Shown here: in pieces, positions 1-64,000 of the stretch
Position numbering within the stretch: position 1 is the stretch's first letter
How the letters are laid out: each line of letters begins with the position of its first letter
The notes under the pieces: generated by a model
Seen by the model: the letters and a program-made list of their open reading frames with translations, nothing else
Told to the model about the DNA's origin: nothing
Databases searched by the model: none
DNA from: Chrysemys picta bellii
Lineage: Eukaryota
DNA: 64,000 nucleotides
Direction of reading: 5' to 3'
Assembly (NCBI RefSeq): GCF_011386835.1
Contig: NC_088807.1
Span: 24,552,001 to 24,616,000 of the forward strand
Program-made: the position numbers and the translations under genes

Positions 1-2445
1 GCCCCATTGACTCCAATGGAGCTACGGCCCATGGACCCCAGCTGGGATCTGGCCCATTGACTCCAATGGAGCTACGGCCCATTGACCCCAGCTGGGATCT
101 GCCCCATTGACTCCAATGGAGCTACGGCCCATGGACCCCAGCTGGGGTCTGCCCCATTGACTCCATTGGAGCTACGGCCCATGGACCCCAGCTGGGGTCT
201 GCCCCATTGACTCCAGTGGAGCTACGGCCCATGGACCCCAGCTGGGATCTGCCCCACTGACTCCAGTGGAGCTACGGCCCATGGACCCCAGCTGGGATCT
301 GCCCCATTGACTCCATTGGAGCTATGGCCCATGGACCGCAGCTGGGATCTGCCCCATTGACTCCAATGGCACTAGGGCCCATGGACCCCAGCTGGGATCT
401 GCCCCATTGACTCCAATGGCACTACGGCCCATGGACCCCAGCTGGGATCTGCCCCATTGTCTCCAGTGGAGCTACGGCCCATGGACCCCAGCTGGGATCT
501 GCCCCATTGACTCCAATGGAGCTATGGCCCATGGACCCCAGCTGGGATCTGCCCCATTGACTCCAATGGAGCTACGGCCCATGGACCCCAGCTGGGATCT
601 GCCCCATTGACTCCAATGGAGCTACGGCCCATGGACCCCAGCTGGGATCTGCCCCATTGACTCCAATGGAGCTATGGCCCATGGACCCCAGCTGGGGTCT
701 GCCCCATTGACTCCAATGGAGCTACGGCCCATGGACCCCAGCTGGGATCTGCCCCATTGACTCCATTGGAGCTACGGCCCATGGACCCCAGCTGGGATCT
801 GCCCCATTGACTCCAATGGAGCTACGGCCCATGGACCCCAGCTGGGATCTGCCCCATTGACTCCAATGGAGCTACGGCCCATGGACCCCAGCTGGGATCT
901 GCCCCATTGACTCCAATGGAGCTATGGCCCATGGACCCCAGCTGGGATCTGCCCCATTGACTCCAATGGAGCTACAGCCCATGGACCCCACCTGGGATCT
1001 GCCCCATTGACTCCAATGGAGCTACGGCCCATGGACCCCAGCTGGGATCTGCCCCATTGACTCCAATGGAGCTACGGCCCATGGACCCCAGCTGGGATCT
1101 GCCCCATTGACTCCAATGGAGCTACAGCCCATGGACCCCACCTGGGATCTGCCCCATTGACTCCAGTGGAGCTACGGCCCATGGACCCCAGCTGGGATCT
1201 GCCCCATTGACTCCAATGGAGCTACAGCCCATGGACCCCAGCTGGGATCTGGCCCCATTGACTTCAATGGAGCTACGGACATTGACCCCAGCTGGGGTCT
1301 GCCCCACTGACTCCAATGGAGCTACGGACATTGACCCCAGCTGGGGTCTGCCCCATTGACTCCAATGGAGCTACGGCCCATGGACCCCAGCTGGGATCTG
1401 CCCCATTGACTCCAATGGAGCTACGGCCCATGGACCCCAGCTGGGATCTGCCCCATTGTCTCCAATGGAGCTATGGCCCATGGACCCCAGCTGGGATCTG
1501 CCCCACTGACTCCAATGGAGCTACGGACATTGACCCCAGCTGGGGTCTGCCCCATTGACTCCAATGGAGCTACGGCCCATGGACCCCAGCTGGGATCTGC
1601 CCCATTGACTCCAATGGAGCTACGGCCCATGGACCCCAGCTGGGATCTGCCCCATTGACTCCAATGGAGCTACGGACATTGACCCCAGCTGGGATCTGCC
1701 CTATTGACTCCAATGGAGCTACGGCCCATGGACCCCAGCTGGGATCTGGCCCCGTTGACTCCAATGGAGCTACGGCCCATGGACCCCAGCTGGGATCTTC
1801 CCCATTGACTCCAATGGAGCTATGGCCCATGGACCCCAGCTGGGATCTGCCCCATTGTCTCCAATGGAGCTACGGCCCATTGACCCCAGCTGGGATCTGC
1901 CCCATTGACTCCAATGGAGCTACGGCCCATTGACCCCAGCTGGGATCTGCCCCATTGACTCCAATGGAGCTACGGCCCATGGACCCCAGCTGGGATCTGC
2001 CCCATTGACTCCAATGGAGCTACGGCCCATGGACCCCAGCTGGGATCTGCCCCATTGTCTCCAATGGAGCTACGGCCCATGGACCCCAGCTGGGATCTGC
2101 CCCATTGACTCCATTGGAGCTACGGCCCATTGACCCCAGCTGGGATCTGCCCCATTGACTCCAATGGAGCTACGGCCCATTGACCCCAGCTGGGATCTGC
2201 CCCATTGACTCCAATGGAGCTACGGCCCATGGACCCCAGCTGGGATCTGCCCCATTGACTCCAATGGAGCTACGGCCCATGGACCCCACCTGGGATCTGC
2301 CCCATTGTCTCCAGTGGAGCTACGGCCCATGGACCCCAGCTGGGATCTGCCCCATTGACTCCAATGGAGCTACGGCCCATGGACCCCAGCTGGGATCTGC
2401 CCCATTGACTCCAATGGAGCTACGGCCCATGGACCCCAGCTGGGA
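1..2445. repeat. 50-bp tandem satellite (~49 units, runs off window start)
   Basis: Unit GCCCCATTGACTCCAATGGAGCTACGGCCCATGGACCCCAGCTGGGATCT repeated head to tail with scattered point and 1-bp indel variants. Confidence 0.97.
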
Positions 2446-3320
2446 GCTGGCACTTTCTTTGTTCTCCTGCTGGTCTCTGCTCGGAGTCCCTTGGGGTCGC
2501 CTGTGTGTGAATAAATCTCCTTGTGAGATCCTGGTTTTGCTGATTCTGTGCTGGAGTCATTCCTGAGCCGTGCTGTTCCTCAGCGCCCGACTCTCCTCCC
2601 ATCTCCTGCCCCCGCGGAGAGGGATGTCGCTGCTGCTGCCGGTAGAGGGGTGCAGGCTGGGAGGGGGTGACAGGCACGGCAGGGGCCGAGAGAAACCAGG
2701 TTTGGGGAGAGGTGGAATCGGATCCCCTGTTCTGGGGGGCTTAGCTCCTCGGTGCCTGACGTGCGAGGGGCTGGGGACAGAGCCTGGAGCTGTGTGGTTG
2801 TGTGATTGTGTGTTTTGTGTTGTGCTATGAATGGGCAGTTGTGTGCCCGGTGCAGCCGGCTGACAACATTCAGGTGGGGTCAGTTCCCCCCGAGAAAACA
2901 GACTTTCATCCACGTTCCGTAATGACAGGAACCTTCATTCCGAGAAGGTTAAAAACGTCCTTTCGAGCCCCGCGCGGCTTTTCTCTTGCCTAAAGCGTTT
3001 CTTTTCCTGTTATCCCAGCCCCATAGCTCTGCTACGCTCCTCAGATCACATCCAACAGCCCGTCTTTCCCGGCGACTGGGAACGAGTGGATTTGTGCCCG
3101 TACCCGTTGATTTCGCGCCAAACAAAGATTTCCAGCGGTAATCATGGGAACGCGCAGGCCGGGCAAGTGAGAAAAACGCGGCTGGCGGACTAAGATTCGA
3201 TCGACGGATACTTTCTTTGCGTCTTTTGAAAGGTGAGGTGAACCGTTTGGGCTTTCGGGGTTCCTATGCCTGTAACGGGCCGAACGTCAGCATCGCTTGT
3301 CGTGAACTTGTTCTGTTTCT

Positions 3321-3497
3321 TTGTGCCACCGTAGAGACTAACAAATTTATTTAGGCATAAGCATTCGTGGGCTGGAGCCCACTTCACCGGCTTTAGCCCA
3401 CGAAAGCTTATGCCCAAATAAATTTGCTAGTCTCTAAGGTGCCACAAGGACTCCTCGGGTTTTTTGCTGATACAGACTAGCACGGCCACCACTGAAA
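3321..3497. mobile_element. Penelope-like element terminal remnant with inverted termini (53-bp arms, 21-nt spacer)
   Basis: 3321-3373 is the reverse complement of 3395-3447 (5 mismatches). Arms carry CCCACGAAAGCTTATGC...TAGTCTCTAAGGTGCCACA, the same 3' end seen at 7661-7710 and 55722-55771. Confidence 0.8.
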
Positions 3498-4202
3498 CCT
3501 GAGTTCTGTTTCTGACGCCCCTGCTGGTCTAGCCCCCTCCAATTTCCCGCATTTAAATGGCTCGAATTGGAAAGGAAACCCTTAAAACCACGGCGCGACG
3601 TTAGCCGTCGCAATCATAGAGAAATAACCAAATTGTGCCCGGCCGTTCGGTTGTGCTTTGAGGTTAGCGAAACGAAACGTCTTTCCACAATCGAGGCAAA
3701 AAGACGCCACCGTTTTTCCGAATTTTTCTTCTCATGGGGGACGGGGGAGGGGGGGAACCTTTTACAAACTGTCGGGGGTTGCCCCCGAATGGAAATTGGG
3801 TTTTCTGAAATGCTCTGGCGTGGGGGCGGTGTTTGGACGTGTGCGTGTGTGTTGTTTGTAGGCTGTGCCTGTGTCTGTGTTTGGGGAGGCGGGTGTGGTG
3901 TTGGTGCGTTGGATCCCAGGGGTCCCTCGCGGTCCCGTGAACCCCACTTCCCAGGGCTCCATCCCATGTTCTCTGTAACCCCCCAGCCCTGGCAGAAAAG
4001 GGAAAAGGCCCCTGTGGGGAATGGGACCAGCGCTCAGAGCCCAGTACATCCCCCCAGTAGGCTCTTTGGGGGCGAGGGACGTGTGATCTCAGCTATGTGA
4101 CAAAGGCACCAAGAGCTTGGAACGAGGCAGAACCAGGGAGAGAACCCAGGAGTCCTGGCTCCCAGCCCCCTGCTCTAACCACTAGACCCCACACGCCTCA
4201 CC

Positions 4203-4438
4203 TTGGAGCTGCTGGTCTAGTGCTCGGTGCCCTCCACCCGGGCTGTGACCGGTGCCCCCTTGGCAAACCCCTGCCCCGGCGGCTTGAACGGCTTCAGGTC
4301 GTAGCCCATCAAGAACGGGTAGAGCGGGACGGACAGCCGGCTCAGGGTGGATGGACCCATGGACACACACACACTCACACAGCAGAGAGCCCCCTCCTCA
4401 GTGACCGACAATCCCACACCAGCGCTTGGCTGGGAGGC
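4203..4438 (-). other. Candidate spliced exon containing a 47-codon GC3-rich ORF (4360->4217); product unknown
   Basis: Minus-strand acceptor CTGTCTGTCCAG| at 4439-4450, donor CAAG|GTGAGG at 4202; 42 of 47 codons end in G/C; no protein family recognised. Confidence 0.35.
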
Positions 4439-4720
4439 CTGGACAGACAGACTCCGGGTCGGGAGGGACAGACAACCAGGCGTCCCTCTCCCCCGACACC
4501 GGGCCTAGGAACCAGGAGCAGCAATGTAGGCCGGTGTCAGGACACCTGGGATCCTGGGGAGGGTCCTGACACCCAGCCTCCCCCCACCCTTGCTCCAACC
4601 CGCCAGAGCTGGGAAGAGAACCCAGGAGTCCTGGCCCCCAGCACCCCCCACTCCCCCAGACACAGTCCAAACACCTTTTCCAGAACTGGAATCAGAATCC
4701 TAGAGTATGATTGTGTGTGA

Positions 4721-5277
4721 GGGCTGGGAGCCAGGACACCTGGGTTCTCTCCCTGGCTCTGGGAGGGGAGTGGGGTCTGGTGGTTAGAGCAGGGGGGGCT
4801 GGGAGCCAGGACGCCTGGGTTCTCTCCCTGGCTATGGGAGGGGAGTAGGGTCTGGTGGTTAGAGCAGGGGGGGCTGGGAGCCAGGACGCCTGGGTTCTCT
4901 CCCCGGCTCTGGGAGGGGAGTGGGGTCTGGTGGTTAGAGCAGGGGGGGCTGGGAGCCAGGACGCCTGGGTTCTCTCCCTGGCTCTGGGAGGGGAGTGGGG
5001 TCTGGTGGTTAGAGCAGGGGGCTGGGGGCCAGGACTCCTGGGTTCTCTCCCTGGCTCTGGGAGGGGAGTGGGGTCTGGTGGGTTAGATGTGGGGGAGCTG
5101 GGAGCCAGGACTCCTGGGTTCTCTCCCTGGCTCTGGGAGGGGAGTGGGGTCTGGTGGTTAGAGCAGGGGGCTGGGGGCCAGGACTCCTGGGTTCTCTCCC
5201 TGGCTCTGGGAGGGGAGTGGGGTCTGGTGGTTAGAGCAAGGTGGACTGGGAGCCAGGACTCCTGGGTTCTACTCCCC
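4721..5277 (+). repeat. ~75-bp tandem array derived from a tRNA-related SINE head (~7 units)
   Basis: Unit GGGCTGGGAGCCAGGACTCCTGGGTTCTCTCCCTGGCTCTGGGAGGGGAGTGGGGTCTGGTGGTTAGAGCAGGGG with A-box-like TGGTTAGAGC and B-box-like GGTTCTCTCCC. Confidence 0.8.
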
Positions 5278-5317
5278 AGTCTTTGACCCGGGCTCCCTGC
5301 CTTCTCCCCACAGCCCC

Positions 5318-6367
5318 ATGGGTTGTGAGAACGGCAGCGAAATCTCCGAGTTCATTCTGCTGGGCCTGTCGTCCCGCCCAGGCCCTCAGCCCTTCCTCGT
5401 TCTCCTCTTCCTCCCGCTCTACGTGGCCGGCGTTCTGGGCAACTCCCTGATGGTGGCTGTGATCACGGTGGACCCCCGGCTCCACAGCCCCATGTACTCC
5501 CTCCTCCGCAGCCTCTCGCTGGTGGACGTGGGCCTGCTCTCGGTCACCGTCCCCCAGGCGCTGGCCCACGCCCTCTCTGGCCACCGGGCCGTGCCCTTCC
5601 ACGCCTGCCTGGCCCAGTTCTTTTTCTTCTACGTCTTCGGCGTCTCCGACACGTTGCTCTTGGCCGCCATGGCCCTGGACCGCTACGTGGCCATCTGCGA
5701 CCCGCTGCGCTACCCGGCCGTGATGAGCCCCCGGGTCTGCCGGCGCCTGGTGGCCTCCTGCCTCGGCCTGGCCGTCCTCCACTCTGCCTTCCACGCCGGG
5801 CTGCTGCTGAGACTCACCTACCGGGGCGGGAACCGGCTGCCCCACTTCTTCTGCGACCACCAGCCCCTGCTACGTCTGTCCTGCTCCCCGACGCGGGTCA
5901 ACGAGGCGGCCATCTTCTTCGAGGGCGGCCTGGTCATCCTGGGGCCCTTTCTCTTCATTGCGGCCAGCTACGCCCGCATCGGCTGGGCCGTGCTCCAGCG
6001 GCCGGCCTCGGAGAGGCGCCGGGCCCTCTCCACCTGCGGCTCCCACCTCACCATGGTGGCTTTGTTCTACGGGGCCATCGTCGGGGTCTACTTCCAGCCC
6101 GGGGCCAGCTACTCGGCCCCCCGGGGGGCTGTCTTCTCCGTCATGTACACCATTGTCACCCCGGCCGCCAACCCCTTCGTCTACAGCCTGCGCAACAAGG
6201 ACGTCCAGGGGGCTCTGCGGAGACTCATGGGGAGGGGTCGGTTTCTCCCAGAAGGCATGAGCCTTGGGGCCCTGGGGAAGGGGACTGGCTGGCTTAGGGG
6301 GGCGGGGAATGGGGCACGGGGCCTGTCCCCTCAAAGAGGTGTCAACTCCCATCCAGCCACAGCATGA
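5318..6367 (+). CDS. Olfactory receptor, class II, OR1-like (349 aa, extended C-tail)
   Basis: N-glycosylation NGS, GN, LHSPMY, MALDRYVAICDPLRY, HFFCD, SY, ALSTCGSHL, NPFVYSLRN; splice acceptor CCCCACAG at 5306-5313 just upstream of ATG. Confidence 0.95.
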   Translation: MGCENGSEISEFILLGLSSRPGPQPFLVLLFLPLYVAGVLGNSLMVAVITVDPRLHSPMYSLLRSLSLVDVGLLSVTVPQALAHALSGHRAVPFHACLAQFFFFYVFGVSDTLLLAAMALDRYVAICDPLRYPAVMSPRVCRRLVASCLGLAVLHSAFHAGLLLRLTYRGGNRLPHFFCDHQPLLRLSCSPTRVNEAAIFFEGGLVILGPFLFIAASYARIGWAVLQRPASERRRALSTCGSHLTMVALFYGAIVGVYFQPGASYSAPRGAVFSVMYTIVTPAANPFVYSLRNKDVQGALRRLMGRGRFLPEGMSLGALGKGTGWLRGAGNGARGLSPQRGVNSHPATA

Positions 6368-6580
6368 TGGACAGGCTGGCTCAGGGGGGCAGGGAATGGG
6401 GCAAGGGGCCTCTCCCCTCTAGGGGGAGCCAGCTCCCACCCAGCCCAAGGGCAGGGACTGGCTGGCTCAGGGGGGCAGTGAATGGGGCAGGGGGCCTTTC
6501 CCCTCTAGGGGGCGCTAGTTCCCATCCAGCCCCAGGGCAGGGGTCTGACTGGCTCAGGCGGGTGGGGAACAGGGCCTTTC
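6280..6580 (+). repeat. ~86-bp GC-rich tandem repeat overlapping the OR 3' end
   Basis: Recurrent GGCTGGCTCAGGGGGC.GGGAATGGGGCA.GGGGCCT.TCCCCTCTAGGGGG units; one unit fewer in the paralog at 46770-46980. Confidence 0.7.
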
Positions 6581-7426
6581 CTGTCTGTCCATGATGAAAA
6601 TACAGACCTTTAAAGCCTTTGGCCTGATCCAGGCTACATCGTCCCTGTGACGCTGGCAGGCCAGGGGCGTTTGGCATTGGGACTTTATGGCGCGGCCGCA
6701 GGACGCCGTGTATTACCGGCATGTATTACCATGGTGCAGTGCCTGCTCTGTGACTATAGAAATGTTTGCTAAGACTGGGAACCCCCTGGTCAGGGGAGAT
6801 GCGTCACCCAGGGTGAAACGCTCGGGGTCCTCCCCAGCCCAGCAAACATCGGGCGCTAGATATCGGTGGACGTGAGCTCCCCTCATAGGCCTGGGATCCC
6901 CAGCTGGTTAGCCCTACAGACCGCAGAAAACTCACGTATTATAGCCCCTTTGGGCTGTCTCTGCATGGAATAGGACGCTGCATGGAACGGGGTGACCCGT
7001 TTATAATATTATTGAGACCAACCTTACAAAATTGCAACGAATCTTACCAGATAGGCCATGTGAGGTATCAGCGGGGAAGGTAGGATTGGCTAACTATGAT
7101 AATCACGGCTCTCTGTAGGTAGCATTAGTGTATGATGAGTTATAAATACGTGTGGTAGATTTGTACATCCAACTTGTGCTGTGTTTCTGGCGATTGGCAC
7201 CGGCACGAGCCAGCCTGCTTGATGGCCCATCAAAGGCCATCAGCAGGACATGTAGGGCCAGGCCGGTGGACAGAGACCTCTCAGGCTTTTCCATGCCATG
7301 TGCTGTGAAGCTTGTGTTTGGGACACGGGATGTAGACGCCACATGTCAAAGGATATAAAAAGGCAGCTGCATCTTCTCCATTTTGTCTTCAGTCCTGCTC
7401 CTCCCCTCTGGAGTCACTTCTCTACA

Positions 7427-7764
7427 CATTGAATCTATTTCCCCGTGTTAAATATCTTCACACCTCTTGGCAACTGGCTGAAATGGGCCATCTTGATTCT
7501 CACGACAAAAGGTTTTTTTTCTCCTGCTGTTAATAGCGCATCTTAATTAATTAGCCTCTTAGAGTTGGTCGGGCAACTTCCACCTTTTCATGTTCTCTAT
7601 GTATATATAGATCTCCTCACTAGATGTTCCATTCTATGCATCCGAAGAAGTGGGCTGTAGCCCACGAAAGCTTATGCTCAAATACACGTGTTAGTCTCTA
7701 AGGTGCCACAAGTCCTCCTGTTCTTTTTGCGGATACAGACTAACACGGCTGCTACTCTGAAACG
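7427..7764 (+). mobile_element. Penelope-like element 3' fragment (non-coding terminus)
   Basis: Flanked by 8-bp direct repeat TCTCTACA (7419-7426 / 7765-7772); contains hammerhead motif and GGTGCCACAAG...ACAGACTAACACGGCTGCTACTCTGAAAC tail. Confidence 0.8.
7638..7677 (+). ncRNA. Minimal type I hammerhead ribozyme (U4C core variant)
   Basis: GCA-T-CCGAAGA-A-GTGGGC(TGTA)GCCCAC-GAAA-GCT-TA-TGC: perfect 6-bp stem II, GAAA core, palindromic AAGCTT stem III; core reads CCGAAGA instead of CUGANGA. Confidence 0.75.
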
Positions 7765-7892
7765 TCTCTACAAACTGAAGCTCTGAACAAAGGACTGACT
7801 GACCCATCCACGTGGTGGGTGTGTTCCAGAGGGACTTTACAATCCAGCAAACTCACCAATGCTGCTTAGAACCTGATATATAGACTTTGACG

Positions 7893-8490
7893 TCATAGAC
7901 TCATAGACTTTAAGGTCAGAAGGGACCATTATGATCATCTAGTCTGACCTCCTGCACGACGCAGGCCACAGAATCTCACCCACCCACTCCCAGAACAAAC
8001 CCCTGACCTATGTCTGAGCTATTGAAATCCTCAAATTGTAGTTTAAAGACTTCAAGGTGCAGAGAATCCTCCAGCAAGTGACCCGTGCCCCATGCTGCAG
8101 AGGAAGCCGGAAAAAAAACCCTGCCAATCTGCCCTGGAGGAAAATTCCTTCCCGACCCAAAATCTGGCGATCAGATAAACCCTGAGCATGTGGGCAAGAC
8201 TCACCAGCCAGACACCCAGGAAAGAATTCTCTGTAGTAACTCAGATCCCACCCCAGCTAACATCCCATCACAGACCATTGGGCATATTTACCGCTAATAG
8301 TCAAAGATCAATGAATTGCCAAAATGAGGCTATTCCATCACACCATCCCCTCCATAAACTTATCAAGCTTAGTCTTGAAGCCAGATATGTCTTTTGCCCC
8401 CACTGCTCCCCTTGGAAGGTTGTTCCAGAACTTCACTCCTCTGAAACCTTCGTCTAATTTCAAGTCTAAACTTCCTGATGGCCAGTTTAT
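7893..8490 (-). mobile_element. CR1 LINE 3' fragment
   Basis: (AGTCTATG)n-type tail on minus strand; ORF 8338-8535 ends FWNNLPRGAVGAKDISGFKTKLDKFMEG, typical of the CR1 ORF2 C-terminus. Confidence 0.9.
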
Positions 8491-8939
8491 ATCCATTTGT
8501 CTTTGTATGTATGTGAGTGCTTTACCATGTAACAACTCTCTTCTCGTTCTTCCTTTCTGTTATAATAAACCTTTCATTTTAGATACTAAAGGACTGGCCG
8601 GCAGCGTGGTATTTTGGGTCAGATCCAACCTAATATTGACCTGGTAACGTGGCCGGCCCTTTGGGGTCAGAAGAACATTTCATTTAGTGAGCAGAGTTTT
8701 TAAATAACTTCTCACTGTACTGGCCCCAGGTGCTGATTGGGAGCCAGTTTGTGACTGGTTGGTGAGTCTAACTTCAGTATTACCCACCAGTCTGGGGAGT
8801 GTCCTTGGCATTTTCAGGGAGGGCTACCCTAGGCACCAACAGCTCACAGCATGTCTTTCACGGTGCAAATAATTCCCTCGTTTCTCTCTCCTGGTGAATA
8901 AATCTTTAGTTCATTACAGGATTGGCAGCAAGTGCCGTC

Positions 8940-9478
8940 TTTGCCATCCACCCCCTCTATCTATCCCCACACACCCATCTATCTCTCTGTTTACCCATCC
9001 CCATACCCTTATCTATCATCTATCTATCTATCTATCCATCCCCATCCACCCCCTCTATCTATCCCCATCCACCCCATCTATCTATCCCCATCCACACACC
9101 CCTCTCTCTATCTATCCCCATCCACCCCCTCTATCTATCTATCTATCCTCACCCACCCCCTCTATCTATCTATCCCCATCCACCCCGTATCTATCTCCAT
9201 CCACCCCCTCTATCTATCCCCATCCACACACCCCTCTCTCTATCTATCCCCATCCACCCCCTCTATCTATCCCAATCCACCCCCCTTCTCTCTCTCTATC
9301 CCCAGCCACCCCCTCTCTCTATCTATCCCCATCCACCCCCTCTATCTATCCCCATCCACCCCCTTCTCTCTCTCTATCCCCAGCCACCCCTTCTCTCTCC
9401 CTATCCCCATCCACCCCCTCTATCTATCTATCTATCCCCATCCACACACCCTTCTCTCTCTCTCTATCCCATACACCC
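8940..9478. repeat. Compound ATCT/ATCC/CT low-complexity repeat
   Basis: CTATCTATCCCCATCCACCCCCT-type units. Confidence 0.9.
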
Positions 9479-10631
9479 TGTGACATACCCCTGGGGTATA
9501 ACCTAGCCTGCGGGACCGCTGAGTCCTCTTAAACTCTCCAGCCTGGCCTGTCTCTCCTGACGCCAGACCACTGACCAGCTACGAGCCTCTCCAGGTGCTG
9601 TGATCACTCAGCCATCAACACACAGGGACACCCCCAGCTGAGTTGCAGGAATGCTCTCTCAGCCACTCATGAATTATACACAGGGAGACCCCAGCCAATT
9701 TCCCCAGACCACCCGCCTTGCGCCCCGGAGGTGTCCCCTCGTACGCCGCTCAGGACCTTCCCTTGACCAGTGCAAGCTCATTCATTCGTTCACCCCCTCG
9801 TCAAAGGGAAGTGGACGCACACCCGCCTTTGTAATTGGAGTAGATTCCCCAACCACTTGCGACAAACTCACTGGGCAGGATAAACGGTTACACTGAGTTT
9901 ATTAACTGCAGACAGCTCGATGGTCAGCGATTATAAGTGGTGGGCACAGAGGTCAAAGTTGGTTACCTAGGAAATAAAAATAGAGTCGCAGGCTAAATGT
10001 GAAACTTTATCAGACGAAGCAAGATTGGAATCAGACGGCTTTTCTCCCCCGCCCCGGCTGGACGTTCCAGGCAGCTCCCGGTTCTCAATATACAGGCTGG
10101 ATTCCCTTCCAGCCTGGGACCAATCTCCTCAGTTCAAAGTCTTCGTCGCCCGAGCGATCGTCCAGGTGATGCGGGAGGGGAGAGGCCCAGTGGTGACGTT
10201 ATGGACCCTCGTTGATACTTTCTCTCCAGGTGCTGGAAAGCCCCTGGCTGTGACGTGGGGGTCAGGCCTTCCCATGGGGTACGTGCCCCCTCTAAGCAGT
10301 CTCCAGGAGAGTGGATTCTTCTTGATGGGCCCTCAACGCCTGTCCAGCCAATCGAGAGGTAAATCCGTCTTGTCCGTGTGCTGCTCCTTTCGTGCCACTG
10401 AAAGGCCAGCTGTGGGCGTTCCCACTGGCCACGTATTTCAGTGACAAACACGCAGCAATATCTCCTCGCTCCCCATCCAACGAGACCACGCACCAGCCAA
10501 CAGGGCAGCAACGTTCAGCCGACCGTGTAATCTCAAACAATACCTCCCAAGGCATGCGTTGCCCCAAACCCATCACAACCACATCACCGGGGTGAATATG
10601 GGGGTGCTATTTTGAGGTACCGAGTGTCACA
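9479..10631 (-). mobile_element. Solo LTR (~1.15 kb)
   Basis: Inverted termini TGTGACA / TGTCACA; minus-strand AATAAA near 9898-9903; no coding potential; TSD not convincing (CACCC/GGCCC). Confidence 0.7.
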
Positions 10632-10809
10632 GGCCCTGTTCTGCAATTTTTCCCCATCCTCTTTTTAAAGGCGCACCCCAAAACTGGGCTCCAGCTACAG
10701 TCGCACCAGGGCCAAACACACACGGAAAATCACCTCTCTGCTCCAACTCCAGGTTCCCCTGGTAGAGGTGCCTGATTGGCCACAGTGCAGGTGACAACTG
10801 GTGGTTCTG

Positions 10810-11130
10810 CCCTGTCTCTCAGCTCCCAGAGTCCCCCGCCTCCAGCTCAGTGCAGCGGGGCCTGGAGACCCCCAGCGGCCCTAAGCACCTGAACCAGCCT
10901 GGGTCCCGCCGAGGGAGTCGCACCCGCCGCTGACGAGGGCAAAGCGCCGCGACCTCCCCCAAGGGCCTTTTGCTAACGAGCCCAGCTGGGAGGCGGCCCC
11001 ATTGGAACTCCGCAGACTGAAAGGCGAATTAACGGGGGCCCTGGAGAGCCCTGAGCCATCTGCCCAGCACTGGAAAAATAGAGCTAACGAGAGGAAGTTA
11101 TTGCTGGGCGTCTGAGTGGGACAGAGATGA
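10810..11130. promoter_or_regulatory. Candidate OR cis-regulatory element with homeodomain- and O/E(Ebf)-like sites
   Basis: CCCCAAGGG (10957-10965), CTTTTGCTAACGAG (10967-10980), TTAACGGG-g-GCCCTGGAGA (11029-11047), CTAACGAG (11084); alignable to 61405-61680. Confidence 0.5.
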
Positions 11131-11293
11131 TGACTTAAGAAGACAACCCAAAAAGATGACTCAACTAGATGACAGCTCAAACAGAAGACTCTAGAAAAAA
11201 GATGACTCAGGAAGAAGACAGGTCCAAAAGAGGACATCAGAAGAAAGTTACTAAAGAAGACAACAACAGAAGAAGATGAAGGAAGACAATGGC

Positions 11294-12055
11294 TGTAACA
11301 AAGTGGGAATTTTTTGATGACGCCTGATGTGTGCCTCAGTTTCCCCTATAGGCTGCATTGTTACCTAGTGGGTGAAAAGGGACAGTTTGCCCTCGGGGCA
11401 GGTGAAGACACAAGTGTGGCTGGTGCCTCGCTGTCCTGGGCCTTGGGTCCCGTATCAATGGAGCTCTTGAGAAGACAATGGCAACTCCAATCACCAGGAC
11501 GTGAGCACCTACCAACCAACAACCCAGAGCGATCTGGACGGCTCTGCCTCTCCGCAGGGGGGCTGAGCCGCATCTCCCCAGCTCGGGAACAAAGGACGAG
11601 GGCAGGGGGTGAGGTGGAAGTCAGTTCAGGCACACCTTGGAGTCTGGTAAAGGAGATGAGATGGAGGGACAGATGGAGCTTGACCAATGAGTTTCACTAA
11701 AGCCAAGCTGGGCTTTCAATCCTTTTGTGATAACCAAAGACTTCCTATGCTGGGTTCCGGCGGACTAATAACCCCGACTGTGTGACCGCGCTGGCCGAGT
11801 GTCCCTGAAGATGCTGGCAGAGGAGGTGCATTGCTCCCTAAGAAAGGACAAGTCTCCTTTGGGGGTCTGTCTCAGTGGGGCTCACTGAACGGAGCTCATG
11901 GTATGAAGCAGAGGTGCTAACGCCTCAGTGATTCAGTCTAAGGAGGAGGTGACGCTGTAGAATGGGACCCCGAGGGGGTCGGGCACATTGAATGGGGTTC
12001 CTCCCAGAGACTACCCCAGCTGGAGCCATTGCACCAATCCCGTGGATCCGTGCCA
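11294..12055 (+). mobile_element. Solo LTR (~760 bp)
   Basis: TGTAACA...CCGTGCCA termini, near-perfect 5-bp TSD ATGGC/ATGAC, degenerate polyA signal AATAAC at ~11767. Confidence 0.75.
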
Positions 12056-12468
12056 ATGACTCAAGGAGAAGATGACGCAAGAAGAATCAAGACAATTCAG
12101 GAAGACAACACAAGAGGATGACTCAGGGAAACGGCTAAAAAGGAAGAAAACGCCAATGGAAGATGACTCTAGAAGACAACTGGAGAAGACTCAAGACTGA
12201 GATTACTCAAGAAGGAGATTATTCAAGAAAACAACAACTGAAAGAAGACTCCAAAAGACAGCAACTCAAAAGGAAAGGTGCTCAAAAAGAAAACAACTCA
12301 ACAAGATTCAAAACACTGATGACTCAGTCAGATGATTTAAGATGATGACTCGTCAACTTGAAAAAGACGACTCAAGTAGAAGTTGACTGAGAAAGACAAC
12401 TCAAGAAGAAGAGGACTCAAAAATATCAAGAAGACTCCAAAAGATAAGGACTCAATAAGAAAGTCAAG

Positions 12469-12570
12469 GTGAGCGAGGTAATATCTTTAATTGGCCAAAG
12501 ATATTACTCCACCCACCTTGGTCCTCTAATATCCTGGGACAGACACAGCTATAGCTACACTGCATACAAT
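12469..12570. mobile_element. Short remnant, probably Penelope-like, with 20-bp inverted arms
   Basis: GTGAGCGAGGTAATATCTTT / AAAGATATTACTCCACCCAC hairpin followed by CCTTGGTCCTCTAATATCCTGGGAC; family assignment from recall only. Confidence 0.5.
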
Positions 12571-12607
12571 AATGACTCAATAAGACAGCTTAAGAAGATG
12601 ACTCAAG

Positions 12608-13065
12608 GAAAGGATGGCTCAGAAAAACAACTCAAGAAGAGAATCCATCGCTGTTGACTCAAGACGACAACTCCAGAAAAGTATGGCTCAGAAAGACAAC
12701 TCAAGAAGAGAATCCATCGCTGTTGACTCAAGACGACAATTCCAGAAAAGTATGGCTCAGAAAGACAACTCAAGAAGAGAATCCATCGCTGTTGACTCAA
12801 GACGACAACTCCAGAAAAGTATGGCTCAGAAAGACAACTCAAGAAGAGAATCCATCGCTGTTGACTCAAGACGACAACTCCAGAAAAGTATGGCTCAGAA
12901 AGACAACTCAAGAAGAGAATCCATCGCTGTTGACTCAAGACGACAACTCCAGAAAAGTATGGCTCAAAAAGACAACTCAAGAAGAGAATCCATCGCTGTT
13001 GAGTCAAGACGACAACTCCAGAAAAGTATGGCTCGAAAAGACAACTCAAGAAGAGAATCCATCGA
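12608..13065. repeat. 69-bp minisatellite (6 full + 1 partial unit)
   Basis: Unit CTCCAGAAAAGTATGGCTCAGAAAGACAACTCAAGAAGAGAATCCATCGCTGTTGACTCAAGACGACAA; translates as MAQKDNSRRESIAVDSRRQLQKS repeats. Confidence 0.95.
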
Positions 13066-13098
13066 GGTGACTCAAAGAGAGGTTGATTCTAGAAAACA

Positions 13099-13598
13099 NN
13101 NNNNNNNNNNNNNNNNNNNNNNNNNNNNNNNNNNNNNNNNNNNNNNNNNNNNNNNNNNNNNNNNNNNNNNNNNNNNNNNNNNNNNNNNNNNNNNNNNNNN
13201 NNNNNNNNNNNNNNNNNNNNNNNNNNNNNNNNNNNNNNNNNNNNNNNNNNNNNNNNNNNNNNNNNNNNNNNNNNNNNNNNNNNNNNNNNNNNNNNNNNNN
13301 NNNNNNNNNNNNNNNNNNNNNNNNNNNNNNNNNNNNNNNNNNNNNNNNNNNNNNNNNNNNNNNNNNNNNNNNNNNNNNNNNNNNNNNNNNNNNNNNNNNN
13401 NNNNNNNNNNNNNNNNNNNNNNNNNNNNNNNNNNNNNNNNNNNNNNNNNNNNNNNNNNNNNNNNNNNNNNNNNNNNNNNNNNNNNNNNNNNNNNNNNNNN
13501 NNNNNNNNNNNNNNNNNNNNNNNNNNNNNNNNNNNNNNNNNNNNNNNNNNNNNNNNNNNNNNNNNNNNNNNNNNNNNNNNNNNNNNNNNNNNNNNNNN
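13099..13598. other. Assembly gap (500 N)
   Basis: Run of N; other gaps at 18300-18482, 57253-57382, 58075-58215. Confidence 0.99.
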
Positions 13599-13734
13599 TG
13601 GGTGTGGACCGAGTAAATTCAGAGTAAGGGCTGAGTAAACCCTGGGTGTGGACTGAGAACATTCAGAGTAAGGGCTGAGTAAACCCTGCATGTGGACCGA
13701 GTAAATTCAGGGTAAGGGCTGAAAAAACTCTCAT

Positions 13735-13982
13735 GGCCTGTTGTAGACTACAAAGTTAGGTCGCCCTAACTGCATTGCTCAGGACTGTGAAAAAATTCAG
13801 ACTTGTGTGTCGTAGTTAAGCCTATCTAAGCCCCAGTGTAGACACTGCTAAGTTGATGGAAAAATTTTTCCGTCAACGTAGCTATCACCTCTTGGAGAGG
13901 TGGATTTACTACAGCAACAGAAGAACCTCTTCTGATGCAGTAGTAAGTGTCTACTCTACAGCTTTCTAGAGTAGCCATACCC
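13735..13982. mobile_element. Degenerate Harbinger/PIF-type MITE
   Basis: Eroded termini (GGCCTGTTGTAGACTA ... GAGTAGCCATACC) and internal similarity to the two MITEs downstream. Confidence 0.45.
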
Positions 13983-14022
13983 GTCATATGGCCTGAGTAA
14001 ATCCTGTGTAAACCTTGAGTAA

Positions 14023-14274
14023 GGCCATGTCTACACTACTGGTGCTGCAGATGTGTTGCTATCGCTCCATAGTGTAGATGCTTCATAGTGACAGAAGAGG
14101 TTTTTCTGCTGATGTAGTTAGTCCAGGCGGTACTTGGTTTGACGAAAGTATTGTTCCGTCAACCTAGCCGCGTCTACACCTGGGCTTAGGTTGGCTTAAC
14201 TACGGGGGTGTGAAATTTTCATGCCCCTGAGCGACAGCCCTAGGTCAATCTAGTTTTCAAGTGTAGACCAGGCC
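14023..14274. mobile_element. Harbinger/PIF-type MITE
   Basis: TIRs GGCCATGTCTACAC / GTGTAGACCAGGCC with TAA TSD on both sides (14020-14022, 14275-14277). Confidence 0.85.
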
Positions 14275-14378
14275 TAAGAGTAAGGACCAAATAAACCCTT
14301 AACGTGGTTCGAGTAAAATCAAAGGAAGGATTGAGTAAGCTCTGAGGATGGATGGTTTAGAATCAGAGTGACAACTAA

Positions 14379-14590
14379 GGCCTGGTCTACACCTAAAACT
14401 TAGGTCGACCTAGCTACGTCACTCGAGGGTGTGAAAAGTTCATACCCTGAGAGAGGTAGTTAACACACCACGAAGTCAACGGAAGAAATTCCTTCGACCT
14501 AGCTACTGCCTCTTGGAGAGGTAGGTTTGGAAAGGTAGAGCGTCTATGCTACAGAGGTGTAGCTGCAGCACTTCTAGTGTAGACACAGCT
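14379..14590. mobile_element. Harbinger/PIF-type MITE
   Basis: TAA|GGCCTGGTCTACAC ... GTGTAGACACAGCT|GAA; right TIR and TSD degenerate. Confidence 0.7.
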
Positions 14591-14680
14591 GAAGTAAACC
14601 CTGAGTAGGGACTGAGGAGCCATGTCTAACCTACCACGTTTTGCAGCATCGTTCTGCCGGCCGAACACCAGTGTAGCTCC

Positions 14681-15320
14681 AGAGATTTCAAGGCCAGAAG
14701 AGACTTTTGTGATCATCTTCTGACCTGCAGTGTAACACAGAGCAGAGAACTTCCCCCAAAATAATTCCTAGAGCAGATCTGCTAGAGAAACAGCCCATCC
14801 GGATTGAAAAAATGGCCAGTGATGGAGAATCATCCACACCCATTGGGAAATTGTCCCGATGGTTCATTTCCCTTCCCGTTAAAAATTTACGTCTTATCTC
14901 CCGTCTGAATTCGTCTAGCTTCAACTTCTAGCCATTGGATCGGGTTAGACCTTCCCCTGCTGGAACGAAGAGCCCGTTATCAAATATTTGTCCCCCACAT
15001 CGGTCTTTATAGACTGGGATCCAGTCACCCCTTCACCTTCTCTTTGTTCAGCTAAATAGACCGAGCTCCTGGAGTCTCTCGCTCTCGGGCAGGGTTTCTA
15101 ACCCGTTAATCATTCTCGTGGCTCTTCTCTGACCCTCCCCGACTGATCAACCACCTTCCTGAACTGTGGCCACCAGAACTGGATGCAAGATCCCAGCACC
15201 AGCTGCACCAGGGCCATATCCAGAGGCCAAATTGCCTCTCTGCTCCGACTCCAGATTCCCCTATTTACACATCCCAGGATGGCATTAGCTCTTTCAGCCC
15301 CAGTGTCACATTGGGAGCTC
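14681..15320 (-). mobile_element. Old CR1 LINE 3' fragment
   Basis: Minus-strand peptide ANAILGCVNRGIWSRSREAIWPLDMALVQLVLGSCIQFW is CR1 RT-like; 3' UTR motif CAAGGCCAGAAG.GAC. Confidence 0.8.
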
Positions 15321-15637
15321 CCGTTTGGCTGATTTCCCCCCATCCTGAATCATTTTCAGGGTCCCAGCTTCCCAGGAGAGAGTCCCCCACCAATGTTCCT
15401 GTCAACATAGCTAATGTTGCTTGGGAAGTGGTGGCATATATTGGCAGAAAAACTCACTGGGGTGATGCTAGTGATGCCAGCAAAGCATTTACTGCATAGA
15501 CAAGCCCTGACTAGGGCCAGAATAAACTCTCAGAAAGGGTTGAGGAAAAACAGAGTAACAGCTGAGTAAGGAGAGAGCAAACCTCTGAGTAAGGGACGAG
15601 TAAAGTCAGAACAAGTTGAGTGAAGGCCGGTGAAACT

Positions 15638-16124
15638 CTGAGTAAGCACAGAGTAAACCCTGGAGTGAATTCTCAATGGCCACTGAGTAAGCACAGAGTA
15701 AACCTGGAGTGAATTCTCAGTGACCACTGAGTAAGCACAGAGTAAACCTGGAGTGAATTCTCAGTGACCACTGAGTAAGCACAGAGTAAACCTGGAGTGA
15801 ATTCTCAATGACCTCTGAGTAAGCATAGAGTAAACCTGGAGTGAATTCTCAACGATCACTGAGTAAGCACAGAGTAAACCTGGAGTGAATTCTCAACGAC
15901 CTCTGAGTAAGCACAGAGTAAACCTGGAGTGAATTCTCAGTGACCACTGAGTAAGCACAGAGTAAACCTGGAGTGAATTCTCAATGACCTCTGAGTAAGC
16001 ACAGAGTAAACCTGGAGTGAATTCTCAACAACCACTGAGTAAGCACAGAGTAAACCTGGAGTGAATTCTCAACGACCTCTGAGTAAGCACAGAGTAAACC
16101 TGGAGTGAATTCTCAACGACCTCT
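15638..16124. repeat. 44-bp minisatellite (~11 units)
   Basis: Unit CTGAGTAAGCACAGAGTAAACCTGGAGTGAATTCTCAACGACCT. Confidence 0.95.
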
Positions 16125-16720
16125 GAGGAAGGATTGAGTAACGCCTGAGTAAGTTGGGTAGGATGTAGCACCACCTCAGTGGTCGTTGAAAGCCACTGGA
16201 CAGGTCTGAGTGTAACATCCATGTATCCACAATATATATTAAATTTAATGTACTATACTCCAGCAGAGACCGGAGATTTCTGTCGGTAGGACAGCGCTTG
16301 TAATGACAACCGAGGGGGCGACCAAAGACTTGGTCCACAGACCGGAGATCAGTGGACCTCAGAGAAACCAACCCGTGCGATAGTTTACGATCAGGAGTTT
16401 TGGCCGCAGGCTGTAACGGCGCCGGCCCCGACTTCGGGGAGTGGCAAGAAAGAGGCAGAGAGATTTGATGTCGTGCCAAAGTTGAAACGAAAACGTATCG
16501 ACACGCTCACGGCGAACCGCGACGCGGCGAGCTCCCGGAATTGAATTGGGGACATGGCCTCTCAAGAGACACGCCACTACCCACAGGGACACACTCCCTC
16601 AAGGGATATGCCCCTTAGGGACACGCCCCCTCATTCCCCACAGGGACACGCCCCTCAACCCTGCAGAGACCCGCCTCCTCCCCTATCCCAGCCCTAGCCC
16701 TCCCCCCTTGCCCTTCGGCC

Positions 16721-17677
16721 CTACCTCTCCTGACCCCAGCCCCACCACGCCCCCCTTAGCCTGTCTAGGCCCTGGCGCAGGGCGGCCTTTATGTCCTGGT
16801 TGCGCAGACTGTAGATGAAGGGGTTGAGCGTGGGGGTGACCACGGTGTACATGACCGTGGCCAGCTTGTCCCTGTCCCCGGAGTAGCTGGAGAGGGGCCG
16901 GAAGTAGACGCTGATGGCCGTGCCATAGAAGAGCCCCACCACGGCCAGGTGGGCACCGCAGGTCTGGAAGGCCTTGCCGCGCCTCTCGGGCACCCGGAGC
17001 ACGGCCCAGAGGATGCGGGCGTAGGAGAGGACGATGAGGAGGAAGGGCCCGATGATGAGGACGCCCCCCTCCAAGAAGCTGAGTAGCTCGTTGAGCCGCT
17101 TCCGGGAGCAGGCCAAGGCCAGCAAGGGCTGGAAGTCGCAGAAGAAATGCGGGAGGCGGGTGCGGCCGCAGAAGGAGAGCCGGGACATCAGCAGGGTGTG
17201 CAGCAGGGAGTGGATATGGGCCAGCATCCAGGAAGAGCCCACCAGCGCCTGGCGCCGCAGAGGGCTCATAAGGACGGCGTAGCGCAGGGGCCGGCAGATG
17301 GCCAGGTAGCGGTCCAAAGCCATGACACCCAGCAGAAAGTTCTCGGTGATGGCGAAGGCCACAAAGAAGTACATCTGCACCAGGCACCCGGTGTACGGGA
17401 TGCCCTGGTGCCGGGCACGCAGGTTGGCTAGCATCTTGGGCATGGTGGTGGAGGTGAAGCAGACGTCCACCAGCGAGAGGTGGCTGAGGAAGAAATACAT
17501 GGGGGAGCCGCGCAGGCGGGGGTCGGAGCGGGTCAGCAGCAGGATCAGTAGGTTGCCCAGTAGGTTGAGGAGGTACATGCAGAGGAAGAGGGAGAAGAGG
17601 AGCTGCTCCTGGCCGGGGTGGCTGGAAAGCCCCAGCAGGAGGAAGTGAGGGTGGACGCTGCCGTTGGTGCTGTCCAT
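16721..17677 (-). CDS. Olfactory receptor, class II, OR1-like (318 aa, intact)
   Basis: NGS, GNLL, PMYFFLSHLSLVD, MALDRYLAICRPLRY, HFFCD, SY, KAFQTCGAHL, PTLNPFIYSLRN; acceptor CCCCACTCAG 4 nt before ATG. Confidence 0.96.
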   Translation of the reverse strand: MDSTNGSVHPHFLLLGLSSHPGQEQLLFSLFLCMYLLNLLGNLLILLLTRSDPRLRGSPMYFFLSHLSLVDVCFTSTTMPKMLANLRARHQGIPYTGCLVQMYFFVAFAITENFLLGVMALDRYLAICRPLRYAVLMSPLRRQALVGSSWMLAHIHSLLHTLLMSRLSFCGRTRLPHFFCDFQPLLALACSRKRLNELLSFLEGGVLIIGPFLLIVLSYARILWAVLRVPERRGKAFQTCGAHLAVVGLFYGTAISVYFRPLSSYSGDRDKLATVMYTVVTPTLNPFIYSLRNQDIKAALRQGLDRLRGAWWGWGQER

Positions 17678-17729
17678 GGGCCTGAGTGGGGAAAGAGATG
17701 GGGATACGGCTGAGAGTTTGGGTGATGGA

Positions 17730-18299
17730 TGAAAGGAGATCCATCCATTTGTCTAGCCAGCCACCCATCTGTTCATCCATCCATCCATCCACTAATCTAT
17801 ACACAAATCCCTCCATCCATCTGTCCACTAATCACCCCATCCATCCATCCATCCATGGATCACCCTGTCCGTCCATCAATCTATCTATTCACCCATCCAC
17901 TGTTCACACTACCTATCCATCCATCCACTCTTCACACTACCAATCCGTCCATCCATCTATTCACCCATCCACTCTTCACACTACGCATCTGTCCATCCAT
18001 CCATCCATCCATCCACCCACTCTTCACACTACCCATCTGTCCATCCATCCATCCACCCATTCATGGATCACCCTGTCCGTCCATCAATCTATCTATTCAC
18101 CCATCCACTGTTCACACTACCTATCCATCCATCCACTCTTCACACTACCCATCTGTCCATCCAGCTATTCACTCATCACTCTTCACACTACCCATCCGTC
18201 CATCCATCTATTCACCCATCCACTCTTCACACTACGCATCTGTCCATCCATCCATCCATCCACCCATCCATCCACTCTTCACACTGCCCATCTGTCCAT
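17730..18299. repeat. ATCC-based compound minisatellite, ending at a gap
   Basis: CCATCCATCC and ACTCTTCACACTACCCATCTGT units. Confidence 0.9.
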
Positions 18300-18482
18300 N
18301 NNNNNNNNNNNNNNNNNNNNNNNNNNNNNNNNNNNNNNNNNNNNNNNNNNNNNNNNNNNNNNNNNNNNNNNNNNNNNNNNNNNNNNNNNNNNNNNNNNNN
18401 NNNNNNNNNNNNNNNNNNNNNNNNNNNNNNNNNNNNNNNNNNNNNNNNNNNNNNNNNNNNNNNNNNNNNNNNNNNNNNNNNN

Positions 18483-20240
18483 TCCATTAAATGTAGACAT
18501 TTCTAAATCAGCAGGTCCAGATAACTTCCAACCCAGAGTTTTAAAAGAGGCAACTGAGGCGTTCCCTGGGCCGTTCATGCTGATTTTTAATAAGTCTTGG
18601 CACGTTCGGGAAATTCCAGGGGACTGGAAGAAAGCCAGTGTTGTGCCAATCTGTAAAAAAGGCAAATGGGGTGACCCGGGTAATTGTAGGTCTGTAAGTT
18701 GGACATTGATCCAGGGCAGGATAGTTGAGCAACCGATACCGGACTCGATTAATAAAGAATTAAAGGAGGGTGATGTAACTAATGCCAGTCAACATGGGCT
18801 TCTGAATAATAGAGCTTGTCAGACTAACGCAGTCTCTTTTGTGATGAGATTACAGGTTTGGTTGCTAAAGGTAATAGTGTGATAGCATCGATGTAGAGCT
18901 TTGTAAGGTGTTTGACCTGGTACCGCATGACGTTTAGATTAAAAAACTAGAAGGATATAAAGTTAACTTGCTCGGCCTCCATTAAATGGCTTGTAACTGG
19001 CTAACTGGTAGATGTATCTGTCAACGGAGACTCCTCATCGGGCGAGTGGCTTTCCAGGGGAGCCTGCAGGGACTGTGGCTTGTCCCGACGCGAGTTAACA
19101 TCTTGATCAGTGAGCTGGAGGAAAGCAAAATCCTCCTGGATGAAGTTTGAAGATGACACAATGTAATGGGAAGGAGGACGGCTCAGTGATACAGAGCTAC
19201 CTAGATCACTTGGTAAACTGGGTGCATGCAAAGAATATGGCGACATGTAAATGGAACAAGGTCGGCCGTCTCTCTCCTGGGAAGCAGCAACTCAGAAAGA
19301 GCATTGGGAGGGTGTGGGGGGGATAATCAGCTGAACGCACAAGCTCCCACTGGCAGCCAATTCCCCCCTCCCCCCCAGCACCTCCCGCCCGCCTGATGCC
19401 CTGCACCAGATCAGCGCCTCCCCTTCCCTCCCTCCCAGCGCCTACCACCCGCCTGATGCCCTGCACCAGATCAGCGCCTCCCCTTCCCTCCCTCCCAGCG
19501 CCTACCGCCTGCTCCAATCAGCTGTTTTGTGGCATGCAGGAGGCTCTGGGAGGCAGTGGGAGGAGTGGGGGTGGGGCACGCTGGGGGAAGGGGGTGGAAC
19601 TGGGTGAGAAGACGTGGGGCAGGGGTGGGGGCTTGAGGGAAGGGATGGGGTGAGGGCAGGGCCTGGGTTGGAGCGGAGGGTTGAGCACCCCCCGGTCCCG
19701 GAAGAACCCGGTGCCTATGTAAACAGGAGAATTTTGAGTAGGTGCCGAGAAGTGATTTGAGCTCTCGATTTGGCCCTGGTGCGACCGCTGCTGGGATCCT
19801 GATTCCGGTTCTGATGCCCACAGTTCCAGAAGGACCTTGATAAATCGGAGAGGGCTCAGAGCAGAGCCCCAGAAATGCTGACGTGATTAGCAAACCTGCC
19901 TTCGAGTGAGAAACGCCAGGAGTTCGGTCTAGTTAGTGCAGCAGAGACGGTGAAGGGGTGACTTGCTCCCAGGCTAGAAGTACCAACGTGGGGAGCAAAT
20001 ATTTACGAATGGGCCAGGCAGTCCAGCGCGGGAACGGGGAACCCCGTCCTGTGGCTGGAAGGGGAAGCTGGACAAGCGGAGAATGGAAATAAATCATGAA
20101 TTGTGAAGAGTGAGGGTAACTTTCCCCAGCGGCTTCGCCATCACTGGCCATTTGGAAATCAAGATGGGATGTTTTTCTCAAAGCTCTGCCCTGGGAATTA
20201 CGGTGGGGACGGGCTCTGGCCTGGGCTGTACAGGTGGCAG
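18483..20240 (+). mobile_element. Degenerate CR1 ORF2 (RT region) fragments, interrupted at ~19360-19720
   Basis: KSAGPDNFQPRVLKE...IPGDWKKASVVPICKKGKWGDPGNCRSVS is the CR1 RT N-terminal region; many stops and frameshifts. Confidence 0.85.
19360..19720. mobile_element. GC-rich non-autonomous DNA transposon-like insert
   Basis: Interrupts the CR1; internal 61-bp tandem duplication; ends CCGGTGCCTATG; a similar end occurs near 39835. Confidence 0.4.
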
Positions 20241-20329
20241 ACTAGGTGCGCACAACGGTCCCCTCTGGTCGTGGAATCTAGGAAATTAGGAATCCATTCC
20301 CCCCATTCCTCCCCTAATCTACAAACAAA

Positions 20330-21440
20330 CCATCCATCTCTCCATCCCTCCATCCATCTAAATACTACATCCAGCCAGCAAGCCAGCCAGCCATCCCTCC
20401 ATCCATCTAAATACTCCATCTATCCCTCCCTCCATCCATCCATCTAAATACTCCATCCCTCCATCCATCCAGCCATCCCTCCATCCATCTAAATACTCCA
20501 TCCCTCCATCCATCCATCTATATACTCCATCCATCCCTCCATCCATACATCCATCCATTTAAATACTCCATCCATCCTTCCATACATACATACATCTAAA
20601 TATTCCATCCCTCCATCCCTCCATCCATCTATATACTCCATCCATCCCTCCATCCATCTATATACTCCATCCATCCCTCCATCCCTCCATCCATCTAAAT
20701 ACTCCATCCATCCCTCCCTCCCTCCATCCATCCATCTAAATACTCCATCCCTCCAGCCAGGCAGCCATCCCTCCATCCATCTAAATACTCCATCCATCCC
20801 TCCATCCATCTATATACTCCATCCATCCCTCCATCCATACATCCATCCATTTAAATACTCCATCCATCCTTCCATACATACATACATCTAAATACTCCAT
20901 CCCTCCATCCCTCCAGCCAGCCAGCCATCCCTCCATCCATCTATATACTCCATCCATCCCTCCATCCCTCCATCCCTCCATCCATCTAAATACTCCATCC
21001 ATCCCTCCCTCCCTCCATCCATCCATCTAAATACTCCATCCCTCCAGCCAGGCAGCCATCCCTCCATCCATCTAAATACTCCATCCATGCCTCCATCCAT
21101 CCCTCCATCCAGCCATCTAGCCATCTAATTACTACATCCATCCATCCAGCCATCCCTCCATCCATCTAAATACTCCAGCCAGCCAGCCATCTAAATACTA
21201 CATCCATCCATCCATCCCTCCATCCATCCATTCCTCCATCCATTCCGCCATCTAGCCATCTAAATATTACATCCATCCATCCATCTAAATACTCCATCCA
21301 TCCAACCAGCCAGCCATCTAGCCATCTAAATATTACATCCATTCATCCATCCATCTAAATACTCCATCCATCCACACACTTACACACCCAGCCCTCCATC
21401 CATCCATCCATCTAGCCATCTAAATACCCCATCCATCCCT
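20330..21440. repeat. CCAT/CTAAATACT compound minisatellite
   Basis: CCATCCATCTAAATACTCCATCCCT units. Confidence 0.92.
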
Positions 21441-21829
21441 TCAGTGAGTGATAGAGACTGAGATCAGGGCCCTGTCGCGCCGGGTGCTGCCCAGACACAC
21501 AGAGAGAGACAATCCCTCCTTCAAAGCACTGACAATCCAATTCGACATTGGGTGGCGCGGGGAAAAGAGGCACAAAGAGCAGAAGTGGGTTTGCTTAGGT
21601 CACACAGCAGGTCAGTGACAGAGCTGGGGAGAGAACCCAGGAGTCCTGACTCCCAGCCCTCCCCCCACTACTGGCAGCACGAGCCTAACAATGTGACCAA
21701 GCGGGGGCGGGGGGGTGACATCTCCGATGACTCAGTGTCCACGGCTGGGGGCTGGGTCCTGGTTCCCCAAGCCTAGGGGGCTGGCGTGGGGTTGGCTCAG
21801 CCGGTTGGAGCTGTGGGGAACCGACGGTT

Positions 21830-22640
21830 GGCTCCAGGCTGGTTCCCTGTCACACTAACTTGGAATCGTCTGGAGATGAGATTCCAAGTCCCGTTGCTCC
21901 AGGGGACGGCGCTGATGTCCGGGACTTAGACGTCTGTGAGGCCTTTGACTTGGTCCCGTGATTAAAAAAACCTAGAAGGATATGAAATGAACACCCCCCC
22001 CACACACACACCCCGTTCAATGGGTTTAAAAACTGGCTAACTGATAGATCTCAAAATGTGACTGTCGACAGGAATCATTGTCGCATGGGCGTTTCCAGCA
22101 GGCAGGTCTCGGCCCAGGGATGCTGGAAAAGTTTTGAGGGTCATGGGGGACAATCAGCCGAACGGGAGATCACAGAGCTAATGCCATCCTGGGAGGTATA
22201 ACTGGGAGAATTGCGAGTCGGAGCAGAGAGATTTGACCTCTGGCTTTGGCCCTGGTGCGACCGCTGCTGGGATCCTGCCTCCGTTTCCGGTGGCCACCTT
22301 TCAAGACGGATGTTGATCAGTCGGGGAGGGGTCAGAGAAGAGCCATGAGGATGATTAAAGGGTTAGAAACCGGCCTGAGCACGAGAGACGCTGTTGAGCT
22401 GAACAAAGAGACGGCGAAGAGGTGACTGGATCCCACCTGTACATACCGACGTGGGGAACAACGATTTAATAGTGACCGCTGAGCCCGATCCAACCGGCTG
22501 AAAGTTACATCTGGACACGTTCAGACGGGACGTAAGGCATCAATCATTAGCAGTGAGTGGCACGAGCCCTTGGGAGAATTTCACCCGGCGCGGTGGGTTC
22601 TCCATCACTGGCTGTTTTTCAGTCGAGCTGGGCTAGTTTT
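21830..22640 (+). mobile_element. Highly degenerate CR1 fragments
   Basis: Recognisable remnants such as TTTGGCCCTGGTGCGACCGCTGCTGGGATCCTG and GGTCAGAGAAGAGCCATGAGGATGATTAAAGG. Confidence 0.6.
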
Positions 22641-22730
22641 CTCCGGGAGATTGTGGGGGACATTCTCTGGCCGGTGTGAACCCTGAAATCTGCTAAAGGG
22701 GACTCTCTCTCTCTCTCTTTCTCTCTCCCA

Positions 22731-23821
22731 GGGGCCTGTACTGGGACCAGCGCTGGTCTACATACTCATAAATGATCTGGAAAAAGGGGTAGACAGGGAG
22801 GTGGCAAAATGTGCAGATGACACAAAACTACTCAAGATAGTTCAGTCCCAGGCAGACTGCGAAGAGCTACAAAGGGATCTCACCAAACTGGGTGACTGGG
22901 CAACAAAATGACAGATTAAATGCAATGTTGATAAATGCAAAGTAATGCACATTGGAAAACAGAATCCCAACTCTACGTATACAGTGATGGGGTCTAAATT
23001 AACTGTTACCACTCGAGAAAGATCTTGGCGTCGTTGTGGAGAGTTCTGTGAAAACATCCACTCAATGTGCAGCGGCCGTGAAAAAAGCACACAGAATGGT
23101 GGGAGTCATTAAGAAAGGGATCGATAATAAGACAGAAAATATCATATTTGCCTCTATATCAATCCATGGTACGCCCACACCGTGAATACTGCGTGCAGAT
23201 GTGGTCGCCCCATCTCAGAAAAGATAGATTGGAATTGGAAAAGGTTCAGAAAAGGGCAACAAAAATGACTAGGGGTCTGGAACGGCTTCCGTATGAGGAG
23301 AGATTAATAAGACTGGGACTTTTCAGCTTGGAAAAGAGATGACTAAGGGGAGATATGATTGAGGTCTATAAAATCATGACTGGGGTGGAGAAAGTAAATC
23401 AGGATGTGTTATTTACTCCTTCTCAGAACACAAGAACTAGGGGCCACCACATGAAATTAAGAGGCAGCCGGTTTAAAACAAAGAAAAGGAAGTATTTCTT
23501 CACACAACGCACAGTCAACCTGTGGAACTCCTTGCCAGAGGATGTTGGGAAGGCCCAGACCATAACAGGGTTCAAAAAAGAACTAAATCAGTTCAAGGAG
23601 GATAGGTCCATCAATGGCTATTAGCCAGGCTGGGCAGGGATGGTGGCCCCAGCCTCTGTTTGTCAGAAGCTGGGAATGGTCGACAGGGATGGATCACTTG
23701 ATGATTCCCTGTTCTGTTCATTCCCTCTGGGGCACCTGGCATTAGCCACTGTGGGAAGACAGGACTCTGGGCTGGATGGACCTTTGCTCTGACCCAGTCT
23801 GGCCGTTCTTATGTTCTTATG
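22731..23821 (+). mobile_element. CR1 LINE, 5'-truncated
   Basis: PLYQSMVRPHREYCVQMWSPHLRKD...LEKVQKRATKM; ends GCCGTTCTTATGTTCTTATG. Confidence 0.93.
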
Positions 23822-24610
23822 GCTTGGGGCCAGTTGGTCTCCGGATTCTCAGCCAGGAGCCCCTCCCCGGAGTCACGCAGAAGGACAGAGAGAGACAGGC
23901 CGACGCCAGGATGCCAGTGATCGGGGCCCTTGGCTGGGATGCTGATGGCCTGTTTTCCGATCTCCCCAGCCATCGCTCCTGAACCGGGGTCTCTGCTCAG
24001 GTTCGAACCACCTCCTGGGGTGGTGCCCTCCCCCACGGACTGTCTACAGGGTTGTGACGTGGTGGGAACGGTTTGTAATAGCATTGGGTTGTTGCTGCCT
24101 CGGTTTCCCTCTGAGTGTTGCGTTGCTGGCCAGCGGACGAAGGGGGGGAAGGGTTAAGTCTGCCCCGGGTTGGTGCGGGAGCCAGGAGCGGGGGCTGGGC
24201 AGAGGCTGGGATGGACGACGAGGACCAAGAGACACGGGGGGGGGATGTCACTGCAAATCCTGGGGTGCCTGCGTCCCTGAAGGGGGGGTACCCAGCTCTA
24301 CCAGGGGAGCTGCTGGGGTGAAGCAGGAGGCCCGGAGCCCGGGGGCTCAGTCTCCGAGGCAGGGAGGCCGCGGGGCCGACCCTGAAGGCGGAGTGGGCCC
24401 CATGTGGGGGACTGGCACCTCGCTGGGGGTTCGGCCGAGAGGCTGTGGAGTTGGAGCATCTGGCCTGGGGACGGGGGGGCTCGGGCTGGCCAGGGTGTGG
24501 GGCTGCCAATGGGGGTCAGGTCAGCAGCTGAGCCGAGGTCTGGAAAAATGCCAGGAGCAGCTCAGTGTTGGACTCTGGCAACCTGTCCCGGGCTCTTGGT
24601 GTGGGGGGGG

Positions 24611-24820
24611 GGGGAGTGGGGTCTAGTGGTTAGAGCAGGGGGGGGCTGGGAGCCAGGACTCCTGGGTTCTCTCCCTGGCTCTGGGAGGGGAGAGGGGTCT
24701 AGTGGTTAGAGCAGGGGGGGCTGGGAGCCAGGACTCCTGGGTTCTCTCCCCAGCTCTGAGAGGGGAGTGGGGTCTAGTGGTTAGAGTGGGGGGGGGCTGG
24801 GAGCCAAGATTCCTGGGCTC
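24611..24820 (+). repeat. tRNA-SINE-derived 75-bp array (continues 25767-25890 after a CR1 insertion)
   Basis: Same unit as 4721-5277. Confidence 0.8.
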
Positions 24821-25766
24821 ACAAATCTAAGTGATTTGGCAACAAAACGGCAAATGAAATTTAATGTGGATAAATGTAAAGTAATGCACCTTGCAAAAAA
24901 ATAACCCCAACTCTACATACAATATGATGGGGGCTAATTTAGCTACAACGAATCAGGAAAAAGATCTTGGCGTCATCGTGGATAGTTCTCTGAAGACGTC
25001 CACGCAGTGTGCAGCGGCGGTCAAAAAAGCAAACAGGACGTTAGGAATCATTAAAAAAGGGATAGAGAGTAAGATGGAGAATATCTTATTGCCCTTATAT
25101 AAATCCATGGTACACCCACATCTTGAATACTGCATACAGATGTGTGGTTTCCTCATCTCAAAAAAGATATACTGGCACTAGAAAAGGTTCAGAGAAAGGC
25201 AACTAAAATGATCAGGGGGTTGGAAGGGGTCCCATATGAGGAGAGATTAAAGAGACTAGGACTTCTCAGCTTGGAAAAGAGGAGACTAAGGGGGGATATG
25301 ATAGAGGTCTATAAAATCATGAGTGATGTGGAGAAAGTGACTAAGGAAAAGTTATTTACTTGTTCCCATAATATAAGAACTAGGGGTCACCAAATGAAAT
25401 TAATGGGTGGCAGGTTTCAAACAAATAAAAGGAAGTTCTTTTTCACACAACGCACAGTCCACCTGTGGAACTCCTTGCCTGAGGAGGTTATGAAGACTAG
25501 GACTATAACAGGGTTTAAAAGAGAACTGGATAAATTCATGGTGGTTAAGTCCATTAATGGCTATTAGCCAGGCTGGGTAAGGAATGGTGTCCCCAGCCTC
25601 TGTTTGTCAGAGGATGGAGATGGACGGCAGGAGAGAGATCACTTGATCATTACCTGTTAAGTTCACTCCCTCTGGGGCATCTGGCATTGGCCACTGTCGG
25701 CAGACAGGATACTGGGCTGGATGGACCTTTGGTCTGACCCAGTCTGGCCGTTCTTATGTTCTTATG
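24821..25766 (+). mobile_element. CR1 LINE, 5'-truncated, inserted in the SINE-derived array
   Basis: ORFs 24891-25181 and 25142-25567 are CR1 ORF2 C-terminus separated by a frameshift; (TTCTTATG)2 tail. Confidence 0.94.
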
Positions 25767-25990
25767 GCTCTCTGCTCAGCTCTGGGAGGGGAGGGGGGTC
25801 TGGCGGTTAGAGCAGGGGGGGCTGGGAACCAGGACTCTTGAGTTCTCTCCCCAGCTCTGGGAGGGGAGTGGGGTCTAGTGGTTAGAGCGGGGGAAGGCCG
25901 GGAGTCAATGTCATAGTGGAGTGACTCACAGCTGATGCCGGGAGAAGGACCCTCCGTGCTGATACGAAGCCCCCTGCCCCCGACCCTCCG

Positions 25991-26260
25991 CTTACCTGAT
26001 TTCAGAGTCTCCGCTGCATGAGGGGCTCGGCCAGTGTTCTCGGGGCAGGGAAGTCGCGTTGGGGGGGATCACTGGGGCCCGGATCCCAGATGGGTTTGTC
26101 CCTCACCCTGCAGAGGAGGAAAGAGCCAGGCTGGGTGGCCGGTGGGGGTATTTCACTCCCTTCCAGCCCCTCCCAAAGCCAGGCAGACAGGTCCTGATTG
26201 GTTCCTTGGGAGCCCCTTGTTCCCCTGCTGGGGAAGCCTTAATGAGGTCCCAGGAGGGGC
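25991..26260 (-). promoter_or_regulatory. Candidate promoter/first exon for the minus-strand OR at 16721-17677
   Basis: Minus-strand donor CAG|GTAAG at 25998-25991; TTAATGAG-g-TCCCAGGAG (26239-26256); TTCCTTGGGA (26202-26211); CCAAT on minus (~26196). Confidence 0.4.
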
Positions 26261-27099
26261 TGGAGTCCTCTCCCGCCCACTTCCCAGCAGCCCCGGACCC
26301 CGGCACTGCCAGCCCACCCACCTCTGCCCCAGGATGTTCCCTCAATGGGCTCCCAGCGTCAACCCAGAAGCCCCCAAACCTCCGAGGTTGGCAGAAGATG
26401 CCAAGAGCCTTAGTTTCTGAATCCTCATTCACATCAGGGTCCATTCTGGGTGTTAGGCTCCAAGCCTTGGAGGGCAGCCCCATGTACCAATCTCAATGCT
26501 CTTGCCTCCTCCAGGTAAGTCTACATTTCGAGCTGGAGAGACACACCCATCCCAGCCCTCCTCAAACTGGCACTCACAGTGCCAGGTCCAAGTGTGGTTC
26601 CCCTCCTGAGTCATTGTGCATCTCCTGACCTGTCCTCGGCGCCAGAGCTCAAGGTGCTAGGTCCTTCAAGCTCCATGTTCTAGATTCCCCAATGCTGGAT
26701 TACTTTCCATTGAATAAACGGGCCCAGAAATGTGACCCTGTTAAAATTCCTTTTAATCTTTTATGGAAGGTACATGTTCCAGGTTCTAGGTCCCTGACAA
26801 GGTTCCAGGTCCCTCAAGCCCCAAGTTCTAGATCCCCAATGCTGGATTAATTTCCATGGAATAAACGGGCCCAGAGATGTGACCCTGTCACTGTCCCACA
26901 TTAAATGGTGTTAAACAAAGTTCAGAGCCATCAGCCTGCCTAACCCCATGGCAAACACCCCATTAAAAATCCTGTTCACCTTTCATGGAGAGAAGGCAAA
27001 GCAGTTAAGCATTGGAAATGTAAGACAAATGCACATGAAACGCAGAAGGAGAGATCAGCAACGAAAGACAACTGCACTTCTATCTCTGCTGTTGATTTT

Positions 27100-27724
27100 T
27101 TATTTGCAATCTCACCGCTAGAGAATCGCGGGCCTGGCAGGTGTTTTCAGGCATTGTGGCCAGTTCTCAGAAAACATCCGCTCGATGCGGCAAGATTAAA
27201 CAGAGGAGGACTGTTCAGCTTGGAAAAGAGATGATTGAGAGGGGGAGATGATAGAGGTCTAGAAAAATCATGAATGAGGAGGAGAAAGTCAATCAGGACG
27301 TGTTATTTACCCCTTCCCATAACACAAAAGCTGGGGTCACCCAATGAAATTAACAGGCAGCAGGTTTAAAACAAACAGAAGAAAGTATTTCTTCACACAA
27401 CGCACCGTCAACCTGTGGAACTCCTTGCCAGGGGATGTTGTGAAGGTCAAAAGTAGAACTGGGTTACAAAAAGAATGAGATAAGTTCTTGGAGGGTAGAT
27501 CTATCAATGGCGATTAGCCAAGATGGTCAGGGACGTAACCTCACGCTCAGGGTGTCCCTAAACGTCCGATGGCCGGAAGCTGGGAGTGGACAACAAGGGA
27601 TGGATCTCGCAATAACCGCCCTGGTCTGTTCATTCCCCTGAAGCATCTGGCACCGGCCACTGTCGGAAGTCAGGATACTGGGCTGGATGGACCATTGGCA
27701 TGACCCAGTTTGGCCGTTCTTATA
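27100..27724 (+). mobile_element. CR1 LINE 3' fragment
   Basis: TTCTTCACACAACGCACCGTCAACCTGTGGAACTCCTTGCC; ends GGCCGTTCTTAT. Confidence 0.85.
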
Positions 27725-28029
27725 CAGCTACTCCGAGACCTGGCCAACTTGTACCAGCACGGGGCTGTTTTAGGCATTGCTTGTCTCTCTGGTTATGGGC
27801 TCACAGCCGTGTTGCAAAATATATGTCTTGCCTGGCTAAGTGAGACTCTTAGGTTATGTCTACGCCGGAGCTGGGTCTCCCAGACCAGCAGGAGGTTGAA
27901 CCCCCCACAATATAAGCAGTTAAACCAACTGATTGTATCCAATGTGATTGTCCTGTCAAAATATACCCAGCGAGGTCTTTTATGAAAGTTTGCAATGCAC
28001 GGACCTCAGCGAAGCAGGACTGTTCCAGT

Positions 28030-28770
28030 TCTGAGCGTCACACTGTCAGGGAGATGTGGACAAACTGGAGAGAGTCCAGAGGAGAGCAACAAAAATGATG
28101 CAAGGTGGAGCAAACATGGCCTAGGCAGAAAGGTTTAAAAAACAACAACGGAACATGTTTATTCTGGAGAAAAGACGGCGGGGGGACCTGATAGCAGCCT
28201 GCAAATCTGTTCTAAAGAAGCCAGGGATCGATTGTTCTCTGTGTCTCCTGAATTTTGGACAAGAAGCAATGGGCTTCATCTGCAGCAAGGGAGATAGAGG
28301 TTAGATCTTAGGTCTGGTCTATGCTAAGGAGATAGATCGACGCACGGCAGCTCATGTTGACCTAACCATGGACGTGTCTACACTTAAATTTTGCTCCTGT
28401 CGATGTAACTGCTCCGCCATGCTGACTTAACAACTCCACCCACACACGTGGCGTAGAGTCATGATTGGTGGCGTTAGGTCGGCGCAGGGTCGGTGACGAT
28501 GCGGCGTCCAGGAGCGGTCCCACAACGTCCCACCCTGCAGTACAATCGATATAAGCGCTCTGGCTGACAATGCGCCCTGCTGACACCAGAAGCCCCGTGT
28601 GGACTCGTACGAGCAATGGAATTACTGTGACAGCTGGATGTCGCCGTGAGTTAGGGCGAGTTAATTTGGAAGTGTAGACATGGCCTTAGGAAAAACTAGT
28701 TCAGCTCCAGAACCGGCTCCCAAGGGGGGCTGTGGGATCCCCATCGTTGGAGGTTTTTAAGAGCGGATTG
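28030..28770 (+). mobile_element. Old CR1 fragment split by a MITE
   Basis: GGACAAACTGGAGAGAGTCCAGAGGAGAGCAACAAAAATG; GGTTAGATCTTA|MITE|GGAAAAACT is continuous CR1 sequence. Confidence 0.75.
28311..28685. mobile_element. Harbinger/PIF-type MITE
   Basis: TTA TSD both sides (28308-28310, 28686-28688); termini GGTCTGGTCTATGC / GTGTAGACATGGCC. Confidence 0.8.
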
Positions 28771-28782
28771 GCTGTATTAGTA

Positions 28783-29363
28783 GGAGTGTTGCCAGCAGAT
28801 CGAGGGACGTGATTATTCCCCTCTGTTCGGCACTGGTGAGGCCACATCTGGAGTATTGCGTCCAGTTGTGGGCCCCCCACTACAGAAGGGATGTGGACAA
28901 ATTGGAGAGAGTCCAGCGGAGGGCAACGAAAATGATTAGGGGGCTGGAGCACATGACTTATGAGGTGAGGCTGAGGGAACTGGGCTTGTTTAGTCTGCAG
29001 AAGAGAAGACTGAGGGGGGATTTGATAGCTGCTTTCAACTACCTGAACGGGGGGTCAAAGAGGATGGAGCTCGGCTGTTCTCAGTGGTGGCAGATGACAG
29101 AACAAGGAGTAACGGTCTCAAGTTGCAGTGGGGGAGGTCTAGGTTCAATCTGAGGAAACACTATGTCACTAGGAGGGTGGTGAAGCACTGGAATGGGTTC
29201 CCTGGGGAGGTGGTGGAATCTCCTTCCTTAGAGGTTTTTAAGGTCCGGCTTGACAAAGCCCTGGCTGGGATGATTTAGTTGGGGTTGGTCCTGCGTTGAG
29301 CAGGGGGTTGGACTAGATACCTCCTGAGGTCCCTTCCAACCCTGATAATCTATGAATCTATGA
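28783..29363 (+). mobile_element. CR1 LINE 3' fragment, ATTCTATG-type tail
   Basis: [46 protein letters not shown]; ends ATAATCTATGAATCTATGA. Confidence 0.93.
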
Positions 29364-30539
29364 CTCTCCGTTCAGAAGACAAGCACAGCAGTGAAAGACC
29401 TTGAGTGTCTCTCTGCGTTCTCCTGATGTAACAGACTAATTCTTTCACCTAGCCATAACAGCACCCAGCCCTCCGTCCGATCGATGCTGGGATCGCTCGT
29501 TGACATTGCAATCTTGGGTCGCTGCTGGCAGCACCGGATGCAGATAGACTTCTGTTTTGGGACACACACAATACACAATTCCAGTTGAGAGCGTGGATTG
29601 AAAGTGGATTAGATAAACCGCATTATATCCCCCATGTGGACCCTCCCATTCAGAATGAACGCGGCCTTCGTTCAGTTGAGAAGAGACATTTTAATTCAGA
29701 TTTAATGTGGTTTAGCTTAATTCCATTAATTAACTGAATTACACTCAACAGGATTAAGGCCACTTTAGTTCCGAACCAGGGGCTCTCTATAGAGGAGATT
29801 AAGCTGGTTTAAATAATTCAATTACAAGGATTTTGTATACTATGTCCTGAGTGTCCCCATGTAGACAAGCACTAAGACGACTACTCAGGGGTTTAGCGGG
29901 GTTCCTAAACCATGGCCTCCCGGGTGATATGGGGTGAGGGCTTCTGGATCCATGGCCCCTCCAAGTGACCTGGGGCAGGGGTGTCGGGATCTGTACATCC
30001 ATCAAATTTTTTCCGCTCACACCAACTTCTGGACTTTTTCTCTCCTCCCCTGAGTCCGAAGTTTTCTCATTTGCTCCTTGGTTGTGGCTCTGGCTAATTA
30101 ATCATGGGAGAGTCGGGGTGAGGATCGGGCACCACGGGGACCTAGCACTGATTGGGTTCATTAACGCAGGCCCCATGGGGTTCGTTAGCGCTATTCGCCC
30201 CCGGGACGAGCGTCCGCAGTCTCAGTGCGGTCTCGGTGTAGCTAATTCTGCTTTTAGTTAGGGGGCGAGTTTCGAGGGGCAGCGGGAGCGGGGGGCTCTC
30301 TGAAGGGCTGGGCATGGGAGTTGGGGTGCTTACCCCCAGGCTCCCCCTTCGTCCCCTGCACACTGAATTGTCCGTAGCAGAGCCGGTGCCCCCTAGAGGG
30401 GAAAGACCCCACATCCCATTCCGTGTCCCCCTGAGCCAGCCAGTCTCCCCCCATCCTGGGGCCAGATCAGCACCCCCTAGAGGGGAAATACCCCATGTCC
30501 CATTCCCTGCCCCCAACTGTGCCAGCTGCATTTCCCAGG

Positions 30540-31877
30540 TCTCGCCATCCTGCAATCAGGGCTGAATTCAACAAACGCGTGGACGAGGATGATCCAGTGG
30601 ATACGGTGTCCTTGGACTTTCAGAGAGTCTTTGACAAGGTCCCTCACCAAAGGCTCTTACACAAAGTGAGCTGTCACGGGATACGAGGGAAGGTCCCCTC
30701 ATGGATCGGTAACTGGTTAAAAGACAGGAAACAAAGGGAAGGAATAAATGGTCAGTTTTCAGAATGGAGAGAGGTAAATAGTGGTGTCCCCCAGGGGTCT
30801 GTTCTGGGTCCAGTCCTATTCAACACATTCATAAACGATCTGGAAAAAGGGGTAAACAGGGAGGTGGCAAAATTTGCAGATGATACAAAACTGCTCAAGA
30901 TAGTTCAGTCCCAGGCAGACTGCGAAGAGTTACAAAGGGATCTCACAAAACTGGGTGACTAGGCAAGAAAATGGCAGATGAAATTCACCGTTGATAAATG
31001 CAAAGTGATGCACATTGGAAAACAGAATCCCAACTATACGTATACAATGATGGGGTCTAACTTAGCTGTTACCACTCGAGAAAGATCTTGGCGTCATTGT
31101 GGAGAGTTCTGTGAAAACATCCACTCAATGCGCAGCGGTGTCAAAAAAGCGTGTTGGGAACCCTTAAGAAAGGGAGAGATAAGATAGGAAATATCCTATT
31201 GCCTCTATATCAATCCATGGTTCGCCCACACGTTGAGTACTGCGGGCGGATGTGGTCGCCCCATCTCAAAAAAGATAGATTGGAATTGGAAAAGGTTCAG
31301 AAAAGGGCAACAAAAATTATTAGGGGTCTGGAACGGCTGCTGTATGAGGAGAGAGTAAGAAGACTGGGACAGTTCAGCTTGGAAAAGCGACGACTAAGGG
31401 GGGATATGAGCGAGGTCTATAAAATCACGACTGGGGTGGGGAAGGTAAATAAGAACGTGTTATTTACTCCTGCCCATAACACAAAAACTGGGGTGACCCG
31501 ATGAAATTAATAGGCAGCAGGTTTCAAACGGACGGAAGGAAGGACTTCTTCACCCAGCAGCCAGTCAACCTGTGGAACTCCTCGCCAGGGGATGTTGTGA
31601 AGGCCAAAAGTCGAACTGGGTTCATAAAAAGAATGAGAGATGTTCCTGGAGGACAGGTCCATGGACGGCGATTAGCCTAGATGGGCAGGGAGGCAACCCC
31701 ATGCTCTGGGTGTCTCTAAACGTCCGATGGCCAGGAGCTGGGACTGGCCGACACAGTGGATGGGTCACTTGATATTTGCCCCGTTCTGGTCATTCCCTCT
31801 GAAGCACCTGGCACCGGCTACTGTCTGAGACAGGACCCTGAGCTAGACGGACCCTATACGGCCGTTCTTACGTTCTG
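30540..31877 (+). mobile_element. CR1 LINE (RT core to 3' end), degenerate
   Basis: LDFQRVFDKVPHQRLL...SGVPQGSVLGPVLFNTFINDL...KFADDTKL; ends GCCGTTCTTACGTTCTGA. Confidence 0.93.
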
Positions 31878-32159
31878 ATTATTTTCTGAGCACGACGTTC
31901 TGTGTCGGCCCCTCCTGTAGCTGGCGAATGCCAGGGGAGCCCCGTGGCTTGTGCATCTTCCAATGGGCGCCCCACCCCCAGAAACCCCCAAGCCTGGGTG
32001 CTGCTGTATCCCATGGGGTTCCCCTTCCCCCTCCATTGGGATCCCAAGTCCCCGATTCAAGGGGGAACAGAGAACACAATGGGGGCTGGGGGGGGGGGCT
32101 GTAGGAGACTCACCCTTTTTCCTAATCTCTCACCTCAACCTCCCATGCCGAGCCTTCAG

Positions 32160-33500
32160 CCCGTCCCGGCTTGTCCTGCCTTCAGCAGACGCGGAGAGCA
32201 AGTGATCAGAACAGCCCAGGACAGATCTCTCTGGTCCCCTGTCAGGCTTTTTCCCAGACCAAGTGGGCCCAGTTTTTTAACCTTTTCCCACCAGGCAGAC
32301 TTTCTAAACCATGGCTCATTTTGCCTGGACGCTCTCCGGTTTGTCATCATCTTTCCTGAAGCGCGGGGCCCCCAGAATTGGACACATAAACTCCCCCTGG
32401 GGCCTCCCCAGTGCCGAGCTGAGCAGGACGGCGTAGGAGCCTCCTTTGATATCCCCCAGAACTAGATTCGCTTCTTCCGCAGCTGCGCCCCGCTGTCGGC
32501 TCAGATCCGATTTGTCCCCCGCGGGAACCCCCCATCCCCGTCGGCCACACGGCCAGCAGCTGCGTGTTTGCTTTTTCCTTCCTCGGAGGGGTACGCTGCG
32601 CTCGGTCCTTGTCCGATTTCCCCTGCTCGATTTCAGAGCCGTTCTCCGATTCGCCCCGGTCGTTTTCAACCCGAACCCCGGCCCCAAGAGCGCCGGCCGC
32701 CCCTCCCCGCGGGGAGTCACCTGCAGGGGTTCGGAGCCGGCTCTCAGTTAGGAAGTTTTTCCTAATGCCCATCCTGCAATTTAAGCCCATTGCTTCTTGT
32801 CCTATCCTCAGACGTTAAAGAGAACAATTTTTCTCCTTCTTGTAACCATGTTTTATGTACTTGGAAACTGTTCTCCCGTCCCCTCTCCGGCTTCTCTTCT
32901 CCACACTAAACAAACCCCGTTTTTTCAATCTTCCCCATAGCTCATGTTTTCTAGATTTTTCATCATGTTTGTTGCTCGTCTCTGGGCTTTCTCCAATTTG
33001 TCCCCATCTCTCCTGCAACGCGGCGCCCAGAACTGGACCCAACCCTCCAGCTGAGACTGTATCAGGGCAGAAGAATCACTTCTCGTGGCTGGCTTACAAC
33101 GCTCCTGCTGATACAGCCCAGAACGACGACGGCTTTTTTTGCAACGGCGGCACACTGTTGACTCATATTTTAGCTTGTGATCCACTCTGACCCCGCAGAC
33201 CCGTTTCCACCGGACTCCTTCCTAAGCAGTCGTTTCCCTTTGCGTGTGTGCAACGGATTGGTCCTTCCGAAGTGGAGCACTTTGCATTTGTCCTGATTGA
33301 ATTTCATCCGATTTTCTTCAGACCATTTCTCCAGATCATTTTGAATTTTAATCCTATCCATCAAAACACTTGCAGCCCCTCATAAGAACATAAGAACGGC
33401 CAGACTGGGTCAGACCAAAGGGCCATCTAGACCAATGTCCTGTCTACCAATGCCAGGTGCCCCAGAGGGAGTGAACAGAACAGGGAATCCTCAAGCGATC
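32160..33500 (-). mobile_element. Several degenerate minus-strand CR1 fragments
   Basis: Minus peptides LEGWVQFWAPRCRRDGDKLEKAQRRATNMMKNLENMSY and RMKFNQDKCKVLHFGR; CATAAGAACATAAGAAC tail at 33381. Confidence 0.8.
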
Positions 33501-36113
33501 AACTCATGTTGAGTTGTTTGCTCTAGCTCCCTCCCAGAGCCCTGCTTTCCGGGATCCAGCCCCCATTGTGTAGGTCTGGCCTGACCTCCGAGTTCCTAGA
33601 TGGCAAACCCTGCATTCGGCTGGATTAAAATGCGCCTAGCTCTGGGGAGTGTCCCATTAGCAGTTTGAGAGCCCTGCTGGGACGCTCACTATGTTCTGGG
33701 TCTTACAAGACAGTCGCAGCCGCTGTGTGTATCAGCGGCCGGCATTGTGCCTGGGGGATGTTTAGGAAAGATCTTTGCACCGTGGGGTGAGCGAAGAGTT
33801 TGGCAGGACAGCGGCCAGGGGAGAAACAAACCCGGTTTGGGAGTGGGGATTGCACAAATGTTTTTCCTGTGGAGGACAACCCAAAATCAAGCTTCTTGGC
33901 CAGGTGAGGAACAGCGGCACGTAACGCCACACAGGGATGGCTGGTCCAGCGGTGAGATTCAGCCACCTCTGGGGCAGGACAGCCAGGGAATAGCTACATC
34001 GAACACTGCATGGGGATGGCTTGCCCGGTGGTGAGATGCAGCCACCTCTGGGGTGGGGCAGCTGGGAACAGCCGCACATAACGCCCCACTCCCTGTCGCA
34101 CGGCATCGCCCACCGCCCGGCCCTGCCAGGGGAGAGCGCCCCCAGCTGGACACTCCACACCAATGCCTGCAGCACAGCCTCTGAGCCCCAAGCTTTTGAC
34201 ATGGGGCAGGAGAAATAACGCTGCGTTTTCCACCCTGCCTAGGACGGGCCCCTTCGCTCCCCTAATTGCCAGCGTGCGTTAATTGCTTCTCCTGTGCATC
34301 GTTAACCTCCCGGCAGCCTGGGAAGGGGGGGCCACCCCTCCACAGTGCCAGGGGGCCCAGCTGTCCACACCCCTTCCCCCGCCTCCCCCATTTATACCCC
34401 TCTGCGAGGTGCCAGAGCGGGACCTGCCACCCTTCACTTCGAACGGGGAGGCGTTCAAATCCCCACGTCCGGCCTCGTCTCCGGCTGTCCTTTCCGAGGC
34501 CTTGCAAGCGGCGGGAGGCATTTCTCCATGAAGGGATCTGGTGTGGAGCAGGCAGGTCAGTGGTACCACCTTGCCAGTCAGAGCCAGGGCGGGTAATGCA
34601 GTGCGTGCCGGGGTGGGGGTATGGCCCAGAGGTTCCTTAAGAGCTGAGCCGGGGGGGAAACCGATTTCCCGCGCCTTCGGCCGGACCTAAGAAAGCCGCG
34701 GGGTTTCCTTCGGCTCGAACGAAGCGTTTTCCGGCCCCCGAACCAGAGGTCCCTTTTCTCTCCAATGCCCATTGGCCGAACCGAACCCTCGGACCGTTTT
34801 CATCGCTTGGAAATTTGGGGCCGGGAAGCTGAAATAATTTGGCGACCGTGACGTGAATCCGCGTCGTGGGTGGACTGTCTCAGTCCGGAATCCCACAGCT
34901 CCTTTTCCCGGCTGAGTTCAACGCCGGTCCAGAGCGGGTTGAGATCATATGGAGAAAGGCCGCTTAGCGTGACAGGACCGATCGGCCACACAGCCACGCT
35001 GGTGGGCGCTGATTATCCCCAGCCCACTCCTTTCATTCGTTATTGATCGTTATCCGGATCGGCCACTCCGGGCGTCCCGAAATGGCAGGTGACAAATATC
35101 ACTCTCGGAGGACGGGGGCCACCGGTGAGCACTGGCTGAGAAAACCCCGGGCTCAAGCCCCCATGTCTGTCCATTAGCCTTGGGCAAGATGCTGCACCCG
35201 GTCCCTGCCTCAGTTTCCCCATTTGCCTGCCTCTGAAAGGCAGCCTATTGCGGCTATGAGATATTTAATGGTACTCTTAGAAGCAGGATCTCTGGGAAAA
35301 GCCTCTCTCCACAAATGTAGCCTGAACAATTATGACACCTGTTTATTGGGGTCACAGATCCCCGGTTCTTTTCTGTGGCAGCTCCGTAGCGTTAATTGAG
35401 AGGGTGGAATTTGGGGGAAACACATCCAGAAACTTAATTCTATGCAGACAAGGGGAATGCAAATCAGGAAAGTCAGTAGACATCACAACTGGAATAAGAG
35501 AAGGCCAGTAAAGTGGTTCCTGTCTCGCTTCGGGCATGTTTAAAATGCTACGGAGACCTCTGGAGGCCAAGAGAAGTGGAGCCAAGCCGATTCCGTTCAC
35601 ACTGTCTCAGGCACCTGAGGACAAATGGGAGCCGGGTGTGGGAAGTTAAGGAAGGATGTGAATGGAAAGCGGGTTGGCTATCCCCGATGCCTCCATGTGT
35701 GGACTCTCTTATTCTGGAATAACACGTCCCCTTTTTCTGGATTAGTTTAATCCAGTTCCAAAGTGGGTTAACTCATACGGAGCAAGGCCGATTCGTTTGA
35801 CAGGAGCTGTTCTGCACAAAGCCGCTCCCAGCTCTCAATCAGGGATAATAAGAGTTCCTGGGTGTAGGGTAGATAAAATCCAAATGACTGAGAGGGACTC
35901 TGACCCTGCAGCACCCAAGTACCTTGCGAAATGGAATATCTTGTAGCAGTGAGTTCCACAGGCCAAGCCATATTGCTCCCATACCCCACATTTTGAGGGA
36001 TGCTCCTCTTCTTGGCCCCCTTTGCTCCACAGTTTTACCGTTCAAAACAATTGACCCCACCCCACCAACACAGAACACTTGAATCCAGTTTATAAATAGA
36101 GTGGGGTGGAGCA

Positions 36114-36114
36114 G

Positions 36115-36190
<76 letters not shown>

Positions 36191-37290
36191 GGGGTTGTGT
36201 GAGGATGGATGGACAGATGGGTGTGGGGAGGTGGATAGATGGACAGAGAAGGGTGGATGGATGGACAGACAGGGGTGTGTGGGGGGTGGATGGATAGATA
36301 GAGGGGAGGTGTGGGGATAGATGGGGGCATGAGGATGGATAGATGGGGGGACAGACAGAGGGTTTGGATGGGGGTGGATGGATGGACAGACAGGGGGGTG
36401 GATGGCTAGATAGAGGGGAAGTGTGGGAATAGATAGATGGGGGACAGACAGAGGGTGTGGATGGGGGTGAATGGACAGACAGAGGGTGTGGATGAGGGTG
36501 GATGGATGGACAGACAGGGGGGTGGATGCTAGATAGAGGGGAGGTGTGGGAATAGATAGATGGGGGGCATGCGGATGGATAGATGGGGGGACAGACAGAT
36601 AGCTAGACGGGGTGTGTAGGGATGGATGGACAGACAGAGGGGTGGATTGGGATGGATGGACAGATGGGTGTGTGGGGGTGGATAGATGGACAGACAGAGG
36701 GGGTGGATGGATGGACAGACAGGGGTGTGTGGGGGGGTGGATGGATAGATAGAGGGGAGGTGTGGGAATAGATAGATGGGGGGCATGCGGATGGATAGAT
36801 GGGGGGACAGACAGAGCGTGTGGATGGGGGTGGATGGATGGACAGACAGGGGGGGTGGATGCTAGATAGAGGGGAGGTGTGGGAATAGATAGATGGGGGG
36901 CATGCGGATGGATAGATGGGGGGACAGACAGATAGCTGGAAGGGGTGTGTAGGGATGGACAGACAGACAGAGGGGTGGATTGGGATGGATGGACAGACAG
37001 AGGGTGTGGATGGTGGTGGATGGATGGACAGACAGAGGGTGTGGATGGGGGTGGATGGATGGACAGACAGGGGGGTGGATGGGGGTGGATGGATGGACAG
37101 ACAGGGGGTGTGGATGGGGGTGGATGGATGGACAGACAGGGGGGTGGATGGGGGTGGATGGATGGACAGACAGGGGGGTGGATGGCTAGATAGAGGGGAG
37201 GTGTGGGAATAGATAGTGGGGGCATGCAGATGGATAGATGGGGGGACAGCCAGATAGCTGGAAGGGGTATGTGGGGATTGACGGATGGGG
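36114..37290. repeat. (TAGA)n microsatellite followed by GGAT/GACA compound minisatellite
   Basis: Pure TAGA run 36114-36190, then GGATGGATGGACAGACAGGGGG units. Confidence 0.93.
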
Positions 37291-37413
37291 GGGATCAGTC
37301 ACCAGAAGGGGTGGATGGGGTCCGGCAGGTAGCCCTAGGCTGGAGAGCCCCATGGGCAGGGCATTAGGGGCCAGACCTTTAACTCTGTCCTCCGCTCTTC
37401 CCCCCGCAGGGCC

Positions 37414-38361
37414 ATGGGGCCGGGGAACGGGACCGGCGTCTCCGAGTTCGTCCTGCTGGGCCTCGCCTCCCGCCCGGCCACGCGCCGCCTGCTCTTCCCC
37501 CTCTTCCTGGGCGCTTACCTGGCCACCCTGCTGGGCAACCTGCTGGTGTCCCTGCTGATCCGCCGGGACCCCCGCCTGCGCCGGGCCCCCATGTACTTCT
37601 TCCTGGCCCACCTCTCGCTGGCCGACGTGGGCTTCACCTCGGCCGCGGCCCCCACGGCGCTGGGGACCCTGGCGTTCGGGAGCTGGGCGGTGCCGTACGC
37701 CGCCTGCCTGGCCCAGAACTACGTCTTCATCACCTTCGGGGTGCTGGAGAACTTCCTGCTGGCCGTCATGGCCTACGACCGCTACCTGGCCGTCTGCCGC
37801 CCGCTCCGCTACACCGCCGTGATGAGCCCCGGGCGCCGCTGGGGGCTGGTGGGCACCTCCTGGGGGCTGGCCCAGCTCCACGCCCTGCTGCACACCCTGC
37901 TCCTCGCCCGCCTGCCCTTCCCGGCCCGCCCCCACCTCCGCCACTTCTTCTGCGACCTGCGCCAGCTCCTGGCCCTGGCCGACGGCGACACCAGGCCCAA
38001 CCACGCCGCCGTCTTGGCTGAGGGCAGCATGGCCGTGCTGGGGCCGCTGCTCCTGGTGGCTGGCTCCTACGGGCGCATCGTGGCCACGCTGGCCCGGCTG
38101 CCCGCCGCCCGGGGCTGGCGCCGGGCCCTCTCCACCTGCGGGGCCCACCTGGTCACGGTGGCCCTGTTCTATGGCACCGTCATCGGGCTTTTCTTCCGGC
38201 CCGCCGGCCACTACGCCCCCTGGCGGGACATGGTGGCCACCCTGCTCTACTCCACCGTCACCCCCCTCCTCAACCCCTTCATCTACAGCCTCCGCAACCA
38301 GGAGATGAAGGGGGCTCTCCGGCGGGTGCTGGGGAGGGGGCCGGTGCCCCAGGAAGCCTAG
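37414..38361 (+). CDS. Olfactory receptor, class II, OR1-like (315 aa, intact)
   Basis: NGT, GNLL, PMYFFLAHLSLAD, MAYDRYLAVCRPLRY, HFFCD, SY, ALSTCGAHL, PLLNPFIYSLRN; acceptor CCCCCGCAG 4 nt before ATG. Confidence 0.96.
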   Translation: MGPGNGTGVSEFVLLGLASRPATRRLLFPLFLGAYLATLLGNLLVSLLIRRDPRLRRAPMYFFLAHLSLADVGFTSAAAPTALGTLAFGSWAVPYAACLAQNYVFITFGVLENFLLAVMAYDRYLAVCRPLRYTAVMSPGRRWGLVGTSWGLAQLHALLHTLLLARLPFPARPHLRHFFCDLRQLLALADGDTRPNHAAVLAEGSMAVLGPLLLVAGSYGRIVATLARLPAARGWRRALSTCGAHLVTVALFYGTVIGLFFRPAGHYAPWRDMVATLLYSTVTPLLNPFIYSLRNQEMKGALRRVLGRGPVPQEA

Positions 38362-38469
38362 CCCGGGTGGGAGGAGAGCCGGGGGCCGAGGACACGGGGA
38401 CAGCGAGGGCTTGGGGATAAGGTGGCCGGCGGGGACGTGGGAGGATTGGTCCAGTCCCTCATGCCTGGG

Positions 38470-38695
38470 AGAGGAGTAGGGTCTAGTGGTTAGAGCAGGG
38501 GGGAGCTGGGAGCCAGGACTCCTGGGTTCTCTCCCTGGCTCTGGGAGGGGAGTGGGATCTAGTGCTGAGAGCAGGGGGGGTTGGGAGCCAGGACTCCTGG
38601 GTTCTCTCCCTGGCTCTGGGAGGGGAGTGGGGTCTGGTGGTTAGAGGTGGGGAGCGGGGAGCCAGGACTCCTGGGTTCTCTCCCTGGCCCTGGGC
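38470..38695 (+). repeat. tRNA-SINE-derived 75-bp array (~3 units)
   Basis: Same unit as 4721-5277. Confidence 0.8.
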
Positions 38696-41250
38696 CTGGA
38701 GCAGGGTTTACTGAGTCAGAGGGGCGGGGCTGGGAGTCACAACATGGAAGCAGGTGAATTGCTGCCGCCGATGAGAAGCAGGGGCCCACCCCACTGTATT
38801 ATCCCCCTGCTGCGGCGGAACAGGGCAATGGGTCCATCTAGCCCGGTAGCCCGTCTTCAAGTGGCTGGTGGCAGGGGGAAGTGCAAAGCGCCCTCTGGTG
38901 GGGATTATGAGTTTCCCTGGCCCACCGCGGTAGCGTTCCCCCAAAGTCAGCACGCAGGGGGGCAGTCTGGGCTCGTCTGACTCTGCCCGTCCGGGGCCCC
39001 CACTCCTGGTTTAGGTCTTGTGGCAGAGAGTTCCGCAGGCTGCCGGTGACAATCAAAGGAGTTTCTTTTGTTCCTCATTCGAATCTGTGGCTTTTCCGTG
39101 TCCGCCCGGGGCGGATAAAACCCGCCGTTCCGGTCCGTGGGAAACGCTGACGTTCTGAAGCTTGATTTTATATTTCAAACGCAGCCGAAAAGCCGCAGTT
39201 GCCCCGGAGATGAAAATCCTGAATAATGTTGATTGGCCGCCCCTGGAAATGTCCCATTTCTGCAGTCACCGGCTTTCCTTTCCGTAAGGGAAATCGGTGT
39301 CATTTCAGTAAAGTCCATTTGCCCTGATCCAAATACTGTTATTAACGGTCCAGCCGGGCTAGGAAGGATTCGCTTTTTTAATTGCTCACCGGCGCTAACG
39401 AGGAAAACTGACAGCGGGGCGAAGCGACCCGGGACCCTTTCAGGGTTCGATTTCAGGACATTCCTTTGTCTGTCTTGACACGTGATGTGGACAGTGTGTG
39501 ATTTGACAACGATAAACTTTGATCTTTCGGAATCTCAGCCTCTCCTGTCGTTAACTAATTATCGTCTGACACCCCCCCCCCGCATCATTTGGACACCCCC
39601 AGTCAATTTCCCACAACGGTGGAAATGTACATCAATAAAAACTGGGGGGAGGGCGGAGAGGAGCTAACTGTGGGCAGGCGGGGGACTCGGGGAGGGCGTG
39701 GAGTGGGGGCAGAAAGAGGCGGAACGAGGGGGGGGCCTCGGGAAGGGGGCGGGGACTGAGGACAGGGCCTCGGGGGGAGGGGCAGAATAGGGGCGGGGCC
39801 TCAGGGGTGGAGCATCCCCCAGGGCAAAAATAAAAGTCAGCACCAATGGGATGTATAAATAAGGGAATCGTGAGTAGGAGCAGAGAGGTGATTTGATTGG
39901 GATTCAGCTGGGATCCTAGAAGTCCCTGAGTCACATGCCCCGGGGGAAAATGAATCCTTCCTGACCGCTGCACTGCCCTGAAGCATGAGAGTGGATCCTG
40001 GTCATGGGCTTACTGTCAAGCTGCCAGGATCATGCGTAGGCTGAGGGTTGCTCTCCCATGGCCCACAAAGGGAGGAGACAGCCTGAGGGACCCACAGGAG
40101 GGGATGAGCTAAATGGAAATTGAAGGGAAGGGACGTGGAAGGGCAGAGCTGAGGCATCACCTCGGTCCTGTTTTGGAGTCTCCCCTGTGCAGCTCTGGGT
40201 CCAGAGGAGCACTGGCCAGTGGAGGGGGCCCATTTTATCTCCCTCCCTCCTGTACATGCCGGCTGGCGTCTGGGACAGCCCCAGAGCTTTGCAGTCTCCC
40301 CCATGTTCCTCCCCATCACCGAAATCCCGTCTTAGCCTCTCCCATCAGGGAGCTCGAGCAAAACCGTGTGCTGACCCCCCACACCCACCCCTTCCAGTCC
40401 CGACCTGCCGACGGGTCTCGGGTTTGAAATGTTGAGCTGTGGTGGGAAAACCCAGCCAAAGAGCCCTGAGCCATTCCTAGCCATGACACGCAACCCACTG
40501 GCTGGCCCTGGCCGAGTCCTTGCCCCATCCCTTGCCTCAGTTTCCCCTCCCACCTAGCTCCCCTTCGCTGCCTCTCATTACGTGTCCGTGCAGTGACAAT
40601 TCACCATCCAATGTCCTTCTACACTGGCCTGTCTATCTCCCAGATCCCCATCGAGATCAGGGCCCCATCGTGCCGGGCGCTGCCCAGACCCCAACACCCT
40701 CATGGAGGCGATTTCCCTTGGTTTCCGGAATCGCAGAGACCCATCCTGGAATCCTGGGCCCAGTTCTGGGGAGACCCGGTTTTAAAAGGAGGTTGAAAAT
40801 CGGAGCAGGAGCAGAAGAGAGACGCAAACATGATTCAAGCCCCGTAGAGCCCAACCCAACGGGACCCAGCGACAAGGGGCAGGTCCGGATGGGGCAAACA
40901 ACTGAACCAGCTCGGATCACCTCAGCTCCCCTCCTCCTGTCCCTGCCGGCGGCTGCCAGCCGCTGCCCCCGCGTTAAACTCTGTGGGTGCAGGGCCACGG
41001 CGCCGACTGAAAATAGGGGGGTGTATTTGTAACGGTGAGCGTAGCTGGCCATCGGCATCACCTCCCAAGGGCGGGGATGGGGCTTCCTTCATGGGCAACT
41101 TGTCAAAGCAGCAGGAGGGTTTTTCCTAAACAATCTGCCCTAGGAACTGTTTGGGGGACTTCCTCCAAGCTGTGTAATTCACCCAGGAGGTCAGGAAATC
41201 TACGAGACGGCGCAGAGGGCTGGGCTGGGTCAGGAAATAATTTGACCCCT

Positions 41251-43240
41251 TGGAGCTACGGCCCATGGACCCTAGCTGGGATCTGGCCCCATTGACTCCA
41301 ATGGAGCTACGGCCCATGGACCCCAGCTGGGATCTGCCCCATTGACTCCAATGGAGCTACGGCCCATGGACCCCAGCTGGGATCTGCCCCATTGACTCCA
41401 ATGGAGCTATGGCCCATGGACCCCAGCTGGGATCTGCCCCATTGACTCCAATGGAGCTACGGCCCATGGACCCCAGCTGGGATCTGCCCCATTGACTCCA
41501 ATGGAGCTACGGCCCATGGACCCCAGCTGGGATCTGGCCCCATTGACTCCAATGGAGCTACGGCCCATGGACCCCATCTGGGATCTGCCCCATTGACTCC
41601 AATGGAGCTACGGCCCATGGACCCCAGCTGGGGTCTGCCCCATTGACTTCAATGGAGCTACGGCCCATGGACCCCAGCTGGGATCTGCCCCATTGACTCC
41701 AATGGAGCTACGGCCCATGGACCCCAGCTGGGATCTGCCCCATTGACTCCAATGGAGCTACGGCCCATGGACCCCAGCTGGGATCTGCCCCATTGACTCC
41801 AATGGAGCTACGGCCCATGGACCCCAGCTGGGATCTGCCCCATTGACTCCAGTGGAGCTACGGCCCATGGACCCCAGCTGGGATCTGGCCCCATTGACTC
41901 CAATGGAGCTACGGCCCATGGACCCCAGCTGGGATCTGCCCCATTGACTCCAATGGAGCTACGGCCCATGGACCCCAGCTGGGATCTGCCCCATTGACTC
42001 CAATGGAGCTACGGCCCATGGACCCCAGCTGGGAGCTGGCCCCATTGACTCCAATGGAGCTACGGCCCATTGACCCCAGCTGGGGTCTGCCCCATTGACT
42101 CCAGTGGAGCTACGGCCCATGGACCCCAGCTGGGATCTGGTCCCATTGACTCCAATGGAGCTACGGCCCATGGACCCCAGCTGGGATCTGCCCCATTGTC
42201 TCCAATGAAGCTACGGCCCATGGACCCCAGCTGGGATCTGCCCCATTGACTCCAATGGAGCTACGGCCCATGGACCCCAGCTGGGATCTGCCCCATTGAC
42301 TCCATTGGAGCTACGGCCCATGGACCCCAGCTGGGATCTGCCCCATTGACTCCAATAGAGCTACGGCCCATGGACCCCAGCTGGGATCTGCCCCATTGAC
42401 TCCATTGGAGCTACGGCCCATGGACCCCAGCTGGGATCTGGCCCCATTGACTCCAATGGAGCTACGGCCCATGGACCCCAGCTGGGATCTGCCCCATTGA
42501 CTCCATTGGAGCTACGGCCCATGGACCCCAGCTGGGATCTGGCCCCATTGACTCCAATGGAGCTACGGCCCATGGACCCCAGCTGGGATCTGCCCCATTG
42601 ACTCCAATGGAGCTACGGCCCATGGACCCCAGCTGGGATCTGCCCCATTGTCTCCAATGGAGCCACGTCCCATGGACCCCAGCTGGGATCTGCCCCATTG
42701 ACTCCAATAGAGCTACGGCCCATTGACCCCCAGCTGGGATCTGCCCCATTGACTCCAATGGAGCTACGGCCCATGGACCCCAGCTGGGATCTGCCCCATT
42801 GACTCCAATGGAGCTACGGCCCATGGACCCCAGCTGGGATCTGCCCCATTGACTCCAGTGGAGCTACGGCCCATGGACCCCAGCTGGGATCTGGTCCCAT
42901 TGACTCCAATGGAGCTACGGCCCATGGACCCTAGCTGGGATCTGCCCCATTGTCTCCAATGGAGCTACGGCCCATGGACCCCAGCTGGGATCTGCCCCAT
43001 TGTCTCCAGTGGAGCTACGGCCCATTGACCCCAGCTGGGATCTGCCCCATTGTCTCCAATGGAGCTACGGCCCATGGACCCCAGCTGGGATCTGCCCCAT
43101 TGACTCCATTGGAACTACGGCCCATGGACCCCAGCTGGGATCTGCCCCATTGTCTCCAGTGGAGCTACAGCCCATGGACCCCAGCTGGGATCTGCCCCAT
43201 TGTCTCCAGTGGAGCTACGGCCCATGGACCCCAGCTGGGA
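41251..43240. repeat. 50-bp tandem satellite (~40 units), paralog of 1-2445
   Basis: Same unit and identical 3' junction (GCTGGGAGCTGGCACTT). Confidence 0.97.
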
Positions 43241-44112
43241 GCTGGCACTTCCTTTGTTCTCCTGCTGGTCTCTGCTCGGAGTCCCTTGGGGTCGCCTGTG
43301 TGTGAATAAATCTCCTTGTGGGATCCTGGTTTTGCTGATTCTGTGCTGGAGTCATTCCTGAGCCGTCCTGTTCCTCAGCGCCCGACTCTCCTCCCATCTC
43401 CTGCCCCCTCGGAGAGGGATGTCGCTGCTGCTGCCGGTAGGGGGGTGCAGGCTGGGAGGGGGTGACAGGCACGGCAGGGGCCGAGACAAACCAGGTTTGC
43501 GGAGAGGTTGTGGAATCGGATCCCCTGTTCTGGGGGGCTTAGCTCCTCGGTGCCTGACGTGCGAGGGGCAGGGGACAGAGCCTGGAGCTGTGTGGTTGTG
43601 TGATTGTGTGTTTTGTGTTGTGCTATGAATGGGCAGTTGTGTGCCCGGTGCAGCCGGCTGACAACATTCAGGTGGGGTCAGTTCCCCCCGAGAAAACAGA
43701 CTTTCATCCACGTTCCGTAATGACAGGAACCTTCATTCCGAGAAGGTTAAAAACGTCCTTTCGAGCCCCGCGCAGCTTTTCTCTTGCCTAAAGCGTTTCT
43801 TTTCCTGTTATCCCAGCCCCATAGCTCTGCTACGCTCCTCAGATCACATCCAACAGCCCGTCTTTCCCGGCGACTGGGAACGAGTCGATTTGTGCCCGTA
43901 CCCGTTGATTTCGCGCCAAACAAAGATTTCCAGCGGTAATCACGGGAACGCGCAGGCCGGGCAAGTGAGAAAAACGCGGCTGGCGGACTAAGAGTCGATC
44001 GACGGATACTTTCTTTGCGTCTTTTGAAAGGTGAGGTGAACCGTTTGGGCTTTCGGGGTTCCTATGCCTGTAACGGGCCGAACGTCAGCATCGCTTGTCG
44101 TGAACTGTTTCT

Positions 44113-44290
44113 TTGTGGCACCGTAGAGACTAACAAATTTATTTGGGCATAAGCATTCGTGGGCTGCAGCCCACTTCACCGGCTTTAGCCCACGAAAGCT
44201 TATGCCCAAATAAATTTGCTAGTCTGTAAGGTGCCACAAGGACTCCTCGGGTTTTTTGCTGATACAGACTAGCACGGCCACCACTGAAAC
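44113..44290. mobile_element. Penelope-like inverted-terminus remnant (duplicate of 3321-3497)
   Basis: Arms 44113-44165 and 44187-44239 are reverse-complementary with 4 mismatches. Confidence 0.8.
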
Positions 44291-45507
44291 CTGAGTTCTG
44301 TTTCTGACGCCCCTGCTGGTCTAGCCCCCTCCAATTTCCCGCATTTAAATGGCTCGAATTGGAAAGGAAACCCTTAAAACCACGGCGCGACGTTAGCCGT
44401 CGCAATCATAGAGAAATAACCAAATTGTGCCCGGCCGTTCGGTTGTGCTTTGAGGTTAGCGAAACGAAACGTCTTTCCACAATCGAGGCAAAAAGACGCC
44501 ACCGTTTTTCCGAATTTTTCTTCTCCTGGGGGACGGGGGAGGGGGGGAACCTTTTACAAACTGTCGGGAGTTGCCCCCGAATGGAAATTGGGTTTTCTGA
44601 AATGCTCTGGCGTGGGGGCGGTGTTTGGACGTGTGCGTGTGTGTTGTTTGTAGGCTGTGCCGTGTCTGTGTTTGGGGAGGCGGGTGTGGTGTTGGTGCGT
44701 TCGATCCCAGGGGTCCCTCGCGGTCCCGTGAACCCCACTTCCCAGGGCTCCGTCCCATGTTCTCTGTAACCCCCCAGCCCTGGCAGAAAAGGGAAACGGC
44801 CCCTGTGGGGAATGGGACCAGCGCTCAGAGCCCAGTACATCCCCCCAGTAGGCTCTTTGGGGGCGAGGGACGTGTGATCTCAGCTGTGTGACAAAGGCAC
44901 CAAGAGCTTGGAACGAGGCAGAACCAGGGAGAGAACCCAGGAGTCCTGGCTCCCAGCCCCCTGCTCTAACCACTAGACCCCACACGCCTCACCTTGGAGC
45001 TGCTGGTCTAGTGCTCGGTGCCCTCCACCCGGGCTGTGACCGGTGCCCCCTTGGCAAACCCCTGCCCCGGCGGCTTGAATGGCTTCAGGTCGTAGCCCAT
45101 CAAGAAGGGGGAGAGCGGGACGGACAGCCGGCTCAGGGTGGATGGACCCATGGACACACACACTCACACAGCAGAGAGCCCCCTCCTCAGTGACCGACAA
45201 TCCCACACCAGCGCTCGGCTGGGAGGCCTGGACAGACAGACTCCGGGTCGGGAGGGACAGACAACCAGGCGTCCCTCTCCCCCGACACCGGGCCTAGGAA
45301 CCAGGAGCAGAATGTAGGCCGGTGTCAGGACACCTGGGATCCTGGGGAGGGTCCTGACACCCAGCCTCCCCCCCCTTTGCTCCAACCCGCCAGAGCTGGG
45401 AAGAGAACCCAGGAGTCCTGGCCCCCAGCACCCCCCACTCCCCCAGACACAGTCCAAACACCTTTTCCAGAACTGGAATCAGAATCCTAGAGTATGATTG
45501 TGTGTGA

Positions 45508-45770
45508 GGGCTGGGAGCCCGGACACCTGGGTTCTCTCCCTGGCTATGGGAGGGGAGTAGGGTCTGGTGGTTAGAGCAGGGGGGGCTGGGAGCCAGGACG
45601 CCTGGGTTCTCTCCCTGGCTCTGGGATGGGAGTGGGGTATGGTGGTTAGAGCAGGGGGCTGGGGGCCAGGACTCCTGGGTTCTCTCCCTGGCTCTGGGAG
45701 GGGAGTGGGGTCTGGTGGTTAGAGCAAGGTGGGCTGGGAGCCAGGACTCCTGGGTTCTACTCCCCGGTCT
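45508..45770 (+). repeat. tRNA-SINE-derived 75-bp array (shorter paralog of 4721-5277)
   Basis: Same unit, fewer copies. Confidence 0.8.
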
Positions 45771-45805
45771 TTGACCCGGGCTCCCTGCCTTCTCCCCACA
45801 GCCCC

Positions 45806-46855
45806 ATGGGTTGTGAGAACGGCAGCGAAATCTCCGAGTTCATTCTGTTGGGCCTGTCGTCCCGCCCGGGCCCTCAGCCCTTCCTCGTTCTCCTCTTCCT
45901 CCCGCTCTACGTGGCCGGCGTTCTGGGCAACTCCCTGATGGTGGCTCTGATCACGGTGGACCCCCGGCTCCACAGCCCCATGTACTCCCTCCTCCGCAGC
46001 CTCTCGCTGGTGGACGTGGGCCTGCTCTCGGTCACCGTCCCCCAGGCGCTGGCCCACGCCCTCTCTGGCCACCGGGCCGTGCCCTTCCACGCCTGCCTGG
46101 CCCAGTTCTTTTTCTTCTACGTCTTCGGCGTCTCCGACACGTTGCTCTTGGCCGCCATGGCCCTGGACCGCTACGTGGCCATCTGCGACCCGCTGCGCTA
46201 CCCGGCCGTGATGAGCCCCCGGGTCTGCCGGCGCCTGGTGGCCTCCTGCCTCGGCCTGGCCGTCCTCCACTCCGCCTTCCACGCCGGGCTGCTGCTGAGA
46301 CTCACCTACCGGGGCGGGAACCGGCTGCCCCACTTCTTCTGCGACCACCAGCCCCTGCTACGTCTGTCCTGCTCCCCGACGCGGGTCAACGAGGCGGCCA
46401 TCTTCTTCGAGGGCGGCTTGGTCATCCTGGGGCCCTTTCTCTTCATTGCGGCCAGCTACGCCCGCATCGGCCGGGCCGTGCTCCAGCGGCCGGCCTCGGA
46501 GAGGCGCCGGGCCCTCTCCACCTGCGGCTCCCACCTCACCATGGTGGCTTTGTTCTACGGGGCCATCGTCGGGGTCTACTTCCAGCCCGGGGCCAGCTAC
46601 TCGGCCCCCCGGGGGGCTGTCTTCTCCGTCATGTACACCATTGTCACCCCGGCTGCCAACCCCTTCGTCTACAGCCTGCGCAACAAGGACGTCCAGGGGG
46701 CTCTGCGGAGACTCATGGGGAGGGGGCGGTTTCTCCCAGAAGGCATGAGCCTTGGGGCCCTGGGGAAGGGGACTGGCTGGCTTAGGGGGGCGGGGAATGG
46801 GGCACGGGGCCTGTCCCCTCAAAGAGGTGTCAACTCCCATCCAGCCACAGCATGA
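45806..46855 (+). CDS. Olfactory receptor, OR1-like (349 aa), near-identical paralog of 5318-6367
   Basis: All OR motifs present; two amino-acid differences from the first copy (AVI->ALI, GWA->GRA). Confidence 0.95.
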   Translation: MGCENGSEISEFILLGLSSRPGPQPFLVLLFLPLYVAGVLGNSLMVALITVDPRLHSPMYSLLRSLSLVDVGLLSVTVPQALAHALSGHRAVPFHACLAQFFFFYVFGVSDTLLLAAMALDRYVAICDPLRYPAVMSPRVCRRLVASCLGLAVLHSAFHAGLLLRLTYRGGNRLPHFFCDHQPLLRLSCSPTRVNEAAIFFEGGLVILGPFLFIAASYARIGRAVLQRPASERRRALSTCGSHLTMVALFYGAIVGVYFQPGASYSAPRGAVFSVMYTIVTPAANPFVYSLRNKDVQGALRRLMGRGRFLPEGMSLGALGKGTGWLRGAGNGARGLSPQRGVNSHPATA

Positions 46856-47047
46856 TGGACAGGCTGGCTCAGGGGGGCGGGGAATGGGGCAGGGGGCCTT
46901 TCCCCTCTAGGGGACGCTAGTTCCCATCCAGCCCCAGGGCAGGGGTCTGACTGGCTCAGGCGGGTGGGGAACAGGGCCTTTCCTGTCTGTCCATGATGAA
47001 AATACAGACCTTTAAAGCCTTTGGCCTGATCCAGGCTACATCGTCCC

Positions 47048-49248
47048 TGTGACGCTGGCAGGCCAGGGGCGTTTGGCATTGGGACTTTATGGCGCGGCCG
47101 CAGGACGCCGTGTATTACCGGCATGTATTACCATGGTGCAGTGCCTGCTCTGTGACTATAGAAATGTTTGCTAAGACTGGGAACCCCCTGGTCAGGGGAG
47201 ATGCGTCACCCAGGGTGAAACGCTCGGGGTCCTCCCCAGCCCAGCAAACATCGGGCGCTAGATATCGGTGGACGTGAGCTCCCCTCATAGGCCTGGGATC
47301 CCCAGCTGGTTAGCCCTACAGACCGCAGAAAACTCACGTATTATAGCCCCTTTGGGCTGTCTCTGCATGGAATAGGACGCTGCATGGAACGGGGTGACCG
47401 TTTATAATATTATTGAGACCAACCTTACAAAATTGCAACGAATCTTACCAGATAGGCCATGTGAGGTATCAGCGGGGAAGGTAGGATTGGCTAACTATGA
47501 TAATCACGGCTCTACGTAGGTAGCATTAGTGTATGATGAGTTATAAATACGTGTGGTAGATTTGTACATCCAACTTGTGCTGTGTTTCTGGCGATTGGCA
47601 CCGGCACGAGCCAGCCTGCTTGATGGCCCATCAAAGGCCATCAGCAGGACATGTAGGGCCAGGCCGGTGGACAGAGACCTCTCAGGCTTTTCCATGCCAT
47701 GTGCTGTGAAGCTTGTGTTTGGGACACGGGATGTAGACGCCACATGTCAAAGGATATAAAAAGGCAGCTGCATCTTCTCCATTTTGTCTTCAGTCCTGCT
47801 CCTCCCCTCTGGAGTCACTTCTCTACACATTGAATCTATTTCCCCGTGTTAAATATCTTCACACCTCTTGGCAACTGGCTGAAATGGGCCATCTTGATTC
47901 TCACGACAAAAGTTTTTTTTTCTCCTGCTGTTAATAGCGCATCTTAATTAATTAGCCTCTTAGAGTTGGTCGGGCAACTTCCACCTTTTCATGTTCTCTA
48001 TGTATATATAGATCTCCTCACTAGATGTTCCATTCTATGCATCCGAAGAAGTGGGCTGTAGCCCACGAAAGCTTATGCTCAAATACACATGTTAGTCTCT
48101 AAGGTGCCACAAGTCCTCCTGTTCTTTTTGAGGATACAGACTAACACGGCTGCTACTCTGAAACGTCTCTACAAACTGAAGTTCTGAACAAAGGACTGAC
48201 TGACCCATCCACGTGGTGGGTGTGTTCCAGAGGGACTTTACAATCCAGCAAACTCACCAATGCTGCTTAGAACCTGATATATAGACTTTGACATCATAGA
48301 CTCATAGACTTTAAGGTCAGAAGGGACCATTATGATCATCTAGTCTGACCTCCTGCACGACGCAGGCCACAGAATCTCACCCACCCACTCCCAGAACAAA
48401 CCCCTGACCTATGTCTGAGCTATTGAAATCCTCAAATCGTAGTTTAAAGACTTCAAGGTGCAGAGAATCCTCCAGCAAGTGACCCGTGCCCCATGCTGCA
48501 GAGGAAGCCGGAAAAAAAACCCTGCCAATCTGCCCTGGAGGAAAATTCCTTCCCGACCCCAAATCTGGCGATCAGCTAAACCCTGAGCATGTGGGCAAGA
48601 CTCACCAGCCAGACACCCAGGAAAGAATTCTCTGTAGTAACTCAGATCCCACCTCAGCTAACATCCCATCACAGCCATTGGGCATATTTACCGCTAATAG
48701 TCAAAGATCAATGAATTGCCAAAATGAGGCTATCCCATCATAACATCCCCTCCATAAACTTATCAAGCTTAGTCTTGAAGCCAGATATGTCTTTTGCCCC
48801 CACTGCTCCCCTTGGAAGGTTGTTCCAGAACTTCACTCCTCTGAAACCTTCGTCTAATTTCAAGTCTAAACTTCCTGATGGCCAGTTTATATCCATTTGT
48901 CTTTGTATGTATGTGAGTGCTTTACCATGTAACAACTCTCTTCTCGTTCTTCCTTTCTGTTATAATAAACCTTTCATTTTAGATACTAAAGGACTGGCCG
49001 GCAGCGTGGTATTTTGGGTCAGATCCAACCTAATATTGACCTGGTAACGTGGCCGGCCCTTTGGGGTCAGAAGAACATTTCATTTAGTGAGCAGAGTTTT
49101 TAAATAACTTCTCACTGTACTGGCCCCAGGTGCTGATTGGGAGCCAGTTTGTGACTGGTTGGTGAGTCTAACTTCAGTATTACCCACCAGTCTGGGGAGT
49201 GTCCTTGGCATTTTCAGGGAGGGCTACCCTAGGCACCAACAGCTCACA
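47048..49248 (+). mobile_element. Solo LTR with nested PLE (47828-48165) and CR1 (48294-48900); duplicate of 6646-8848
   Basis: Colinear with the first copy, including the TCTCTACA TSD. Confidence 0.65.
48039..48078 (+). ncRNA. Minimal type I hammerhead ribozyme (U4C variant), duplicate of 7638-7677
   Basis: GCATCCGAAGAAGTGGGCTGTAGCCCACGAAAGCTTATGC. Confidence 0.75.
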
Positions 49249-49753
49249 GCGTGTCTTTCACGGTGCAAATAATTCCCTCGTTTCTCTCTCCTGGTGAATA
49301 AATCTTTAGTTCATTACAGGATTGGCAGCAAGTGCCGTCTTTGCCATCCACCCCCTCTATCTATCCCCACACACCCATCTATCTCTCTGTTTACCCATCC
49401 CCATACCCCTATCTATCATCTATCTATCTATCTATCCCCATCCACCCCCCTTCTCTCTCCCTATCCCCATCCACCCCCTCTATCTATCTATCTATCTATC
49501 CTCACCCACCCCCTCTATCTATCTATCCCCATCCACCCCGTATCTATCTCCATCCACCCCCTCTATCTATCTATCCCCATCCACACACCCCTCTCTCTAT
49601 CTATCCCCATCCACCCCCTCTATCTATCCCAATCCACCCCCCTTCTCTCTCTCTATCCCCAGCCATCCCCTCTCTCTATCTATCCCCATCCACCCCCTCT
49701 ATCTATCTATCCCCATCCACACACCCTTCTCTCTCTCTCTATCCCATACACCC

Positions 49754-50907
49754 TGTGACATACCCCTGGGGTATAACCTAGCCTGCGGGACCGCTGAGTC
49801 CTCTTAAACTCTCCAGCCTGGCCTGTCTCTCCTGACACCAGACCACTGACCAGCTACGAGCCTCTCCAGGTGCTGTGATCACTCAGCCATCAACACACAG
49901 GGACACCCCCAGCTGAGTTGCAGGAATGCTCTCTCAGCCACTCATGAATTATACACAGGGAGACCCCAGCCAATTTCCCCAGACCACCCGCCTTGCACCC
50001 CGGAGGTGTCCCCTCGTACGCCGCTCAGGACCTTCCCTTGAACAGTGCAAGCTCATTCATTCGTTCGCCCCCTCGTCAAAGGGAAGTGGACGCACACCCG
50101 CCTTTGTAATTGGAGTAGATTCCCCAACCACTTGCAACAAACTCACTGGGCAGGATAAACGGTTACACTGAGTTTATTAACTGCAGACAGCTCGATGGTC
50201 AGCGATTATAAGTGGTGGGCACAGAGGTCAAAGGTGGTTACCTAGGAAATAAAAATAGAGTCGCAGGCTAAATGTGAAACTTTATCAGACGAAGCAAGAT
50301 TGGCATCAGACGGCTTTTCTCCCCCGCCCCGGCCGGACGTTCCAGGCAGCTCCCGGTTCTCAATATACAGGCTGGATTCCCTTCCAGCCTGGGACCAATC
50401 TCCCCAGTTCAAAGTCTTCGTCGCCCGAGCGATCGTCCAGGTGATGCGGGAGGGGAGAGGCCCAGTGGTGACGTTATGGACCCTCGTTGATACTTTCTCT
50501 CCAGGTGCTGGAAAGCTCCTGGCCATGACGTGGGGGTCAGGCCGTCCCCATGGGGTACGTGCCCCCTCTAAGCAGTCTCCAGGAGAGTGGATTCTTCTTG
50601 ATGGGCCCTCAACGCCTGTCCAGCCAATCGAGATGTAAAGCCGTCTTGTCCGTGTGCTGCTCCTTTCGTGCCACTGAAAGGCCGGCTGTGGGCGTTCCCA
50701 CTGGCCACGTATTTCAGTGACAAACACGCAGCAATATCTCCTCGCTTCCCATCCAACGAGACCACGCACCAGCCAACAGGGCAGCAACGTTCAGCCGACC
50801 GTGTCGTCTCAAACAATACCTCCCAAGGCATGCGTTGCCCCAAACCCATCACAACCACATCACCGGGGTGAATATGGGGGTGCTATTTTGAGGTACCAAG
50901 TGTCACA
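49754..50907 (-). mobile_element. Solo LTR, duplicate of 9479-10631
   Basis: TGTGACA / TGTCACA termini, colinear sequence. Confidence 0.7.
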
Positions 50908-51085
50908 GGCCCCGTTCTGCAATTTTCCCCCATCCTCTTTTTAAAGGCGCACCCCAAAACTGGGCTCCAGCTACAGTCGCACCAGGGCCAAACACACACG
51001 GAAAATCACCTCTCTGCTCCAACTCCAGGTTCCCCTGGTAGAGGTGCCTGATTAGCCACAGTGCAGGCGACAACTGGTGGTTCTG

Positions 51086-51406
51086 CCCTGTCTCTCAGCT
51101 CCCAGAGTCCCCCGCCTCCAGCTCAGTGCAGCGGGGCCTGGAGACCCCCAGCGGCCCTAAGCACCTGAACCAGCCTGCGTCCCGCCGAGGGAGTCGCACC
51201 CGCCGCTGACGAGGGCAAAGCGCCGCGACCTCCCCCAAGGGCCTTTTGCTAACGAGCCCAGCTGGGAGGCGGCCCCATTGGAACTCCGCAGACTGAAAGG
51301 CGAATTAACGGGGGCCCCGGAGAGCCCTGAGCCATCTGCCCGGCACTGGAAAACCAGAGCTAACGAGAGGAAGTTATTGCTGGGCGTCTGAGTGGGACAG
51401 AGATGA
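51086..51406. promoter_or_regulatory. Candidate homeodomain/O-E element, duplicate of 10810-11130
   Basis: TCCCCCAAGGG, CTTTTGCTAACGAG, TTAACGGG-g-GCCCCGGAGA, CTAACGAG. Confidence 0.5.
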
Positions 51407-51569
51407 TGACTTAAGAAGACAACCCAAAAAGATGACTCAACTAGATGACAGCTCAAACAGAAGACTCTAGAAAAAAGATGACTCAGGAAGAAGACAGGTC
51501 CAAAAGAGGACATCAGAAGAAAGTTACTGAAGAAGACAACAACAGAAGAAGTTGAAGGAAGACAATGGC

Positions 51570-52331
51570 TGTAACAAAGTGGGAATTTTTTGATGACGCC
51601 TGATGTGTGCCTCAGTTTCCCCTACAGGCTGCATTGTTACCTAGTGGGTGAAAAGGGACAGTTTGCACTCGGGGCAGGTGAAGACACAAGTGTGGCTGGT
51701 GCCTCGCTGTCCGGGGCCTTGGGTCCCGTATCAATGGAGCTCTTGAGAAGACAATGGCAACTCCAATCACCAGGACGTGAGCACCTACCAACCAACAACC
51801 CAGAGCGATCTGGACGGCTCTGCCTCTCCGCAGGGGGGCTGAGCCGCATCTCCCCAGCTCGGGAACAAAGGACGAGGGCAGGGGGTGAGGTGGAAGTCAG
51901 TTCAGGCACACCTTGGAGCCTGGTAAAGGAGATGAGATGGAGGGACAGATGGAGCTTGACCAATGAGTTTCACTAAAGCCAAGCTGGGCTTTCAATCCTT
52001 TTGTGATAACCAAAGACTTCCTATGCTGGGTTCCGGCGGACTAATAACCCCGACTGTGTGACCGCGTTGGCTGAGTGTCCCTGAAGATGCTGGCAGAGGA
52101 GGTGCATTGCTCCCTAAGAAAGGACAAGTCTCCTTCGGGGGTCTGTCTCAGTGGGGCTCGCTGAACGGAGCTCATGGTGTGAAGCAGAGGTGCTGACACC
52201 TCAGTGATTCAGTTTAAGGAGGAGGTGAAGCTGTAGAATGGGACCCCGAGGGGGTCGGGCACATTGAATGGGGTTCCTCCCAGAGACTACCCCAGCTGGA
52301 GCCATTGCACCAATCCCGTGGATCCGTGCCA
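51570..52331 (+). mobile_element. Solo LTR, duplicate of 11294-12055
   Basis: TGTAACA...GTGCCA with ATGGC/ATGAC TSD. Confidence 0.75.
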
Positions 52332-52744
52332 ATGACTCAAGGAGAAGATGACACCAGAAGAATCAAGACAATTCAGGAAGACAACACAAGAGGATGACTC
52401 AGGGAAACGGCTAAAAAGGAAGAAAACGCCAATGGAAGATGACTCTAGAAGACAACTGGAGAAGACTCAAGACTGAGATTACTCAAGAAGGAGATTATTC
52501 AAGAAAACAACAACTGAAAGAAGACTCCAAAAGACAGCAACTCAAAAGGAAAGGTGCTCAAAAAGAAAACAACTCAACAAGATTCAAAACACTGATGACT
52601 CAGTAAGATGATTTAAGATGATGACTCGTCAACTTGAAAAGGACGACTCAAGTAGAAGTTGACTGAGAAAGACAACTCAAGAAGAAGAGGACTCAAAAAT
52701 ATCAAGAAGACTCCAAAAGGTAAGGACTCAATAAGAAAGTCAAG

Positions 52745-52846
52745 GTGAGCGAGGTAATATCTTTAATTGGCCAAAGATATTACTCCACCCACCTTGGTCC
52801 TCTAATATCCTGGGACAGACACAGCTATAGCTACACTGCATACAAT
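52745..52846. mobile_element. Short hairpin remnant, probably Penelope-like; duplicate of 12469-12570
   Basis: Identical inverted arms. Confidence 0.5.
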
Positions 52847-52888
52847 AATGACTCAATAAGACACTTAAGGAGATGACTCAAGGAAAGG

Positions 52889-55636
52889 ATGGCTCAGAAA
52901 GACAACTCAAGAAGAGAATCCATCGCTGTTGACTCAAGACGACAACTCCAGAAAAGTATGGCTCAGAAAGACAACTCAAGAAGAGAATCCATCGCTGTTG
53001 ACTCAAGACGACAACTCCAGAAAAGTATGGCTCAGAAAGACAACTCAAGAAGAGAATCCATCGCTGTTGACTCAAGACGACAACTCCAGAAAACTCCATT
53101 GCTATCTACATACTGCACAGACCACAGTGAGAGATTATGCCATACGTTATCAAAGAAACTGAGGAACCACCTGATCAGCATCCTATACAGCAAACAGAAA
53201 AACATCAAGAAAGAGCTCTCCAACCTGGAGACTCTCATAAATAACCAACCCTCCACACAAACGGACTTTACTAAAATAAGACAGGAGATCTACATTACAC
53301 ACTTCACCTCTCTACAAAGGAAAAAGGACCGTAAGCTGTCTAAAATCCTACCTGCCACATGGGGCCACAACAGGGGTACCCCTAACTCACCCAGCAATAT
53401 CGTCAATTTATCCAGCTACACACTCAACCCAGCAGAAGAGTCTGTCCTATCTCGGGGACTCTCCTTTTGCCCCAGCACCCCCACGAACATGATACAGTTC
53501 TGTGGTGATCTGGAAGCCTACTTTCGCCGCCTCCGACTCAAAGAATACTTTCACGAGAACACTGAACAGCGCACTGATACACAGATACCCTCCCACCAAC
53601 AACACAGGAAGAAGAACTCCACATGGACTCCTCCTGAGGGTCGAAATGACAGTCTGGACCTATACATAGAATGCTTCCGCCGACGTGCACAGGCAGAAAT
53701 TGTGGAAAAACAACATCGCTTGCCTCATAACCTAAGTCGTGCAGAACGCAATGCCATCCACAGCCTCAGAAACCACCCTGACATTATCATCAAAGAGGCT
53801 GATAAAGGAGGTGCTGTTGTCATCATGAACAGGTCTGACTACCAGAAGGAGGCTGCCAGACAACTCTCCAATACCCAATTCTACAGGCCGCTTTCCTCAG
53901 ATCCCACTGAGGAATATACTAAGAAACTACACCATCTACTCAGGACACTCCCTACACTAACACAGGAACAAATCAACATACCCTTAGAGCCCCGACCGGG
54001 GTTATTCTATTTACTACCTAAGATCCACAAACCTGGAAACCCTGGACGCCCCATCATCTCGGGCATTGGCACTCTCACTGAAGGACTGTCTGGATATGTG
54101 GACTCCCTACTCAGACCCTACGCCACCAGCACTCCCAGCTATCTCCGTGACACCACAGATTTCCTGAGGAAACTACAATGCATTGGTGACCTCCCAGAAA
54201 ACACCATCCTAGCCACCATGGATGTAGAGGCTCTCTACACAAACATCCCACATACAGATGGAATACAAGCTGTCAGGAACAGTATCCCTGATGATGACAC
54301 AGCACAACTTATTGCTGAGCTCTGTGACTTTATCCTCACGCACAATTATTTCAAATTTGGTGACAATATATACCTCCAGACCAGTGGCACCGCTATGGGC
54401 ACCCGCATGGCCCCACAATATGCCAACATTTTTATGGCTGACCTGGAACAACGCTTCCTCAGCTCCCGTCCACTCATGCCCCTTCTCTACCTACGCTATA
54501 TTGATGACATCTTCATCATCTGGACCCATGGGAAGGAGGCCCTGGAAGAATTCCACCATGCTTTCAACAGCTTCCACCCCACCATCAACCTCAGCCTGGA
54601 CCAATCTACACGGGAGGTCCACTTCCTGGACACCACCGTACAAATAAGCGATGGCCACATTAACACCACCCTGTACCGAAAACCCACCGACCGCTACGCC
54701 TACCTTCATGCCTCCAGCTTCCACCCCGGTCACACCACACGATCCATCGTCTACAGCCAAGCACTGAGGTACAATCGCATCTGCTCCAACCCCTCAGACA
54801 GAGACCAACACCTACAAGATCTTCACCAAGCATTCTCAAAACTACAACACCCACACAAGGAAATAAAGAAACAAATCAACAGAGCCAGACGTGTACCCAG
54901 AAGCCTCCTGCTACAAGACAGGCCCAGAAGAGAAACCAACAGAACTCCACTGGCCATCACCTACAGTCCTCAGCTTAAACCTCTCCAACGCATCATCAGT
55001 GATCTACAACCCATCCTGGACAATGATCCCTCACTTTCACAGACCTTGGGAGGCAGGCCAGTCCTCGCCCACAGACAACCTGCCAACCTTAAACATATTC
55101 TCACCAGCAACCACGGACCGCACCATAACAACTCTAACTCAGGAACCAACCCATGCAACAAACCTCGATGCCAACTCTGCCCACATATCTACACCAGCAA
55201 CACCATCACTGGACCTAACCAGATCAGCTACAACATCACCGGCTCATTCACCTGCACGTCCACCAATGTTATATATGCCATCATATGCCAGCAATGCCCC
55301 TCTGCTATGTACATTGGCCAAACTGGACAGTCACTACGCAAGAGGATAAATGGACACAAGTCAGATATCAGGAATGGCAATATACAAAAACCTGTAGGAG
55401 AACACTTCAACCTCCCTGGCCACACAATAGCAGATGTAAAGGTTGCCATCTTACAGCAAAAAAACTTCAGGACCAGACTCCAAAGAGAAACTGCTGAGCT
55501 CCAGTTCATTTGCAAATTTGACACCATCAGATCAGGATTAAACAAAGACTGTGAATGGCTATCCAACTACAGAAACAGTTTCTCCTCCCTTGGTGTTCAC
55601 ACCTCAACTGCTAGCAGAGCACCTCACCCTCCCTGA
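52889..55636 (+). CDS. Chimeric 915-aa ORF: three 23-aa satellite repeats fused to Penelope-like reverse transcriptase and GIY-YIG endonuclease
   Basis: RT motifs LFYLLPKIHK, GRPIISG, TMDVEALYTNIP, GTAMGTRMAPQYANIFM, YLRYIDDIF, VHFLD; Cys linker CNKPRCQLC; GIY-YIG NVIYAIICQQCPSAMYIGQT..R..GH..EHF; no internal stop. Confidence 0.9.
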   Translation: MAQKDNSRRESIAVDSRRQLQKSMAQKDNSRRESIAVDSRRQLQKSMAQKDNSRRESIAVDSRRQLQKTPLLSTYCTDHSERLCHTLSKKLRNHLISILYSKQKNIKKELSNLETLINNQPSTQTDFTKIRQEIYITHFTSLQRKKDRKLSKILPATWGHNRGTPNSPSNIVNLSSYTLNPAEESVLSRGLSFCPSTPTNMIQFCGDLEAYFRRLRLKEYFHENTEQRTDTQIPSHQQHRKKNSTWTPPEGRNDSLDLYIECFRRRAQAEIVEKQHRLPHNLSRAERNAIHSLRNHPDIIIKEADKGGAVVIMNRSDYQKEAARQLSNTQFYRPLSSDPTEEYTKKLHHLLRTLPTLTQEQINIPLEPRPGLFYLLPKIHKPGNPGRPIISGIGTLTEGLSGYVDSLLRPYATSTPSYLRDTTDFLRKLQCIGDLPENTILATMDVEALYTNIPHTDGIQAVRNSIPDDDTAQLIAELCDFILTHNYFKFGDNIYLQTSGTAMGTRMAPQYANIFMADLEQRFLSSRPLMPLLYLRYIDDIFIIWTHGKEALEEFHHAFNSFHPTINLSLDQSTREVHFLDTTVQISDGHINTTLYRKPTDRYAYLHASSFHPGHTTRSIVYSQALRYNRICSNPSDRDQHLQDLHQAFSKLQHPHKEIKKQINRARRVPRSLLLQDRPRRETNRTPLAITYSPQLKPLQRIISDLQPILDNDPSLSQTLGGRPVLAHRQPANLKHILTSNHGPHHNNSNSGTNPCNKPRCQLCPHIYTSNTITGPNQISYNITGSFTCTSTNVIYAIICQQCPSAMYIGQTGQSLRKRINGHKSDIRNGNIQKPVGEHFNLPGHTIADVKVAILQQKNFRTRLQRETAELQFICKFDTIRSGLNKDCEWLSNYRNSFSSLGVHTSTASRAPHPP

Positions 55637-55787
55637 TTGAACTAACCTCGTTATCTCCACACTGATATATACCTGCCTCTGGAGATTTCCATTACTTGCA
55701 TCTGAAGAAGTGAGGTTCTTACCCACGAAAGCTTATGCTCCCAGTACTTCTGTTAGTCTCAAAGGTGCCACAGGACCCTCTGTTGCT
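53094..55787 (+). mobile_element. Penelope-like retroelement (probably Neptune-like), 5'-truncated, young
   Basis: 2694 bp between 12-bp direct repeats AACTCCAGAAAA (53082-53093 / 55788-55799); open RT-EN frame; hammerhead-bearing 3' end; absent from the paralogous array. Confidence 0.93.
55698..55738 (+). ncRNA. Minimal type I hammerhead ribozyme with canonical core in the PLE 3' end
   Basis: GCA-T-CTGAAGA-A-GTGAGG..ACCCAC-GAAA-GCT-TA-TGC; one mismatch in stem II; palindromic AAGCTT. Confidence 0.8.
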
Positions 55788-56146
55788 AACTCCAGAAAAG
55801 TATGGCTCAGAAAGACAACTCAAGAAGAGAATCCATCGCTGTTGACTCAAGAAGACAACTCCAGAAAAGTATGGCTCAGAAAGACAACTCAAGAAGAGAA
55901 TCCATCGCTGTTGACTCAAGACGACAACTCCAGAAAAGTATGGCTCGGAAAGACAACTCAAGAAGAGAATCCATCGAGGTGACTCAAAAAGAGGTTGATT
56001 CTAGAAAACAACTCAAAATTCAGCCATACCTCATCAGCCTCCGGCCCCCAAAGCTCACTTTAGAGCCAACCTCTCGACTGTACAGTGGAGTTCTTGCACT
56101 CCATCTCCTGGGCATTGGGGCGATCCAAGTCCACCCCAAGCAGCAC

Positions 56147-56760
56147 CTACGTCCCCAGAGAGGCCACCATCCGGCTGATGGCTTTTCTCAGAGCCCCCCT
56201 CATCTCATCACTCCTCGGGGTGTAGATGAAGGGGTTGAGCATGGGGGTGACCACAGTGTACGTGACAGCTGAAACAGCACCCTTTTCAGCAGAGAAGCTG
56301 GACAAGGGCTGGAAGTAGACCCAGATAACGGTGCTGAAGAAGACCGCTACGACAGCCAGGTGGGAGCCACCGGTTGAGAAGGCCTTGCGCTTGCCGTCGG
56401 GCAAAGGGACCTTGATGACGGGGGACACAATGGCGACGTAGGAGAGGAGGATGAAAACCAGCGCCCCGTTGACCACCAGGGCCTCCTCGGTGTGCACCAC
56501 CAGGGCATTGAGCCCAGTGTCGGAGCAGGAGAGGTTCAGCAGGGGGAAGATGTCGCAGAAGAAGTGGGGGACCCTGTTGGAGGCGGGACGCAGGTGTGCA
56601 GCAGGGAGTGGAGGTGAGAGATCAGCCAGGAGGTGATGCCGAAGGCGATGAAGAAAGACATCTGGGCCAGGCAATCGGCGTTCTGGTCGCCCGTGGGCAA
56701 GACGGAGGAAGTCGGATGGGACCAGGTGCAGAGACGAGCAGCCAGGCTGGGGAGCCGGGC
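56147..56760 (-). pseudogene. Olfactory receptor pseudogene (internal deletion and frameshift)
   Basis: Intact TM5-TM7 (HFFCDIFPLLNLSC...KAFSTGGSHL...PMLNPFIY). In another frame DCLAQMSFFIAFGIT joins directly to SWLISHLHSLLHT, so the DRY region is missing; no N-terminus recognisable. Confidence 0.9.
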
Positions 56761-57109
56761 CTCGGCTTTCAGTTGAGATGGCTGCAGGATACGATGAGAC
56801 CCCCGCGCACACACACACACCCCTAGGACAACGGGGGATGGGAGCCAGCCCAGGAACCGCCACCGTGTCAGAGGAGGACTTCGCTGGATATCGTTTAACC
56901 AGATTCAGGGCTTCCGAGCCTAGACAGGTCCACTGGGATCTCCTGCAAAACACAGGCTGGGCCATGGCCCTGAGGGGGCCAACTTTTCTTTTTGCCAGTG
57001 GGTGCTGCTCTCCGCCCCTCCCCCCCGTGCGAATGGTGGGCGGGGCCTCAGGGGAAGAGGCCGAGCAGGGGCAGGGCCTCAGGGCACCGTGGCTCACAAA
57101 ATATTAATC

Positions 57110-58225
57110 CATCCCTCCCCTCTATCCATCCATCCATCCATCCTCACTATCCATCCATCCATCCACCCATCCCTCCCCACTATCCATCCACCCATCCATC
57201 CCTCCCCACTACCCATCCATCCACCCATCCCTCCCCTCTATCCATCTATCCANNNNNNNNNNNNNNNNNNNNNNNNNNNNNNNNNNNNNNNNNNNNNNNN
57301 NNNNNNNNNNNNNNNNNNNNNNNNNNNNNNNNNNNNNNNNNNNNNNNNNNNNNNNNNNNNNNNNNNNNNNNNNNNNNNNNNNTCCACTCATCCCTCCCCA
57401 CTATCCATCCACCCACCCATCCATCCCTCCCCACTACCCATCCATCCATCCCTTCCCACTATCCCATCCCTCCCTCCATCCATCCACCCACCCATCCCTC
57501 CCCTCCATCCATCCACTCACCCCATCCATCCATCCCTTCCTTCTATCCATCCACCCATCCCTCCCCACTATCCATCCACACATCCATCCATCCATCCCTC
57601 CCCACTATCCAATCACCCACCCATCCATCCCTCCTCACTATCCATCCATCCATCCCTTCCCTCTATTCATCCATCCACCCACCCCATCCATCCATCACTC
57701 CCCTCCATCCATCCATCCACTCACCCCATCCATCCTTCCCCTCTATCCATCCACCCATCTCTCCTCTTTATCAATCCACACTCCTCCCATCCATCCACCC
57801 CCATCTAAACTATATATCTCCCTATACACACCCCCTTTATCTATATGCAAACACCCCCCCATCTAATCTATCTATCATCTCATAGACACTCCTCTTTCTC
57901 TGTCTATTTATCTATCCAACCCTATACACACCATCTATCTATCTATCCCCGTCCACCCCATCTATCTATCTATCCCCATCCACCCCCTCTATCTATCTAT
58001 CCCCATCCCACCATCCCCCCATCTATCTATCTATCTATCTATCTATCCCCGTCCACCCCATCTATCTATCTATCNNNNNNNNNNNNNNNNNNNNNNNNNN
58101 NNNNNNNNNNNNNNNNNNNNNNNNNNNNNNNNNNNNNNNNNNNNNNNNNNNNNNNNNNNNNNNNNNNNNNNNNNNNNNNNNNNNNNNNNNNNNNNNNNNN
58201 NNNNNNNNNNNNNNNATCTATCTAT
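57110..58225. repeat. CCAT / ATCT simple repeats containing two N gaps
   Basis: Low-complexity tracts around gaps 57253-57382 and 58075-58215. Confidence 0.9.
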
Positions 58226-58259
58226 CCTGAGTTCTTCTATTTTCAGTTCTGCTACTGAC

Positions 58260-60335
58260 TTGCTATGTGGCTTTTGATGGGTGTGTGGTGTTGTGTGATT
58301 GGGCAGTGTGTGTGTGTGTGTGTATTTCCCTGCTGGAGGGGTTGAGCCGTGTGCTCTGTGTGTGTGTGTTACTGCTGTCCCCCAGTTGCAGGGGATGAGC
58401 CCTGCTCTGTGTGTGTGTGTATATGCACGCCTGTATGGACAACACACCCTCTGTATGTGCAGGTGTTTTGTGGTGTGTCTGTTCTTGTGTGCATGCAATT
58501 TTGTGGGGATGTGGCTGTGGGTGCGTTGTTGTAGCCATGGATGGGTCTCATTGTGTTGTTGTGGTGCTGTGTATTACTGCAGTGTATGTTGTGGTTGTGG
58601 ATGGTGGGTGTGTTATTGCAGCGCATTGTGTTGTTGTAGTGCAGGTTGTGGGTGGGTAGGTAGGTGTATTACTCCAGTGTCTGTGTGTTGTCGCACTGTA
58701 CGTGTGCTGTGGTTGTGGACGGTGTGCGGGGTGGGAGTGTTGTGTGGTCTGTTGTTGCTGAGTGTGTTATTCTGGTGGGGGTGTTTTTGTGGTGTCACTC
58801 CGGTGGGTGCTGTTGTGGTGTATGTGTTGTTGCCACATATTGTGTTTTTGCAGGGGGTGCAGTGTGTTGTTGCCATGGGTGTTGTTGCAGCGTGGTGTTA
58901 TTGTGGGGTGTTGCGCTGTGGGAGTGGATGTTGTTGCAGTGAGGTGGGTGTTGTTGTGGGGTGTGGTGTTGTGGTGTGGGTGTGCTGTTTCAGTAGATGT
59001 TGTTGCAGGCTCTGTATGTTGTTGCGCTGGGAGTTGTTGCGTGGGTGTTAGTGTGGGGTGTTGTGGTGTGGGTGTGTTGTTGCAGGCTCTGAATGTTGTT
59101 GCGCTGGGAGTTGTTGCAGTGGGTGTTAGTGTGGGGTGTTGTTGCAGCGTGTGGGGTTGTGGTGTGGGTGTGCTGTTGCAGTGGGTGTTGTTGCAGGCTC
59201 TGTATGTTGGTGCGCTGGGAGTTGTTGCGTGGGTGTTATTGTGGGGTGTTGTTGCACTGCGGGGGTGTTGTTGCAGTGTGGGTGGGTGTTGTTGCGGGGT
59301 GTGTTGTGGGTGTTGTTACAGTGGATGTTGTTGCAGCGTGGGTGTTAGTGTGGGGTGTTGTGTTGTGGGTGTGTTGTTGTAGGCTCTGAATGTTGTTGCG
59401 CTGGGAGTTGTTGCAGTGGGTGTTAGTGTGGGGTGTTGTTGCAGCATGTGGGGTTGTGGTGTGGGTGTGCTGTTGCAGTGGGTGTTGTTGCAGGCTCTGT
59501 ATGTTGTTGTGCTGGGAGTTGTTGCGTGGGTGTTATTGTGGGGTGTTGTTGCACTGCGGGGGTGTTGTTGCAGTGTGGGTGGGTGTTGTTGCGGGGTGTG
59601 TTGTGGGTGTTGTTACAGTGGATGTTGTTGCAGCGTGGGTGTTAGTGTGGGGTGTTGTGGTGTGGGTGTGTTGTTGCAGGCTCTGAATGTTGTTACGCTG
59701 GGAGTTGTTGCAGTGGGTGTTAATGTGGGGTGTTGTTGCAGCATGTGGGGTTGTGGTGTGGGTGTGCTGTTGCAGTGGGTGTTGTTGCAGGCTCTGTATG
59801 TTGTTGTGCTGGGAGTTGTTGCGTGGGTGTTATTGTGGGGTGTTGTTGCACTGCGGGGGTGTTGTTGCAGTGTGGGTGGGTGTTGTTGCGGGGTGTGTTG
59901 TGGGTGTTGTTACAGTGGATGTTGTTGCAGCGTGGGTGTTAGTGTGGGGTGTTGTGGTGTGGGTGTGTTGTTGCAGGCTCTGAATGTTGTTACGCTGGGA
60001 GTTGTTGCAGTGGGTGTTAATGTGGGGTGTTGTTGCAGCATGTGGGGTTGTGGTGTGGGTGTGCTGTTGCAGTGGGTGTTGTTGCAGGCTCTGTATGTTG
60101 TTGTGCTGGGAGTTGTTGCGTGGGTGTTATTGTGGGGTGTTGTTGCACTGCGGGGGTGTTGTTGCAGTGTGGGTGGGTGTTGTTGCGGGGTGTGTTGTGG
60201 GTGTTGTTACAGTGGATGTTGTTGCAGCGTGGGTGTTAGTGTGGGGTGTTGTGGTGTGGGTGTGTTGTTGCAGGCTCTGAATGTTGTTACGCTGGGAGTT
60301 GTTGCAGTGGGTGTTAATGTGGGGCGTTGTTGCAC
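58260..60335. repeat. GT-rich modular repeat with 297-bp higher-order period
   Basis: GTTGTTGCA/GTGGG modules; ORF starts at 59093, 59390, 59687, 59984, 60281 are 297 bp apart, last three units near-identical. Confidence 0.9.
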
Positions 60336-61404
60336 TCCCCCCACCCTGGAACCCCCTGGCTGCGCCGGCTCCGCCAGGCGGACAATTGCCTCCCAGCAGG
60401 GCCGGTGAGTGCGGCCGGGAGGCAGGGAGTGGGTCAGGGGGGGGGCGCTGGGCTGTGAGGGGACAGGGAGGATCTGTGGGGGGGGCACTAGGGGGAGTGG
60501 GGGCTCTGTGGGGGGTGCTGGGCAGTTGTGGAGGGGCTGTGGGCGGGGGGGGTGCAGGGCGCTGGGCATTTGTGGAGGAGGCCTGGGGGGCGCTGGGCAT
60601 AGCGGGTCCAGGGGGCTCTGGCCATAGGGAGTCAAGGGGTGTTGGGCGGGGGGGGGCGGGCTGTGTGGTGTGGCATGGGGCCCGCCCCCCGAGGGGAAGG
60701 GGCAGGCTGGCAGCACAGGGCCGGGCAGGCCAGTGTGCGTCTGGCAACTGCTGGTTTGTAACTAGTGCCCTGCACTGGGCTGGGCGAAGTGGGGCTGCCC
60801 CTGCCGTACCCCATTGCCCCCGGCTGGCCCCTCGCTCCGGGGACTGACCTCCCCGCGCCAGGCTCCACTGCCCCCACGGGGGCCCACGGATATGTTGGGA
60901 GCCAGGCCCACAAAAGGTTAATCCGGCCCTGTGCATGGGGAAACTGAGGCACGGGTCACTGGCACAGCTAGGCCGAGAACCAGGGTCTGTGGAGTCTGCT
61001 AGGCCACGGGCACCTAGGCGGGGGGGGGGCAGGGGGGAGGGGTTGTGATGGGATGTGCTGTAGTAAAAGGCTGAAATTGAGGGGGCACCGTCTCACGGGC
61101 GCTGTACAGACCCATCCCCGGGCAAGATTGTGCAGCTCCTGGTATGACTGGGGGGCGGCAATCTTGGTCGGGGACGGGGTCTGCACAGCAGCCAGCGTGG
61201 CAGGGGAGCCCCCCCTCCAAACAGGGTGAGAGACCTTTCCTGCCCCGAACAGCTCAGAGTCTAAATACACAGAAGGTGGGGACACTGAGGCAGAGATCTT
61301 GGTGGACAAAGGAGGGGGAAACTGAGTCACAGCTGGGCAAAGGGGCCGAGTCCAGATCTCTGGGGGGCTGGGCATCTCCCCCACCCCTCACTGCCCCAGG
61401 AATA

Positions 61405-61680
61405 GCACTCAGCTCCCGGGGGTCCCCCCAGCTCAGTGCATGCGGGCTCAGAGACCCCCAGTGGCCCCTGAGCACCAGAGGCAGCCTGGATCCCGCCGGG
61501 ATCCCCCCACCCCAGGGACCTTCGCTAACGAGCCTGACTTGGAGATGGGTTCAGGGACCGAAGGGTGAAGTAACGGGGCCCCTGGGGAGCCCAGAGCCCC
61601 CAGCCTGGCACTGGAAAAACAGCTAATGAGAGAAAGTTATCACTGAGCTGGGACCAGAGAGCGTCTGAGTGGGACAGAGC
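61405..61680. promoter_or_regulatory. Candidate OR cis-regulatory element, diverged paralog of 10810-11130
   Basis: ACCCCAGGGA (61509), CTAACGAG (61525), TAACGGG-g-CCCCTGGGGA (61571-61588), CTAATGAG (61623), shared CTGGAAAAA..AGCTAA.GAGAG.AAGTTAT and GCGTCTGAGTGGGACAGAG. Confidence 0.55.
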
Positions 61681-62444
61681 CAGGGGGCTGGGGGCCAGGA
61701 CTCCTGGGTTCTCTCCCCGGCTCTGGGAGTGGAGTGGGGTCTAGTGGGTCAGAGCGGGGGGCCAGGACTCCTGGGTTCTCTCCCTAGCATCACAATGGGG
61801 TGAGAACTTGCTGAAGTAAGCTGGGTGCAGGAGTTGGCTGGCCCGGAGCTGGGAAGGTCTCCGTTCGTTGTGGGAAGAGTAGTAGGTTGTTATCCTCGTT
61901 GAGTCCGGCTACTAGCCACAGGCCGGTTGGCTAGCACAGCCAGGAGCCTGCTCTTCTTGGTTGTGTGTGTGGTTATCGCTGGGATGGCGGGTACGTGACA
62001 CTTCCCAGGGCTGCAGAGGCCGAGAAAGCCGAAAGCCCACCGGGCAATCGCGGAAATGCAGCTGCCTCTGGGGTGGAGCGAGCTACTTGTCCTGCTCTCC
62101 GCAGTACTGCGCCCCCTAGCGCCCAGCCCTGACTGCCAGGGGAGAGTGCCCCTGCCAAGCACCCCCTCCCAGCAGCCCGGTGCCCCCTAGTGCGGCGTTG
62201 CGGGGTTCGGGCAGCAGTGACTGTACGGCAGTAGTAGTAGTAGGTTGTTACCCCTGTGCTGGGCAGGGCTCAGCAGAATTCCCAGAATTCCACTGCAGGT
62301 CCCGCCCTCCACCCCCCCACGGCGACCCACTCATCCAATCAGAAGGCACAAGTCACAGCATGTGGCTTGCTGGAGGGGGTGTCACAGGGAGCCAATTAGG
62401 GAGAGGGAGGGGGAGGGCGGGGAAAGGCTGGGGGTTGGTGCTAT

Positions 62445-62887
62445 GAAGGGACACCCCACAGTAACACCCTGCAACAACACATGCCATGACCACACCCCAC
62501 TGCAACAACACCCACCCAAACTGGAACAACACCCCACAGTAACACCCATGCAGCAATAACTCCCAGTGCAACAACATACAGAGCCTGCAACAACACCCAC
62601 TGCAACAACACAACACCACACACCGCAACAACACCACACACTAACACCCAATGCTGCAACAACATCCACTGTAACAACACACCCACCCACACTGCAACAA
62701 CACTCACCGCAACAGCATATACAGAGCCTGCAACAACACCCTGAGTTCTCAACAACACCCACTGCAACAACATCCCCACAACAATACACTGCAACAACCA
62801 CCTCTGCAACAACACTTACACAGCTCACAACACACAATGCAAAACCACACACACATTGCACCCCCTGCAAAAACACAATATGTGGCA
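62445..62887. repeat. Inverted copy of the GT-rich modular repeat
   Basis: 62857-62887 is the exact reverse complement of 58831-58861; ACAACACC/CTGCAACAAC modules. Confidence 0.85.
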
Positions 62888-63244
62888 AGTGATGGGTGGG
62901 GGGGAGCCAGCGGGGTCTCGGGGCGCAGGGCGAGCAGAGCAGGCCGGGGCCCTTCTGAGCATGGCGCCATTGTACCCCGGGACAGCTAACACTGAGCTCT
63001 CCTGGGGATCGACGGGGCCTATCTTAGCGCTCTGTTCCCCGAGCCGAGCCGGCCAAAGTCCTTCCAGAACGGGATCGTCCACAGGGGGCAACGACCCCCC
63101 CACCCTAAAACAATTGTTTGAGATTGGGGGGGGGAGGAATAAACACTAGGGTGCGTTTTTATTAGATTCTTGGCCCAGACGCTATAAAACGTCCCCACAC
63201 TTACGTCAGGTTGGAAGTGATCTCCAGAGGCGACCGCAGAGACG

Positions 63245-63780
63245 TACCTGGGACCCCACATGTCCGTTCCCATCCTGGGACCCCACAATGTACCTGGGAC
63301 CCCACAACGTTCCCATCCTAGGACCCCACAACGTACCTGGGACCCCACAATGTTCCCATCCTGGGACCCACACGTCCGTTCCCATCCTGGGACCCCACAA
63401 CGTACCTGGGACCCCACAATGTTCCCATCCTGGGACCCCACAACGTACCTGGGACCCCACACGTCCGTTCCCATCCTGGGACCTCACAATGTTCCTGGGA
63501 CCCCACAACGTTCACATCCTGTGACCCCACAACGTATCTGGGACCCCACATGTCCGTTACCATCCTGGGACCCTACAACGTTCACATCCTGGGACCCCAC
63601 AACATATCTGGGACCCCACACGTCCATTCCCATCCTGGGACCCCACAACATTCCCATCCTGGGACCCCACATGTCCGTTCCCATCCTGGGACCCCACAAC
63701 GTACCTGGGACCTCACACGTCCGTTCCCATCCCGGGACCCCACAATGGTCCCATCCCGGGACCCCACAACGTTCCCATTC
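63245..63780. repeat. Minisatellite of ~19-24-bp modules around CTGGGACCCCAC
   Basis: GTACCTGGGACCCCACAAC and GTTCCCATCCTGGGACCCCAC alternate. Confidence 0.9.
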
Positions 63781-64000
63781 CCATCCTGTTTGCAGCCACC
63801 CACCCCCCAGCTTTGGGGGGAACCCAGTCGGACCAGGGGAAGCCGGGGGAAGGGGCGAGCGAGAGTCTGCACCCATTCGATTGCACTTGGTGGCAAGAGG
63901 GAAAAAACTGAAAAATGGAGAAACGTTTCTTGCAAGGCTAGTTCGGGGGCAGGGGGGACTCAGGAGTTAATCCGGGACGTGCTCAGTCCCTCACAAGGGT

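Follow-up and report, generated by a model that had tools for sequence, protein, structure and literature searches.

Can a retroelement copy that has lost its own 5′ end become translatable again by borrowing a start codon from the repeat into which it inserted? The question is raised by a locus in Chrysemys picta bellii, for which the initial annotation had suggested that a dead-on-arrival Penelope-like element (PLE) could be rescued as a translatable reverse transcriptase (RT)/endonuclease (EN) fused to a repeat-encoded N-terminus. We analysed the locus within a window of 64,000 nucleotides, where the frame in question is made up of the following parts:

52889 to 55636, + strand: chimeric open frame of 915 aa with an ATG start (ORF listing)
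52876 to 53093, + strand: 69-bp minisatellite, upstream part, 3.2 copies (TRF)
53094 to 55787, + strand: 5′-truncated PLE of 2,694 bp, Neptune-type as judged by its linker motif
55788 to 55992, + strand: 69-bp minisatellite, downstream part, 3.0 copies (TRF)

The open frame follows an in-frame stop at 52874 and consists of 67 repeat-encoded residues, after which 848 residues are contributed by the PLE. The 69-bp array, which is interrupted by the 2,694-bp element, runs in three identical units of 23 codons each from 52889, thereby offering ATGs at 52889, 52958 and 53027, all of them with A at −3 and G at +4. Only one of the three + frames of the repeat contains an ATG, and this is the stop-free frame in use; one of the remaining two is open without any ATG, and the other carries a TGA. 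ORF, motif, frame and Kozak readings thus agree with what the initial annotation had described, namely a 5′-truncated PLE that shares its frame with a 23-codon repeat free of stops, so that an RT/GIY-YIG frame runs on without a break and can be opened by three ATGs in favourable context. Its designation of the 69-bp repeat as a satellite needs to be corrected to a locus-specific minisatellite, as the contig depth of the repeat is only few-fold above that of the unique flank and the array comprises just 2–3 degenerate proto-units in other emydids. The repeat-encoded peptide had no homologue among the 5.8 billion proteins searched.

The PLE part of the frame contains the motifs expected for an RT and endonuclease protein:

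53801 to 53812, + strand: DKG motif (DKGG) in the N-terminal part of the PLE, aa 305–308
54497 to 54508, + strand: RT active-site YIDD, aa 537–540
55154 to 55180, + strand: CX4CxxC Zn-finger-like linker 5′ of the endonuclease (CNKPRCQLC), aa 756–764
55268 to 55324, + strand: GIY-YIG core (VIYAI ... MYIGQT), aa 794–812

In Pfam, the 915-aa ORF matches RVT_1 with an E-value of 4.8e-11, and its GIY-YIG match is marginal with 22.4 bits, just below the cutoff of 22.6; the endonuclease string VIYAI...MYIGQT...RINGH...GEHF is found in the ORF, and homologues of it carry a precomputed PF01541 match. A total of 2,834 homologues were found at E<=1e-10; identity reaches 92 % among the turtle homologues and lies at 37–51 % for full-length relatives of invertebrate or metagenomic origin. 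Residues 189–195 (RGLSFCP) align with RGLKFCP and RGLNFCP of the relatives and resemble the GxKF/Y motif, an assignment that is our own and made from the motif name. All catalytic motifs and the whole frame are intact in this copy. The DKG motif has been named for the PLE N-terminal region, and a CX2-5CxxC linker 5′ of the GIY-YIG domain has been ascribed to the Neptune and Nematis clades (PMC8557442). Judging by its motifs, the element is a canonical C-terminal EN+ PLE of Neptune type, the clade being read from the CX4CxxC linker motif alone. It resembles known canonical elements of this type (Arkhipova 2006; Craig et al. 2021, PMC8557442) in its single ORF, the DKG motif, the YIDD RT, the CX2-5CxxC linker and the C-terminal GIY-YIG domain, as well as in frequent 5′ truncation, a terminal-repeat hammerhead and, in non-avian reptiles, a very high number of copies. 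Nothing differs in kind from these elements; the turtle copy is solitary and comes without 45 N-terminal codons.

The extent of the truncation becomes apparent in comparison to longer copies from Gopherus (L002) and Lepidochelys (L001). Both feature an upstream hammerhead tail, a leader of ~45 nt and an ATG 45 codons before the window codon at 53090; measured against them, the copy lacks 45 codons, the ~45 nt leader and the upstream pseudo-LTR. This comparison, which the initial annotation had proposed, shows the missing N-terminus to be small, and in the protein alignment full-length relatives have 39–52 additional N-terminal residues. The lost part includes a DIVPKGLxIKNPL block whose conservation extends from turtle PLEs to those of echinoderms and metagenomes. 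No PLE-like sequence was found upstream of 53089, the pseudo-LTR and any tandem or inverted partner being absent from the copy, and its only terminal region is the 3′ one at 55637–55787. As L001 and L002 do have upstream repeats, L002 with an additional inverted partner, the missing pseudo-LTR is a trait of the truncated copy and not of the PLE family. The 5′ junction itself is marked by a short shared stretch:

53089 to 53093, + strand: GAAAA microhomology at the 5′ junction, common to target and PLE

Contigs of longer family copies match the window from 53089 on, with ...ATGGACATCATACCAAATGGACTGAAGGT ahead of this position, and L001 and L002 read ...AAGGTAAAAAATCC at the place of the GAAAA junction, which means that the family parts from the window before 53089 and not before 53094. 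Because GAAAA belongs to target and element alike, the breakpoint is ambiguous over 53089–53093; the junction that the initial annotation had set at 53093/53094 is real, its exact breakpoint is not fixed. Two candidate readings of this end were rejected. The decamers CTCCATTGCT at the 5′ end and CTCTGTTGCT at the 3′ end were considered as the remnant of an upstream tandem copy, and the longer copies show the 5′ decamer to be simply ORF codons 47–50. The GxKF/Y motif was considered as part of the lost N-terminus; RGLSFCP is retained, and the lost conserved block is an unnamed one.

Within the 3′ terminal region, a candidate ribozyme follows the frame:

55698 to 55738, + strand: candidate minimal (dimer-type) hammerhead motif, starting 62 nt past the stop

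The motif reads, in order, helix I (GCAU/AUGC), CUGAAGA, an extra A, helix II with 6 bp and a bulge, GAAA, a palindromic GC and U-U, with the cut predicted between 55734 and 55735. The pattern was matched with 0 expected by chance, and the core C3 U4 G5 A6 N7 G8 A9 / G12 A13 A14 / A15.1-U16.1 / H17 is present. Across six related tails one variable core site is N7 (A, G or U), and position 4 is C in two older copies. Helix II is 100 % paired with two compensatory pairs, which is modest evidence given only six related sequences, and pairing amounts to 15–50 % when the partners are slid. Rfam returned no hammerhead at gathering score in the window and none at E<=10 in the 301 bases from 55560 to 55860, as would be expected if no model covers a motif without helix III. 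The minimum free energy of the 151-nt 3′ region was no better than that of shuffles (z −0.07), which is expected for a dimer-type motif. Minimal dimer-type hammerheads have been described in metazoan PLEs, turtles included, with low in vitro activity that appears only as dimers (Cervera and de la Pena 2014, PMC4209133); the candidate turtle motif matches their features. Motif and covariation argue for 55698–55738 as a candidate minimal PLE-type hammerhead, and of the hammerhead claimed by the initial annotation the position 62 nt past the stop and the core persist at this level, without a curated Rfam match.

The one PLE for which reconstitution in vitro has been achieved is PAc (Poseidon of Anolis carolinensis; Frangieh et al. 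2024, PMC11167929). It is similarly organised in a pLTR-ORF-pLTR unit with a hammerhead near the pLTR/ORF boundary, and shares a defined internal start of reverse transcription that fixes the 3′ end of copies, with 5′-truncated templates leading to shorter insertions. The PAc ORF, however, begins inside the hammerhead, whereas the first ATG of the turtle family lies ~45 nt beyond the tail end. Furthermore, the CX2-5CxxC linker found in the turtle element is not counted among the features of the Penelope/Poseidon clade, in which PAc is placed.

The insertion of the element into the array can be examined by way of its flanks, the surrounding genes and a second, uninterrupted array in the same window:

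53082 to 53093, + strand: target-site duplication, left copy, 12 bp AACTCCAGAAAA
55788 to 55799, + strand: target-site duplication, right copy
12614 to 13096, + strand: empty site in the paralogue, where 6 units and a partial one follow without interruption
45806 to 46855, + strand: OR1B1-like gene, upstream
56168 to 56653, − strand: olfactory-receptor fragment, C-terminal half only (Pfam, tblastn), called as a 171-aa product

The PLE at 53094–55787 is a genuine insertion, since it is flanked by a 12-bp target duplication after whose right copy the 69-bp array resumes in exact register, since the paralogous site within a segmental duplication (467–12818 versus 41251–53093, 96–97 % identity) is empty, and since the orthologous locus in Malaclemys, Emys and Terrapene lacks the insertion. 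The target minisatellite is located in the spacer of an olfactory-receptor cluster, where the receptor fragment has its stop ~155 bp away from the array and lies antisense to the PLE. For the paralogue of the upstream receptor, NCBI gives a + strand model (P0121) that is 11.2 kb long and runs across the empty-site array. The window also contains a masked N run at 13099–13598.

The family to which the copy belongs is hugely repeated. Summed contig depth is ~4e4 where the PLE begins at its 5′ end and reaches ~1.4e6 by its 3′ end, compared with 17–68 in the unique flank; a single run (X16) contains 9,045 matching contigs at >=99 % identity to the PLE, and dozens of other family copies end at the same canonical 3′ end. 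Classified site by site, the differences from the family majority amount to only 16 sites, 8 synonymous and 8 nonsynonymous. Measured against the random expectation of 23:77 (p=0.015), this ratio is better explained by subfamily differences that were inherited than by decay. The probability that 16 random changes introduce no stop is ~0.53. The copy is young, and it is probably for this reason that its frame is still open, not because it is used.

All of this makes it very probable that we are looking at a recent, neutral, dead-on-arrival insertion of a Neptune-type PLE in C. picta bellii that obtained its in-frame ATGs by chance. Target-primed reverse transcription would have started at the usual 3′ end of the PLE (...CTCTGTTGCT), copied ~94 % of the PLE unit and halted ~180 nt short of its 5′ end. 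The cDNA end may then have been joined to the upstream target via the 5-nt microhomology GAAAA, leaving the 12-bp target duplication. As the target is a locus-specific 69-bp minisatellite in the olfactory-receptor cluster spacer, whose sole ATG-bearing open frame happened to coincide with that of the element, 915 codons would have arisen by chance, in a PLE copy without the presumably promoter-bearing upstream pseudo-LTR, the leader and the 45 conserved N-terminal codons. Microhomology at the 5′ junction is likewise seen in 5′-truncated LINE-1 insertions, which are alike in incomplete reverse transcription, microhomology-assisted joining and target-site duplication. LINE-1, however, represents another class of retroelement with another endonuclease and would serve as an analogy for the joining step.

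Regarding expression, the assembly gene set contains no gene called over the ORF (L007 17084–19831), and a collection of 15 billion proteins, which does include the neighbouring olfactory receptor, has no entry for any of four versions of the ORF with different start codons. Among the assembled contigs of runs without an RNA record, none was shown to bridge 53093/53094. Three words sampled from the 60-nt junction occur in no listed run, a result of little weight because such junction unitigs are very short (~55 nt) and easily lost. One run (X2) is probably DNA, because the non-genic flank is also covered at low depth. As neither the paralogue nor the three other emydids have the insertion, conservation offers no argument, and the caveat of the initial annotation that selection is not implied was well placed, the in-frame ATGs being best put down to chance.

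It is nonetheless conceivable that the chimeric frame is transcribed, either by read-through from the OR1B1-like gene or from a cryptic promoter, and translated from a repeat ATG into a protein with a charged N-tag that could act in trans on PLE/retrozyme RNAs. In favour of such a gene stand the 915 intact codons with DKG, YIDD, CX4CxxC and GIY-YIG and the good Kozak context of the repeat ATGs, and sense read-through is imaginable given that the paralogous receptor model crosses the equivalent region on the + strand. We consider this unlikely, however, for there is neither a gene call nor a protein record, the insertion is found in neither the paralogue nor the three related species, the 45 conserved N-terminal residues are gone, and the copy is missing the upstream pseudo-LTR, the presumed site of the PLE promoter (PMC11167929). 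Moreover, codon counts suggest that about one in four truncated ORFs would meet an in-frame ATG upstream before running into a stop, and this genome holds thousands of PLE copies. The full functional scenario, in which read-through or a cryptic promoter within the A-rich repeat region yields an N-terminally swapped, catalytically competent RT/GIY-YIG that supplies PLE activity in trans with a tag length tracking minisatellite copy number, strikes us as very improbable. We infer that the copy is neutral and probably not expressed; the proposed rescue as a translatable RT/endonuclease finds no support, with no gene called, no entry for the ORF in the protein collection and no orthologous insertion. 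Expression of the frame would make the copy a rare example of a truncated retroelement regaining translation from a host repeat, but chance alone predicts many such frames across thousands of PLE copies, and nothing here points to expression.

The premise that a rescue was needed is itself weak. The first in-frame ATG of the PLE part, at 53489 (codon 201), already leaves a frame of 715 aa including DKG, RT and EN, and the NCBI model of a related Gopherus copy is of the same length. The 915-codon version, for its part, also lacks the 45 conserved N-terminal residues. Any transcript might accordingly yield a 715-aa protein for which the repeat ATGs are irrelevant, a reading we judge quite unlikely, since a scanning ribosome would use the upstream ATGs in good context first if these were on the transcript. 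That the junction is an assembly chimera, or a mis-joined PLE copy placed in the array, is extremely improbable despite the repeat-rich region, the nearby N runs, the segmental duplication and the absence of the junction words from the listed runs, as a perfect 12-bp target duplication, an array in exact register and an element that stops at the canonical 3′ end of its family are not what a chimera would produce.

As a recent and probably neutral insertion, the locus is an ordinary one, and a textbook case in that the paralogous and orthologous sites are empty, the 12-bp duplication is exact, and a 5-nt microhomology at the truncated end is accompanied by a defined 3′ start. It is a further sign of very recent activity of the Neptune-type family in the painted turtle lineage. 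PLE frames continuous with non-PLE coding sequence also occur in automatic gene models, such as the Caretta isoforms with a PLE RT that are named ‘zinc finger protein 480/708/189-like’ (P0018–P0020). Those models are annotation products spliced to real host genes, whereas the partner in C. picta bellii is a non-genic minisatellite and carries no model.

The Penelope-like element (PLE) within the 69-bp minisatellite is a real insertion. A 12-base target duplication, AACTCCAGAAAA, flanks it at 53082-53093 and 55788-55799, and past the right copy the array picks up again in exact register; an assembly chimera would yield neither. A segmental duplication within the window (467-12818 vs 41251-53093, 96-97% identity) provides the empty site, the paralogous array at 12614-13096 running unbroken through six units and one partial unit. 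The window belongs to Chrysemys picta bellii (GCA_011386835.2, CM062334.1), as shown by L003, with which window 1-26544 is 100% identical. In the other emydids examined, Malaclemys terrapin, Emys orbicularis and Terrapene carolina triunguis, both flanks align at 92-96% identity, the PLE is absent at all three orthologous loci, and the "array" consists of just two to three degenerate proto-units. As both features are missing from these species, minisatellite expansion and PLE insertion alike seem restricted to the Chrysemys lineage. Of the four emydids compared, Chrysemys alone has an array of 5-6 full 69-bp units; the first proto-unit measures 84 bp, not 69 bp, in Emys (L005, 17012-17392) and Terrapene (L006, 16873-17253), and Malaclemys carries about three degenerate units (L004, 16938-17386). 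The features concerned are as follows.

53094-55787, + strand: PLE, from protein domains and motifs
52889-55636, + strand: 915-codon ATG-initiated frame, from the ORF listing
55698-55738, + strand: candidate minimal hammerhead motif, from motif reading and pair counts
55788-55992: 69-bp array, resumed part 3' of the PLE
aa 305-308 of the 915-aa ORF: DKGG motif
aa 537-540: YIDD motif
aa 756-764: CNKPRCQLC linker
aa 794-812: VIYAI...MYIGQT motif (GIY-YIG)

The reverse transcriptase matches Pfam RVT_1 with an E value of 4.8e-11, and the endonuclease scores 22.4 bits for GIY-YIG against a cutoff of 22.6. Since a CX2-5CxxC linker is described for Neptune and Nematis clades (PMC8557442), the copy is provisionally labelled Neptune-type from this motif alone. 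The Rfam search returned no hammerhead match. Read directly, 55698-55738 gives GCAU, CUGAAGA, A, GUG(A)GGU-UCUU-ACCCAC, GAAA, GC, UU, AUGC, in agreement with the minimal PLE hammerhead defined by Cervera and de la Pena, with such motifs noted in turtles (PMC4209133): positions 9 and 10.1 are separated by one additional base, G10.1 pairs with C11.1, helix II is long, helix I has 4 bp, and positions 15.2-16.2 are palindromic. Comparison of six related tails shows complete (100%) pairing in helix II, two of its pairs being compensatory; core position 7, where any base is allowed, is A, G or U. The cut is predicted between 55734 and 55735, at a CUU triplet. Family contigs that start matching at 55694/55695, with unrelated sequence before, are numerous (8-10 in each whole-genome run), and a large class of very short PLE copies therefore begins at the 5' edge of this motif. 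Tail fragments of a second subfamily (7634-7727, 48035-48128, 3397-3456, 44189-44248) have a helix II of GUGGGCU/AGCCCAC and a mutated core, CCGAAGA instead of CUGAAGA; being found in both duplicate copies, they are older than the segmental duplication.

The first PLE residue aligns to residue 40-53 of full-length relatives, and of the conserved N-terminal block, KLAQ..SDI.FL..CK..DIVPKGLxIKNPL, the final PL only is kept. The family-copy alignment proposed in the initial annotation for measuring this loss used two longer, flanked copies: L002, 90.7% identical, is from Gopherus flavomarginatus, and L001, 80.6% identical, from Lepidochelys olivacea. Both show an upstream terminal-repeat tail (...GCTGCT), a leader of ~45 nt and then an ATG (MQGTAFSRMEWKS...) 45 codons ahead of the codon matching window 53090. 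By this comparison an intact ORF would run to about 893 aa, which agrees with 881-888 aa in distant full-length relatives. Missing are ~180 nt of unit sequence and the upstream pseudo-LTR; the promoter likely lies in the pseudo-LTR, according to work on the Anolis element PAc (PMC11167929). The Gopherus locus is organised like a classic PLE: a 5'-truncated copy in inverted orientation lies against an upstream pseudo-LTR, and the ORF follows (2051-3245 inverted; 3248-3426), with a stop codon soon past the conserved N-terminal block (YYTDQ*).

In contigs of other family copies, the match to the window begins at 53089, not 53094, preceded by ...ATGGACATCATACCAAATGGACTGAAGGT, coding MDIIPNGLKV, so that GAAAA (53089-53093) is common to target and PLE. 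The simplest mechanism would be incomplete target-primed reverse transcription, after which the cDNA end may have been joined to the target through this microhomology; truncated LINE-1 insertions provide an analogy for both steps. Because target and PLE carry GAAAA in equal codon phase (CAG AAA AGT and GTG AAA ACT), the repeat and PLE frames coincide.

The initial annotation described the resulting sequence accurately: three repeat ATGs with A at -3 and G at +4 open a 915-codon frame with RT, linker and GIY-YIG. Codons 1-67 derive from three identical 23-codon units starting at 52889, 52958 and 53027, each with its ATG. The ATG-initiated frame does not depend on these, as a frame of 715 aa that includes DKG, RT and EN still opens at an internal ATG, codon 201, and the NCBI model of a related Gopherus copy likewise has 715 aa. 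As three codons are stops and only one is ATG, an in-frame ATG should precede an in-frame stop upstream of any truncated ORF in ~1/4 of cases; for the 69-bp repeat, whose three + frames comprise one open with ATG, one open without and one with TGA, the chance is 1/3. Given thousands of PLE copies in the genome, many such chimeric frames must exist.

The PLE family is enormous and recently active. Across the PLE from 5' to 3', summed contig depth in two large runs grows from ~4e4 to 1.0-1.4e6, against 17-68 in unique flank; one run (X16) alone gives 9,045 contigs matching at ≥99% identity, and dozens of contigs stop at the family 3' terminus, 55787. The window copy differs from the majority letter at 16 positions only, 8 synonymous and 8 nonsynonymous (random expectation 23:77, p=0.015), which look like inherited subfamily differences, not post-insertion decay. 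With so few changes, a copy would stay free of stop codons about half the time, and there is no need to invoke selection on the locus to explain the open frame.

The suggested rescue of the copy as a translatable RT/endonuclease is unsupported and, on priors, unlikely: the assembly's stored gene set calls nothing in the PLE region though neighbouring receptors are called, none of four start-codon versions of the ORF occurs in the protein collection, where a neighbouring receptor is present, and a homologue search with the repeat-encoded peptide found none. No run was listed for junction-specific words, a weak test given junction unitigs of ~55 nt. None of the listed runs is recorded as RNA; among those flagged 'RNA?', a guessed label, one spans non-genic flank at low depth and is therefore probably DNA. 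Sense read-through into the locus is conceivable, since the paralogous upstream receptor model (11.2 kb, + strand) crosses the empty-site array. The copy is an ordinary young dead-on-arrival PLE. Sea-turtle gene models (P0018-P0020, P0010, P0031) fuse PLE RT to host zinc-finger, Maestro HEAT-repeat or DnaJ genes; such fusions probably stem from faulty annotation or from exonisation of PLEs.

The locus lies within an olfactory-receptor cluster.

5318-6367, 16721-17677, 37414-38361, 45806-46855: intact olfactory receptors
56168-56653, - strand: C-terminal receptor fragment just past the array (gene set: 171 aa, 56147-56661)

The segmental duplication (~12.5 kb, offset roughly 40.3-40.8 kb) carries an OR1B1-like receptor, its two proteins (5318-6367 and 45806-46855) being 99.4% identical; its divergence resembles that between Chrysemys and Malaclemys at the locus (96.3% identity). 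Both segments contain ~2 kb tandem arrays of 50-bp period (1-2449 and 41242-43244), recognised as a BLAST offset ladder in steps of ~50. A 24-nt inverted repeat at 52741-52796 (83% complementary, 8-nt loop) lies in a stretch, 52700-52923, where contigs are about 100 times as deep as over unique flank; it represents part of another abundant repeat, perhaps the fold-back tail of a PLE. The position expected for the receptor fragment's N-terminal half is taken by a long ATCC-rich microsatellite/minisatellite (57107-57803; periods 4, 21, 25, 29, 58 and 204) with N runs at its sides.
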